Positions 1 through 64,000 of a stretch of DNA of 64,000 nt are shown here, one piece after another. The translations under genes were made by a program, and so were the position numbers. Numbering within the stretch: the first letter of the stretch is position 1; every line of letters starts with the position of its first letter. The stretch comes from Nemertoderma westbladi. Taxonomy: Eukaryota; Animalia; Xenacoelomorpha. The notes beneath the pieces were generated by a model. It was not told where the DNA came from. It did no database searches and saw nothing but the letters and a program-made list of their open reading frames with translations. The DNA is taken from NCBI GenBank assembly GCA_032718475.1, contig JAUCBJ010009018.1, positions 1,096-65,095 on the forward strand. Reading direction: 5' to 3'.

Positions 1-446
1 GTACCGGTGCGGTAACAAAACAAATAAGGATAAAATATAAAGAATGAAGAATTGAAATAATGAAATCTCCAATATACAATAGATCTGCATGTTATTGTTG
101 TAACTACCCGTACCTAACTAAGTTATTATTGCTGGAACACAACCAATAAGAAATTAATCTGCAGGGCTGGAAGTTGTGTGTCTCATAGAGGCCACAAACA
201 ATCCATTTACGTCATAAAACCAATCACAAATCAGCATCTATATCATTGTTAAAGTTTTCCACTTGGCTAAGGTAAGCTATTTTTAGATATCCAATCAAAT
301 AATTCACGGCTATATTCGAGTTTGATTTCAGTTTTCAACAGAAAACTGTTTGCACGAGTTAACTCGGGTTAGTCTGAATTATCCATTTTCTTGAACCCGA
401 ATTTATTCGGGATAATTCGTTAAGGGGTTAAAACAAAATAATTATT

Positions 447-575
447 TATTACATGGGGAAAAATAGTGGAACTTTTTTCACTATTCTCGAGGCATTTTAT
501 TTACTGAGCGCAAGCAAGGTTAATAAAGGGTCAAGAGAATATTGAAAAAAAGTTCCACGTTTTTTCCCCATATAA
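447..575. repeat. Short inverted repeat / MITE-like hairpin
   Basis: atggggaaaaatagtggaacttttttcactattctc ... gagaatattgaaaaaagttccacgttttttccccat are imperfect reverse complements. Confidence 0.6.
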
Positions 576-1434
576 TACATAACCTTAAATTGGTAATTTT
601 TGTTGCTCAATTCTTTAATATAAGATAGAGCGATAGTGTTACAAAATATATTGAACTGTATAATATTTTACTATATTGCTTCCATAGTTACTGCAATTCA
701 AATTACTGAAGCCTACTTTTCAACTCCTGATGCTGTGACTGTCTTACTCAATGTTAAATAATTTTGTGTTCTCGAATAATTGTTATTACGTAACTTAAGA
801 GCCGCTTAACTACTTAAACCAATATTGGATATTGAGTTCCGTTTTGGTGTTCGCCGCACAGACACTAAAGTTGTAATAACTTTTGAGTGCGTGCACATGG
901 ATTTTGGTTAAATTACTTTCAACCATTTTCTACGTCAATGATCTTTCACCACATGTAATAAAATTTAAGAAATTCCATCAAAAATATTTTAAATTTCTTT
1001 TTTCGCCGCGAAAAAAGTAAAATCAATGCAATCCTATGGGTTACTATTTTCCATAGGGGAACAAGTGAGACGTATTATTCCAATTTTGGGGTATGTTCGA
1101 GCGAGAAAGTAACAATTTTATATTTATAAAATATAACATTTTCATGCGGATGTTATTTTAATAATATTGTAAATTTTTATTAAATTTTTTACAACTAAGT
1201 ATTAATATTTAAAACGAGTAACTATACAGTAGTATGTCTAGGCTAGTACTTTAATATAAAAGTTCGCAAAAAATTTCAATTGAACAAATATTATTGATTT
1301 AATTATTTGAATTGAATTCTACGTTTTTTTTTAGAGAAATCCAGTTCTTAATTAATTACTGTAAGTACTCAATTCGATAGTAGTTTTAACAATATCTTTT
1401 TCCACATGCTATCAGTAACAATAACAACGACACT

Positions 1435-2015
1435 ATAGGATTAGGCCTCACATAGAGAAACTACTGCGTAAGAGCCAAAACGGATTTCGACCAAGTAGAT
1501 CAACAATAGCTCAGATACTTGCACTACGGAGACTGATTGAAGGAATTAAGTCGAAGAATCTCCCGCAGTCATGACTTTTGTGGACTTCAAGAAGGCATTC
1601 GACTCCATCCATAGAGGCAAGATGCTTGAAATCCTAAGAGCTTATGGAATACCAGAAGTAATTGTTGCTGGCATTGGATTGTTATATTGTGACACAGAAG
1701 CGCATGTATTCTCACCAGATGGTGAAACTGATTTTTTCTCAATCCTGGCTGGGGTACTGCAAGGTGATACATTAGCACCATTACTATTTGTAATTGTGCT
1801 GGATTTCGCAATGAGGACAGCCACAAAGGGTGAAGATCTGGGATTCACACTTCAAGAACGCAGAAGTAGTAGATATCCGGCAACTACAGTCACAGACACC
1901 GACTTTGCGGATGACATCGCCCTGCTCTCTAATACCCTAGCAGATGCACAGCTTCTACTAAATAAAGTGGAGAGGGCTGCTAAGGAGGTTGGATTGCATA
2001 TAAATGCTACCAAGA
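1435..2015 (+). mobile_element. RTE-clade LINE reverse transcriptase fragment
   Basis: QNGFRP, FVDFKKAFDSI, GVLQGDTLAP, DFADDIALL and GLHINATKT RT motifs. Truncated after domain 6. Nearly identical to the inverted copy at 54070..55085. Confidence 0.92.
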
Positions 2016-2450
2016 CTCTTGTGCACTTATATCTACAGATCTACGTTTCAGCACAGAGTTCTACCGACGAGAAACTCTCTCTGTATTACTGTCTCGGTTG
2101 TTATAAGCAACTTTTCCGATGGCCACGACTGACAGAAGTCGTTGCTGCGTTTCGCCGTTCTCCGGATTCAACCACTAAATAATGGTAATTTAAAGAAGGC
2201 CCGCCTCACCAACTCGTTCGGAGAGTGGTTGAATCCGGTTTCTGAAAATATGAGAGCCAGTTGGAGTTCTTGTCCCGTCATCTGGAACTTCATTGAGGCT
2301 CTAAAACGTACTCCAAGTTTGACTACCTGTTGGCGATACAGGGATTCCCGAAGATGCCGTATACGATCTTGAAACTTGAAACGATTTTACCATCAGAACG
2401 AAAAATGCGATCTCTAAAACAGGCAGGAAATAGTCGAATCTTAAAATAAT
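2016..2450 (+). pseudogene. Possible MULE/Mutator-type transposase C-terminal remnant
   Basis: Degenerate translation RLTNSFGEW...SSCPVIWNFIEALK resembles the PRTNNxxEGW...HPxIWxFIExLK tail of MULE transposases. Confidence 0.45.
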
Positions 2451-2983
2451 GGTGTATAAACATTATTTTGGTTAACTACTGGTGTGTGAACGTACATTTA
2501 TTTTATTCATATGTGTTAATCTTAATGCGTCATTAAATAAACTTCAATCTGCCTTCAAGAAAGTACGTACACCTGTGGTAGATACTGTTTAATTTGTTTT
2601 TGTTATACATTTATTTTTTATGGTTAATTATACTTGTTAACTGTACAGCAATTTTATTATAGGCTTTTGTAGTATGTACAGCATTACATGCAAAGTGCAC
2701 TTGGCAGTATTATGAGTTAACGACTCTTGTCGGCTTCAATTATAGCACTGATTTGCTTCGCTTGTAAAACGAAGTCACTATACCACGACAAAGTTTTCAA
2801 TGCCAACTACTACTTAACACGCAATGCTGTCAATAGTTATAGCGGCTGGATTTTCCAAACCCCTCCTGTAAAAATGTATAAATGGAACATGTTTTACATT
2901 AAATGTATATAAAACATGTTCCATTCATTTAAATTAAATAAAGCAGATAGGGAGGGGGGGGGGGGGGGGGAGAGGGGGGGGAG

Positions 2984-3173
2984 GACTGGACGCAATAAAA
3001 ATACATCCCTCTCCAGGGGAAATTCAACGCAAATATAAAACTGTAACCTGTTTTATTGTGTTTAGTTTATTGTTTTGGTTAAAATAACGTACCACTGTAA
3101 CATGCTCCTTTCCCTAAATTGAGAATTTAACATTGAAGCGGGATAGTAATTCGCCAAGATGGGTTTTGCGTCC

Positions 3174-3177
<4 letters not shown>
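2984..3177. mobile_element. MITE family 1, copy 1
   Basis: TIRs actggacgcaa / ttgcgtccagt inside poly-G/poly-C runs. Close copy at 42704..42917. Confidence 0.75.
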
Positions 3178-3212
<35 letters not shown>

Positions 3213-3577
3213 TGTCTCAAATAAAGACCATCAATTTTATGGTCTTTATTTAATTTAAATGAAATACTTATGTTGACTTTTTGATTTCTTGTTTAATTAG
3301 TGTTAGATACTATATTTTTTATTCTGATGTCTAAATTTGCTGATATTGAGAATTATAAATTAATAGATACACTGTGTTTTATTTCATTATTCATATTGTT
3401 TTAGTGTGAAACGCAATTTGTATATATAGTAATAAATGTTAAATAATAATTGATATATTCTTTTTATTCGAAAATGAAAATTTATGAAACTCAGGCAAAT
3501 CAGGATCTAGATATAATGACGTATAGATAAGACCGGTGAGATTCAGTCCGTCCATAGAAAGCAGCATATGAGATAGG

Positions 3578-3650
3578 AAGGCGTTCATAAAGTAGGTCAC
3601 GCAAATTTTACAGATTTTTGACCCCCCACCCTCTGTCACAAAGTGTCATG
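3578..3650 (+). mobile_element. DNA-transposon/MITE end fragment
   Basis: aggcgttcataaagtaggtcacgc...ttttgacccccaccctctgtcaca matches the element end at 63903..64000. Confidence 0.5.
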
Positions 3651-4456
3651 CAAGCTCGACAAAACTAATGACCTTAAACAAAAATTAGATTCATCTTGAT
3701 GTTTCATTAAAAATTGGAAGAATATAACACCCGTATAGTCACCATATATTCCGAAGTCAATACAATATAATATTTTCAAATTACATGGTTGAGGCGTACT
3801 AATCTTTCTAAGTGCCTCTTTAAAACTTGTTATACCCTCTAAAACTAAGTAGTTGTACTTATAAATACATTCAAAGCCCTTGCTAGAAACTTTCTAAGCT
3901 TTCAAAGTATATGCATTAAACTTGCTATACTTAGTAGAACTACGTAGTTGCACTTAAAGATATGTTAAGTACTTACAACATACTTGGTCCACACCATTGC
4001 TAAAACTTAAAAGGCTAGCTTTGCAAATATCGCAAGTTATTTAAATAGGGCTACCGCCTATTAACCCTTGCCCCTTAACCCTTATATATCCATATAATAT
4101 CCCTTGCTTTTCACCAAGATAAATTATTCAGACTTTCCAGTACCTAGTATATAAAATAAAGTAGGTACTCGTGACCTCGTACCCGATCTCGTGACCCTGA
4201 TCTTTTCCCTAACCTTTTGGAACTATAGCACCCAGTGCATTATGTGTAGCAGAACTACCCTCTCTAGCCTTAGATGTAGCAGAACTACAATACAGGCCGT
4301 CCTATTGTTATTTTGACAGCTGTAGTGAATAAGCTAATACTGTAGTTTAATAGTTTAATTTAATAATAATAAGCTAAATAGCTGGGTCTATAGCGATAGT
4401 TTTAACCGAAATTCCGTCCATCTTCAGGATTTTATACAGTATCTGCAAATGGATTG

Positions 4457-5690
4457 TGTTCGCGCTTTTGAAGACCTTTAGCAGTTTAACCTGCCAAAAT
4501 TTATATGTCTTTTAGTTAATTAACACACCTTTAGCATACGACAATATTTTATGCTAATAAACAAAACATTAGCCGAAGCCAGCCCATGCGCGATCATTCA
4601 CCCGATGGATCTACACCCGGGAGGCTGAATTCGGATGCTTAGATTTTATTATTGCAGTGTAAGGTTGCAGTGTAAACCTATTGTATTATTCGATAGATCA
4701 CTAATATGTAATTTCTGACAGATATTATTAACTTTCGGGAAATATTAACAGTTCCTTTAGGACGTGGCGCTCTATCTATTTAAACAGAGCTAGGACTTAT
4801 ACTAAACGCAACGATAAGGCTTATGATTAAAGTATAAGTCGCATTCTTTAGGAAATGCTTTGTTACCAGTCACATCACACTCACAATCATGCACACTATT
4901 CTGCCGACCGTCAGTATATTTGATCACACATAAAGAGAACAGCAATTGACTCAGGTAGTGTCTACTAAATAACATTAGATTCAATACACACCACATTGAT
5001 ATAAATCGCAATTGTTATATATAGCCCGCCTCTCTAACCTGTAGTGTATCAAGAAAATTGGGAATTTTGGGTGATTTATCCGTATTCTCCAAAGAGCAAT
5101 ATTTCCATCAACAAATAGATACAATTAATAACTGACGGTAAATAGCAGTACAAACAATATGATTAGTGCAGTTAAATTAAGTGAGGTAACACCGCCGGTA
5201 ACAGTTATACTTTCTATAATCTAAGCAGTTTTACTAGAGTTCTTCCCAAAAAGCCGGTGTTTCTGGCTTAGACAGCAATAACAACAAAGTATCAAGTAAG
5301 GCAGTAAGACTGAACACTCTCCTTATGATCGGCTGAAAAGCTACACGTCGACAGGAAAAATCGCTCTGATTGGCTCAAGCCAAACAAAGAACTATGCGTC
5401 CAATGGCTGTTTCCATGTCAGCAACCAGCTGTTAGATGTCGTAATATGAATCATCACGGCTAAGCTGTGAAAGGTAGTTGGTGCATTACAGGTTTTTTGC
5501 CTTACCATGTCCGCCAAAACACGTATATAGCAGAATGACTTTTATGTCCGTTAAAACACCTGTAACGGTACCTTGCGGGCGAGGGGAATATATATACAGT
5601 TAGAGAACCTTTTTAGAGTATTCCAGCGCCTGGGGGGAAACTGGATTGCGAAGCAAAAGGGGCCAGTTATATCCCACAGAAGCTTTTACA
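4457..5690 (-). repeat. 3' LTR of element A
   Basis: Direct repeat of 15351..16584 with about 6 differences counted by eye. Reads TGTAAAAGCT...GCGAACA on the minus strand. Confidence 0.97.
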
Positions 5691-5700
5691 CCGCTCCCAG
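5691..5700 (-). promoter_or_regulatory. Polypurine tract of element A
   Basis: CTGGGAGCGG immediately before the 3' LTR TG; identical to the site in element B. Confidence 0.75.
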
Positions 5701-5768
5701 AAAATGGGATTTAAGTCTATAAAATATACAAAATCACAGTTTCTCAAATACGAAAATACTCTAAACAG

Positions 5769-7218
5769 TTAGTCTTTCATGCGCGGACGGCGTTTACGCA
5801 GTTTTTTAAAGCTAGCCAGAGTCTTTTTCTCTTTGGGGCGAGCCACTTTACAAGGAGGGCTATAACTCCTGGGTGAAGGGTGCAACATGATTGCATCAGA
5901 GGGTATAGGATTATGGTCGGTGTATCCGCCAGTCGAAGTGCCGAGTTGATTGACATCAACGTCCGGGGAGAGGGGTCTAACGGCTTTGAGAGCTCGTTTC
6001 AAGACAGCCGCTCTTACGGGTCCTTTACGAGTGGTCTGAACGAGGGCCGTGGGTGGACCATAGGCAGTTAGAAACTTCCTTGGTTTAATGGTTCTTTCCA
6101 ACTCGCGTTCGCGGGCTCTGTACTCGTAAGGCCGTCGATATACTTCCTGTAACTCAGGGTGTGAGTTGACAAATAAGTCTCCATAGGCTGGATCTTGACG
6201 GATAAAGTTTATTAAGTTATACGAATTGATGTCACTCGGATTAATGCTCCTGAGGAATTTGCGTACATATTTGGTTGAAATACATTCTCCAACGCGCTTC
6301 AATAGTTCATAACTTGATAGGCGCGATTTCTGCTCGACGGAGGCAAACAAATATGGATGGAACGCATAAACTCCTTCGTAGGCGCGTCCAGGATAATAGC
6401 GATGGCGTGAATCACAATATAAATCAGTGTTCGCTTCCCAAGCTCTAATGTAACGTAGTGTGATCATTTCATCTACGCTTTCCAAATCGCGATTAAAAGG
6501 GCAATCGAAACTGGCGTGTCCCTTTAGTGGACAGTGGTGACATTGAGTCATAAATTGAGGGCAAACCGCAAAAATATGCAAATTATTAAATCTGCAATAC
6601 GCTCAATAAATTTCCATCGCCGGTTGTTCGTGGAAATAGGAACAGCGGACGTTTGTGTCCATGGGCGTAACATGGTCTCTCGATGCGCATAACCGACAAC
6701 GTTGCCGAGAAACATAGTTGGCATGGCGATAATCGTACGCAGTGAGACACTGTGGACCTTGATACCATTCTAGGATGTAATCGTTGTCGCTGTTCCGAGC
6801 GCGATAGGCTGAATCTCCTCAGATTCTAGGCATATTGGTTCGTCTTCCCAGTCTGTTACGAATAGAATTTTCGTGATCTATTCTCGGTTTATCGTTACGA
6901 CTCCGCTGGGTATGATATTTAAATAGAACCATTTCCCTTTAGGGTGTCTACATCGTCCGTATCATGTAAATCGATAGGATGGCCGGTAGTTAAGAAGTCC
7001 ATATACGTACCATTACGATGCGTATAGCGAGCGGTTAATTTTCGATAGTCCAATTCACGCGTAAGTTGCTCTTGGGACATCGGCGGTTCGATATAACGAC
7101 CATCGTCCTCCGTAATAGTCGGATCGGCTTCACCGCGTATCAAGCTATCCACAAACGCTTGTAAAGGTAGAGTATATCGCTCTCTAATACCAAGGTCATC
7201 TTCTATTAATTCCGTCAT
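5769..7218 (-). pseudogene. Deleted and frameshifted remnant of the extra ORF (ORF2) in element A
   Basis: 6919..7218 matches the N-terminus and 5769..6850 the C-terminus of the 1417-aa ORF at 32043..36296. The junction near 6850 removes about 2.8 kb, including the exonuclease domain. Confidence 0.93.
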
Positions 7219-8844
7219 ATCTGCTATCTGAGTTTATTAATATTAGTATGAGTCAATATTTAGGCAAGCGGGCGTCGCTGCCTACTAGTCTTTGACCCCG
7301 GACAGTGGGTTTCTCAGCGCCGATGTACCGTTGTCGCGGTGTTTGCGCCAACATGTAGCAACAGCACGACAACGATAATCGACACAAGTCCCACCACTGT
7401 CCGTCCCAAAGGCTTGAATCCACTTGAGGTTATCTCGGTAGAGTTAGGCTACTTTACAATTGCGATTAGCTACTGTAAACACACTTTAGTAGTATCATTC
7501 ACCTATAAACGCACAAATTCCATACAATCATTACTTACTGCACACATGCAAGCCATTTTGTCCGTTAGTCATTGTCTTCCAGAATGTCACGTTATTACTA
7601 TGTATCCTTGGATACTAATAGTGCGCTATGTATTCTCTTATGCTACGCAATGGGGCAAGCTTTTTATTGTTCCTTTAACTTGTTTCTAATTCTAGCGTGG
7701 GTGTTGCCATGGTGACATTATGGAAAACTAGCGGTAGAATTAGGATAATTCTCATGCATACAGATCTGGGATGTTATTTAATAGTAATTCTTTAATTGTC
7801 AATATCCTCTTTATGCATGATTTTATAAATTTTATCGGCTATTGACTATATGTTGGAGCTTCTCACACTCTAGTACACTCAATATGAATCTCCGCTCCCA
7901 TGATCTATTAATTACTGGAATTTTGGGAATGTTGTAAATTGCACAAAATGACAATTTATGAAATTCATTCGAATATGAATTTAAATTTATTCCCGTGAAT
8001 TTTATTATTTGATGTTAAAATTGACACAATTTGATTCCAGAGCAGGTCTGGGGACATAGGATCCTGAATTCTATGAAATTTGTCTTTTTAAGAGTATCGG
8101 TAAGTGCTGCGATATCTTAATTGACTAGAAATTTTAAAGGATCGGAATTCTACAGATTTTAATAAATATTAAATTAATATTTTGGATGGGCACCGATTTA
8201 TTCCAGAACTTGTCTGGGGACGTTAACCACTGATTCTAGAATTTGTCTTTCAAGTATATCGGTGGGTGCCACGATATCTTAATCGACTAGAATTACAGAT
8301 GGTCAAAAAGTTTAACAGATTTATTTGCGATTTACGCTACTGTTAGAGGGACATCACGCTACTATATGTATTATTTGAAATAAGGTAGAAGAGCAATATC
8401 GCACGAAGCAATGTCAGTGTGAAGAGGCAAGTCGTTTCCAAGGTCTACCCAGAGCTTGGTTTAGCCGAGACACGAGGATCTGAACTTTGCATTCCTAATA
8501 CTCTGCCTACCAATAATACTTAAATATAGTAGTGGCTTTATTGTACTTTAATAAGTACGGACATTTCATCTTACTGTAGTCACGTATTTATAATATGATA
8601 CGGACAGTAAGGAAAGAGAAAAAATAATTATTTCTCGCCGTCGCACTAAATATATATTATAAATAATTACGTACGTAATAAACACTAATATATTGCACTA
8701 ATCTACTAAATAATCCCTAAAATAACCTTCTACTAAATAAAATTAAAGAAAACGATTATAATAAAATTACATAATAATACATACATAAATATAAAATAAA
8801 AACAAATATAAAATGATATAGTCACACGCCCACTCCACATGCTA

Positions 8845-11800
8845 TCACGTTATGGAGTCCCTAGATATTTGTCGGATTAGGGAAGTAGTCGTAGGAAGAG
8901 TATCTTGCCTTCCATAGTTTCCGGACAGTTTTCGGTCTCTTTCCAGTAAACATAAACGACTAGCTGGGCGATTGAGTTGTTGTGGTACTTTCTCCGCTCC
9001 CTTGGCCTGTCTACTCTCTGCCGTGGTAAGATGAGGAGGCCATTCTTCTTCTTCTTTACTTAAGGAGTCGGATCCACCTAACCAGCCTGGAGTATCTATC
9101 AGTTCTTGAGGAGTTGCTCCTCTGGAAGCGATGTCGGCTGGATTAATCGTCCCAAGGCAATGTCTCCATTGATCTACATTGGAGTTAATATCGTCATTAT
9201 CTGAGGAGTATGGTGTTCCCTCAGTTGGGTCGTCCACATCACTGCTCTCCACTTCCCCCTTTACTTGGTATACCTGTTGTTGAGGTAATCTCTCTTTGAG
9301 AGTTCTACGGGAAGGGCCAGTGAAGTACCAACCTACTCTAGTTCTTACCGCATAGGTTTGTAGTGGCTGTGGTTGAGCAGGCCGTTTCTCTAATGGCTCG
9401 AGCGCCTCATGCGCGTTTTGGCCGATGAGTATTTGCACTCCAGGATAATCGGTTTGGAATCGAGGTATCTCAAGATGTTGGATGCACTCGTCCTCGTCCC
9501 AGTTATAAGGTTCTGCTTGAGTAGTAGCAAAGTTCTTTATAGCCACCATTTTTACTGACCTTATACCTTGTGTTCCTAACTTATCCTGGGGGGTGGACAA
9601 CACACCTACATAGTAATCTGCCGTTAGGGTAGATTTCCAAACCTGCATAATTCCTGACATATTCAATTTAGTCCGGAACTTGGGTTGTCCAGCAAAGATA
9701 TCTTCGGCTAGTTCTTGATCGATGAATGTTCCTGTGCTGCCGGAGTCAAGTAGGGCGTTCACTATGTAACTCTTGTTGGGACCATGAACTCGAACTTGCA
9801 CTACAGGAAATTCTCTTATTCCTATGTTGGAAGTTGGAACTTTCCAAGATGGTTGTTTGTCAAAAGGAGTTGGAGTAAACTCGTCAGTGTCCTTTTCATC
9901 CGTAAGTGCTCGATACACTGTGGTATTTATTAGATAACAGGACTCGCCGGCATCGGAGAATTCGTCTGTATAGAATCCCTCCCACCCAGAACCCCGGTCA
10001 GTGCCGTTCACATCACTGAACTGGACATGTAGTTCGGGCTCACTTACCTGACTCGGGTTGTCTCGTTCGAACTCACTGTGTAACAAGATGTGATGTTTCG
10101 CGTCACACTTTGCACACTTTACGTCGGAGTAACAGGTTCGCCGTTGGTGTCCTGATCTGAGGCAATTATAGCATAACCGCTTATTCCACAGGACTGTACG
10201 TCTGTCTACAGGGGATTTCTTTAGAAATTCAGCACACGCACTCAAACGGTGGGGCCCGTCGCACAGCGCACATTTTGGTTTGATGTTACTCACCTTACCT
10301 TGGGTAACGTTATGCACTCTCGTTCTTTCTTCGGGCTTTCTTCCGTGAATTCTCTTAGGAGACGTAGGAGGAGTTGTTGTTACCTGTTCTCTCCTGTCAC
10401 TGATTCGAGACTTGTATTTACTTACGTCTTTATAGGTCTTGTTGTCATAGTAAGATTTTGCTGTGTCTTTCCCGCTGTCCTCTTCTTGAGAAGCTTGGCT
10501 CTCGCCGTCGTCAGTGTAACACACTGGTATTATCCTTCTCCTAGAAACGGGTTTCTCACTTACCTTATTTTCCGATGTTTTCTCTCTGGCCTGCTTGATG
10601 AGTTGTAGTTTTACCTCACCATCTAAGAAGGACATGAGATCAGCCATGGTAGGACTTCGTCGTTGTTGTTCATTCATGTACAACACTTTCTTGTCCCAGC
10701 GTGTACATACTCCACCCTTTGGTAAAGTAGAGACTACGGCTCCAATAACCATGGAACTCTGATATTCATGCAACTTACCTAACCAGTCCAGTTGTCTACA
10801 GATCTCTTGAATTTCATCGGAAAACTCTATAATCCCGCTACTAAGGAAGTGTCGGGGGGCTACTAATTTTGCATACAAATACTTAGCTATGTTATCTTTG
10901 TTACCATACCTGATGTTTAATGTATCCCAAACTTGTCTTAATCCATCTGGATGTCCAATAAACTTTAACGCCATTAACTTGGGAGGTCCTTCCAAGCACT
11001 TGATGAGGAATCTAAGTTTTTCTCCGTTAGATAGTACAGAGTTCTGTATGCTATCTTTGTAATATTCGTTGAAAGGTAACCATTTCATCTCATCTCCATT
11101 GAATTTGACGATCTCTCCCACTTTGACCGCTTGGCGGGCTTCTGTTCTAGCCATCTGACGCGTAAAGCTTTCTTGGGCCATCGTGTTATTTAATATCGAA
11201 TTATCGGTATATAAAGTTCTCGGATCATTATCAGGTCTATAGGGAATATCATTAATAACAGGTCTATAATCACCCTTAATAGGGTTTGCTATAGGAGTTT
11301 CAACTTCACTAGCAGTATAGATGCGTGTAGGCTCCACACCTTGCGCATGTAATACTTCAGACCTAACAGGTTGACACAATGTTACAGGGGGTATTGGTAT
11401 GCCCTTTTGTATATTGACTAATTTGTCGCGTTCTAGCGCGATACTTTGCTGCACTTCTTGCAACTCTGCTCTACCTTCCCTCACTGTTCCCTTAAGTTGG
11501 TGGACAGTCTCCTGCATCTGTCCCAGCAGGAGATTCATCCCCCGCCGTCCCTCTTCCACCCACTCAACCGCCGAAGCGGGAGTCGCCAACATTGTAGCGG
11601 GCTGACGCGGGACGACGGGAGACAAATCTTTGATTCCTCTCTCAATGCTCAGGACAGGGGTGTTTGCATGGACTGTTCCACCGGGTACAGGCAGTGTAGT
11701 ACTATGTAAAGGGAATTTAGAGTTAAGCTCTGGAAGTACAGGGGTCTCTAACACAGAAGTGACTTTGGGAACGACAGGCCTAATTATTTCAGGCTCATCA

Positions 11801-13014
11801 ACTATTGTAGGGAGTCTTGTGACCTGAATAATTTGTTCTGTGGGTTCTGTATTACCTAAGTCTGTGCTAGCTAGTTGTCTTCTGACCGCTGGGGGCAAAT
11901 CAGGCAGTTTATGACGGTGAGATGTTTTTCTACGCCTGCTTAGACGAGATCTATTTCCTCCGCCTTCAGGATCGGTGGTCTCGCCTTCCTCCGAGGATGT
12001 GTATCCCTGGCGCTTGGGAGTAGATCGACTCATCATCTGCATTTGATTAGCAGTAAACTGTTTATTTATACTGTCTTGCGTCTCTTGCAGATTTTCCAAC
12101 TCCAGTTGGATAGTCTCATCAGAAGCTCTCCGTTCTGCTTCTGCCACTGCTGCTTTTCTTTCTGCTTCTGCTTCTGCCGCCGCTGCTTTTCTTTCGGCTT
12201 CTGTTTCTGCCGCCGCTGCTTTTCTTTCGGCTTCTGCTTCTGCCGCCGCTGCTGCTGCCACCTTTCTTTTCTCTATCCGTTCTTTCTTTACTTGTTCTTC
12301 TCGGACTCTAATGAGGCGGAGTTTTTCATCACATTCAGCTTGGTTTGCAGCTAACATTTCCGCATCGATTGCGTCCAACACAAGCTTGGTTCCTTCACTA
12401 TTAGGGCGAAGTCCAGACAGCCGTCTCCTCAACTCTTCGTCTCCTAGGAATCGCTGATAGTCGGACAAATAAATGTCGATAGCGTCTCTAGTTCGCGGCT
12501 TCTCTGCTGATGTTAATTCGCTTTCCACTTCGCTTTCCACCTCGCTTTCCACTTCGCTTTCCACCTCACTTTCCACTTCGCTTTCCACCTCACTTTCCAC
12601 TTGAGAAGAAGTGGCGTCGGTTGATTCTTCATAGGTTGGCCGCTCATCATAAACCGTATCCGCCATCTTCGCTCCGCGTTCGGGCGTCCGCTCAACAGTA
12701 TCCGAACTACTGGAGCTATCGGGCCGCTGAGAACTAGGTTCTTGGCTAGGAGGTTGCTGCTGTTTTATAGCTTCTTCTTGATCCCGCTTGACTTGGGCCC
12801 GAGTGCCTATGGCAGACCAACGGCGCTTCACTAACTTCGCAAATTGCGAAATCTTTTCTACCAACCTAGGTTCTGACACAACCACTGCAGGAGTTGCCCT
12901 TCTTACAGTATGAGGGGTTTCAGACCTCGGTCTGGGATTCTCTACACTTTGATCTGAGAAACAGGCTGTTGTTTCTAGGAGACTATCTGACAGAGTTTGC
13001 CTTGTGTCAGCCAT
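8845..13014 (-). CDS. gag: BEL/Pao Gag-protease polyprotein fused in frame to short pol remnants (1389 aa)
   Basis: Open frame with a coiled-coil region, KFNGDEMKWLPF (BEL DUF1759-like), CALCDGPH...CYNCLRSGH...CAKCDAKHH knuckles and ALLDSGSTG aspartic protease. It then continues with only WRHC..NPADIASRG and the integrase tail NRPASRLCLLE. Confidence 0.93.
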   Translation of the reverse strand: MADTRQTLSDSLLETTACFSDQSVENPRPRSETPHTVRRATPAVVVSEPRLVEKISQFAKLVKRRWSAIGTRAQVKRDQEEAIKQQQPPSQEPSSQRPDSSSSSDTVERTPERGAKMADTVYDERPTYEESTDATSSQVESEVESEVESEVESEVESEVESEVESELTSAEKPRTRDAIDIYLSDYQRFLGDEELRRRLSGLRPNSEGTKLVLDAIDAEMLAANQAECDEKLRLIRVREEQVKKERIEKRKVAAAAAAEAEAERKAAAAETEAERKAAAAEAEAERKAAVAEAERRASDETIQLELENLQETQDSINKQFTANQMQMMSRSTPKRQGYTSSEEGETTDPEGGGNRSRLSRRRKTSHRHKLPDLPPAVRRQLASTDLGNTEPTEQIIQVTRLPTIVDEPEIIRPVVPKVTSVLETPVLPELNSKFPLHSTTLPVPGGTVHANTPVLSIERGIKDLSPVVPRQPATMLATPASAVEWVEEGRRGMNLLLGQMQETVHQLKGTVREGRAELQEVQQSIALERDKLVNIQKGIPIPPVTLCQPVRSEVLHAQGVEPTRIYTASEVETPIANPIKGDYRPVINDIPYRPDNDPRTLYTDNSILNNTMAQESFTRQMARTEARQAVKVGEIVKFNGDEMKWLPFNEYYKDSIQNSVLSNGEKLRFLIKCLEGPPKLMALKFIGHPDGLRQVWDTLNIRYGNKDNIAKYLYAKLVAPRHFLSSGIIEFSDEIQEICRQLDWLGKLHEYQSSMVIGAVVSTLPKGGVCTRWDKKVLYMNEQQRRSPTMADLMSFLDGEVKLQLIKQAREKTSENKVSEKPVSRRRIIPVCYTDDGESQASQEEDSGKDTAKSYYDNKTYKDVSKYKSRISDRREQVTTTPPTSPKRIHGRKPEERTRVHNVTQGKVSNIKPKCALCDGPHRLSACAEFLKKSPVDRRTVLWNKRLCYNCLRSGHQRRTCYSDVKCAKCDAKHHILLHSEFERDNPSQVSEPELHVQFSDVNGTDRGSGWEGFYTDEFSDAGESCYLINTTVYRALTDEKDTDEFTPTPFDKQPSWKVPTSNIGIREFPVVQVRVHGPNKSYIVNALLDSGSTGTFIDQELAEDIFAGQPKFRTKLNMSGIMQVWKSTLTADYYVGVLSTPQDKLGTQGIRSVKMVAIKNFATTQAEPYNWDEDECIQHLEIPRFQTDYPGVQILIGQNAHEALEPLEKRPAQPQPLQTYAVRTRVGWYFTGPSRRTLKERLPQQQVYQVKGEVESSDVDDPTEGTPYSSDNDDINSNVDQWRHCLGTINPADIASRGATPQELIDTPGWLGGSDSLSKEEEEWPPHLTTAESRQAKGAEKVPQQLNRPASRLCLLERDRKLSGNYGRQDTLPTTTSLIRQISRDSIT
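12519..12603 (-). repeat. 12-bp coding tandem repeat (ESEV)n in Gag of element A
   Basis: ctttccacttcg/ctttccacctca units encode VESEVESEVESE...; element B has a single unit. Confidence 0.9.
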
Positions 13015-14344
13015 GTTTGATTGTACAGTCGAATGCCTACTGCTATATTACAGTTAAAGCAAGTCTAGTAATTCAGTATCACTGTTAGCCTAATAATTAA
13101 TTACCGATACTGCTACTCAGTGTAGCGTGATATATATATAATATATTAGAATACCGGTATGCTTATAATATATATATAAGTATTATTACAGACTAGATTT
13201 GTCACAGAGTACCGGTATATAATTTTAGCACAAATATATATAAATATATAATAGGCCTATCGTGAATACCGGTATACAGCCTACACTTATAGTATATAAG
13301 TATAATTCTGGACTATAATTAATTACAGAGTACCGGTATGATTTCAGCTCAAATTTATAGAAATAAATATAATAAGCCTATGGTAAATACCGGTATGTCA
13401 ATTATTTTAGAATAATTGAATTTCTGAATATTTTAGGGTTACTTGGTTACTTTAACTTACTTTATTACCGTTATTTAAGCAGCAGTCCAACTGATATTGA
13501 GACCTAGTTGTTGTATGGCAGGCCTACTATTTATAAATCGTTTGAGTTGATTTATAATAGATATATACCCGTTTAAATGGGTTTTTGTCAATATTTGAAA
13601 TAAATGTTATTATTTCTGGGGGAGTCACTACACAGAAGCTGAACGCCTCTCAGTGAAGTGCTATTTATTTGACACTAAAACTGATAATTCTAATTTACCT
13701 AAGTTACTTAATACTACAAATTACTTACGATATGGGTGAGATTAATTCCCTAATTAAACACAACAAAATATTACGTACGAAATTTTTAGGGTAATTTTAC
13801 AGGAAGTCTACAAACCAGTCCAACAAAGGGTTAGAATTCTGGTTATTACTGTATTACAACGGACAGGGTACTACGGTATTTGAAATAATAAGTAGTAGTA
13901 AATATATTGTACTGTCCAGATAGGAAAATACCACCGCCTGACGACCTATAACCGTATCGCTATAGGTACTACGTTATGTATCACGGATTGTTCCTACCCA
14001 GAAGCTAATAGAGCTAACGAATGTGCCTATCAACCACTTTACAACACAAATATACTGCCTACACTAATTACTTCGGAAAGCACTGTACACTAAACCCTAA
14101 ATTAGGTACAAGTACCGGTATAACAAATAATCAGTAGTTAAATATACTTGAACAGTTAAAAGAACCACGGCATCTGCTGGAGTGACCGAAGCACAAAGTC
14201 GTCAGTCTTTACCTACGCCAAGCAGCCCTGATGTAGTACCGGGGTTAGTTTAACTATAACGGTATGTGTAACAAACACAATTACTGTAGGAATAAACTTG
14301 GGGACATGAATGTTGCGAATAATCGCATAAACTCTGAATAATAA

Positions 14345-14900
14345 ATATTACGCTACCCGCACAGAACACTCAAACAAATACAAACCAAAACGCTGGCAGA
14401 CTACTATCAAGCCTAAACAAACTACAGTATGTGCAGATTCTGAAACTGTTAGTTAGTATGCGTTCTAACACGGTAGTACGACTTACTCTTTAAGAGGGGA
14501 TTGACCTTACCGCTTATGGCTGCCCCAACTTACTAACGGCACTTGATCAGACCAACTCTACACACGCAGCAATCCCTTCAGACCTAAAAATAGCTAGACA
14601 ACAATCCAGCCTACAAATATTTGAGTAATAACTATTACGGTACCTGAACAGACCACACAAACAAACACAGGCTAAAACACTGGCAGACTACGATCAAGCC
14701 TAAATAAACTACAGTATATGCAGACTCTGAAACTGTTAGTTAGTATGCGTTCTAACACGGTAGTACGACTTATTCTTTAAGAGGGGATTGACCTTCAGCA
14801 TATGGCTGCCCCAACTTACTAACGGCACTTTATCAGACAAACTCTACACACGCCGTAATCTCTCCAAACTCAACAACAGTCAGACAGCAGCTCAGCCTAC
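14345..14900 (-). repeat. ~290-bp tandem duplication in the 5' leader of element A
   Basis: ctggcagactac...tgaaactgttagttagtatgcgttctaacacgg...aactctacacacgc occurs twice; equivalent to 20408..20970 in B. Confidence 0.85.
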
Positions 14901-15338
14901 AACTATCTGAACAATCTGAGCAGGGTCACACGCCTTCTGCTCAATATTAGCCTACTAGGAAATAAAACCGACAGAAATAGGTAAAATCTCAATAAAAATT
15001 CAGGGCTGCAGTCCCTGATTAAGTACTAAGACCCACCAGTATACAATAATCAAATCGAATAATACTAAATGTACTTGTACAGCAGTACCGGTACCGGTGA
15101 TGACAGTTAGGCCTACTGACCTACAAAGTACCGGTTCAGTTTTACCAGTCACTACGGTATTTTGCAACCTTATTGCCTACTGCAATAAGATTATAAACTG
15201 TTACTGTTCGACAGAACAGTATTAAACTGTATTTAATGCTTACACTGCAATACAAAGTAACTGTTACTGTTCGACAGAACAGTATTAAACTGTATTTAAT
15301 GCCTACACTTGCAACCTTATTGCCTACTGCAATAAGAT

Positions 15339-15350
15339 TATAACTGTTAC
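15339..15350 (-). promoter_or_regulatory. Atypical primer-binding site of element A (complementary to LTR 16092..16103)
   Basis: Minus-strand GTAACAGTTATA directly after the 5' LTR, with no TGG. Perfect complement of TATAACTGTTAC inside the LTR. Confidence 0.7.
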
Positions 15351-16584
15351 TGTTCGCGCTTTTGAAGACCTTTAGCAGTTTAACCTGCCAAAATTTATAT
15401 GTCTTTTAGTTAATTAACACACCTTTAGCATACGACAATATTTTATGCTAATACGCAAAACATTAGCCGAAGCCAGCCCATGCGCGATCATTCACCCGAT
15501 GGATCTACACCCGGGAGGCTGAATTCGGATGCTTAGATTTTATTATTGCAGTGTAAGGTTGCAGTGTAAACCTATTGTATTATTCGCTAGATCATTAATA
15601 TGTAATTTCTGACAGATATTATTAACTTTCGGGAAATATTAACAGTTCCTTTAGGACGTGGCGCTCTATCTATTTAAACAGAGCTGGGACTTATACTAAA
15701 CGCAACGATAAGGCTTATGATTAAAGTATAAGTCGCATTCTTTAGGAAATGCTTTGTTACCAGTCACATCACACTCACAATCATGCACACTATTCTGCCG
15801 ACTGTCAGTATATTTGATCACACATAAAGAGAACAGCAATTGACTCAGGTAGTGTCTACTAAATAACATTAGATTCAATACACACCACATTGATATAAAT
15901 CGCAATTGTTATATATAGCCCGCCTCTCTAACCTGTAGTGTATCAAGAAAATTGGGAATTTTGGGTGATTTATCCGTATTCTCCAAAGAGCAATATTTCC
16001 ATCAACAAATAGATACAATTAATAACTGACGGTAAATAGCAGTACAAACAATATGATTAGTGCAGTTAAATTAAGTGAGGTAACACCGCCGGTAACAGTT
16101 ATACTTTCTATAATCTAAGCAGTTTTACTAGAGTTCTTCCCAAAAAGCCGGTGTTTCTGGCTTAGACAGCAATAACAACAAAGTATCAAGTAAGGCAGTA
16201 AGACTGAACACTCTCCTTATGATCGGCTGAAAAGCTACACGTCGACAGGAAAAATCGCTCTGATTGGCTCAAGCCAAACAAAGAACTATGCGTCCAATGG
16301 CTGTTTCCATGTCAGCAACCAGCTGTTAGATGTCGTAATATGAATCATCACGGCTAAGCTGTGAAAGGTAGTTGGTGCATTACAGGTTTTTTGCCTTACC
16401 ATGTCCGCCAAAACACGTATATAGCAGAATGACTTTTATGTCCGTTAAAACACCTGTAACGGTACCTTGCGGGCGAGGGGAATATATATACAGTTAGAGA
16501 ACCTTTTTAGAGTATTCCAGCGCCTGGGGGGAAACTGGATTGCGAAGCAAAAGGGGCCAGTTATATCCCACAGAAGCTTTTACA
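15351..16584 (-). repeat. 5' LTR of element A
   Basis: Direct repeat of 4457..5690, bounded by TSD GATTG. Confidence 0.97.
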
Positions 16585-16800
16585 GATTGTTTTCGGCAGG
16601 AACCCAGTTCAAGAAGCGAACTGGAAACCTATGGACTCATAGTGGACCCAGTGGTCACATTTCCCAGATAGACCATATTCTGTTTCGTAGGAAATACAGG
16701 AACTCTATACAAGACTGTAATGATTTACACTTCGACCCTTCTCCAGTGATCACCGCCTTATTGTGGCCAAGGTAAGACTTAGTCTGCGTGCTAGCAGAAC
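16585..16800 (+). pseudogene. RTE-like LINE APE-endonuclease fragment split by element A
   Basis: LFSAGTQFKKRTGNLWTHSGPSGHISQIDHILFRRKYRNSIQDC. It joins NRNSVHLQDFI..SANG at about 4404..4456 when element A is removed. Confidence 0.8.
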
Positions 16801-16874
16801 AACGAAATCTGCCTTGCCGCGACATCTTGTCCTCTCTGTTGCAACAGCCAAGTGTGAGATCCAAGTGCCAAGGG

Positions 16875-17740
16875 TGCGGGTCGATTCGCCCCTTGACCTT
16901 ACGCCCCACATTTTAGGGGCATATGGACCTGGGGCGAATCGACATGGACAGTCGACTGATTCGCCCCACCTTCCAAGTCCATTCGCCCCAGATGATATTA
17001 TTGAATGTTTTACTAAATATTCTTTTTAGGTACAATGATATTACATAGAAAGTGCAATATTGAAATCTTGAACACCAGAACACACATTCGATTACGCGTA
17101 ATATTTTTTAGACCTTCAATCTAATAAATTACAGTATAAATCTCGTTACAAACACTTTTGGACCTCAATTGCGCGTAATATTTTCTCAAGATCTTATAAT
17201 GTATATTTTTAATCCAACATATGGAACATATTTGATTAGACTCTATAAAAACTGAATACAACAAAATAAGTAAATAAAATACAATACTGTGCACTACTTA
17301 TAATGTGAAACAAATTGATAGGTAAATCAAGCAAATCTAAATGTTGTTTCTGTCTACTTTCCTTTTAAGCATCATTAAGGCGATATTGAATCACGTGACT
17401 CACATGCAACAGTGACAACTCTCATGATAGGCAACTCTTGTGGCTCGGCAAGGGTTCGAACCCGCGGGACCTAGAAGCATACGTAATGAATTACATGTGA
17501 ATGAAATTGATATGGTGAACCTCTGAGTCATGATCTATGGTACTTCTGAACTTTCTAATATTCTACCTAAAAAGAATATTAGTAAAACATTCAATAATAT
17601 CACCTGGAGCGAATTGACTTAGAAGGTGGGGCGATTCGGTCAACTGTCCAAACCGATTCGCGCCAGGTCCATATGCATGCCCCTAAAATGAAGGGCGAAT
17701 CGACTTTGGGCGAAAAGGTCGAGGGGCGAATCGACCCGCA
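16875..17740. mobile_element. Foldback/MITE with long (~160 bp) terminal inverted repeats
   Basis: tgcgggtcgattcgcccct...gatattattgaatgttttactaaatattctttttaggta is mirrored by tacctaaaaagaatattagtaaaacattcaataatatc...ggggcgaatcgacccgca. Confidence 0.85.
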
Positions 17741-18079
17741 GATAATGAGTCTGATCTCCAGAAGATGCTCGATTGACTTTGGTGTAAAACTTGATGCATG
17801 GAAATCAACAACATTAAATCGGAGTTTGTGTACTACCGTCCTACACAGCAAACACGTACAAACAATAACTTTTCGGTTTGAAGCATGAATCTGAACGTTG
17901 TTTCTTCATACAGATATCTGAGTTTGGTTCGATGAACACTTAAAATTTGAAAAGCAACGGAGCTGCTAGCAAAGTCGGTTCTAAGGGCACTCGGGGCATT
18001 ATACTTTAAATCTAGATCACCAAATGGATTTAGCATGAAACCTTTACAAGTCGACTTGATTTTTGTGTATCGCCGATAC

Positions 18080-18420
18080 TCACCATGGATCAGCTCAGCT
18101 GTCTGGGGGATGCACGCAACAAGCACAGCACTAAACATTCTAGAACAGGTTCAACTGAAAGCGCAACGGTGGTTCCTTGGGACATCGAGTCTGTCCGAAT
18201 GCAGCTGTGAGAGGAGAAATGGGATGGAAATCATAAGAAGCACCGGCAAATTTTAGAAGCCGTTCGATACTGGAATATGATTTTAGATATGGACAGAACT
18301 AGACTTATGTGCCCTGTGCAGTTATGGAATTGAGATTGAGGAACATTTCCTACTTATACTGTATGTCCCGCTTTACAATAATCCCGAGAATCATATTAAC
18401 AGAGCGCGTTCAGCCATTGA
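18080..18420 (+). pseudogene. Non-LTR retrotransposon ORF2 3' remnant
   Basis: SSAVWG...LEQVQLKAQRWFLG followed by a degenerate RLCxLC...EIEEHFLL-type C-terminal motif. Confidence 0.55.
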
Positions 18421-18534
18421 TAATAATATTTTCAACCAATAATGCCTTCAACAACAATGCTGTAGATTGAATTGAAGATCCCGCTAAAAAGGTTGTACTT
18501 TTATTACCAGTATTATTTAGCCAATCAAAGTAAA

Positions 18535-18793
18535 GTTAGTAAGTCGTTCGCACGAGTTACTAAGTCGTTCGCACGACTTAGTAAGTCGTTCGCACGACTT
18601 ACTAAGTCGTTCACACGACTTAGTAAGTCGTTCGCACGAGTTAGTTAAGTCGTTCGCATGAGTTAGTAAGTCGTTCGCACTACTTAGTATGTCGTTCGCA
18701 CGAGTTAGTTAAGTCGTTCGCACGAGTTAGTTAATTCGTTCGCACGATTTAGTAAGTCGTTCGCACGACATACTAAGTCATTCGCACGAGTTA
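18535..18793. repeat. 21-22 bp minisatellite (agtaagtcgttcgcacgactt), about 12 copies
   Basis: Head-to-tail units without unique spacers, followed by the palindrome tttaggggctccgta-c-tacggagcccctaaa (18821..18851). Confidence 0.92.
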
Positions 18794-18943
18794 GAGAACA
18801 CTTTTTTTTCCTCATGTCCCTTTAGGGGCTCCGTACTACGGAGCCCCTAAATTTCCACATATATTTAAACATTTAACTAATAATTTACCGGATCAACCTC
18901 ACCAAGTCGGAACTCTTCTTTCTCGAGGAGGAATCTCCGGAGT

Positions 18944-20119
18944 TGTAAAAGCTTTTGCGTCATTAACCGGTTATTTTCCCTTAAAGTACTCTGTAGTTGG
19001 TTTGCCAGGCATAAAAAGGCCATGTCCTTGCTTTACTGGTGTTTTAGAGGACATAAAAGTCATTTCTTCTGTATTTGTACTGTATTTGTACTTTAGAGGA
19101 CATAATCCGTAATCTCGTGACGCGATAAGCTAGATACTCTTGAAAACAGTGTCGCTACCATGACGACGGCTAACAGCTGATATTGCCACGTCGACGTTTC
19201 TTTGTTTCTTTGTTCTCTCGTTGTTCGGTTGACCAATCAGAGCGTTTTTTGTCTCTGTGTTGGAGGTGTATACAGAACTCAGTAGTTCAGTGTTTATGTT
19301 TTTGCTAGAGCCTAAGAACATCGGCCTTTGGCACCTACGTATATCAGCATTCTTTAGCTTTACATTAGTAGGCTTAATTATAGAACGTATATCTGTTATC
19401 GAAACATACTAACCACAAGTTAACTCATTCACTTAATAATCATTTATACATTAATATTACTGCTTTTACTGTCGGTTATTCATTATATTGGTTGATGAAA
19501 TATTATATCGGAATACTGATCAATAGTCAGACACCCCACCTTCTTGATATACTAAAGGTTAGAGAGACCGGTTACAGATAAACGATTGCGACCTATGTTG
19601 AGTGGTTTGAAGTGAATCTAATGCTATTTCATATGCCCAACATAAATTGTCTGTTGCTCTCTTTATACGTGACTAAATTTAGTGAAGGTCGGCAGATTAG
19701 TGTGCAGTATTGTGCAGCATTGTGTATGAGTGTAACTGATAACAAAGCATCTCCTAAAGAATGTGCCATATACGTTAATCTATAGCCTTTTCGTTGTGTC
19801 TAGTTTAAGTCATAACTCTGTTTACATATTTAGAGTGCCACGTCCTAAAGGAACTGTTAATATTTCCCGAAAGTGAATAATATTGGTCAGAGATTATATA
19901 TTACGATCAGTCGAATAATACGGTAGGCTTACACTATCAATCATTAAGCTCCGAACTCAGTCTCCCGGGTATATCCAACGGGTGAATGATTGCGCATAGA
20001 CTGGCTTCGGCTAATGTAGTGTATCAAATACTCGTCATAAAGCTAAAGAATATATATCATCTAAAAGACATTCTAATTTTGGCAGGTTAAACTGTCAAAG
20101 GTCTTCAAAAGCGCAAACA
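18944..20119 (+). repeat. 5' LTR of element B
   Basis: TGTAAAAGCT...GCGCAAACA; about 8 differences from 36375..37549 counted by eye. Confidence 0.97.
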
Positions 20120-20130
20120 ATAACAGATAT
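20120..20130 (+). promoter_or_regulatory. Atypical primer-binding site of element B (complementary to LTR 19389..19399)
   Basis: ATAACAGATAT directly after the LTR, with no TGG. Perfect complement of ATATCTGTTAT inside the 5' LTR. Confidence 0.7.
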
Positions 20131-20407
20131 TGCTTCTGGATTGCGGTGTAAGCAATCTAGTCGAAAGTACCGGTCGACCGGTAACCAGTAGGCCTGACTG
20201 CCTGATCATCCGGACCGGTACTTACTTACAGTACAGGTACAGCAGTATTATTCGATTGTGGTATTGTATACCGGTAGGCTGTTTAAGAGATTAGGGACTG
20301 TACACCCCTTGTTTCTTTTGGAGCTTATTTATTTCTGTCAGTTTTATTTATTTGTAGGCCAGTATTGAGCAGAAGGCGTGTAAGCCTGCTCAGATTGTAC
20401 AGCTAAT

Positions 20408-20970
20408 TTGTAGGCTTGACTGTTGGCTAACTGTTGATTAGGTCTGAACGGATTGCAGTGCCTGTAGAGTGTATGTCCGATAAAGAACGGTTAGGAAGTA
20501 GGGGCAGCCATAGCTGTAAGGTAAACCCCCATCTAAAGAATAAGTCGTACTACTGGGTTAGAACGCATACTACTTAACCATTTCGGAGTCTGCATGTCCT
20601 GTGGTTTATTTAGGCTTGATAGTAGTCTGCCATCGTTTGGTCTGTACTCTGTTTGTGTAGTCTGTACGGGTAGCGTATAATTTTATTTAGATAATTTGTA
20701 GGCTGGATAGTTGTCTGGCTGCTGTTGTGTTTGAGGAAATTTCGGTGTGTATAAAGCATCTGTCCGATAAAGAACGGTTAGGAAGTAGGGGCAGCCATAG
20801 CTGTAAGGTAAACCCCCATCTAAAGAATAAGTCGTACTACTGGGTTAGAACGCATACTACTTAACCATTTCGGAGTCTGCATATACCGTAGTTTGTTTAG
20901 GCTTGATAGTAGTCTGTCAGTATTTGGTCTGCATTTTGTTTGAGTAGTTTGTACGCGTAGCGTAATATTT
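20408..20970 (+). repeat. ~290-bp tandem duplication in the 5' leader of element B
   Basis: gtccgataaagaacggttaggaagtaggggcagccatagc...ttcggagtctgcat occurs twice. Confidence 0.88.
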
Positions 20971-22304
20971 ATTATTCAGAGTTTATGCTATTATTCGCAA
21001 CATTCATATCCCCAAGTTTATTCCTACAGTAATTGTGTTTGTTATACATACCGTTATAGTTAAACTAACCCCGGTACTATACGGGCTGCTTGGCGTAGGT
21101 AAAGACTGGTGATTTTGTGCACCGGTCACTCCAGCAGATACCGTGGTTCTTTTGGCTGTTCAAGTATTTTTAACTACTAATTATTTGTTATACAAGTACT
21201 TGTACCTAATTTAGGGTTTAGTGTACAGTGCTTTCCGAAAGCAATTAGTGTGTAGGCAGTGTATTTGTGTTGTAAAGTGGTTAATAGGCACGTTGGTTCT
21301 GGTAGACCGCGGTAATTAACTTCTAGGTAGGGACACTCCGTGATACATAACGTAGTACCTATAGCGATACGGTTATAGGTCGTCAGGCGGTGGTATTTTC
21401 CTATCTGGACAGCGCAGTATATTTACTACTACTTATTATTTTCAAATACCGTAGTAACCTGTCCGTTGTAATAACCAGATATTCTAACCCTTTGTTAGGC
21501 TGGTTAGTAGACTTCTTGTAAAATTACCCTAAAAATTTGTATTTGTGTATTTGTAATTAAATTTTTGTGTTTATTTAGAGATTGTAATCTCAACCCGAAT
21601 TGTACGTAATTTGTAGTATTAAGTAACTTAGGTAAATTAGAATTATTTGTTTTAGTGTCCAACAAGTAGCACTCCACTGAGAGCGCACAGCTTATGTGTA
21701 GTGACTCCCCCAGAAATAATAACATTTATTTCAAACATTGACAAAACCCATTAAACGGGTATATATATATTATAAATCAACTCAAACGATTTATAAATAG
21801 TAGGCCTGCCATATAACAATTAGGTCTCAATATCAGTTGGACTACTGCTTGAATAACGGTAATAAAGTAAGTTAAAGTAACCAAGTAACCCTTAAAATTC
21901 AGAAATTCAATTATTTAAAATAATTGATATACCGGTATTTACGATAGGCCTATTATATATTTATATACTTGTGCTGAAATCATACCGGTATTCTGTAATT
22001 AATTCTAGTCTGTAATTATACTTATATATATACATTATAAGTGTAAACTGCATACCGGTATCCACGATAGGCCTATTATATATTTATATATATTTGTGCT
22101 AAAATTATATACCGGTTTCTGTGAAAAACCTAGTCTGTAATAATACTTATATATACCATAAGCATACCGGTATACTAATATATTATATATCACGCTACAC
22201 TGAGTAGCAGTATCGGTAATTAATTACTAGGCTAGCAGTTAATACTGAATTACTAGACTTACTTAGACTGTAATAGCAGTAGACATTCAACTGTGTAAAC
22301 AAAC

Positions 22305-25300
22305 ATGTCTGATACTAAGCAGAACCTGTCAGACAGTTTATTAGATGAAACTATCTGCGACTCAGATAAGGGTGTAGAACCGTCTAGTCCTAAATTCAGT
22401 TCACCTCCCACTGTGAGGAAAGTCATCCCTCCAGTAGTAATAACAGAACCTAGGTTGGTCCAACATCGTAGGTCTATCATAGGCACTCGAGCTCAGGTCA
22501 AGCGGGACCAAGAAGCAGCGGAACAGCAACAACCCGCGAGCCAAGAACTTATTTCTCAGCGGCCCGACAGCTCCAGTAGTGAAGATACTGTAGAACTGAC
22601 ACCCGAGCGCGGAGCAAAGATGACGGATGCGATTTATTCGGATCCCCTTCTCATCCTTCCTGCAGCCGTACTCACTAGGTTATTGATCGCGGTGGAAGAA
22701 CACCAGATCGATTGGGCGAGAAGTAAGCGATCCACTAAAGATCGTTATGAGGGATACACAAGGGAAGAGCTGAAGTCTATGGTCGAGTCGCAATGGAACT
22801 TCCCCGGACCCGGACTCCCATTTGATTTATCAGAAGCTGCCTGGGAAGACATACACCGGATGGGAGTAGCCAAGGAAACCATCGATCCAGCTGTGTGGAA
22901 GAGGTCCGCAGCCGGATACGCACAGGGATTCTTCAGCTCTATGGAGCGAGTAGAAAAACAACTGTTTCAACAACCTCAAGGACCTCAAGAGCAGGGACAA
23001 CTGCTTTATCAAGTTAGAGAAAGAATTCTGCGAATCAGGCTAATATTATCAGCCTTTGAAGAGGCTTCTAAAAGAAGACAAGACACGTCGTTGCAAGTTG
23101 CCGTAAAGACTTGGTTTCAACGGGTGAGTCGCCAGGTTCAAGGAACAGCTTAGTGGAAAGCTCAGCTGGAGGAGCGCTCAACCCATGGAGAATCAACGGA
23201 CGCTACTTTTTCCCAAGTGGAAAGTGAAGCGACGGCAGAGAAACCGCATAAGAGGGATGCCATTGACATCTATCTGTCAGACTATCAGCGTTTTTTGGGA
23301 GATGAAGAGTTGAGGAGAAGGCTAGATGGACTTAGCCCTAATAGTGAAGGAGCCCAGCATGTGTTGGATGCAATTGATGTGGATAGGTTAGCGGCGAACC
23401 AAGCTAAATTCGATGAACAACTCCGCATCGCTAGAGACCAAGAAGAACAAGTAAAGAAAAAACGTATAGAAGATAGAAAGACAGCGGCAGTGGCAGCAGC
23501 AGTGGCAGAGGCCGAAGCGGAAAGAAAAGCGGCAGCAGCAGTGGCAGCGGCAGAAGCTGAAAGAAAAGCGGCAGTGGCAGCAGCAGCGGCAGCGGCAGAA
23601 GCGGAAAGAAAAGCGGCAGTGGCAGTGGCAGTGGCAGAGGCCGAAGCGGAAAGGAAAGCGGCATCGGCAGTGGCAGAGGCCGAAGCGGAAAGAAAAGCGG
23701 CACTGGCAACAGCAGAGGCAGTGGCAGAAGCAGAACGGAGGGCATCTGAAGAGGCAACCCAACTAGAGTTGGAAAATCTTCAAGAGAGGCAAGACAACTT
23801 CAATAAACAGTTAACAGCTAGTAATATGCAGATGATGAGTCGATCTACTCCCAAAAGACAGGGGTATACATCATCTGAGGAAGGCGATACTACCGATCCT
23901 GAAGGCGGAGGAAATCGATCTCGCCTAAGCAGACGTAAAAGAATGTCCCACCGTCAAAAATTGCCTGATTTGCTTCCAGCTGTTAGAAGGCAACTAAATA
24001 ACACCAACTTAGGTAGTACAGAACCCACAGACCAAATAATTACAATAGAGAGACTCCCTACTATAGTAGATGAGCCTGAAATAATTAGGTCTGTTCCCGA
24101 AGCCACCCTTTCGGTCGTAGAGACACCTGTACTCCCTGAACCTACCTCTCAATTCCCTTTGCACAGCACTAAGCTACCTGTGCCCAGCAGAACAGCCCAT
24201 GAGACAGTTCATGCCCTGGACTCCGAGCGAAATATTCATGATTTGTCGCCCGTTGTCCCTCGTCCGCCCGCTACAACGTTGGTGAATCCCGCTTCGGCGG
24301 TTGAATGGGTGGATGAGAGACGACGGGGGATGGATCTCCTGCTCGGACAGATGCAGGAGACCGTTCAGCAATTCAAGGGCACAGTAAGGGAAAGTAGGCT
24401 AGAGTTGCAAGAGGTGCAGCAAAGTATCGCGCTAGAACGCGATAAATTAGTAAATGCACAAAAGGGTATACCACCACCCCCTGTAACTATAGGGTAATTA
24501 TAGACCTGTTGATAATGATATTCCCTATAGACCGGATCATAATCCGAGAAATTTATATACCGATAACTCGATATTAAATAACACGATGGCCCAAGAAAGT
24601 TTTACGCGTCAAATGGCTAGAACCGAAGCCCGGCAAGCGGTAAAGGTGGGAGAGATCGTCAAGTTCAATGGAGATGAGATGAAATGGTTACCTTTTAATG
24701 AATATTACAAAGATAACATACAGAACTCCGTGCTATCTAATGGAGAGAAACTTAGATTCCTCATCGAGTGCTTGGAAGGATCTCCCAAGTTAATGGCGTT
24801 AAAGTTTATTGGACATCCAGACGGATTAAGATAAGTTTGGGATACACTAAACATCAGGTATGGTAATAGGAATAACATAGCTGGGTATTTGTATGCAAAG
24901 TTGGTAGCGCCCCGAAAGTTTATTAGCAGCGGAATTATAGAGTTTTCCGATGAGATTCAGGAGATCTGCAGACAATTAGATTGGCTAGGTAAGTCTCATG
25001 AGTATCAGAATGCTATGGTTATTAGAGCAGTGGCTTCTACTTTACCGAAGGGTGGAGTAGGTACACGCTGGGATAAGAAAGTGCTATATATGATGGAACA
25101 ACAACGACGAGACCCTACCATGGCTGATCTCATGTCATTCCTAGATGGAGAAGTGAAATTACAGCTCCTGAAACTGTCCAGAGAGAAGACACCGGAAAAC
25201 AAGGTAAGTGAAAAACCCGTCGCTAGGAGAAAGGTAACCCCAGTGTGTTATACAGATGATGGCGAAAGCCAGACTTCTCAAGGAGAAGATAGCGGGAAAG

Positions 25301-26488
25301 ACACTGATAGATCTTATTACGTAAATAAAATGCCTAAAGATCAGGTAAGTAAATTCAAGTCTCGAACAAATGACAGGAGAGAACAGGTAAGAAAAACTCC
25401 TCCTACGTCTCCCAAGAGAATTCAGGTGAGAAAGCCCGAAGAAAAAACAAGTGTACACAATGTTACACAGAGTAAGGTAAGTAACATCAAACCGAAATGT
25501 GTGCTATGTGATGGGACCCATCGCTTAAATATGTGTGATGAATTTCTAAAGAAATCATTAACTGAGAGACGTGAAGTCATGTGGGACAAGCGGTTGTGCT
25601 ATAATTGCCTCAGACAAGGACACCAACGGCGAACCTGTTACTCTGACACAAGATGTGCCAAGTGCGGTGCGAAACATCATATCTTGTTGCACACTGAATT
25701 CGAGCGAAATAGTCTGAGTCAGGTAAGTGATTCCGAACTACATGTCCAATTCAGTGATGTGAACGACACTGATCAATCTGAGATGGAAGGATTCTATACG
25801 GACGAGTTCTCCGACGAAAACGAATCCTGTTACATGATAAATACCACAGTGTATCGAGCACTCATCTATGAAAAAGATACAGACATTGACCTCGCTCTAA
25901 CCACTTCTGATCGACAACCATTTTGGAAAGCGCCAACTTCCAATGTAGGGATTAGAGAATTTCCTGTGGTACAGGTAAGGGTCCACGGACCGAAAAGGAG
26001 TTATGTAGTGAACGCCCTCCTTGACTCCGGTAGTACAGGAACATTCATCGACAAAGAGCTAGCCAAAGACATATTCGCTGGACAACCCAAGTTCCGAACT
26101 AAGCTAAACATGTCAGGAATTATGCAAGTTTGGAAATCCACAGTAACCGCGGATTATTATGTAGGTGCGTTGTCCACCCCCCAGGACGAACTAGGAGAAC
26201 ATAGCATAAGGTCAGTGAAAATTGTGGCTATAAAGAACTTCGCTACTACTCAAGCAGACCTTTATAATTGGGACGAGGATGAGAGCATCCAACATCTTAA
26301 GATACCTCGATTCCAGACAGATTATCCTGGAGTGCAAATACTCATCGGTCAAATGCGCATGAAGCGATCGAGACGTTAGAGAAACGACCTGCTCAACCGC
26401 AACCTCTACAAGTTTATGCGGGAAGAACTAGAGTAGGTTGGTACTTTACTGGCCCTTCCCGTAGAACTCTAATGGAAAGATTACGGTA
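22305..26488 (+). pseudogene. gag: Disrupted gag-protease of element B
   Basis: Collinear with the Gag-PR of A but broken five times: in-frame TAG 23151..23153, ~110-bp deletion with frameshift at ~24490, CAA>TAA 24832..24834, 1-bp deletion at ~26353, and 5-bp insertion 26484..26488. Confidence 0.9.
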
Positions 26489-29400
26489 CCTAAAGAGCAG
26501 GTATACCAAGCGCGAGAATGGGAAGTTGAGAACAGTGAGTTCGACGATCCAACTGAGGGAACTCCATACTCCTCAGACAACGACGATATACATCAACTTT
26601 TTGATGAGAAGAATGCCATCGATCTCCTTAAGGAAAGCGAGACTTGGCAAAATCAAGTGAACTTATGTCAACTCCTTCTCCCATCTGAGCGAGACGACTA
26701 TAACGACGAGCTTAATGACGTCATTGAACGTTATAATGCCAAGACTCGGGATGAACACGCCGTGAGATTCTTTACTCAAGAGGTCGTAGATCCCAACTCC
26801 TACGATAAGGCCCTATCGGTGGAGGAAGAAAGAGCCAAGCAGATCCAAGCGATAACTACTCGTTTTCTTAAAGATCAAGGTAGGTATGAGATCGGACTTC
26901 CTTTCCGAAAGCGAGAACCAAAGTTCATTAACAACAGACCTTTGGCTGAGAAAAGAATTGCTCAACTACATCGACGCCTTACGGCAAATTCTTCAGCTAA
27001 AGAAATGTATAAAACACAGTTGAAGAAGTTTATTAGCAAGGGATATGCGGAGCTAGTACCGGAAGAAACACCCATAACTGAGAGAACGTATTATTTAACT
27101 CACCATTACGTTCCCAAACCCGGTAAACCCCATGAAGTACGAGTGGTGTTCGACGGCTCCGCCCTCTATATGGGCCAATCCCTTAATTCTGAATTGTTAC
27201 CCGGACCCAACTTACTCCAATCCTTGTTGGGAATATTATTAAGGTTAAGACAATACTCCATTGCTTTCGCCTCAGATATAGAAGGCATGTTCTTACAAGT
27301 CAAAGCGCTGGATAGGGATCGAGATAGCCTACGATTTTTGTGGTGGCCTGAAGGAGACCTCAATAAGAAACCGGTGGAGTACTGGATGACCATCCAAGCT
27401 TTTGGGATAATCTCGAGCCCTTCAAACGCCTGTTCCGTGGTGCGCACCACTGCGGATGACAACCGAGACGCCTTCTCTAAAGAAGTGATCGACAATATCA
27501 AACGAGACATCTACATGGACGATAATCTGAAGTCCCTTCCATCAGTCGAAGAAGCCATTGAGGTCGCTAAAGGAACGGTAGAATGCTTAAAGAAGGGTGG
27601 ATTTCGATTAACTAAATTCACCAGCAACTCCCGTGAGTTTCTGGAGTCGATCCCGGTAGAAGATCGAGGAACAAAAGACCTAGATCTAATAAAGGATGAT
27701 CTCCCAGAAACTAAGACCCTTGGTTTGAAATGGGACACAGAAATAGATATCCTGTTTTTCCAACTAAAACAGCGAGATAATCCAGTTCGGACTAAACGGA
27801 TTTGTTTAAGTATCCTGAGCACTTATTTCGATCCATTGGGATTTATTAGCCCAGTTATATTAATTGCTCGGAGTTTAGTACAACAAATGTGGCTTGAAAA
27901 CCACTCATGGGACGATCCACTTAAGGGAGAATTATTAAAGAAGTGGATGAAATGGGAAGATTCTCTACCAGCCATCGAAAACTTCATAATTTCCCGTTCA
28001 TATTTTGGTCATGTTCTCCCTACGTATTCATATCAACTCCATGTGTTTGGAGACGCCAGCGATATGGGAATCGGTATAGTAGCCTACCTCAGGGTGGAAA
28101 CTCCGGACGGAATTAAAGTCGCCTTGGTTACCTCTAAGGCATTAATAAACAACAAGTTGAAAGTTCCTCGAGCGGAGTTAAAAGCGGCTCTATACGCTAC
28201 AGCCATCAGCCGGAATGTAACAGAACAGATCGACTATCCCCTGGAGAAAATTGTCTATTGGACCGACGCTTTACTCGTGTTGGAGTATATAACCAATGAA
28301 GTCTGTCAGTTCAGCGTCTTCATTACCAACAGAGTAGCTATTATACTCAGTCGCACGACGATGGATCAATGGAGACATTGCCCCGGAACGATTAATCCAG
28401 CGGACATCGCTTCCAGGGGAGCAACTCCACAAGAACTGGTAGATACTCCAGACTGGTTAGGTGGACCCGACTTCCTCTACAAAGAAGAAGAAGAATGGCC
28501 TCCTCATCTTACTACAGCAGAAATTAGACAGGCCAAGGGAGCGGAGAAAGTCAAACCTAAAACTCAGGCGAGTAAATCGAAGTTATTCAAACCCACAGTA
28601 GATCTGTCTGTACTACATACTTCCGGAGACGACGCTTTGGATCAGAAACCCACAGCCACAAATAAACTCGTTGTGGAAATCCGTGATAAGGATTGGAAAT
28701 CTGGCATACCAGACGTCTCGCAAGGACTCTCACCCCTTCTGCAGAGAGCGATACATCACTACAGTTCTTGGAATCGGCTTTGTAAGGCCGTTACATATTT
28801 AAAGAGATGTTTTCACCATCACTACTCTGGGATGAAAACAAAGGGTGATACCGCTCCAATCACATCAGTGCAGGTCCATGTTATTAAAGACCTCCCTAAA
28901 TATAAGGTACCCGACAAGTTTCTGAAGGAGAAGATCAGTTATCAGGAGCATGAAGAAACCAACAAACAGTTGCTGAGACTCTTACAATGCTATGAAGATT
29001 CCGATAAGTATTTCCTGTTGTTGAGAAATCCACAGATGCGCTTAAGGGATCGTTTCTCTAGCACAATGATAGATGGGTTGATACGTGTTGGAGGAAGGTT
29101 AACGAATGCCCCATTATCCTTTGATACTAAGTTCCCCATACTCATTAGAAATCTTGAAATACAAGTCAAGATGATTGTAGATGTTCACAGCAAACTTTAT
29201 CATGCTGGTAGAGAACGAGTTCTTAGCGAAATTCGAACTCGCTATTATTTTTATAAACCCCGTAGAGCTCTGAACCAAGTTCTTAGGAACTGTATACCCT
29301 GTAGGAAAGCATTCAGTAGGCCTTTAACACAGAGAGAGGCAGAATTACCTAGGGAACGAGTAAGCTTTTATGAACCACCCTTTACTAATACCGGCGTGGA

Positions 29401-30397
29401 TTTATTTGGCCCTATTGAAGTATATCGTGCTAGGACTATAGTCAAGAGATGGTGTGTAATCTTTGTTTGTATGACTTGTAGAGCCATCCATCTCGATATG
29501 GTGAACGATTTATCTACCAACAGCTTTCTATTAAGCTTACGACGACAGATCGCTCGCTTTGGCACTAGTAACACGATGAGATCTGATAAGGGAACAAACT
29601 TCATTGGTGCCAACAATGAAATCAAAGCTTACGTCAAAGATTGGAACCAAAGACAGGTGGACGACCAACTACGAGTAACAGCGTCTAGTTGGACCTTCAA
29701 CGCCGCCGACGCCCCTTGGTGGGGAGGAAGTTGGGAAAGATTAATAAGAAGCGTGAAGACAGCATTTCATTTTATAGTGCCTTGCCGCGCTTATCTCACC
29801 GACGAACTTTTGCGGACGTTAATGGAAGAAATCGCCGCCTATCTCAACGAGAGACCGCTTATGCCAGTCTCATCGAGTCCCGATTCCCTGGAAGCGCTAA
29901 CACCCGCGCACTTCCTACTGAAGAAACCTGTAGCCATGCTCCCACAATCGGAAATCACAGACGGAGACGAATACTGCCGACAAACTTGGCAACTCATGCA
30001 GTTGTTATCCCGTCGTTTCGCTGACCATTTCGAAAAACATTATCTGCCCACGCTACAACTTCGAACTAAGTGGTTTGCGCAGCAAGAAAACGTCAGCGCT
30101 GGAGACATGGTGCTTATTGTGGATGTGGATCTTCCACATAAGCGGTGGCAGACAGGTCGTATAATCGAGACGCATATCTCGGATGACGGTTTGGTGCGAT
30201 CGGTAGAACTCGTCGTCATGCGACGTAACTTCAAGAAACCGGGAATTGTCTTCGAGACGCAGCAGCTCAATCGCCCGGTGGGACGTTTATGTTTACTGGA
30301 AAGAGACAGAGAACTCTCCGGAAACTATGGGAGACAAGATACTCTTCCCACGACCACCTCCCTAATCCAACAAACATCTAGGGACTCCCCAACTTAA
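26489..30397 (+). CDS. pol: BEL/Pao pol: reverse transcriptase, RNase H, integrase (open frame; no upstream in-frame gag)
   Basis: RT: VRVVFDGS, SDIEGMFLQV, YMDD. RNase H: LHVFGDAS, PRAEL, WTD, NPADIASRG. Integrase: HHCC plus GVDLFGP, RSDKGTNF, GGSWERL. Frame is open from about 26489; the ORF track starts at GTG 26657. Confidence 0.95.
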   Translation, partial: PKEQVYQAREWEVENSEFDDPTEGTPYSSDNDDIHQLFDEKNAIDLLKESETWQNQVNLCQLLLPSERDDYNDELNDVIERYNAKTRDEHAVRFFTQEVVDPNSYDKALSVEEERAKQIQAITTRFLKDQGRYEIGLPFRKREPKFINNRPLAEKRIAQLHRRLTANSSAKEMYKTQLKKFISKGYAELVPEETPITERTYYLTHHYVPKPGKPHEVRVVFDGSALYMGQSLNSELLPGPNLLQSLLGILLRLRQYSIAFASDIEGMFLQVKALDRDRDSLRFLWWPEGDLNKKPVEYWMTIQAFGIISSPSNACSVVRTTADDNRDAFSKEVIDNIKRDIYMDDNLKSLPSVEEAIEVAKGTVECLKKGGFRLTKFTSNSREFLESIPVEDRGTKDLDLIKDDLPETKTLGLKWDTEIDILFFQLKQRDNPVRTKRICLSILSTYFDPLGFISPVILIARSLVQQMWLENHSWDDPLKGELLKKWMKWEDSLPAIENFIISRSYFGHVLPTYSYQLHVFGDASDMGIGIVAYLRVETPDGIKVALVTSKALINNKLKVPRAELKAALYATAISRNVTEQIDYPLEKIVYWTDALLVLEYITNEVCQFSVFITNRVAIILSRTTMDQWRHCPGTINPADIASRGATPQELVDTPDWLGGPDFLYKEEEEWPPHLTTAEIRQAKGAEKVKPKTQASKSKLFKPTVDLSVLHTSGDDALDQKPTATNKLVVEIRDKDWKSGIPDVSQGLSPLLQRAIHHYSSWNRLCKAVTYLKRCFHHHYSGMKTKGDTAPITSVQVHVIKDLPKYKVPDKFLKEKISYQEHEETNKQLLRLLQCYEDSDKYFLLLRNPQMRLRDRFSSTMIDGLIRVGGRLTNAPLSFDTKFPILIRNLEIQVKMIVDVHSKLYHAGRERVLSEIRTRYYFYKPRRALNQVLRNCIPCRKAFSRPLTQREAELPRERVSFYEPPFTNTGVDLFGPIEVYRARTIVKRWCVIFVCMTCRAIHLDMVNDLSTNSFLLSLRRQIARFGTSNTMRSDKGTNFIGANNEIKAYVKDWNQRQVDDQLRVTASSWTFNAADAPWWGGSWERLIRSVKTAFHFIVPCRAYLTDELLRTLMEEIAAYLNERPLMPVSSSPDSLEALTPAHFLLKKPVAMLPQSEITDGDEYCRQTWQLMQLLSRRFADHFEKHYLPTLQLRTKWFAQQENVSAGDMVLIVDVDLPHKRWQTGRIIETHISDDGLVRSVELVVMRRNFKKPGIVFETQQLNRPVGRLCLLERDRELSGNYGRQDTLPTTTSLIQQTSRDSPT

Positions 30398-30954
30398 AAT
30401 GGCTGGAGTGGGTGTGTGACCATATTATTTTATATTTGTATTTGTTTTATTTTTATATTTATGTATGTATTATTATGTAATTTTATTTTAATCGTTTTAT
30501 TTAATTTTATTTAGTAGTATGGTATTTTAGAGATTATTTAGTAGATTAGTGCAATATATATTCGCGTTTATTATTTAATTACGTATATTATATATTTAGT
30601 GCGACGGCGAGAAATAATTATTTTTCTCTTTCCTTACTGTCCGTATCATATTATAAATACGTGACTACAGTAAGATGAAATCTTCGTACTTATTAAAGTA
30701 CAATAAAGCCACTACTATATTCAAGTATTATTGGTAGGCAGAGTATTAGGAATGCAAAGTTCAGATCCTCGTGTCTCGGCTAAACCAAGCTCTGGGTAGA
30801 CCTTGGAAACGACTTGCCTCTTCACACTGACATTGCTTCGTGCGATATTGCTCTCATACCGTATATTAAATAATACATATAGTAGCGTGATGTCCCTTTA
30901 ACAGTAGCGTATAACTAACGCAAAATAAATCTGTTAAACCCTTTGACCATCTGT

Positions 30955-31225
30955 AATTCTAGTCGATTAAGATATCGCGGCACCCACCGATATACTTGAA
31001 AGACAAATTTCTAGAATCAATGGTTAACGTCCCCAGACAAGTTCTGGAATAAACTGGTGCCCATCCTAAATATTAATTATTAATATTTACAAAAATCTGT
31101 CAAATATCAGGTCCTTTAAAATTCTAGTCGATTAAGATATCGTAGCACTTACCGATACTCTTAAAAGGACAAAATTCCTAGAATTAAGGATCCTATGTCC
31201 CCAGACCTGCTCTGGAATCAAATTG
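30955..31225 (+). repeat. Duplicated ~100-170 bp unit in the pol-ORF2 spacer
   Basis: aattctagtcgattaagatatcg...accgata...gtccccagac..tctggaat occurs twice; also duplicated in A (about 8030..8295). Confidence 0.8.
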
Positions 31226-32042
31226 TGTCTATTTAACATTAAATAATCAAATTTACGGGAATAAATTTAAATTCATATATTTCAATGAATTAATAAATTG
31301 TCATTTTATACAATTTATAACATTCCCAAAATTCCATTAATTAATAGATCATGGGAGCGGAGATTCACTCTATTAAGTGTATTTGTGTGCGAGAATCTCC
31401 AATGTATAGTCAATAGCCGATAAAATTCATAAAATCATGTATAAAGGGGATATTGACCATTAAAGAATTACTATTAAATAGCATCCCAGATCTGTATGCA
31501 TGAGAATTACCCTAATTCTACCGCTAGCTTTCCATAATGTCACCATGGCAACAACCACGCTAGAATTAGAAGTGAGTTAAAAGAACAATAGAAAGCATGC
31601 CCCATTGAATAGCATAGGGAATAAATAGCGCACTGCTAGTACCCAAGGATACATAATAAATACAGTGACATTCTGGAAGGTACTGACTAACGGACAAATG
31701 GCCCGAATGTGTGCAGTTTGTTGCAGTTGTGTTGAATTTGTGCGTTTGTAGGTGAATGTTACTACTAAGGTGTGTTTACAGTAGCGAGTCGCAATTGTGA
31801 AAGTAACCCTAACTCTCCAAGAAGAACCTGCAGTACATCTAAGCCTTTGGGACGGACAGTGAAGTGACTTGTGCCGGTTATCGTTGTCGTTGTGTAGCTA
31901 CATCGTTGGCGAAAGCACAGCGACGACGGTACATCGGCGCTGAGGATCTTACACTGTCCGGGGGCAAAAGAGGGGTAGGCAGCGACGCCTGCTAGCCTAA
32001 TATATATAAACTCATTATAATATTGATAAACTCATAGCAGAT

Positions 32043-35000
32043 ATGACTGAGTTGATAGAAGATGATCTTGGTATCAGGGAGCGATATACTCTACCTTTAC
32101 AAGCATTTGTCGATAGCTTGATACGCGGCGACGCTGGTCCAACTACTACGGAGGATGATGGTCGTTATATCGAACCGCCGATGTCCCCGGAGCAACTTAC
32201 GCGTGAATTGGACTATAGAAAGTTCACCGCTCGCTATACGCATCGTAATGGTACGTATATGGACTTCTTAACTACCGGCCACCCTATCGATTTACACGAT
32301 ACGGACGATGTGGATACCGAAAGGGAAATGGTTTTATTTAAATATCACACCCAACGGAATCGGAACGATAAGCCAAGAATAGAACACGAGAACTCTATTC
32401 GAAACAGACTCGAAAGAGAAGACGTTGAAGAGCCGGATAAACGCAACGACTTCAACGATTATCTGGAATTCTTGAGAGAAACATACCTCAATATTGCCAG
32501 TCAACAAAATCTCGAAACTCGATATCCTCAAGGTATACATCATGATCCTATGATAGAACTCAAGCGACTCTATTTCACTATGATGTATCTTACCGCCGAT
32601 CGACCGCTACCTGTTGTCCCAGATAGCTTCGAACAGATGGAGGAATATTGTAAAACTGGAGAACGATCACCCGCGTTTCCTCTGCAGGACATGCGTCTTT
32701 GGTATTACTGTGACGAATGCCCTAGACCCAATCAGCAAACGGAAAGACATAAACATCCGCGGAGACATTGCGCTAAACACAGTTTTACACGATATACTTA
32801 CGGGAGTTTCGAGCGAAACCTGTTCGACGTGTCCCCTGCGGTCGCTCGACTCAAGCGATCCTTGAACAAACCGATGATCAGAGTTCCGGAATACTCGGTC
32901 AGACCTCCGCATTCCTCAGTTAGACCTCAAACTCTTGACCCTAATAGTATCACGGATCCTCCCGAACTGTACTCACTGTTCAAAGATCTAGTGTTACCCG
33001 AACAGTTGATCGGTGGCACTCCGGTAGTAGGCTCACGAGACATTCGCCAACCCTACCTAGCTGGATTGGGACGTGGTCATCTAATATCGCCGTTTAACCC
33101 ATACAACCGTCCCGGCTTCACCTCTATCCAACCCGCTACGGAAGTCGAAGAGAGCGTCGTACGAAACGCATTAGACGCTATTCGGCAGAAAATCGGAAAG
33201 GGAACGTACGATTGTTTGGAGAAGCGTAAATTGCAGCAACAAGTCCAAGCGGTGAAGGAATTAGCTTTACCCCAGTTCGATAGAGAAATACAAAATCTCG
33301 AGGAGGACATCGAACGTGGACGAACCTACTCTTTACAAGAGTTTCTAGATGAGCGTCTACAACAACAAGCGGAGGAGAATCAGCTCGAGGAGAGACATAT
33401 AGAACTGGATGAGAGAGAAGAAGCGGCTTTAGCTCAACCCGAAGCGCAAATCCTTATGACGGATCTCTACTCTAAAACCATTCTTCATCCCTCGATGGTT
33501 CCCCATTTCGGAGACAAACTTTTTGCGACGGCACAACCCCAACCGGTTGATATCAACCTAAGATCTCGCGATCTTATCGCCGACGCTCCTCTGTTGCAGC
33601 GTCCGCCCATCGAACCCGCTCGTGTCGATGGTATACTCGTTGAACCTCCGGACAATAGAGCAGATCTTGTCCGTCGCATGGTACACGATGTAAACATACG
33701 CGCTAGACCTTTACCGGACTCGTTTTATGGGATCAAAGATCACCCTTATTACGTCAATCTAAAACAATATTACATGGTAAAACCGAAAGATCCTACACAT
33801 AGTCTGAAGTTTCTACCGTTAATAAATCCTCTCGATCTTGTCGAACTCGAACAACTGCAGAAACATCTGGATCAGTTAGTTAAAGTAAACTCGTTTCGAA
33901 AACCATATAATGTTTCCAGAATAGAGAAAGAAACAATACCTCCGTATAATCTTGATGGATTCATCAAAACTCGTTTAGTGCACTGGAATCTTGATGTGTT
34001 ATTCGAGGAGGAAAGAATACAACGATATGGAGATGTGGAAACATATACCACACAATGTTTAAAGTATAAAGACCTGCCTAATGCTAGCGAATGTGCTACC
34101 TTGTGGCATCCTGTGGGAATGACACTCGAAAACGCCACTAAAGAGTGGAACGAAACTCTTAACGTTATCGAGATGTATGGAGTTGTCACTTACGATAACG
34201 AAGGTAGCGTTCCGGTTGGAGAACTTGGAACTACGCGGATGATACACATACGAGGACTCGCTGGTTCTACCCACGTATTTACTCGAGCGTGTTCCGACGT
34301 TATTGATTATTCTTTTGAAACTCTTACTGAGATACAAAAGAAACTCCGACATGGACAATTTGAACTCGCGCAGCGTTACGTCACCGACACCGAGCGCAAG
34401 CCGGCTATGGGTATCGATGGATCGATGTTACCCCAACCCGTGCTCGAGATGCTGTTTAACGAAGGAATCCTTAAAATCGGCTCAGCTGTTTATGGAGACC
34501 TACAGAACGACTTTCGGAATATGGAGAACATTCCATACCCCTTCGTTGATACTCAGCTGATTGCTCCTTGGGCAGAAGGCCGAGGTTTCTTCCGCACTAC
34601 GTATGCCAATACACCCAGCGGAATTACCAAAGTACAACGAACCTCCATCGGACATCTTGCCTTTCAAGAATACGGATGGAATTTCAAGGTTGGAAATCCT
34701 ATAAATTACCAACAAGTATACGGAGATCATTATTCTCGTTTATACTTTGATGGACCATTGACCGCACCTGGCGCCGTGTATAGCTTTATGAGTGTTCCAC
34801 TTCGTCCCTCCTTAGCTATATACACGATCTTTGAAAACGCAGCACTTGCCGGTTGGCTAGCCGATGTGTGCAGTCGTACCATACGCGCCCATCCCTTAGT
34901 ACTTGGAACCAAACTCGCCAAGTTAGATGAACACAATAAATTCATCCGCTTTGAATGTTTCAAGCGCTTTCTGACTCCGTTCCGTAACGTTGATAGTCAG

Positions 35001-36296
35001 TTCAAGGACCGCGCTCTGACCAAACTCAGCCTGAGAGACTCAGCGGCGGAGAAACTAAACAGCGCGGGATTTGCCCTTTTTCAGGACGTTTGTATACAGA
35101 ACTTGCACTCATCTGTTATACAAAGACCCCGAATACCCACGGGTTATTCTGTCGTCGAAGTTCAGACAGTGGGTCCGCTTGCGGAGACAGCCGCACCTAC
35201 CTCAGCTATGCAATTGGAAGACGAACCAATATGCTTAGAAGCTGAAGCGATTCAACCTACAGCGCCCCGGAGCAGCGATAACGACTACGTCTTAGAGTGG
35301 TATCAAGGTCCACAATGTCTCACCGCATACGATTATCAACACGCTAACTATGTTTCTCGAAAACGTTGCCGATTATGCGCATCGAGAGACCATTTCACTC
35401 CTATGGACTCAGACGTACCCTGTTCCTACTTCCACGAACAACCAATGATGGAGATATATTGTGCGTATTGCAGAATTAATAACTCTCATATTTTTGCAGT
35501 CTGCCCCCAATTTATGACTCAATGCCATCACTGTCAACTTAAAGGACATGCCAGTTATAATTGCCCCTTTAATCACGATTTAGAGAGCGTAGATGAAATG
35601 ATTACCCTTCGCTACATCCGAGCTTGGGAAGCTAACGCGGATTTACACTGTGAGTCCCGTCATCGATACTACCCTGGACGCTCTTACGAGGGAGTTTACG
35701 CGTTCCATCCTTATTTATTAGCGTCTGTGGAACAAAAAACACGCATACCGAGTTACGAGCTAATGAAGCGTGTTGGTGAGTGTATTTCCACTAAATTTGT
35801 TAGAAGATACCTTAGGAACGTCAATCCTAACGATATTACTTCATACCATTTGATCAATTATATCCGTCAAGACCCGGAGTATGGCGATTTATTTATCAAC
35901 TCGCACCCTGAGTTACAGGAAGTATCTCGACGGCCCTACGAATATCGAGCCCGAGAACGCGAGCTGGAAAGAACTATCAAACCAAGGAAGTTTCTTACCA
36001 CCCACGGTCCGCCTACCGCCATTGCCCAGACAACCCGTCAAGGACCCGTAGGAGCTGCTGTCCTGAGGCGCGCCCTAAAGGCTGTTAGACCTCGCTCCAC
36101 GGAAGTTGATATCGATCAACCAGGTACCTCGACCGGCGGATACACCGATCGCAATCCGAAACCTTCTGATGCAATTGTATTGCACCCTTCACCCAGGAGT
36201 TACAGCCCTCCTAGTAAAGTGGCTCGCCCCAAAGAGAAAAGGACTCTTACTAGCCTCAAAAAACTGCGTAAACGCCGTCCGCGTAAGAAAGACTAA
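32043..36296 (+). CDS. Extra ORF2 of element B (1417 aa): DEDD(y)/WRN-exo-like 3'-5' exonuclease domain, Cys/His zinc knuckles, basic C-terminal NLS-like tail
   Basis: VVTYDNEG (ExoI), ILKIGSAVYGDL (ExoII), FVDTQ, SIGHLAFQEYG and YTIFENA (ExoIII-like). CRLC..H..C, CAYC..H..CP and CHHC..GH..C knuckles; LKKLRKRRPRKKD tail. Lies inside the LTRs. Confidence 0.85.
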   Translation: MTELIEDDLGIRERYTLPLQAFVDSLIRGDAGPTTTEDDGRYIEPPMSPEQLTRELDYRKFTARYTHRNGTYMDFLTTGHPIDLHDTDDVDTEREMVLFKYHTQRNRNDKPRIEHENSIRNRLEREDVEEPDKRNDFNDYLEFLRETYLNIASQQNLETRYPQGIHHDPMIELKRLYFTMMYLTADRPLPVVPDSFEQMEEYCKTGERSPAFPLQDMRLWYYCDECPRPNQQTERHKHPRRHCAKHSFTRYTYGSFERNLFDVSPAVARLKRSLNKPMIRVPEYSVRPPHSSVRPQTLDPNSITDPPELYSLFKDLVLPEQLIGGTPVVGSRDIRQPYLAGLGRGHLISPFNPYNRPGFTSIQPATEVEESVVRNALDAIRQKIGKGTYDCLEKRKLQQQVQAVKELALPQFDREIQNLEEDIERGRTYSLQEFLDERLQQQAEENQLEERHIELDEREEAALAQPEAQILMTDLYSKTILHPSMVPHFGDKLFATAQPQPVDINLRSRDLIADAPLLQRPPIEPARVDGILVEPPDNRADLVRRMVHDVNIRARPLPDSFYGIKDHPYYVNLKQYYMVKPKDPTHSLKFLPLINPLDLVELEQLQKHLDQLVKVNSFRKPYNVSRIEKETIPPYNLDGFIKTRLVHWNLDVLFEEERIQRYGDVETYTTQCLKYKDLPNASECATLWHPVGMTLENATKEWNETLNVIEMYGVVTYDNEGSVPVGELGTTRMIHIRGLAGSTHVFTRACSDVIDYSFETLTEIQKKLRHGQFELAQRYVTDTERKPAMGIDGSMLPQPVLEMLFNEGILKIGSAVYGDLQNDFRNMENIPYPFVDTQLIAPWAEGRGFFRTTYANTPSGITKVQRTSIGHLAFQEYGWNFKVGNPINYQQVYGDHYSRLYFDGPLTAPGAVYSFMSVPLRPSLAIYTIFENAALAGWLADVCSRTIRAHPLVLGTKLAKLDEHNKFIRFECFKRFLTPFRNVDSQFKDRALTKLSLRDSAAEKLNSAGFALFQDVCIQNLHSSVIQRPRIPTGYSVVEVQTVGPLAETAAPTSAMQLEDEPICLEAEAIQPTAPRSSDNDYVLEWYQGPQCLTAYDYQHANYVSRKRCRLCASRDHFTPMDSDVPCSYFHEQPMMEIYCAYCRINNSHIFAVCPQFMTQCHHCQLKGHASYNCPFNHDLESVDEMITLRYIRAWEANADLHCESRHRYYPGRSYEGVYAFHPYLLASVEQKTRIPSYELMKRVGECISTKFVRRYLRNVNPNDITSYHLINYIRQDPEYGDLFINSHPELQEVSRRPYEYRARERELERTIKPRKFLTTHGPPTAIAQTTRQGPVGAAVLRRALKAVRPRSTEVDIDQPGTSTGGYTDRNPKPSDAIVLHPSPRSYSPPSKVARPKEKRTLTSLKKLRKRRPRKKD

Positions 36297-36364
36297 CTGT
36301 TTAGAGTATTTTTATATTTTAGAAACTGTGATTTGTTATATTTTATAGACTTAAATCCCATTTT

Positions 36365-36374
36365 CTGGGAGCGG
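36365..36374 (+). promoter_or_regulatory. Polypurine tract of element B
   Basis: CTGGGAGCGG abuts the TG of the 3' LTR. Confidence 0.75.
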
Positions 36375-37549
36375 TGTAAAAGCTTTTGCGTCATTAACCG
36401 GTTATTTTCCCTTAAAGTACTCTGTAGTTGGTTTGCCAGGCATAAAAAGGCCATGTCCTTGCTTTACTGGTGTTTTAGAGGACATAAAAGTCATTTCTTC
36501 TGTATTTGTACTGTATTTGTACTTTAGAGGACATAATCCGCAATCTCATGACGCGATAAGCTAGATACTCTTGAAAACAGTGTCGCTACCATGACGACGG
36601 CTAACAGCTGATATTGCCACGTCGACGTTTCTTTGTTTCTTTGTTCTCTCGTTGTTCGGTTGACCAATCAGAGCGTTTTTTGTCTCTGTGTTGGAGGTGT
36701 ATACAGAACTCAGTAGTTCAGTGTTTATGTTTTTGCTAAAGCCTAAGAACATCGGCCTTTGGCACCTACGTATATCAGCATTCTTTAGCTTTACATTAGT
36801 AGGCTTAATTATAGAACGTATATCTGTTAACGAAACATACTAACCACAAGTTAACTCATTCACTTAATAATCATTTATACATTAATATTACTGCTTTTAC
36901 TGTCGGTTATTCATTATATTGGTTGATGAAATATTATATCGGAATACTGATCAATAGTCAGACACCCCACCTTCTTGATATACTAAAGGTTAGAGAGACC
37001 GGTTACAGATAAACGATTGCGACCTATGTTGAGTGGTTTGAAGTGAATCTAATGCTATTTCATATGCCCAACATAAATTGTCTGTTGCTCTCTTTATACG
37101 TGACTAAATTTAGTGAAGGTCGGCAGATTAGTGTGCAGTATTGTGCAGCTTTGTGTATGAGTGTAACTGATAACAAAGCATCTCCTAAAGAATGTGCCAT
37201 ATACGTTAATCTATAGCCTTTTCGTTGTGTCTAGTTTAAGTCATAACTCTGTTTACATATTTAGAGCGCCACGTCCTAAAGGAACTGTTAATATTTCCCA
37301 AAGTGAATAATATTGGTCGGAGATTATATATTACGATCAGTCGAATAATACGGTAGGCTTACACTATCAATCATTAAGCTCCGAACTCAGTCTCCCGGGT
37401 ATATCCAACGGGTGAATGATTGCGCATAGACTGGCTTCGGCTAATGTAGTGTATCAAATACTCGTCATAAAGCTAAAGAATATATATCATCTAAAAGACA
37501 TTCTAATTTTGGCAGGTTAAACTGTCAAAGGTCTTCAAAAGCGCAAACA
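36375..37549 (+). repeat. 3' LTR of element B
   Basis: Direct repeat of 18944..20119, followed by TSD GGAGT. Confidence 0.97.
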
Positions 37550-38080
37550 GGAGTTCCATTTATCCATCCTACGCAGGTTCGATGAGGTCTGCAAGGGAAT
37601 TAAGGTGCATCCACTAGAAGACATGAAGATCCTGGGCGCACCAATTGGAGACAACGCCATCGTCTCCTGTCTCGATAAAAAAACTCGCGGACCTCTAGAC
37701 TCTCGTCTCCTGATTCCCATCGCGCCTTCTTCCTCCCTGCGGTGCTCACTCACAATCCCGCAACTAACGTACTTCCTCCGAACGGCTCTGTGTTTCGACT
37801 TCCCAGGGCTGCTGGGGGAGGACGATTCCATCCAGCGGATCACCCTGTAGGAGATCTCCAACATACCCATCTGGACGACTACGCAAGTATTAGGAACTCA
37901 TGGACCAGGGCTACCTCTTCCACCCAGTAGCCTACGAGACCTTGGGCTGTCCCGGCCCTGAAACATCCGAGTTCCTGAAGGAGATCGGGGCAAGACTTTA
38001 CTCTGTTACCCAGGTTACTTCACCGTTCCCTCCTGCAAAGGCTGACAATCGCCATCCTGGACGGCCTCCATTATGGGGAC
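37550..38080 (+). pseudogene. CRE-like (RLE-type) non-LTR retrotransposon remnant split by element B
   Basis: Empty site reads INLTKSELFFLEEESPEFHLSILRRFDEVCKGIKVHPLEDMKILGAPIGD (5' part about 18891..18943). Later YLFHPVAYETLGCPGPETSEFLKEIGARL resembles a restriction-like endonuclease tail. Confidence 0.7.
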
Positions 38081-39401
38081 CGTGGACCCCTCATTCATTA
38101 ACAACGAGGGGTTCTACGAAGTTGTCCATGGTCCCTAAGACCCCAACCCCCCCCCCCCCCCCCCCCCCCCCCCCAACCCGACGGGACAGACTAATGGGAC
38201 AGACATGAGTAACCTTCTTTGTAGATTTTCCCAATGGATTCACTGTGGAGAGCTATCAGCTGATAAGATGATACATTATAAACCAACAGTTTATGTTTGA
38301 TTACTCTCTGGGAGAGAGTGATTGAGTAAACCCAGCCTTACTAAAACTTGGCAAGTAATATCTATCCAATGAAAAGCATTAATGAGGCCCTCACTATATA
38401 TTTTCATGAGCACCAGCTGGTGTTTTCATCATTGCGCCTATGGCGTTTTTTTCGTTTATGACTATTTTTCGAGCACAGAGGCTATGGACTCAGTAGGCGA
38501 CCATGCCAGGGACCTTTGAATCTGGTCAGCTAGTGAGAAATTTCATCGAAATTTTAGAGTAGTTTTGGCTGTAAATCAGTCAGTCAGTTAGACAGTCAGT
38601 CAGCTTAGAGTCGGTTTCTACTAACGGATGTACTGATAGCTACTATTAATTACTTAGTCAAGCTGGAAACCCCATTATTGCTAATTAAAGTTGTTTGGTA
38701 TAAGTTGTGTGGTTTAACAGATCACATGGATAATCAAAGGTCAATCACATTATTGAATTGGATTCGATTGCTTTATTAGAGTTGTTTTCATCCAAACCCA
38801 ATTGCTAATAAACGGATTACATTGAATTTAGTACAAATATTAAGCACGTACTCTAGGAATATAAGTAACTGCAAACAAATATTGTACTTTCTGTTTTGGT
38901 CGGCCTCCACCATACAAGTTTCGAATTATGGTATTTTTTTTGAGGAGCCGTTCTGAAGTACAGTTGATCGTTGGATCAACTAGAAAACTAGAAAGCCAGT
39001 GGCCGAAGGCCACGGCGTTCTAGTTATTATCTAATCGTCATTATATTGAGTAATATTGTATAGTTGTGAATGTGAAGTGGGATGGTTGGGCGGGTTTTAT
39101 GTTCGCCTCCCATTTTTTCCCTTTTCGCAACCTCCCCCTACAGTCGCTATCCTGCCTCAGGTTTCCGTACCAGAATTCCTCCATTATCTTACTTACACCC
39201 ACCCACACCCCCTAGCATACGCATCCCTTGTTGACATTTAAGACACGATATTGACATTAACTGGCGCATCCACCATTGTTAAAAACTCAGGGTCGAAATA
39301 TACCAAGTTAGTGACTGTCCTGTGGTCAATTATAAAAATTAACAATGAAGCAAGCTAAAAGTGCCATCTTTCCACTAATGATCAGATACAAATTACAAGC
39401 G

Positions 39402-40295
39402 ACAGGATACAATACAATACGAAAACTGATTTTCGTATAGCAGTAATCTATTCGTATCGTATCATAAAAATTTACGTCGTATCGTATAATACGAATAAAT
39501 ATTTTTCGTATTTCGTATAGTATTTTCGTAGGCTATCTTATCATTTTGTAAATATTAATGTTTTTAACAGTCATACTAGATATCATACCATTTATTTCTT
39601 TAAATTTTTTTCTCAAAATTGGTGTATAAATTACGTAACAGCTTACAGTTTTATTATGTAATAAAATGTGTAAGACATGAGTAACTGGAGGACAGGAGAT
39701 AATTAACTGTAGAATAATGATAAAAAGATCACTGAAATATATTCTAATTTCAGTTTGAAAAAACTTGTGAGGAGAACTCTAATCGTGCTTACAAGGCATT
39801 GATGTTATGATAAAGGCATTAGTGAAATAAATAAAACATGGTTTTCTTCTATTATTACTGTAGTTTAACTTTTATTCCATACCCATCAAATTCAAAATTA
39901 TTCCATTTATAACTGTAGTACAGTATACATAAAGTGGCATAGTAACATAGTAACACCTACTATTGCATTGGGCCGTGTTGCATAACGCCCTTGTGGATAT
40001 TGTAGCCAGTAGACATACTATAGCTGCAGCAAGCATACTGGAACAATGAAATAAAAAAATTACCTATTATAAAGAGATTTACATGATTTTCTAAGTGTAA
40101 TACAAATATGCCACACATGTTTTTTTATCAACTCTTAGGTAAAATACGATACGAAAAAAATACGAAACTATTTACGTATCGTATCTTGGATTATTCGTAT
40201 CGTATCGTATTTTCTCAAAATTACATTCGAATCGTATCGTATCACGAAAAATCGGTTCGTATCGTATCATATTTTCGTATCGTATCGAATCCTGT
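39402..40295. mobile_element. MITE-like element with (cgtat)n subterminal repeats
   Basis: acaggatacaatacaatacgaaaa ... ttttcgtatcgtatcgaatcctgt terminal inverted repeats. Confidence 0.7.
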
Positions 40296-40457
40296 CCCTG
40301 CATATTACTGTACCGGTATGTATGAACATAGTTCATAAAAAATACAACAATTTACGAATTTGCAATATTTACAAATTAGTTACCAAAATAAAATGTATGA
40401 GCAGAGTTGATGTGGGTGTGTAATTTGCCTTGATGACTGAAATTTTCATTACAATAA

Positions 40458-41954
40458 TTACAATGTATTATATTTGACATCTTTATGGATAGAGTCGACG
40501 TGTTTTTTTAGATTGCCTTTAGTAGTAAATGATTTTCCACAATCAAAGCAGCTGTACTTGATATCTTTATGGACGTAGTTGATATGGGTCGTTAGGTAGC
40601 CTCGCTGACTGAATTCTTTATTACAATAACCGCACTTATGCTTAACATCTTTATGAATAGAGCCGATATGAATGTTTAGGTATTTTTTACTACTGAATTC
40701 TTTATTACAATAACCGCAATTATGTTTGACATATTTATGGATAGAGTTAACATGGGTGTTTAGGCTGCCTCGCTGACTGAATTCTTTATGACAATAACCG
40801 CACTTATGTTTGATACCAATATGAATAGAGTCGACATGTTTTTTAAGTTCGTCTTTTCTAGCAAATGATTTTCCACAATCAAAACAGCTGTATTTGATGT
40901 CTTTATGAACGAAGTCTAAATGAGTCTGTAAGCTGCCTTTCTTACTGAATTCTTTATGACAATAACCGCACTTATGTTTGACATCTTTATGGATAGACTC
41001 GACATGTCGTTTTAGAATGCGTTTAGTACTAAATGATTTTCCACAATCAAAGCAGCTGTACTTGATATCTTTATGGGCGCAGTTGATATGGGTGTTTAGG
41101 CTGCCTTGCTGACTGAACTCTTTATGACAATAACCGCACTTATGTTTTACATCTTTATGGATAGAGTCGACATGTAGTTTTAGAACGCCTTTTGTACAAA
41201 ATGATTTCCCGCAATGAAAGCAGCTATACTTGATAAGTTTATGGGTAGCGTCAACATGCTTTGTTATACTACCCTTGTATTTAAACAGTTTATCACAATA
41301 ATCGCATTTATACTTATTCTTTACGTCTTTATGAACGGATTCTATATGTCTCTCTAAACTTCCTTTGTCATCAAATAATGCATTGCAATAGAAGCAGTAA
41401 CTGGTACCAGGAGAAAATACCAACTCCCCAACAGTTTCATTAGAACTACCTGATTCTGTTGTTGCACAACCGATTGAGGGTTCAGAAGCGCTAAAAAGAT
41501 CAATATTGTCACGAGAGGTACCAGCAACATTAAATTGTTCTTTAATAGTTCGAGTTTCTACTAATGGCTCAATAACTAAACAACCTTCAGATTTTGCAAT
41601 GATAAACTGCAACCCAGAAGCAGAATGCTGACCATGAATGTCTGTATCTTCAGTTCCAATAGGCCCACCATACGAACAATCGGGGCTGTCGTTTTCCCGT
41701 TTTTCGACAACAAAATAATCTCCGGATGGTTCATAAGAAATATCTTTGTCATCTTGTACAGGGAGAACAACTTCATCGAACAAATTGTCGTGATCTTCGA
41801 TGGGAGATGATCCGTGAACGCAGTTCTCTTGTTTAACTTTAAGATAATAAGGGGCACAGTCTGTTGGTTCTTCCTTTATAATTATACCGCTAACAGATGA
41901 TTTATCTTTCAATACATTATGCTGTTGCTCCATTATCAAATATTTAATAAACAT
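40458..41954 (-). CDS. C2H2 zinc-finger protein, 11 fingers, single-exon ORF (498 aa)
   Basis: Repeated CxxC-x12-H-x4-H units with HKDVKHKC/HKDIKYSC linkers and an acidic IIIKEEP N-terminus. Confidence 0.9.
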   Translation of the reverse strand: MFIKYLIMEQQHNVLKDKSSVSGIIIKEEPTDCAPYYLKVKQENCVHGSSPIEDHDNLFDEVVLPVQDDKDISYEPSGDYFVVEKRENDSPDCSYGGPIGTEDTDIHGQHSASGLQFIIAKSEGCLVIEPLVETRTIKEQFNVAGTSRDNIDLFSASEPSIGCATTESGSSNETVGELVFSPGTSYCFYCNALFDDKGSLERHIESVHKDVKNKYKCDYCDKLFKYKGSITKHVDATHKLIKYSCFHCGKSFCTKGVLKLHVDSIHKDVKHKCGYCHKEFSQQGSLNTHINCAHKDIKYSCFDCGKSFSTKRILKRHVESIHKDVKHKCGYCHKEFSKKGSLQTHLDFVHKDIKYSCFDCGKSFARKDELKKHVDSIHIGIKHKCGYCHKEFSQRGSLNTHVNSIHKYVKHNCGYCNKEFSSKKYLNIHIGSIHKDVKHKCGYCNKEFSQRGYLTTHINYVHKDIKYSCFDCGKSFTTKGNLKKHVDSIHKDVKYNTL

Positions 41955-42703
41955 TTATGAATAAATAACAATACGTATATTTATCACTCGGCCTACGCCA
42001 ACAATTGATTATAAACTGCCTGTCGTAGGTAGGATTTATAGAGTGGGAGTACGACAGTATATATCGAGATCCACTTACTGTAACAAAAATAATTTCAAAA
42101 TTGAACTCTGTCCAGCTTACATCTGTACATCGATGCAAATAAGAGCGGATTACAAGCAAAAATTAATCTTTAAACTTATGAATCAACTCAGACCTTCATG
42201 GGGTTCAAACTTCGGTTTGTACTAAAGCTTTTGATTTGGGGATAACCGTATCTTCGTAGTGCGGTAGTACCGATAGTGCAGTAGTACCGGTAATGCAGTA
42301 GTACCGGTAGTGCTTTGGCACAGCTACTTATTTGTATACATTCTTTGCATCCTCAGTAGTGGATAGACGGCCGCGGCGCTCCCAAAAATCAAAACCCAGC
42401 GTCGATTGCCGATTTGTTGTTTACAATTACGGATGACGGAAGTGCCATAAGAATTGCATTACCAGTCTGCCAGTAGACCATAAACTGGGGTATAACTTTT
42501 CACCGTATCCGTATGTACATACGCGTATGTGCGTATGTAATGGATTCCTATGGAGAATAATCCGTATGTGATTTTAGAGATTAGGCATTGCGGACCAGTA
42601 AGAAGTGCACTGCACACATGCAGACTTCAGACAGGTAGGCCTACTTAAAGCTAAGTGATTTAAAGAGTGTTGCTGCCTCTACCTTTTGCAGATAGGGGGG
42701 GAA

Positions 42704-42917
42704 ACTGGACGCAATAAAAATTCATCCCAATCCAGGGGAAATTCGACGCAAATAACAGCTGATTACACTCAAAAATAAAACTGTAACCTGTTCTATTGTG
42801 CTTAGTTTATTGTTTTGGTTAAAATAACGTGCCACTGTAACCTGCTCCTTTCCCTAAATTGAGAATTTAACATTGAGGCGGGATATTAATTCGCCAAGGC
42901 GGGTTTTGCGTCCAGTT
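42704..42917. mobile_element. MITE family 1, copy 2
   Basis: Same TIRs actggacgcaa/ttgcgtccagt and same body as 2984..3177. Confidence 0.75.
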
Positions 42918-44472
42918 TCTCCCACTGTCTCACCTTTTGTCAAATAAACGATGCAGGAAGGAAAGGTCCAGACTGCCAGGATGAGTGACAGCCGGTGTCC
43001 GCCAACCCCGGGATGCGACAGCAATGCAGTACCTATTAAACAGTTAACTCTTCTTGACGCCCCTTGGAAAACTAACCAACCGTGATTTATTTTTGAACTG
43101 TTTTTTCCACCAACCTGGTTATAGAAACTAGTTGTAGACCCAATGGCGGCATCAATGTGGATAGTTGGTCTTAGAAAGTTCTCAATCTCAAGCTGAAGCA
43201 GTTGAATAGGAAGAGTAGGAATAAGATTCCAGATTCAGCTTCTTTAATTGTTAAATTACTAGTAGTAGTAGAGTTAGTTATTAGGCGTGTGTTATTATTA
43301 CGAGTTGATTGCAACAAATTACAGTATATCTTGTATCCCTTATACCCAATCCGTATACCATTATTATTATGCGGTCAGTATCATTCAGCTGCACTGTCAT
43401 TCAATCAGCTGAATTAATGCGCCAAGCTGCCAAGTAGTTATAATTGTACTGAACAGCCTAGTAAAATCAGGATACCGGTACTACAGAATTTTGGACTTGG
43501 TATGGTGGGCAGAGCTGCTATTTATGTGGCAGTAGAAATGTAAGAAGATTGATTAAGTAAAGAATAAAGCGATATATTGAAACAAACGTCAAGCCAAATA
43601 AACAATTTTTTCTGCATAATTGAGTATGAATCCTAAACAATACTAAGTACTACTACAGTAATATGTACCGGTACAATCTATGCAAATCTTGTATGCTTTA
43701 TCCTCCAATAATAAAACGTATGCTCGTGGTAAGGATTAAACTGCTACATTATATAATAAAACTAAATCCATACCGTTCGTGTAAAAACGTAATCTTTACA
43801 TATACATATATGCATAAAGTAAAGTAAAGTATAAATAAATAATGTAAAGTATAATACACATTCGCGTAAAGATTTAAACTGCCGCAATATAAAGTCAACT
43901 CCATTCCTCGCTTATAATAAGTTAAATAACCTTGATACAAAGTACTCTCTATCTGGAATATTTGTATATTTCTCGTGCAAAGATTTTGTTCTACAGTAAA
44001 TAATATAAAGTCGAATTTGTAAAACCTTAGCAAAATCAATCCCATCAAAGCATATAGTAGGGTGCTTGAGCAAGACAACCTCACGTTAAAAAATTAATAT
44101 GAACCCACATTAAAAAAAAACAAACAAACTTTCCTACCGCAATTAGCGATTATTAGATAAAACATACATTATAGGGGGGAGGGGGGGGGGGGGGGGGAGA
44201 CTTCAGACACAATTGTAATCTTAAGCAATAATACTATCTTTTATATTGTGCAAGCACCCAATTATATTAGATAGAGGGAAAGACATTGTCATATAAACAT
44301 AAAAAATTTTCAATTAAAAAGATATCGTTTATTTCAGGTAGGCCTTATAATCTTTCATTAAATAATTCTCTCATTTTAATACAACAAACAGGACAAACAC
44401 CAGATCTAATATAAAAAATAAAAATATAAAGTTTAAACATAAATACTAATATAGTTTTCTGAGTCCAGGTAG

Positions 44473-44990
44473 CTATGGCTGTGGCTGAGGCTGCGGTGGT
44501 TGGTTGCGCCCAGGTGCGGCCACGAACTGAGGTTCGCGTAGTATGTGTTGTGGTGCTTCAACGGGCCTCAGTTCTATCCCGGGATTAACGATATTTACCG
44601 GCACCAGGGGATTAATTTTTGTGATGTGGAGTTTTGGGGGGACGTTAACTCGTCTCCTGCCGGATGGCCCGGTTTCAGCCAACCAACAACGTACCACCCC
44701 CCTCAATCTGGGCCGTTCTGGCACGCCACCTGCGCAGCCACCCAAGGCCTTAACGGTACCCGTTTGAACGGACGTGACGCTTCCCTGCAGACTCGACTCC
44801 CGCACGAACAGAGTGGTGAAAGCCCGCGAAGGGAAGGACTTCACCTCGAACTCCTGAAGTTCGTCGCAACTGATGCAGAAGTCGATCACCCAGGAGGGCG
44901 TCGATGTCGCGGTCCAGCAGCAGCAGGTCTTCCCCTGCTGGGCCTGGGAGTCGCAGAACGGACCGTAACACACATCGTCCCCATATCCAA
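44473..44990 (-). pseudogene. GC-rich coding-like remnant of unknown protein, Cys-rich, probably frameshifted
   Basis: GC-rich island in AT-rich flanks; CYGPFCD...CCC, and WYVVGWLKP in an alternative frame. Family not recognised. Confidence 0.4.
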
Positions 44991-46011
44991 CTCTTACGCG
45001 CAGAGTGCGCGTTGTTATAGACAGAAATAGTTGAATTTCGCTAAATTGAAAATCAGTGAAAAAAGCGGTGAGTTCCGCTTACTTTTTTTAACGAATAATA
45101 GTCCTTTATTATTATAAATTTTAAATAATAACAATTTTTTCCTAAAATCACACCTCCCAAAAGACATAAATTCTATATATTTAGGAACGAATATATTGGT
45201 GTATCATTAAATTAGACACGAAATTAATAAAATTAATTAAAATTAAATGTTAAATTGTACTACAGTAATAATTTACTATTATTTTAAATAGCTTTTGCTT
45301 TTTGCTAACGTTTTCCTTTAAGCATTACATTACACTTTAAACATTTTTTTAAACACTTAAAAAATTTTTTTTTTTTTTTTTATATATAAATAATCATAAT
45401 AATTTATTATTTAATATAATATATAAAACAGACATTGTCCCACCACCAGCTGACGTAGCCTATGTAACAAGAATAACAATGCAGAACGCGCACCCCGCAG
45501 ACACATTAAACCCGCGCGGAGGAGTGCGAAACTCAATTCATGGCGGATCCAACGAATACACTCGGAGAATACACTTTAAAAATACTATGGGACACAGTGG
45601 TCTAAATGGTGCTATATGTGAGATATACTCAAAATATTTATTGAACAGCCAGAAATTAATAAATAAATGAGGTTGTTTTATCAGTGAGATAATGTTCGGT
45701 AAATTTCTCCCAACTTGCGGGCCCCTTCCAACTTACGGGCCCACGGCAGCTACCCCTGTTGCCCCCCCCCCCCCCCCCCCCTTAATCCTTCCCTGGCTCT
45801 GCAATATGCAGCCGCACTCTTAAAATCATATAGCTTTTAAGTAGGCCTACCTGTCTTCAGTCTGCATGTGTGCTGTGCACTTCTTACTGGTCCGCAATGT
45901 CAATGTCTAATATTTACAATCACATACGGATTATTCTCCATAGGAATCCATTACGTGTCTGTTTGTGGTTTATGTAATATTTCTTCTGGCAGTCTGGGCC
46001 CCTATTTAAAA

Positions 46012-46376
46012 GTCCAAGTATGACGTCAGAACTTTTGGGGGGGGGGGGGGGGAGGAAAATCTGATGACGTGCTGATGAGGGGAGGGCAGAGGGGGTCTGC
46101 CAAAATCTGATCAAAATGTTCATTTATAGGTGCTAGAAGAGAAATAGCAGAAGAGTAAATAGCTTGCCTATTTTAATTGTTCGAAGCCCCCGAAGGCCTG
46201 TAGCACGACCTTGTGTTTCAGTTACCAGTCACCATCTTTCAGTGATTAGGACGCGAAAATTTTTTTAATCTGATTTAGGGGAGGGGGGGGGGGGTCAACG
46301 CCTATCTGATGACATCTGATTTAGGGGAGGGAGGGGGTCAACATTTTGGGGAAAAGTGCAGACGTCATACTTGGAC
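46012..46376. mobile_element. MITE with TIR gtccaagtatgacgtc
   Basis: gtccaagtatgacgtc ... gacgtcatacttggac, with internal poly-G tracts. Confidence 0.65.
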
Positions 46377-48628
46377 GACCCCTTGCACTGGGAGCTGGTG
46401 CAGAAATGTGCTACGCCTGGCAGCCTGGCAAGGTGCTGAAAGGGCTAGCGCAGAGTATTTAATGAATACATCGGCAATGATAGAGTTGCTGCACTCGGCG
46501 AGATTTTAGAATTGAGGCATAGCTTTGGCATAACTTGGTGCCGCATTCGGCACAGAAAATAAAACTTTTCAATATTGAGTCTGGCTATTGATTGTTGTAT
46601 TAGGTCTACCAGTACTGTTCCATTGTACTCTGTACTCGTACAGTGGTATATTGCAGTATTGGGGGGTCTGCCCTGTGCGCGGCCTTTTTTACAATTTTGC
46701 TTAGTTCATAGATAGACAATCTGAGTCGGCGTGCAAAGCCTTCAAAATTGCATTGGCGCAGGGTGTTACACAATTGCTTTTCAGCACGCGAATTGCTTTA
46801 AAATTTTGTTGACACGCGGTTCGCTTCAAAATGGCATCAGCGCGTGGCACATATAACAATTTTGTGGCAGATTTGGGATGGATTCTGAACAGGCTGCCTG
46901 CATCATTTCTGGCCTTGAGCAGACTGGCCTTGGCTGTACCATTGGTCCTGTTCGGATACGGGCTTTGGTCTATGCGGATGGTGTTCTTTTGCTTGCGACA
47001 TACATCAGCTTGGGATACTGATAGTGAACATATGGTGAACAGATTGTAATTTGAGGCTTCACTTATGGGGTTGAGTTTTGAGGTCTCTAACAGTCTAAAT
47101 AAGATGGTTTATGGCGAGTCAGAATCATAGAAGACGTACCGGTATGGGCTGGGGGCAGGGGGGTGATATCTGAGGTATATTAGTATGTAACATGTTTACA
47201 TGGTTGCTTAGCAATCTATATTGGATAGTCAGCTGGTGGCTGGGTATGTCAGTATGCGGTATGGCATGACAGTTGTCCTGTAACATTATATGCAATACTG
47301 CTATACCGGTACATATAACTATATATTATATCTGTATATCTGTATATGGAAGTATTATATGACTATTATATGTGTATTATATAAATATATTGAAAGACAT
47401 AACATGGCGCAGTGTGTTTTTAGCCAATTCGGCAAACGAACCAACGAACGGTCATTCGCGCAGGTGCGCGTCCGAAGCCTGGCCACCCAGTACCGCATGA
47501 TTTTTAGCGGTTATGCTCGTTGCTCTCCTCTAACTGTCTAAGTCATACCCACTTCCACGTCTGATGACGCTACTCCTGACACCTGAAAGCAAGGTTACCG
47601 TTACATACGATATTAAAACGATATTAAAATGATAATCAATACCGGTATGGATATGGATATTAATATCTAATATGGAGTTCATTTCAAGCTGTTTTTCTCT
47701 CAAGTCCTTGTTCTCTGAGAGAATATAAACCGAACCAGTGACTACTAGCGTTGCTGTCCGGTAGTACATCATGCAGTCCAGCAGTCATGGCAGGCCATAT
47801 TTCCCCCCCCCCCCCCCCCCCCCCTCCCGGACCCCAGCAATTTCAGGTTCATCCGGAATCCGGACATTGCCGGCGTACAGGCCAGGCAGATAGGCGTAGC
47901 ACATTTGCCAGTTCCCGGAAGCCTGCCACCTGCTGACCTGCGGGGCAAGTTGAAATGATGCACCGAATGTGTTCGCTGTCTCCTCCGTCTGGCTATTCGC
48001 AGTTCGGCGTGCATGTAAAACTTGTCAGTCAGTCAGTACCGGTAGCAAGCTGAAAGCTGAAGAGGACTTAGCACCATACGGTAGGCAGTAGGCTATCCAG
48101 TATCCAGTATCGGTCAGCCGGTAGGCCTACCTCTGTACCTGTCTGCTTACCGACAGAACGGCAGGCAGGCAGGCTGGCAGCGGCAGGCCTACAGCTACCG
48201 ACAGTCTGGTGACACAGCATATTTTGCCTTCTGGCCCCCTGAAGGGCCTTTCCACTAGATTTTATGTCAGACGCTGCATTCGAGATTCGAATAGGTACAG
48301 TCAGACAGTAGGGCAGTAGGCCTACTGTAGATACCGGTAGCTAACTGCATTCTACTGTTCTACTACATCAGTACATACCGGTATATGGTAACATACTAAC
48401 ATACATAGGCCTACTGCTGTACTGCAGTACTGAATAACAACATTCTGACATGAGTTTTACTTAGGCCTACCACTTACTGTAGGTTAGTTAGACAGTAAAA
48501 CTATAGCACCCATCATACTGTCATATCATAGTACTGTATGCTGTAGTAGGCCTACAGTCAGAGGAGTCCAGCAGTCTGACAATTGTTGACAGTCTTCATG
48601 CATGGCCTACCTTCAGGCTGTCAGGTAT

Positions 48629-49521
48629 GTACTAAAAGGTAGAAAGATCTATACTGCTATAACAGTATAACCAGATAACGGGCTATAACCAGAACAATCT
48701 ATAACGATAACGGGCTATAACTTATTCCTATAAACAAGCTATAACCACCTATAACGAGCTATAATATGAAAATTTACATTAAAAAAACGCCCCTTCTAGC
48801 CTTGGGTGTGTTTAACTTTTGGATTAACACGGTGGTCTGAAAAATACCGCAGGTTAAATGTTAGGGTAGGCCTAAGCCTATGCCTAATTGATACTGGTAA
48901 GGTTTTTTTTTATTTGGCTATATTGCTCACTATATTCCTGTATTCTATATCGACCAGAAGCTGACAGCGGATAGCAGAATGGAGGATAGACAGAGAGATG
49001 GGAACCTCTCCACTGCGCTGCACTGTCTGATAGTCAGATCAGGGGTGTAAACGCTACGCCGACAGCCGACAACCACTGCCGACAACAGCAAAAATGAAAA
49101 TGTAACTTGAGTTCGTGACTCTCGTTTATTGTTTTGGTTTAGAATAACCTTACACTGTAACCTGTTCCCTTCCCTAAATTAATAATTAACATTAATTAGC
49201 TTTAATAATGGTTGTCTGCGTTGGTTGTCGGCTGTCGGTTGTCGGCGTAGCGTTTACACTCGATAATCAGTAGTGGGATGCTGACTAATGCAGTAATGAC
49301 TATGATTTCGTGATACCACAAAGATGAAAAACATTATGGACTAAAAAACCAAATTGTGTAATTAAATTACTGACTAGGAAAATAAATCCATTCTAAAATA
49401 GGTTTTTTTTATTGTAAATTTTCAGATTATAGCTCGTTATAGGTGGTTATAACTTGTTAAAGGAAGTTATAGCCCGTTATAGATCGTTATATCCCGTTAT
49501 AGATCGTTCTATCTTTTAGTA
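48629..49521. mobile_element. MITE with (ctataac)-type subterminal repeats, containing a nested MITE at 49025..49259
   Basis: gtactaaaaggtagaa...ataaccacctataacgagctataat is mirrored by attatagctcgttataggtggttat...ttctatcttttagtac. Nested TIRs gtgtaaacgctacgccgaca / tgtcggcgtagcgtttacac. Confidence 0.75.
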
Positions 49522-51082
49522 CGTCCTACCTTCATATCTTGAGTGCTTGAAATTGAGATTTTATTACATTACGGTACCGTACAGTATTGCAGTACAACAG
49601 TAGGATATTATACTAGAGTGTACTACCATTATCATCAGACCATACAATAACAATACCCAGTATATTACCGGACTACTAGCTAATGCGCTAACCAACAATA
49701 TCGTTTATTGTTTTGGTTAAGAATAGCCTCCCTCTGTAAACTGTTCCCTTCCTTTCAAGCAGATTGGTAACTTAATTTTCCCATGATCAATATTGCCAAC
49801 CTTCTATCTATCTATAGTTATTTTTGTCTGTAGGCTTTTGTCTGTTTCAGTCGGGCACTTTGTAAATATTGAAATATGTCAATATTGACATATGTACAGT
49901 GTGAAATTCTCCAGGACGGGGAATGTCAAAATTGACATGGACATGTCAATATTAAAATTTTTTTACCTGGCGTGTTCAAATTTTTACAGACGTGTTTTTT
50001 AGCGGAATGCTTAGCGGAGCATGCACCAATTACTCTCCTTCTAGAACACATGCTATGTGTTTGATACAACCCTCACATTTGAAGAACACTTAAAATCAAC
50101 TCCTCCAAACGTGTCCAACAGGGGGACCCAATGTTTTTTGTTGCCCCTACGGAAAAACAAAATCAAAAAGTCAATTAATGTTCCACCTGAACAGTGGTAG
50201 CTAGTCATAATTACTTTTCGCGCTTTTAGACCTTTAACAGTTGTTTAACCTGCTAATTTATGTGTCTTATGGTGTCTGACAGCCCGTACAAAATATGACC
50301 ACAGCAGAAGCCAGTCTAGCGCGGCTTATGACCCACCGTGTATGTGGGAGACTGAATTCTATGGCCGAGAATGGGGTAGGCTACTTTGTATTATTCGATA
50401 TACAGTATAATCTCCAAAAACTATGTTTACTTTCAGGGCAATATCAACAGTTACTTTAGATGCTGCGCTTTAAATACAGTATCAGACAGAGTTATGACTT
50501 ATACTAATTACAACTGAGGGTTATGAAACGTCACAGTGTTTACATTCTTTAGGAATGTATAATTATTCGCTCGCACTCACTTTACTGACAATAGTACTGA
50601 AATACGCTAATTTGCCGACTGTTACCAATTTTACTCATATATACGCTAATTTGCCGACTGTTACCAATTTTACTCATATATAAGGATAAATTTAGCTCAC
50701 TTACGGTGGGGTTATGAAATAGCACAAAATTCATACAGACCACTGTAATTTGAGCCAAGCAATTGCTACTAATGTTCCCTTCTGCTTTCCTCAATAATAA
50801 AGAAAGTTAGGGGGAATTATCGATTATTCGTAAGTATTCTCCAAATATAAACATCCATTAAATATGTTACCAAACAACAATGAATAACAGTACAAAACAG
50901 TATAAAATTATGTGGTGGCGGCAGTTAATCAACAGTCAGATGTGCCATTATAACAGTCTGAGTTTTGGATGTCAGTACAGTATGTGTTTACGAGAGGTAA
51001 TTGACTGTGCTTGATAGCCATCTGGCCGCTGATGGTTTTGGGCAGAAGTTAGAATGAATGATTTTGTTGCACTGCGGCATAT

Positions 51083-52108
51083 TCATGATACAAGTAAACA
51101 AGGCCTCAAGAAATCGTAAAGTGAAAATTTAAATTGTTCTTTAATAGTTCGAGTTTCTACTAGTGGATCAATAACTAAACAACCTTCAGATTTTGCAATG
51201 ATAAACTGCAACCCAGAAGCAGTATGCTGACCATGAATGTCTGTATCTTCAGTTCCAATAGGCCTACCACCATACGAATAGTCGGGGCTGTCGTTTTCCC
51301 GTTTTTCGACAACAAAATAATCTCCAGATGGTTCATAAGAATTATCTTTGTCATCTTGTACAGAGAGAACAACTTCATGTTGCCTTTCTAATGCTTGCCG
51401 TTGTTGCTGATTTTGTTCACTCACTATCTCCCTTTGACTATTTAATCGATCTAATACAAAATCGATATTATTTAATTGTTTCATTTTATTGTTTACAGCT
51501 TCATGCATGGCTTGCAGATTTAAAGAGGACTCGTTTAATCTTTCCCTGTAAAGGGAGTCCTCGTTCGCCCGGGAGACTTTCCCTTTCACCCCCATGGGCC
51601 CCATGTCCCTCACCAACTCAACCGAACCGATGGACACGGCCGGCCATGAGGCGGCAGGGTGTCCATCAAGAGAGTTGATGATGGGAGACAAACTGGGGCC
51701 CAGAGTATGAATGTTATGTGGGTGGGCGAAGGCAGTGCTGTACATTATGTCTGCCAGCAAAGGGGTTGGTCGCACCTGTTTAGGTCGAACAGTGGGCGTA
51801 ATTATTCTGTCCCTATATACTGTAGAAGTTTTAAGATGTAGACTCGCTGTTTGGCTATTCGCTACAGTAGTTGTCGTAATGCCAAAGGGTGTCAATTTGG
51901 TTTGGGTCACATTAGCCGCTGATGTCACGTTCGGCTTGGAAGGATTTATTAATAAACCAGTACGGGGAACCATGTTTGGCGCTTCTAGAGGTGTATTAAT
52001 AGGTCTAAAAAAGTCAGAGTCAGTTCTGGGTCCTTGGGGATTTTTAATGGAATTAGCGGGATGTTGAGGTGGCAGTTCTGGCAGGTGGTGGCGTTCAGCT
52101 CGTTCCAA
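51083..52108 (-). CDS. Chimeric ORF: Gag-like region fused to a captured ZNF-gene fragment
   Basis: N-part HHLPELPP... is similar to Gag HKLPDLPP. C-part EVVLSVQDDKD...RTIKEQF is almost identical to the ZNF ORF at 41530..41776. Confidence 0.6.
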   Translation of the reverse strand: MERAERHHLPELPPQHPANSIKNPQGPRTDSDFFRPINTPLEAPNMVPRTGLLINPSKPNVTSAANVTQTKLTPFGITTTTVANSQTASLHLKTSTVYRDRIITPTVRPKQVRPTPLLADIMYSTAFAHPHNIHTLGPSLSPIINSLDGHPAASWPAVSIGSVELVRDMGPMGVKGKVSRANEDSLYRERLNESSLNLQAMHEAVNNKMKQLNNIDFVLDRLNSQREIVSEQNQQQRQALERQHEVVLSVQDDKDNSYEPSGDYFVVEKRENDSPDYSYGGRPIGTEDTDIHGQHTASGLQFIIAKSEGCLVIDPLVETRTIKEQFKFSLYDFLRPCLLVS

Positions 52109-52619
52109 GCGTCTTCCTCTTCTGGAAGTTCTGGAGGTAAAAAGTGATTAGGCGAAATCTGCTTAAAATTTGCTAATACAGTAATACTTTCGAATTAGTA
52201 CTTAAATTAAATTTAAGTCACGTGCTGCGCGAAGGCCCCACTTCGTGTATTGTAATACAGTAACAAAGATAATATTGACACAAATACAATCTTGGCGAAT
52301 TTATATTAGTAATTGTTAAATATCTATTACAGATAGCAGCAGAGGTTACAATGGCATGTCATTATATAATCAAAACAATAAACGAAATCAATATAGCAGG
52401 TTAACGTATAAATTGGTCGTAAATACCGGTATATCAATTATTTTAAAATAACTGAATTTCTGAATTTCAAGGGTTACTTGGTTACTTTACTTACTTTATT
52501 ACCGTTATTTGAGCAGTAATCCAACTGATATTGAGACCTAATGGTTGTATGGTAGGTCTACTATTTATAAATCGTTAGATTTGATTTATAATATATATAT
52601 ACCCGTTTTAATGGGTTCC

Positions 52620-54050
52620 ACCAGTTCTGGAAGAGGTATAGCACTCGAATTGTTTGGTCCTGTTTTCCTTTGACTGAGTGTCCGACTGTTGTTTTTCTAT
52701 GGATTCGATTTCTTTTAATATGATTTCTCGTTCCATTTCAGTTTGTCTTCTTTGCTGTTCCGCTAAGAACTGATTCTCGCGCCTTTGTTCCTCCGCTTCC
52801 AGTTTGCGTTCTTGTTCCTCCGCTTCCAGTTTGCGTTTTCGTTCTTGTTCCTCCGCTTCCAGCTGGCGTTTTCTTTTCTCAGCCTCATACCCATGCCGTA
52901 ATCATTCATCTTCTACCTGATTGATTGTCTAATTGTTTTAATTTATTTTGTTTTTCCTCTTTGATCCGATCCATATTCGCCTTTCGTTGGCTTTCTGAAT
53001 CCATTTCTTGGTCGATATCCCTTAGAATCTTCTTGGTTGTGGGACTAGTCAGGAGGTGCCCACGTAATCTCCTTATGAGCTCTTCTTCCCCCACTCTCTT
53101 TATATAATTTTGCGGATAGTGTTTGCGGATTGTGTCTTCTTGTGCTGCTTGAGTTTCGGGTTCAGTCTGTGAATACCCTTCAACGTCACAGACACCAATT
53201 ATGGACGGATGATTGGAATTCAAAACTACGGGTTGAGAAGGTTCCTCTTGGAAGGAGAGGCAAGTATGTGATGAGATGGCGAATTTTCTTATATTCTCAC
53301 TGGATGTGGTCTCTATCACTGCAGCTCCTGTCCGAACGGCGGATTGGTGGAAGGCGGAAAGGATTATTCGTATACGTATGATTCTCTCCTTGATGTCATA
53401 GAAGAGAGACGGGGTGTTATCTATGTTTGGGTCCCATAAGATGGTTTCAAAGCCGGAGATTTGTTTGGCAAATCCGGCTTGAAATCCTCTCAGGGTCCTT
53501 CCCACCTTTGTAATGTCTGTGGGATCCGCTGGTACCTTCAATGCCGTCAGTTCATCAGAGGTGGCAGAATGTAGTGGAAAAACTTATCCAGCGAAGGATA
53601 ATCGTAATCCCGCAATACAGCGTGTTGCATCTCTGTGACGGACATGGAAAGTATCTGAACTTTCAATCCCCTTTCGGTGGCTCGATAGTTGTCAATGGCC
53701 CTTAGTAGGCCGATTAATAAACCTGGGGAAGGGGCCATAAGAGGGTCCGTTCCTGTTGGCAGGTTCAATCCTGTGTCTGTGTTGACTTCCATCTGGTCTA
53801 GGTTGGAAGTCGCAGTCACTCGCGGTCGGTCTGGTTCTGTCTCGAGGCCAGTAGTGGATTGGTTAGTTCTGGTGACAGGGGGTGGTCAATTTAATTTTGA
53901 GGGCATAATGGGGTTGCCTAACTGATTCGAATTGGAATACTCCGGCTCGGACAATTCTCCAGTCGGAGATCTGTCCGGGTCGGAATGTATCGGTATCGCA
54001 GTCACATCAAGATTAGCGGCTTGTTCACTAAGGGAACTGTCTGAAGCGCT
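52620..54050 (-). pseudogene. gag: N-terminal gag of element C, frameshifted
   Basis: TDPLMAPSPGLLIGLLRAIDNY is similar to B SDPLLILPAAVLTRLLIAVEEH. Coiled-coil EAEEQERK repeats. Confidence 0.7.
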
Positions 54051-54069
54051 CTTGTTGATACTACTACTA

Positions 54070-55085
54070 CTAGGTCAAGCGAACTCGGAAGGTGGAAATG
54101 AGATCCATCCAGGCTTCCAGATTCTCCATAGTTGTCGCAATTTCATTTCTCCCAAGTTCAGTATCCCTTTCAAGTTGATCTATATATGTTATGGCTGGTC
54201 GTCCACGACTACGCTTTCCATGAGTTGGTTGCCAGAAAAGTAGATCTGGTATGACCTCGTCTTTACTTCGCCAGCAGTGCCTACTGAATCTTAATCTGCG
54301 TTCACGGAAGGTGGTTGATACAGGTGGTATTGTACCATAAAGCTCGGCGTTTGTCATGTGTTGTCTCCAGCTGATGTTTAGGGCTGCCCTTAGTAGTCTT
54401 GTGTAGCAACCATCAATTCGTTGTTCAAGTGATTTAGTCAGTGTCCAGGTCTCACCCCCGTATAAAAATACACTTTCCACTGTGGCTCGAAAGAACTTCA
54501 GGTGCCTGGAGAGATCTGATTTCCAGATGGTATCCATTTTTGATAGAGCTACCCAAGCCTTTGCTTTCCTAACTTCTATGTCGTTTTTGCTACTCTCTAT
54601 CCATGATCCAAGGTACTGGAAATCATCGACCTTCCTTAGTTGATTATTATCAATGCTTGTCAAGTTTCCATCAACATTAAAGGTCATGAATTCGGTCTTT
54701 GTAGCATTTATATGCAATCCAACCTCCTTAGCAGCCCTCTCCACTTTATTTAGTAGAAGCTGTGCATCTGCTAGCGTATTAGAGAGCAGGGCGATGTCAT
54801 CCGCAAAGTCGGTGTCTGTGACTGTATTCGCCGGATATCTACTACTTCTGCGTTCTTGAAGTGTGAATCCCAGATCTTCACCCTTTGTGGCCGTCCTCAT
54901 TGCGTAATCCAGCACAATTACAAATAGTAATGGTGCTAATGTGTCACCTTGCAGTACGCCGGCCAGGATTGATAAAAACTCAGTTTCACCATCTGGTGAG
55001 AGTACCTACGCTTCTGTGTCACAATATAACAATCCAATGCCAGCAACAATTACTTCTGGTATTCCATAAGCTCTTAGGATATCAA
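54070..55085 (-). mobile_element. 5'-truncated RTE-clade LINE (RT C-terminal half), inserted at the 5' end of element C gag
   Basis: DFADDIALL, FQYLGS, FFRATVESVFLYGGETW, RRLRFSRHCWR; 3' (tag)n tail. Same family as 1435..2015. Confidence 0.93.
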
Positions 55086-56092
55086 GCGTTTCAAGCAAGG
55101 GAACTGTCTGATACTTGTTGTTGTTGTTGTTGATACTTGAATGATAAGACATTTTTACTTAATTTTATTCAATTTAATTTTATTTTATTAACCCTTTAAG
55201 TGGTTATTATGCCTTAGCTTTATTATCGACTATTTATTGTAACAACAATAATATATTACAAATAATTATTACAATCGCACCCAAAATAAATTACACGGGA
55301 TTAGAATAATTAGTTTTTAGTTCACAAATTAACAATCACCGGTAAATAATAAATATAGGACCGGTAAATTATTTGTCAAGAGTAATGAATGCTGTGATAA
55401 ATATTCTGTTCCACCACTTGGTGGGGAAAATTATCAGGTTTAACTCTCCACAAGCAAGGATGTCACCACAAGGCAATGAATTACCTCCTATTGGTTTAAA
55501 GGTTAGAACAACTCAACAGTAAGGAAGGTAAGGCTACTGTACCTAGGTAGTATACCACTATTTATTTGCAGTGAAGGCGTGCAATTGTATTGCAGAAGGC
55601 AAGGTGTGCAATTATTGCTGAAGGAATTGCGTGCAATTATTATACCTACTAGGTAGAGTTGCGGCTGTCTGAAAGCGATGCAACAATAAAAAAATACAGA
55701 AACATAAAAACACGTAAAAAAATTATTAATTTAAAATAATTTAGAGTTAAAATACAAAAAAACCGATTAAATTATCAGAGTTTAATATTTATTATTATAG
55801 TTTAGTTACAGCCGTATAATTATTTTTAGATTCTTAAAGATTTATCTATTATAACAAAGATTCTTCTTGACAACCGAAACTTTATTAATCATCTTCTTTA
55901 CCAGTTCCGCGTTATTACCTATCCATTGTCTTGTATAATGGCTCGGTTAACATCGATATCATTTTATTGAAATCCGAGTGCCAAATATGCAAAATGGTCG
56001 CGGCAATTATTATTGGTGATAGTAAAGGTAAATGTGAAGGTTTATATCGCAGCAGAAACGTTGTTGGAATGTCGTTACGTGTCGCTCACAGA

Positions 56093-59000
56093 TTAAACTT
56101 GGCAACTGAATACCGGATGAGAGAGGATTCTTCTTGCCTTCGGTCTGTCCGCTGGATTTATTCTCAAACATTGGCGGATTAAGTCCTTGAGACTGTCCGA
56201 TAGTCTATCTGCTATGTCTGGGTGGCTTTTAGAGTTGGCGATCTGCAAAAAAAAGGATGAATAAGTTATTACATTACCTATGGGTGGGGTAGCGATACTT
56301 CAATAATTTTTAAACTTCTTTTATTTCATCTAGAGCAGATTTTTAACAAGATTCCAATTTTGAAAACCGGTTAGCAAGATCTGTCTTACTTAACTCGAGA
56401 TATGGCTGTCTGTCCGTTTTACTGTCGGTTTGTCGGACAGTATGTCTGTCCATCAATAAAAAGCTTACTATCTGTCTAAAAAATTACCTGTATGGGTTTT
56501 CGGGGTCTGTGACTTCATTTCTGATTTCATTAATCAAATTTGGCTTTGTCGGTTCTGTCTGTATGCCTGTCACTCACTCTGACTGTCAAAATATAACCGA
56601 CAGTCTGACAGCCAAACAGACAACTTGGAAGTCATCAAATGTTAAAATTGACACTCAAAATGAATTCTGCGACCAGGATAACCCATATAGCTTAACTATT
56701 AGCTCAATGGTGTGCCTTTTTCTTATATTTGACAGACAGATAGTCGGATAGTTAGAAAGACCGACAGACAGACATACAGAGAAACTAGATTTCATTAAAA
56801 TTAAAATCTGACCTCAGAAATGAAATATGCTTTCTTGTTGATAGATATATATTGACAGACATTCTCACATATTAAAAGACAATTTTTGCGCGGGAAGGTT
56901 AAAATTTTAAAGACAATTACTGTATCTTGGAATGGTATTTATTCATTTCAACGAAATTTAAAATTTAATAATTTTTATTTATTAAATTATTATTATTATT
57001 AAATAAATTTAATAATAATAATAAAATTTAAAGAAAAAAATAGAAAAATAATTAACTACTTTGATAATAAAATTGGAAATAATCAATATACAAAAACTTT
57101 TGACCAATACTTTTATTCAACCATATATCCTAATTATAAATTCGAAATAACTAGTTATATAACTGATGTTTGTTCGAAGAGTAGTGTTTTTTAGTAATAG
57201 TAATAATTTTATGCTACTAATTAGGACTAAATTATTATAACTATATTATTTAAAAAAAAAAATTTTAAAACAACCTTCAGTTATCGATTGACCTTTATAC
57301 CAAAAATTATTCAATGGGGTTCACGACTCAAATTCAAAACCAGATTAATTAGATGCAATAATATCACAGAAACACAATGGAGTTTACAGAATTCAATAAG
57401 ATGCTAAAATAGCCGAGATATTGGTGTTTTCAGTTTAAAAATTATTCAAAATATGAAAACGATATGTGATTGGTCGTGACGTCACTATACGCCTCCGAAT
57501 CCCATTTATATCAACATTCAGATACCAAATACAATCTTTGTATAAATTGGGGCAGTTGGTTACTGCAGGGACTGCTACATTAGTACTGTAGTACAGCAGT
57601 ACAGTGCAGCATGACAAAGCCTTGCCCTACTAATCAGTATTGGGGACTGCACTTACTACTGTATTGTACTGCTGTGCAGTTGTTAACGTTATAGCTAACC
57701 TCTACCGGTAGGCGGTATCCCAACTGACAACTACAGAACTACGGCTGTAGGGTTCTCGCAGCAGTTCGGTTTCGGTCTAACGTTTGGTAGGCCTATGGTA
57801 GGTTACTAGTGCCTGGTACCGTAGGCCCTATGTATGTAGTAAAATTTCTTCAAATTTCAAAATTGTTAATGAAAAAATTTATAATTTTCACCCCTCTTTC
57901 TATTTTCGATTCAGATTGGGTTTAGATTTGGTATAATTCTCGAGAGTGGGTCCAGATTGGGTTCAGATATGACTTAAGTACTATCCTTAAGTACTATCCT
58001 ATAATACTGTATGTTAACTTAATGACGAGTAAAAAAATATTACTTCAGTATAACTATTTCTTTTATAAAAAGAACGTACTATTTTATTTGTCCGACGTTT
58101 TTATCCGCATTTTCGAGGAATAGCATTCTACTATTTCGAGGAAATGCGGATTATAAAGATGCCAAAAAAATAATTTATTTTTGTAGAAGATGTTGTTTTC
58201 TTTTAAAAATTCACCTTTTCTCCGCAAAAATGCGGATACAACTACTTTTTGCCCAAAATCAACCCACATTTAGTGTGACGGAATCCACTGGAGTTGGCAG
58301 TGGTGAATCCCGACCGGTGTGTGGATTGTACGCGTCGCTGCGTCCGTGGGCTGCTGAGCTGGTACTGGATATATTAGGCCGAAGGCCGTTGGAAATGACA
58401 GAGTTAGGTTGTCAGTATTAATAATCACAGTAATCGATAATAGCACAGTCTGAATATAATAGTATACAATACAGCGATTAGTGACGACGGTCAAAACTAT
58501 TCCGGGCTCACAACTGTAAGGAAACCAACTAAACTAATAATCAACAATCACAACGGTTTATATCATTGACACATATTACATTAGCCCTACACTACAGGGT
58601 GGCCTTAATATCCAATAGATGCGCTCTATTCACCCTCAATGTGCTTTCCCGCTCACTATTGGCTTAACCTGATTAATTGTCACCTCACCACTCCCTGTTG
58701 CCGTTATCCCTTCGTGCTAGCCTTACTAGCTTGTTTGTCCCTCCGAGGTGGTTTGACCTCCCTCTCTGTGGCTTACGGCGTATGCCCCCCCCCCCCCCCC
58801 CCCCCTGTTGGTTATGAGGTGAGATTATTATTGGTAATCTCACCTCACCAACTATATTGGTAAAATGCCAAAATCTCATTTTCGGTGGGTAATGAACGGA
58901 ATTGAATCCGCTTACATTTAGAATTATAATATTAATTATGAATAATATATTAAATACAATTATTGGAAGTTGAAGGTACATTGAGCACACCAGTAGCTAC

Positions 59001-62000
59001 TGTACCACTTAATCTTTCTTTAAAATATTCCTTTCTGAATTAGAAGTAATAAAGTTATCGCAAATTTGATGTGAATTCTATTAAATAATACTAGCTACTA
59101 TTAATTAGCTATACTGTGTTATTGAAGGTGATATTCCAGAATCTTAATCAAATAATCTTACCAAAAATTTGATTAAACTAGCTAATTGTTCAAAAGATCC
59201 TACAACTAAACATTTTATTTATAAATTTATTAATAATTACCAACGCAATTACTTATCTAGAATAAATAATGCGAAATCAACAGAAAAATAATCCAGATCG
59301 TTGATTGGATAAATATTTTATTACCGCATTTTTGGAATTTTGATTGGATAATTACTTTTTTGTCGGCATACGCGTACAAAAAAGTCTTTTATGTCCGCAT
59401 ACGCGGACAAAAAAAGCCTTTTATGTCCGCATTTTTACGGATAAAAAAGTGAATTTTTAAAAGAAAAAATATTTATGATTAAGAATTAATTACGGACTAT
59501 AATAAAAATTAAATAAGCACAAGCTATATCAATCACAACCAGCCGATCTCTTTGTGCAGTAGGCCTGCATGGGGGTCTACGGTATGTGTGTAAGCAGTCC
59601 CTTCCTTACCTTAAACATCAGGGCAAAGTGATTGTCCAGCTCCATAGCTTGCCATGGTGGATGCCCATTGGCCATCTCTATGACGACACAACCCGTCGAC
59701 CATACGTCACAACTTCGTCCATAATCCTCCCCTCGCAGGACCTAAAATTTAGAGTTTAAATTTTGTTTGGAAATAAAAGGATTTCACAGATGAATTAAAT
59801 ACATAAATAAATAAAATTGACTTTATTATAATTTTGATAAATTAAAGTTATTAATATTAAAATGTTACCAACAAATTTTCTAATAACATTTGTTATTAAA
59901 ATCTAATCTTCAATAAATCTACGAATACTACTGAATTCACTACAACTTACTTCTGGAGCCATAAATGCGATGGTGCCCAATAGTTGACCCTGGAATTCCC
60001 CACCGAACGTTTGTTGCGACTGCAGACGGGCTGCCGTACCAAAGTCAGACAGTTTCAGCTTCTGGCCGGTCGAGTCTACCAGAAGATTAGCGCCTAAAAT
60101 AATTGAACAAATAATGAAAAATAACTGTAAATATAATCTAAGAAAATATCTACCTATAGTTTATAAAATATCGAATGATGTCATTACAGAGACAGATATT
60201 CAATATTTGTAAGGCGCGGGGCGGGGTGGTGTTCTTGCGATAAATGATCTCACCTTTAATATCGCGGTGGATAATGTGATGGTGGTGGATGTAAGTCAGC
60301 GCCCTCAAGAGTTGTTTGAGGTAATTGATTATGGTTGGTTCTTGGAACGGACCATAAACTGATAACAATGAATTAATGCTTCCTCCAGCCATCCATTCAA
60401 CGAACAGATTAAAATGAACACCCTAGAAAAAATAAGTACCGTAGCTCAAGAACTTTCAGTTAGGTCATAAAGTCTGTCCACCCACCTCTCACATTGCTAC
60501 GGGCTAGGACTATAAGCTTAATTAAACACGTATAGAGTTAAAAAGAAGACTTAAAGTTAAAAAGACTTAGACTAAAATGTTTCAAACGTACCTGTTGCGT
60601 TGCCCCTAACAACCGAGGAATATTTGGATGGTCTAATTTCCTCATCAACTCGATCTCCTTGGTAACAGAGGCTACAACCTTAACCTGTTCCTCCTCCGTG
60701 TTGCGGCAAAACGAAATCTGCAATTCGAAATCAAATAATTAAATTTATTTAACCTAAAATAAAATCACAAATAAAATGTATAGACTGTATACTGCTACAC
60801 AACATTTTTATGCCTAACCCAGTACAATATATTATATATATATACCGGTACAATATATACAAGTTGTACAAAAATGCAGCTGTCTGGATAACTAATTATT
60901 AATTAATTAAATTACTATCATTATCAACATAAATTACTGAACATCAATAAGAGTAATAGAGGTTGTTAGGCCTGCACTAAATATCGCAAAATAAATAAGT
61001 TGATAAATTAAAAAATCAGGCATTTATGTTGCAGATAAATTCAACACTTCTGGATGTAAAGAATATATATTTTATTTATTTATGAAATGCGCTCCATCTC
61101 CCCCCTCTATCAATCAACACTCCATACGAAACTCTAATATAACAATTATTTACTACTACATTTACATTTATATGACGCTAAATTTATCGTCAGTGGGGAA
61201 TTTATATTGGAGTAAATTAAAATATGATATACAAATAAATAATTAGTATCGTGTCTACGACAGCTATTCCCCTGACTGACCTGTTTGACTGCCATTAGCG
61301 ACCCGGACTGTTTATCAACCGCCTGGAAACAGCTGGAGAAGGCCCCTGTCCCGATCAGCTGACCCTTAGACCACCCCGTACCGAGTAGCTGTCCCTCCAC
61401 GTAATCCCCACTGCTCCCATCCGCCGTATCCGACAGGTAGTGGATTATTGTCGTATCAGCGCCATCTACTGTTAATCCCGGGATGCGGGGCACAGTTGAT
61501 TCCGCAACCGCACGCAAGAGGGCGTCATCCTCCTCAATTGTTTTGGATTTCAACAGAATGGAAGCTTTTGATTGAAAAACCTGGAAATTTAAAAATAATT
61601 AATATTATCCAATACAAATTAATCGTCCAATCAGAAACCTCATGATCAACCTTCAACCAGACTCCGTGTTCCTTTCCACAATATAGTTTCACAATGACCT
61701 GTTTCACAATAGTATTTGCCGGCGCAGTTTTAAAGTTCGCAGTTTCGGGTTACCTTGGGAGAGGTAACACGTTTACCGATAACTTAACTAAACGATATTT
61801 TTAGACTCCCTTACAATGTACCTCCCCAATTGGTTGGTTGACTCACAACACAGTATACATAATTACCGCCTCCGCTTTGCAGGACATTACTTTCGCCGCG
61901 AGGAGCAGCCAGTGCATAATCTTGTACTTTGGCAGCCTCATGGAGTGAATAAGCATGGTGGACAGCCCCTGACTTTCTTGAGACGCATCTTAAAGGACAC

Positions 62001-63786
62001 TGGCCTTGAAGATGCGGATGATCTAGCAAATGTCATGGGTGATAGGGAGTTGTGGCGGCGCAATTTTGTCGACAAGCCGGCATAGCATTCTTAATATACA
62101 TGTAAAGTATATATAATGCAGCATGCCGATCGTAGTAGTAATAGTAGTAGTATATACACAATTACTTTTCGTTGGTTGAATTAGCGAAATGGTTATAAAA
62201 CTAACCGGAAGTCCCAATTCTTTTCGAAACGAGACGAACTGATGCGAAGGCTGGGTTTCATCGAACGCCGAATTTGGTGACGTCATTGTGGTTGCTATGG
62301 AATCCTGGCGTAAAGTCGAATCCGTGGATTGGCTGCTGGACGATGTTGTGGTTGTATGTGATCGGATAGTTGATGAGGTGGTGGTCAATACGCCGAAAAA
62401 CTGGAAATATAAAACATTGTAATTTTTATACATTTAAATTATTTAATAACATAAAAAGGCACTGAACATTAATTAATAAGGTAGCTTAACATTTATAGCT
62501 TCTGTTCTAGATTCCAGGACAAACGCCTGACTTTATTATAAGGTATGTGACGATCAATATTCTTCCCAATATTAAATATTAAAGACCCATATAATACTGT
62601 AGCTCTACTCCTATACTCTACTGTAAAAGAGATTAAAGCCCTCTTTACTGTGGATAAACACCGAGTTTATCAAGATATCTCTGTACTGTATAATAATCTT
62701 TCTATCTCACCTGGGGATCCAACCCATTGCTAAGGCAACCCTGTAACCCTGAGTCGTCTGAAACCTCGCGTGCACCGCTAGCGCCGACTGCGGTAAGGAT
62801 TCTCTCCTTCATCTTCCAGCCGTCAGACACCCCGTCGAGTCGGTCTAGAAGGCGGCCATAGCAAGCCGGGAAGTCCCTGGCAGAGAGTTTTCCACAACGC
62901 AGAATGACTCGCTTAGCGTATCGAGTAATTCTGGAAGTTGAGCTGTTGAACGAGTCCAAAGCATACTCACACACCCGATCCAATAGTCCCTCAGTACAGA
63001 CGAACCGGTCTACCGAGAGGAGGCGATCCATCGTGTACAGGGATCCGATCCGGTCCGCATCCGACCTGAGTAGTTGAGTCAATATGAATCCTTCATCCAG
63101 TTCCCATCGCGGTTGCCAAAGAGATGGCGGATTCTCCGCGGCGTTGGAACCAAGACCCAACTCGCCTTTGCTTCCCAGACAGAGTTCTTCAAGGGTTGAT
63201 ACGGACAGCTGAGCAGTGCGTCGGTGGTCACTGCCCGACTTGGCTATTAGCATTGTAACCACGGAAGTTAGGCATTCCGTCATGCGTTGCTTGGTTACGG
63301 AGTCAACAATAGGTGAAGCGTAGGTTATTAGGTTACGGAGCACTTCCTGTTAAAGAGTAATGTATTTCAGTTCAATAAATTATCAATAATTAGTAAGTTG
63401 GGCTTTCTAAAGGTTAGCGAGGCGAAAGTATTTATTTGGCTAACAATAGTTACTGAGGGACGAACAGCTAAAAAGGAAATTAATACTACAGTAGGTTAGT
63501 TATAAAACGGAAATTATGATTGTTAATAAAGAAATAAAAGTATGAGGCAATTTTATTCAAACCGCTCTAAGAACTTTATACTTACCAAATTAGCAACAAA
63601 CACTTTGTATTCCTTATCGGCGCAAACTAGTTGAATAAGTTGAGCGGTAGACTCGAAAACAGAAAGTTGTTTACATTCATCGTTGTCAAGGAGATGAATA
63701 ACATCATTGGCTATTTCATTGAGGGAAAGTTTCCGCGTCAGACAATCTCGGGAAAATAAGCGGGAGATTTGATCGATTCCAAATAA
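56093..63786 (-). CDS. MAP3K1: MAP kinase kinase kinase 1 (MEKK1), last nine exons; 5' part lies outside the window
   Basis: GT-AG exons 63586-63786, 62711-63346, 62206-62400, 61281-61580, 60592-60717, 60254-60422, 59951-60093, 59610-59741 and 56093-56242 splice in frame. Kinase motifs [71 protein letters not shown] are MEKK1-specific; [11 protein letters not shown] matches the MEKK1 TOG/ARM region. Confidence 0.93.
58196..59468. repeat. Inverted repeat pair (MITE-like) in the last MAP3K1 intron
   Basis: ttttcttttaaaaattcaccttttctccgcaaaaatgcgga versus tccgcatttttacggataaaaaagtgaatttttaaaagaaaa. Confidence 0.55.
61820..62085 (+). mobile_element. RTE LINE 3' fragment in a MAP3K1 intron (antisense to the gene)
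   Basis: [24 protein letters not shown]...DTGL...MGDRELWR is typical of the RTE ORF C-terminus. Confidence 0.8.
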
Positions 63787-63902
63787 CTGAAAGAAATTAG
63801 AATTAGATTCCTTAGAATCTATAAAGATTAATAAATTAAAATTAGATTAAATTATATTTTTGTAAAACCTACTATAGCTGTGACCATTAACCTGTTACTT
63901 TA

Positions 63903-64000
63903 GGGGCTGTGCACAAATGATGTCACGCTTTTCTTTGACGATTTTCGACCCCCCTCCCCCCTCTGTCACAATCCGTCACGAATTTTGTAAAACCCCTCCC
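63903..64000 (+). mobile_element. DNA-transposon/MITE left end, truncated by the window edge
   Basis: ggggctgtgcacaaatgatgtcacgc...gaccccctccccctctgtcaca; related to 3578..3650. Confidence 0.5.

Follow-up and report, generated by a model that had tools for sequence, protein, structure and literature searches.

The window, by which we mean the whole stretch of 64,000 nucleotides analysed here, contains two related LTR elements lying back to back, element A on the minus strand (16584-4457, 12.1 kb) and element B on the plus strand (18944-37549, 18.6 kb). The two LTRs of each element are >99% alike. The 5' LTR of B (18944..20119, plus strand, 1176 nt, TGT...ACA) differs at 8 places from its 3' LTR (36375..37549, plus strand, 1175 nt), and the 5' LTR of A (15351..16584, minus strand, 1234 nt) differs at 6 places from its 3' LTR (4457..5690, minus strand, 1234 nt). 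B is flanked by the target duplication GGAGT (18939-18943 and 37550-37554), and that of A is CAATC. The end of the polypurine tract of B (36367..36374, plus strand) abuts the 3' LTR, and the same tract is present in A. The untranslated leaders of both elements exceed 2 kb and contain a duplicated unit of ~287 nt (20401-20980, plus strand, in B and 14335-14915, minus strand, in A).

The coding region of B is broken into pieces. A gag-protease region (22299..26379, plus strand), made up of the open pieces 22299-23153, 23154-24497 and 24835-26379, gave weak matches to DUF1759 and to an aspartic protease. The pol piece (26465..30397, plus strand) contains a reverse transcriptase (RT) with YMDD, a Pao peptidase A17 family domain, an integrase zinc finger and DUF5641, and matches PF05380 (E 1e-36), PF18701 and PF17921. 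A contains a gag-protease ORF (8845..13047, minus strand) that matches DUF1759, and a search of A for the RT catalytic motif found none, indicating that A is non-autonomous. An extra ORF of 1428 codons occupies the env position of B (32010..36296, plus strand), and its 3' part (about 5677-8982, minus strand) is retained in A, which lost RT. The extra ORF matched no Pfam family at threshold (a zinc-knuckle match was weak, E 0.007), no PDB sequence and no homologue, and its single-sequence fold (pLDDT 30) gave no identity; a DEDDy exonuclease is an unsupported guess.

Elsewhere in the window, a 21-nt tandem array of fold-back character lies between A and B (18497-18794), with sub-threshold matches to Rfam miRNAs that are probably due to chance. 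A multi-C2H2 zinc-finger ORF is found at 40458-41954 (minus strand), the start of which is duplicated at 51129-51378, and two RVT_1 RT fragments (1550-2182, plus strand, and 54070-55005, minus strand), 96% alike over 393 nt, come from another retroelement.

The Pol of B, together with the Pfam families it shares with the best 120 database relatives listed (37-45% identity), places A and B in BEL/Pao (Belpaoviridae), a membership that rests on Pol and that agrees with the class assigned in an earlier, sequence-only reading of this DNA. The Pol order PR-RT-RH-IN was found in B, and both A and B have LTRs with TG...CA, a polypurine tract and a target duplication. In common with the ICTV profile of Belpaoviridae (PMC8742986), they have LTRs, a polypurine tract, gag with DUF1759 and zinc knuckles, PR-RT-RH-IN, Pao peptidase A17, DUF5641 and a 5-bp target duplication. 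The profile gives a genome of 4-10 kb and an 18-nt primer-binding site (PBS) for tRNA-Arg or tRNA-Gly, whereas A and B are 12.1 and 18.6 kb long, carry the extra ORF and have no tRNA-type PBS, as judged by TGG in the first 8 nt of the leader (PMC8742986). Pol is of the BEL/Pao type and a Pfam search of A and B gave no match to a chromodomain family, which sets them outside the Tf1/sushi group of Ty3/gypsy chromoviruses. The element family is very abundant in the host, with 8963 contigs of one sequencing run (X1) aligning on 1.6 kb.

The sequence-only reading had reported that the letters following the 5' LTR of each element are complementary to a segment of that LTR and contain no TGG, and all of its coordinates check. 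The PBS of B, ATAACAGATAT (20120..20130, plus strand), directly follows the LTR and is the exact complement of an 11-nt predicted self-primer segment at 19389..19399 (plus strand), which is the longest and the only such match within the LTR. The PBS of A, GTAACAGTTATA (15339..15350, minus strand), also directly follows the LTR and is the exact complement of a 12-nt predicted segment at 16092..16103 (minus strand), and TGG is absent from the first 8 nt of both leaders. The paired site begins at LTR position 446 in B and 482 in A, which are the same columns of the A/B LTR alignment, and its last base lies 720 nt from the end of the LTR in B and 741 nt in A. Both A and B show the pattern used to recognise Tf1-type elements, in which the PBS begins 0-5 nt beyond the 5' LTR and has a complement of at least 10 nt in the element's own LTR.

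Over the shared 11 nt, the sites of A and B differ at positions 4 and 11, and the two PBSs differ in turn at the partner positions (8 and 1), each having the base that pairs, confirming the two compensatory changes described earlier; if two changes fell at random, two matched changes would be expected with a chance of about 0.002. When the PBS of A was compared with the LTR of B and the reverse, the longest cross match was 6 nt or none, and the cognate duplexes were calculated at -13.0 and -10.5 kcal/mol versus -5.7 and -6.5 kcal/mol for the crossed A/B pairs. Dinucleotide shuffling produced a match of at least 11 nt in 12 of 5000 shuffles of the B LTR (P 0.0024) and a match of at least 12 nt in 3 of 5000 shuffles of the A LTR (P 0.0006), and across the window a complement of at least 11 nt in the preceding 1200 nt was found at 0.43% of 17,936 sampled positions. 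At the level of sequence, the self-complement of A and B is a real, non-random feature.

Both LTRs of A carry the intact site (3' copy at 5209-5198). The 3' LTR copy of B (36820-36830) has one mismatch to the PBS, which had been flagged previously and is real, being 1 of the 8 differences between the B LTRs. Among 5688 contigs of run X1, with 29 variable places in 781 nt, no variant with a depth share of at least 12% fell in the site or PBS of B, a result that is weak alone, with <1 expected in 22 nt; hence the letter in the B 3' LTR is a minority variant. The unitigs of this run cannot phase two places 720 nt apart. Immediately downstream of the site, 19400-19470 is hypervariable in the family: contig cover falls sharply, and indels and joints start at 19400-19413. 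Variability from 19400 fits the expectation if constraint stops at the 3' end of the primer.

Two further observations concern PBS-like sequence in the window. In the leader of A, a 63-nt tandem repeat (15179-15350, minus strand) creates two further partial PBS copies beside letters resembling the LTR end. A decayed third element, C (about 50205-53800, minus strand), contains sequence resembling gag and an LTR with ~70% similarity to the R-U5 part of the A and B LTRs. In C, the word CTGTTAT stands at the position homologous to the paired site and a few letters following the LTR end resemble a PBS, but the copy is too decayed to be informative.

Relatives were collected by aligning the RT-RH region of B with 40 of the best 120 relatives listed, from which 80 loci were fetched from metagenome contigs; a search of viral contigs for relatives found none. 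Of these loci, 33 with long-range direct repeats were inspected, and in 14 the LTR end was judged fixable. Two of them (L038 and L053) were left out because their two copies gave no clear LTR end, and the remaining 12 relatives plus A and B made up a strict set of 14, in which the LTR end was fixed by two diverging copies and the PBS was allowed to start 0-4 nt after the LTR. The LTR end of L016 was shifted by 10 nt after the match was seen, and that of L061 is uncertain.

A perfect self-complement of 10-15 nt was found in 13 of the 14 strict-set elements, corresponding to 11 of 12 lineages when A/B and L042/L051 are each counted once, so that the feature is clade-wide. The partner is contiguous in five elements (A, 12 nt; B, 11 nt; L035, 11 nt; L061, 12 nt; L078, 11 nt), and in the other eight it exists only across a GT-AG segment (L016, 11 nt; L023, 12 nt; L028, 12 nt; L033, 15 nt; L039, 11 nt; L042, 10 nt; L051, 10 nt; L060, 12 nt). 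The same search, at a threshold of at least 10 nt, gave matches in 2 of 178 pairs with swapped leaders and in 16 of 546 windows taken further down the leader, and fake-junction controls reached at least 10 nt only in A, B, L061 and L078, all of which have a contiguous site. No two of the 12 family PBSs are the same (on average, 5.3 of 11 positions are identical), and each pairs with its own LTR and with no other. Within the strict set, L074 alone has TGG among the first 8 nt of the leader, and it is also the sole element that lacks a self-complement. The PBS of this element (L074:56-80) is of the tRNA type, with TGG after a 5-nt spacer, and both priming modes would be present in this sequence neighbourhood. 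The last two bases of the predicted primer are A and a pyrimidine in 12 of 13 elements, and also in L060 if its PBS is read one base later, a post hoc adjustment.

An exploratory scan of 59 further loci, many of which lack a whole LTR, gave 31 matching rows versus 15 in reversed controls and is too noisy to count alone. Twelve matches picked by eye all precede a long ORF and lie within 5 nt of an ACA resembling an LTR end. Re-examination of 8 loci under relaxed filters, with no control, found a spliced complement of 10-13 nt next to such an ACA in 6 (L011, L022, L026, L038, L043 and L066) and none in L006 and L053.

The GT-AG segments of the 8 split relatives are 67-186 nt long, with GTAAG or GTACG donors and pyrimidine-rich AG acceptors, and in 6 of the 8 the donor ranks first or second by consensus match among the 36-69 GTs of the LTR. 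As predicted from these signals, the segments look like ordinary introns. RNA folding of the split relatives gave a helix probability of at least 0.6 for at least one start point in 6 of 7 once the segment was spliced out, versus at most 0.03 for the unspliced RNA. A and B appear to be the intron-less form of a system that, from the sequences, apparently needs splicing in most readable relatives. The sequence-only reading, whose class assignment, missing tRNA-type PBS and self-encoded priming are all supported, had missed this intron-like split of the partner in most relatives.

These results suggest that A, B and most of the sampled relatives probably prime minus-strand DNA synthesis with a piece of their own RNA, a view that draws on the sequence pattern and on analogy with Tf1 and that supports the self-encoded priming proposed earlier for this family, in a wider circle of elements than the earlier reading could see. 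Without exception, the pairing begins 0-4 nt beyond the LTR end, where the 3' end of a primer must sit. If these elements work as Tf1 does, the RNA would fold back so that its 5' part anneals to the PBS; cleavage immediately 3' of the duplex, probably by RNase H, would then create a 3'-OH from which U5 and R are copied. In the replication of LTR elements, plus-strand synthesis copies the primer into the new PBS. Were the self-primer copied back into the PBS in this way, the pair would be kept matched and the PBS would be a copy of the spliced joint.

A wider proposal is evenly balanced in our judgement: that a broad clade of BEL/Pao elements of aquatic animals gave up tRNA priming and adopted a self-encoded primer, joined from two LTR exons by the host spliceosome, that intron-less forms of the A/B type reflect repeated intron loss, and that the primer is cut from the interior of the RNA and not from its capped end. 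In a FastTree tree of 81 rows, the split and contiguous forms are interleaved and B forms a long branch (1.27), so that no order of gains and losses can be read. If the proposal is true, splicing would be a licence for reverse transcription, and a primer built by splicing would couple reverse transcription to the spliceosome.

The sequence upstream of the paired site bears on where transcription may start. A word that we take to be a CCAAT box, CCAATCAGAGCG (19233..19244, plus strand, in B), is exact in A (16267-16256) and may act in the promoter, and a word that we take to be an initiator, GTTCAGT (19285..19291, plus strand), is shared with A (16209-16203). In A and B, respectively, CCAATCAGAGCG lies 165 and 156 nt and GTTCAGT 107 and 104 nt upstream of the site, with equal spacing in both, and U3 is otherwise loosely alike. 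Read as a CCAAT box and an initiator, these words would put a candidate start near 19289 in B. No TATA-like word was found at about -30 in A or B. Five relatives have a TATA-like box, located 124-167 nt upstream of the first paired base in L016, L033, L060 and L078 and at -31 in L028. From these signals, transcription in A and B is somewhat more likely to start about 100 nt upstream of the segment, unlike in Tf1, and a start at the paired site itself, as the sequence-only reading had it, is doubtful. If the start lies ~100 nt upstream, the primer of A and B would carry a 5' tail or would need a second cut. Closer to the site, ATTATAGAA is common to A and B 12 nt upstream of it, and the word TTATAGAA (19378..19385, plus strand), shared with A (16113-16106), lies 10 nt before it. 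TTATAGAA could be a TATA box, in which case transcription would start after the site, the site would be outside the 5' RNA and the simple model would be refuted.

A start at the site would correspond to the strict Tf1 mode, a sub-case of self-priming in which the RNA begins, at its cap, with the 11-12 nt of the paired segment. In 12 of 13 elements the length of the pairing falls within 10-12 nt, like the 11 nt of Tf1 (available text of PMC7175516), and the TATA-like box of L028, 31 nt before the first paired base, is where this mode would place it. Base pairing does not extend significantly past the core on its 5' side (P 0.07 and 0.12), which is also in its favour. The folding of the two window elements is divided. 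With the RNA starting 0, 30 or 100 nt upstream of the site, the helix probability was 0.95, 0.24 and 0.00 for B and 0.07, 0.01 and 0.98 for A, such that B folds best when the RNA starts at the site and A folds best with 100 nt upstream; competing folds are present in both, and the helix probability was at most 0.2 in L028 and L078. For self-priming as a whole, the start dependence in A and B, the poor folding of L028 and L078 and the missing 5' extension count against. Strict Tf1 mode would make the first exon of the intron-type relatives only 4-9 nt long. The distant TATA-like boxes of L016, L033, L060 and L078, the lack of such a box at about -30 in A and B, and the conservation of the CCAAT and initiator-like words ~160 and ~105 nt upstream in A and B argue against it, and we regard this sub-case as possible but unlikely.

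Self-priming from within the same RNA is challenged by the idea that a short LTR-only RNA, derived from solo or 3' LTRs with splicing and polyadenylation, acts after processing and packaging as a separate primer in trans instead of by cis fold-back. In 9 of 12 elements, AATAAA or ATTAAA occurs downstream of the segment and before the LTR ends, making short LTR transcripts plausible, and both the very large number of family copies in run X1 and the cis loop of >700 nt in A and B would suit such a primer. The match of every element, A and B included, is to its own LTR and is exact, as cis priming would most simply explain. Cis and trans priming are inseparable by sequence alone, and we consider the trans version improbable.

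The duplex might instead be a regulatory switch that masks the PBS region, acting on translation or packaging or as a splicing check, with priming by something else. The competing folds of A and B would be in keeping with a switch, as would the gag start codon, which lies 11-111 nt from the LTR end in most strict-set relatives. We find this reading quite improbable, given that the duplex always starts 0-4 nt after the LTR, at the position required of a primer 3' end, and that no alternative primer site (TGG) is present. The segments of A and B contain CTGTTA, which resembles an Asn anticodon loop. Half-tRNA priming is known in copia lineages (available part of PMC6317226), but priming of these elements by a tRNA half or an internal tRNA fragment, with the LTR match as a coincidence or relic, is very improbable, because a fixed host tRNA cannot explain 12 differing PBSs that track their own LTRs, several of them across a splice joint, and no tRNA gene was found in the window and no Rfam tRNA-like match in 15000-20600.

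Self-priming by the element's own RNA, the reading that we prefer, has its closest parallel in Tf1, in which bases 1-11 anneal to the PBS and RNase H cleaves the RNA 3' of base 11 (available text of PMC7175516), with extra duplexes around the PBS being needed as well (available text of PMC10085805). Self-priming is listed for Tf1/sushi, Tcn1 and copia TAR elements (available part of PMC6317226). Like A and B, Tf1 and Tf2 of S. pombe, Tj1 of S. japonicus and the Tf1/sushi and Tcn1 chromoviruses have no tRNA site and have a PBS that adjoins the LTR and is complementary over ~11 nt to their own LTR (available parts of PMC7175516, PMC4600332, PMC10085805 and PMC6317226). In contrast to that group, the elements described here belong to BEL/Pao and not to the Ty3/gypsy chromoviruses, their segment may sit ~100 nt inside the RNA instead of at its 5' end, and many BEL/Pao relatives have an intron-like split of the segment, which does not appear in the available portions of the Tf1-group descriptions. 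The 'pretzel' flanking duplexes of the Tf1 group were not detected either, and the loop exceeds 700 nt in A and B; a coarse test of 12 elements gave no consistent signal for such duplexes, with 2 of 24 z-scores reaching -2.

In the TAR lineage of Ty1/copia, a self-primer was predicted from a complement of at least 10 nt located 0-5 nt after the LTR, a pattern that A and B share, but TAR belongs to a different superfamily and is found in plants (available part of PMC6317226). The fungal GalEa copia elements, with their Conserved Hairpin Site, also lack a tRNA PBS; the GalEa structure is a local leader hairpin without an LTR complement, whereas the partner in A and B is in the LTR (available part of PMC5445492). 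Most likely, these BEL/Pao elements use a self-encoded primer in a variant of the Tf1 mode, although tRNA priming is what their superfamily is described as using.

BEL/Pao is a main group of LTR retrotransposons of animals, its replication is termed poorly understood, and it is assumed to be primed by tRNA (PMC8742986). No report of self-priming in BEL/Pao was found in the literature searched; subscription journals, GyDB, Repbase and supplements were outside its scope, and an earlier remark is possible. The available portions of PMC3118150 and PMC554778 contain no text on a PBS or tRNA, and those of PMC3601003, PMC4600332, PMC13524379, PMC8220671, PMC6934838 and PMC5445492 do not mention BEL/Pao self-priming. 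Self-priming has been demonstrated for Tf1 and predicted for Tf1 relatives and one plant copia lineage. If it also operates here, the signature would extend to a third LTR superfamily, BEL/Pao, and self-priming would be a repeated solution. Defences based on tRNA fragments target the PBS of retroelements. Self-primed elements would be freed from the host tRNA supply and from such PBS-aimed defences, and self-priming would account for their being missed by PBS-based annotation.

Minor features of the termini were also recorded among the relatives. A preset test of whether the spacers on the PPT and PBS sides are symmetric failed (rho 0.15, p 0.66). In post hoc observations that we do not count, the spacer between the PPT and the LTR is the exact inverted LTR-PBS spacer in L023 (2 nt), L028 (2 nt) and L035 (3 nt), and the spacer is zero on both sides in A, B and L042/L051. 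The LTRs of L016, L035 and L060 end in TATA, not CA. Finally, L021 and L046 have the same LTR and PBS and have RT regions in different clades of the tree, possibly reflecting chimeric assembly.

Follow-up and report, generated by a model that had tools for sequence, protein, structure and literature searches.

The question raised by this locus is what an intact gene with exonuclease-like motifs does between pol and the 3' LTR of a retrotransposon. It lies in a window of 64,000 nucleotides from Nemertoderma westbladi (assembly GCA_032718475.1, contig JAUCBJ010009018.1), to which all coordinates refer. The host element (element B) was delimited as follows.

18944..37549, + strand: element B, full-length BEL/Pao LTR retrotransposon of 18,606 bp (LTR pair, 5-bp flanks, Pao-type domains)
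18944..20119, + strand: 5' LTR, 1176 bp, TG...CA (comparison with the 3' LTR)
22305..26464, + strand: gag-protease region, broken in this copy (tblastn with the open gag ORF of sister element A, stops, Pfam)
26465..30397, + strand: BEL/Pao-type pol frame (RT–RNase H–integrase), open (Pfam, YMDD)
30398..32042, + strand: non-coding spacer of 1.65 kb between pol and ORF3 (sequence)
36367..36374, + strand: short purine-rich tract adjoining the 3' LTR (element A has an identical tract next to its own 3' LTR)
36375..37549, + strand: 3' LTR, 1175 bp (LTR pair comparison)

The assignment to BEL/Pao made in an earlier note on this DNA held. Element B had LTRs flanked by an identical 5-bp target duplication (GGAGT) and a PR–RT–RH–IN order with the Pao-specific domains PF05380 (E 8.6e-37), PF18701 (E 1.9e-19) and PF03564, the last seen in gag of sister element A. 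The Pfam search of the pol frame also returned the integrase zinc domain PF17921 (E 4e-7), and the YMDD of the RT was intact. The gag-protease region contained in-frame stops at 23151 and 24832 and frame changes near 24.5, 26.35 and 26.46 kb. The LTRs were 99.3% alike, with 7 mismatches and 1 gap between the 5' and 3' copies. The element is young and unusually long for BEL/Pao. Members of this family (Belpaoviridae) measure 4.2–10 kb and typically have an 18-nt tRNA primer site (PMC8742986). Element B shares with them the LTRs, the gag-PR-RT-RH-IN order, the Pao-specific Pfam domains and an optional third gene (PMC8742986; accessible part of PMC3118150), but differs in its length of 18.6 kb, in a third gene that is not env-like and in having no evident 18-nt tRNA site at the LTR edge.

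The third gene, ORF3, contained the following features.

32043..36296, + strand: ORF3, intact frame of 1417 aa lacking a membrane segment (ORF list, hydropathy, dN/dS versus element A)
34125..34877, + strand: probable DEDDy-like (RNase D/WRN-type) exonuclease domain, residues ~695–945 (profile, blind and hhalign comparisons)
35367..35711, + strand: three Cys/His knuckles (residues 1109–1174), followed by a conserved motif (to ~1223) (alignment A3, profile search, PDB matches)
36225..36293, + strand: basic C-terminal tail, putatively nuclear-localisation-like (sequence; retained in element A)

As first described, ORF3 was open for 1417 codons between the end of the pol frame (30397) and the start of the 3' LTR (36375), and the motifs quoted for it were found in place: D718, E720, D819, D836, Y927 and E931, followed by three knuckles at residues 1109–1174 (35367–35564). 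Since the highest 19-residue hydropathy mean was 1.19, ORF3 has no membrane segment; no membrane anchor was found by hydropathy and no signal peptide by eye, and the N-terminus was acidic. ORF3 is not an env, in agreement with the first description. Basic ends were also present in the homologue P0002 and in locus L003 (see below). Upstream, the spacer ended in an AT-rich stretch and a CAG two bases 5' of the ORF3 ATG, an ending alike in elements A and B, which may be a splice acceptor or an internal promoter.

A second copy in the window bears on whether ORF3 belongs to the family.

4457..16584, − strand: sister element A, internally deleted (own LTR pair, flanks GATTG)

The LTRs of element A had 6 mismatches in 1234 bp; its gag ORF was open and most of pol was absent. 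Within its ORF3, residues ~1–125 and ~1059–1417 were kept, ~124–1058 were deleted and the remainder was broken. The deletion junction (32411 to 35216) recurred in public runs X4 and X5, and the middle of ORF3 was deleted in many copies in public runs. The element family is high-copy. Between B and A, dN/dS was 0.065 (92 codons) and 0.095 (341 codons) for the two ORF3 ends, with dS up to 1.1, and 0.21 for gag; 12 of the 17 ORF3 variants listed from public runs were synonymous. Both ends of ORF3 are under strong purifying selection, a figure that covers the ends and not the nuclease domain: none of the 17 listed variants fell within residues 695–945. The view that ORF3 is a family component was thus borne out by the ends retained in element A (dN/dS 0.07–0.10). 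As element A is without the entire exonuclease region, it vouches for ORF3 as a family part and not for the nuclease. No RNA dataset carrying ORF3 was listed among the public runs, one of which was guessed to be RNA.

The evidence for an exonuclease domain came from several comparisons, all of them giving weak signals centred on ExoII. An HMM of 30 bacterial PF01612 domains scored residues 798–841 at 5.3 bits, reached by none of 1000 shuffles of the protein, and ORF3 was its top match among the 622 frames of the window (E 0.2). An Atlas feature search returned PF01612 clusters for the exonuclease region (score 0.93) and for P0002 (0.94), and the NCBIfam RNase D model matched the exonuclease region alone (E 0.015). 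Whole ORF3 gave no exonuclease match against Pfam, NCBIfam or PDB sequences. A profile of the domain from ORF3 and two homologues (A2) was run blind on 101 bacterial genomes; it gave 23 matches at E ≤ 1, the best 10 of which all lay in RNase D-like ORFs. Because A2 contains two homologues, these matches are not owed to ORF3 alone. A PDB search with A2 found nothing relevant. With hhalign against the 30 bacterial domains, the probability was 44% for ORF3 and 79% for P0002, compared with ≤1.3% in 30 shuffles. Residues ~695–945 are thus very probably homologous to DEDDy exonucleases, as the motifs had suggested.

The candidate acidic set comprised D718, E720, D819 and E931, plus Y927. For ExoII, D819 and D836-T837 were aligned in every alignment, with a score that 0/1000 shuffles reached. 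For ExoIII, Y927 was invariant in 32 rows, and E931 stood in the Asp column, as had been proposed and likewise in P0002; the canonical Y-x-x-x-D was absent from ORF3. With Glu in the fourth acidic position, the domain would be DEDDy-derived and not canonical. ExoI was less stable. MAFFT L-INS-i/auto placed its Asp at D755, a position not followed by Glu at +2, whereas E-INS-i placed it at D718 in two of four settings, the query beginning with residue 680 in both. Pairwise alignment with P0002 and P0003 favoured D718/E720, not significantly. ExoI is likely D718/E720 in an alignment-dependent way; ExoII and ExoIII were well placed. Profiles of ExoI or ExoIII alone did not locate the motifs. A single-sequence AlphaFold model of the domain was uninformative (pLDDT 30). 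The alignment guiding a second model was picked from 18 settings, with ExoII and ExoIII in register and ExoI nearly unguided; this model (pLDDT 54) was confident for the guided half alone and did not place ExoI. Its best Foldseek rows, WRN and EXD2 (E 0.16), were not significant, and the comparison is circular since the model was homologue-guided.

Like RNase D, Rrp6, WRN-exo, EXD2 and Nibbler/Mut-7 (PF01612), the domain had an ExoII of K..G...D plus DTQ, the ExoIII Tyr and weak profile matches. It differed from these enzymes in the Glu at the fourth acid, insertions of ~30 residues, fused knuckles and the absence of a detected HRDC, a domain that Rrp6 and RNase D have (profile of 10 RNase D C-terminal parts, which a distant HRDC could escape).

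The knuckle cluster reported behind the exonuclease showed the strongest conservation anywhere in the ORF3 family, with 13 invariant columns (alignment A3, 7 rows, 6 proteins). A profile made without ORF3's own row recovered it in ORF3 (E 2e-11), and its PDB matches were NCp7, Lin28 and Air2. It was the sole part common to all six proteins aligned; by alignment, the triple-knuckle module is the constant core of the family. Among 1.84 billion representative proteins, ORF3 had two homologues. P0002 (E 1.3e-6), ~25% identical, had the same domain order and shared the motifs D-x-E, D, DTQ and Y-x-x-x-E. Word-indexed protein searches gave no relative beyond P0002, and none was found in viral contigs, prokaryote genomes or plasmids. 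An ORF3-type gene was also linked to a BEL/Pao pol elsewhere: in a distant locus of another organism (L003), PF05380 (E 2.1e-44) was followed by 1.7 kb of spacer with a pyrimidine run plus AG at its end, and then by a knuckle ORF. The pol of L003 was 28% identical to that of element B. The exonuclease domain left mere traces in P0003 and was not detectable in L003 or L004, so the family at large appears able to do without the nuclease. BEL/Pao elements whose pol is only 28% identical thus share a conserved third gene that is non-env and carries knuckles, with or without a nuclease.

Juno and Vesta of bdelloid rotifers are gypsy-type LTR retrotransposons. The GPY/F and Mag context given in the accessible part of PMC5408684 agrees with this, and the same source describes DEDDy ORF3s in both, and also in Athena/Terminon. 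As in element B, the third ORF of Juno and Vesta is RNase D-like, lies behind pol, is non-env and has one catalytic Asp changed to Glu; its function was untested there, and the same candidate roles were proposed as here (PMC5408684, accessible part). Compared by description and not by sequence, element B differs in its BEL/Pao host, in DEDE instead of DEED and in a 1417-aa protein with triple knuckles and a basic tail. Dada elements also carry a DEDDy exonuclease, but these are DNA transposons in which it is inserted in the transposase with all four DEDD residues canonical (PMC3706591, accessible part). The word "exonuclease" was absent from the BEL/Pao paper PMC2774666 and the accessible part of PMC3118150, and no BEL/Pao element with a DEDDy third ORF was found in the searchable literature, to which Repbase, Dfam and GyDB are external. 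The novelty suspected in the earlier note therefore narrows: since DEDDy third ORFs of LTR retrotransposons are already published (PMC5408684, accessible part), what looks new is confined to the BEL/Pao host and the architecture. With them, the range of elements bearing exonuclease cargo widens from gypsy-type and Penelope-like ones to include BEL/Pao, which fits the published idea of a DEDDy accessory gene pool shared among unrelated retroelements (same source, accessible part). No assay of any retroelement DEDDy ORF3 was reported in the literature covered, as far as it was accessible. ORF3 is a workable target for a first one, since it is intact, strongly selected and part of a family with many copies.

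We tentatively read ORF3, with slightly less than even confidence, as a selected BEL/Pao accessory gene whose product would act in trans as an RNA-binding 3'–5' exoribonuclease and not as an RT proofreader. The protein would be expressed from a dedicated mRNA that is either spliced or started internally; nuclear entry could be conferred by the basic tail, and binding of single-stranded RNA by the knuckles. In the manner of Rrp6, which acts alongside Air2 (a knuckle protein), the nuclease may trim or remove RNA 3' ends. ORF3 might thereby help the very long transcript of the element to escape RNA surveillance or small-RNA silencing by the host, a purpose that is possible but doubtful. The domain is somewhat more probably an active enzyme than an inert one and, if active, its substrate is likely RNA.

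The same motifs could belong to a pseudo-nuclease or weak enzyme that only binds RNA ends, like EXD1/Maelstrom, with ORF3 acting through its knuckles as RNA chaperone, export factor or decoy. The replaced fourth Asp, the large insertions, the decayed version in P0003, the domain-free L003 and L004 and the restriction of family-wide conservation to the knuckles all agree with this, and inactive derivatives were considered for the rotifer ORFs (PMC5408684, accessible part). Against it, provided that D718/E720 is ExoI, all four acids and the Tyr are shared by ORF3 and P0002, which are ~25% identical, and rotifer ORFs with a D-to-E change at another position were judged possibly active (same part of PMC5408684). 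We consider this reading rather unlikely.

Primer maturation, with ORF3 trimming the 3' end of the element's putative self-primer RNA (or plus-strand primer) before reverse transcription, draws on a feature at the LTR edge.

20120..20130, + strand: candidate site for self-priming instead of priming by a tRNA, 11 nt directly behind the 5' LTR (complementarity to LTR positions 19389–19399)

Of 16,244 internal 11-mers of element B, four had such an LTR complement. Element A had the corresponding post-LTR/LTR pairing, in which two letters differed on each side (compensatory changes), and the pairing was 11–12 nt long across the two elements. No TGG was found at the LTR edge of either element; judged from the elements' own sequences, the edge had this self-complementary 11–12-mer and no evident 18-nt tRNA primer site. 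The resemblance of the knuckles to nucleocapsid would also suit a role in priming. However, in Tf1 RNase H produces the self-primer with no additional exonuclease, and there was no sign of ORF3 packaging, which leaves this role improbable. A broader scenario is unlikely as well, if less so: a wide and as yet undescribed branch of large BEL/Pao elements would have built its third gene on a new triple-knuckle module and added an active DEDE exonuclease in some lineages, as an Rrp6–Air2 mimic disarming silencing or maturing its own RNA primer, and so supporting an 18-kb tRNA-independent retroelement.

Proofreading or cDNA trimming that permits a genome of 18 kb, comparable to the role of nidovirus ExoN, had been among the roles first suggested. 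The element is about twice the family's usual 4.2–10 kb (PMC8742986), and WRN and EXD2, the non-significant best Foldseek rows of the homologue-guided model, act on DNA too. The suggestion was weakened because the family-level matches were to RNase D, an RNA-processing enzyme, because the domain stands in an ORF of its own, with RNA-binding-type knuckles fused to it and no connection to RT, and because L003 has pol and a long ORF3 without the exonuclease domain. Moreover, much of the extra length is ORF3 itself plus non-coding spacers, and 25–30-kb LTR elements have been described with no exonuclease named for them in the accessible parts of the reports. We regard proofreading as very improbable.

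A recent capture of ORF3 from the host genome, or a chance origin of its motifs, with no role for the element, would suit the very few homologues and the many copies without the middle of the ORF, but is largely refuted and highly improbable given a dN/dS under 0.1 for two copies of the element with a dS of up to 1.1, the same module in the same slot behind so divergent a pol, the blind RNase D matches and an ORF3 without introns.

Element B (18944-37549, forward strand) was bounded by TG...CA LTRs of 1176 and 1175 bp, which differed at 7 mismatched positions and one gap, and was flanked by a target duplication of 5 bp. It is a BEL/Pao element, since its pol frame (26465-30397) carried PF05380 (E = 8.6e-37), PF18701 and the integrase zinc domain in the order RT-RH-IN, as determined with Pfam. 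Its third open reading frame, ORF3, was separated from pol by 1.65 kb of non-coding DNA; it was open over 1417 codons (32043-36296), with the stop 78 bp short of the 3' LTR. This confirmed the intact frame described in the earlier note, and the motifs quoted there were all in place. The view that ORF3 is not an env also held, as hydropathy of the whole protein revealed no hydrophobic segment of membrane-anchor length. The internal non-coding stretches (20120-22304 and 30398-32042) were long, contained 287-bp and approximately 165-bp duplications and were kept in the sister copy, element A, at 80–90% identity. Immediately left of the element lay a 21-bp tandem array (18497-18794). Two stops and three frame changes interrupted the gag-protease region, despite an LTR divergence of only 0.6%:

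22305-26464, gag-protease region, broken (5 breaks; pol and ORF3 span 26465-36296 without any)

Element A (4457-16584, reverse strand) was flanked by an LTR pair and a target duplication of its own. It mirrored element B, with gag open and pol and ORF3 deleted: most of pol and the middle of ORF3 (between residues ~125 and ~1059) were missing. The two elements may both have moved in trans. The ORF3 ends said to be kept in element A were present (residues ~1-125 and ~1059-1417); the nuclease region was absent. Between A and B, the dN/dS of ORF3 was 0.065 over 92 N-terminal codons (dS 0.37) and 0.095 over 341 C-terminal codons (dS 0.87), compared with 0.21 over 1159 codons of gag. ORF3 encodes a soluble protein of its own that is under selection, as measured on its terminal parts, and that combines an RNase D-like domain with knuckles and a basic tail.

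Among the 40 variants listed from four public sequencing runs (4025 further ones exist), 17 were in ORF3, 12 of them synonymous relative to B, and none fell in residues 695-945. A contig from one public run (X4) covered 33747-34307, a span that includes the ExoI codons, and showed 97 differences from B without any gap; therefore, diverged copies carry at least this part. Several internally deleted forms were observed in public runs (junctions 32411-35216, 33404-36162, 33413-36142 and 28551-30268). The junctions that element A shows in ORF3 and in pol were seen again in further runs; deletion subfamilies have therefore spread. The N-terminal 680 residues of ORF3 had no family match. An extra Cys/His cluster in this half (residues 223-243; 32709-32771) could bind zinc.

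Pfam left the exonuclease domain of ORF3 undetected; besides this miss, five weaker lines of evidence for its homology were in agreement. In an Atlas feature search with the nuclease region, 24 of 30 matches belonged to PF01612 clusters (score 0.93), and the region alone matched the NCBIfam RNase D model at E = 0.015. Two relatives were found among 1.84 billion proteins in a full-library search. One, P0002, combined an exonuclease-like N-terminus with knuckles, shared 30% identity with ORF3 residues 796-942 (pairwise E = 1e-12) and, in an Atlas search of its own, matched PF01612 clusters 25 times out of 30. A further protein, P0003 (L001:124-2022), was encoded on a 3.7-kb contig without pol; its exonuclease-like N-terminus was decayed, and it carried the knuckle module twice in tandem. 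Searched against 101 whole bacterial genomes, a profile of the ORF3 domain, P0002 and P0003 produced 23 matches with E ≤ 1, the best 10 of which were all in RNase D-like ORFs. Against an HMM of 30 bacterial PF01612 domains, ORF3 residues 798-841 outscored 1000/1000 shuffles; with hhalign, the match probabilities to the 30 bacterial domains were 44% (ORF3) and 79% (P0002), against at most 1.3% for shuffles (n = 30).

In a 32-row alignment, D819 was ExoII, Y927 was invariant, and E931 occupied the ExoIII Asp column, likewise Glu in P0002. ExoI was aligner-dependent: read off the P0002 row, it was placed on D755 in 8/8 L-INS-i/auto and 2/4 E-INS-i runs and on D718/E720 in the other 2/4 E-INS-i runs. 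D718/E720 is favoured as the probable ExoI on three grounds: this placement retains the Glu, local alignments of P0002 and P0003 fall on it (with non-significant scores), and the homologue-guided model shows, at low confidence, one helix preceding 714-718 and another, long one directly after 755. Of the DnaQ-like motif set proposed earlier, ExoII and Y927 thus stood, ExoI depended on the aligner and Pfam was silent. A single-sequence structure model gave no usable fold for the domain. A homologue-guided model reached a mean pLDDT of 54 (65–84 across most guided blocks, <50 at residues 705-789). The proposed structural comparison (AlphaFold and Foldseek) listed WRN and EXD2 along with NrnC, Nibbler and RNase D; the best E value, 0.16, was neither significant nor independent of the guide. 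A profile search found no HRDC domain in ORF3. We therefore call the domain DEDDy-derived, with a putative DEDE set.

ORF3 residues 1109-1223 contained three Cys/His knuckles followed by a conserved motif, with PDB matches to nucleocapsid, Lin28 and Air2 knuckles. A metagenome scan yielded four loci with this module among 141 candidates; together with P0002 they aligned with ORF3 at 13 invariant columns. A module profile built without the window row recovered ORF3 at E = 2e-11, plus a remnant in element A. Judged from these alignments, the module is the newly defined core of the ORF3 family. Two loci encoded ORF3-like proteins, 25% identical to each other over 778 residues:

L003:3727-8209, same knuckle module, no detectable exonuclease, behind BEL/Pao pol
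L004:615-3326, same knuckle module, no detectable exonuclease

The L003 pol (PF05380, E = 2.1e-44) was 28% identical to that of element B. Behind it came a 1.7-kb spacer, then a frame of 929 codons that held the module but gave no exonuclease signal with the PF01612 HMM. No pol was found on the short contigs of the other three loci. Since only L003 carried pol, and without the nuclease, the linkage to BEL/Pao pol outside this organism extends to one locus and to the knuckle module only. The L003 and L004 frames both started at a stretch of pyrimidines with AG at its end, resembling a splice acceptor.

ORF3 is a real feature. The supposed absence of precedent was not borne out: PMC5408684 describes DEDDy ORF3s of RNase D-like type in the rotifer LTR elements Juno and Vesta and in Terminons, where the motif is DEED rather than the DEDE of ORF3, and proposes the same roles as those considered here; PMC5718144 and PMC6431247 repeat this account. 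A DEDDy domain is also present in Dada DNA transposons, according to PMC3706591. The ICTV profile gives BEL/Pao genomes a length of 4.2–10 kb and gag, pol and env as their only genes, and the word exonuclease is absent from PMC3118150 and PMC2774666. A full-text literature search, with older nematode BEL papers and repeat databases outside its scope, turned up no domain of this kind on a BEL/Pao element. Within that literature, the host superfamily, the domain architecture and the DEDE signature of ORF3 are new.

We hypothesize, with modest odds, that ORF3 works in trans as an enzyme on RNA 3' ends and protects the long transcript against surveillance or silencing by the host. It would be made from its own mRNA (acceptor-like spacer ends occurred in B, A, L003 and L004) and enter the nucleus; the knuckles would bind RNA and the nuclease trim RNA 3' ends. 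The combination resembles the exonuclease–knuckle pairing of Rrp6 with Air2. As a rival, the domain could be a pseudo-nuclease that only binds. The nuclease could instead mature the primer, which a candidate self-priming site in both elements favours. In element B, 20120-20130, directly behind the 5' LTR, was perfectly complementary to LTR stretch 19389-19399; in element A, the 12-nt stretch directly behind the 5' LTR was perfectly complementary to the LTR at position 482 (window ~16103). The pairings differed at two positions, altered on both sides, and the background for such complements was 4/16,244 and 5/9,648 internal words. The cDNA proofreading suggested earlier does not stand and is ranked low, because the domain is apart from RT, nearest to RNases and absent in a relative of the same layout.

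Three further features were present in the window:

40458-41954, reverse strand, host-type C2H2 zinc-finger ORF, intact, 498 aa, 11 fingers
1571-2182, forward strand, non-LTR reverse-transcriptase fragment
54070-54900, reverse strand, non-LTR reverse-transcriptase fragment

The two reverse-transcriptase fragments were related (96% alike over 393 bp).
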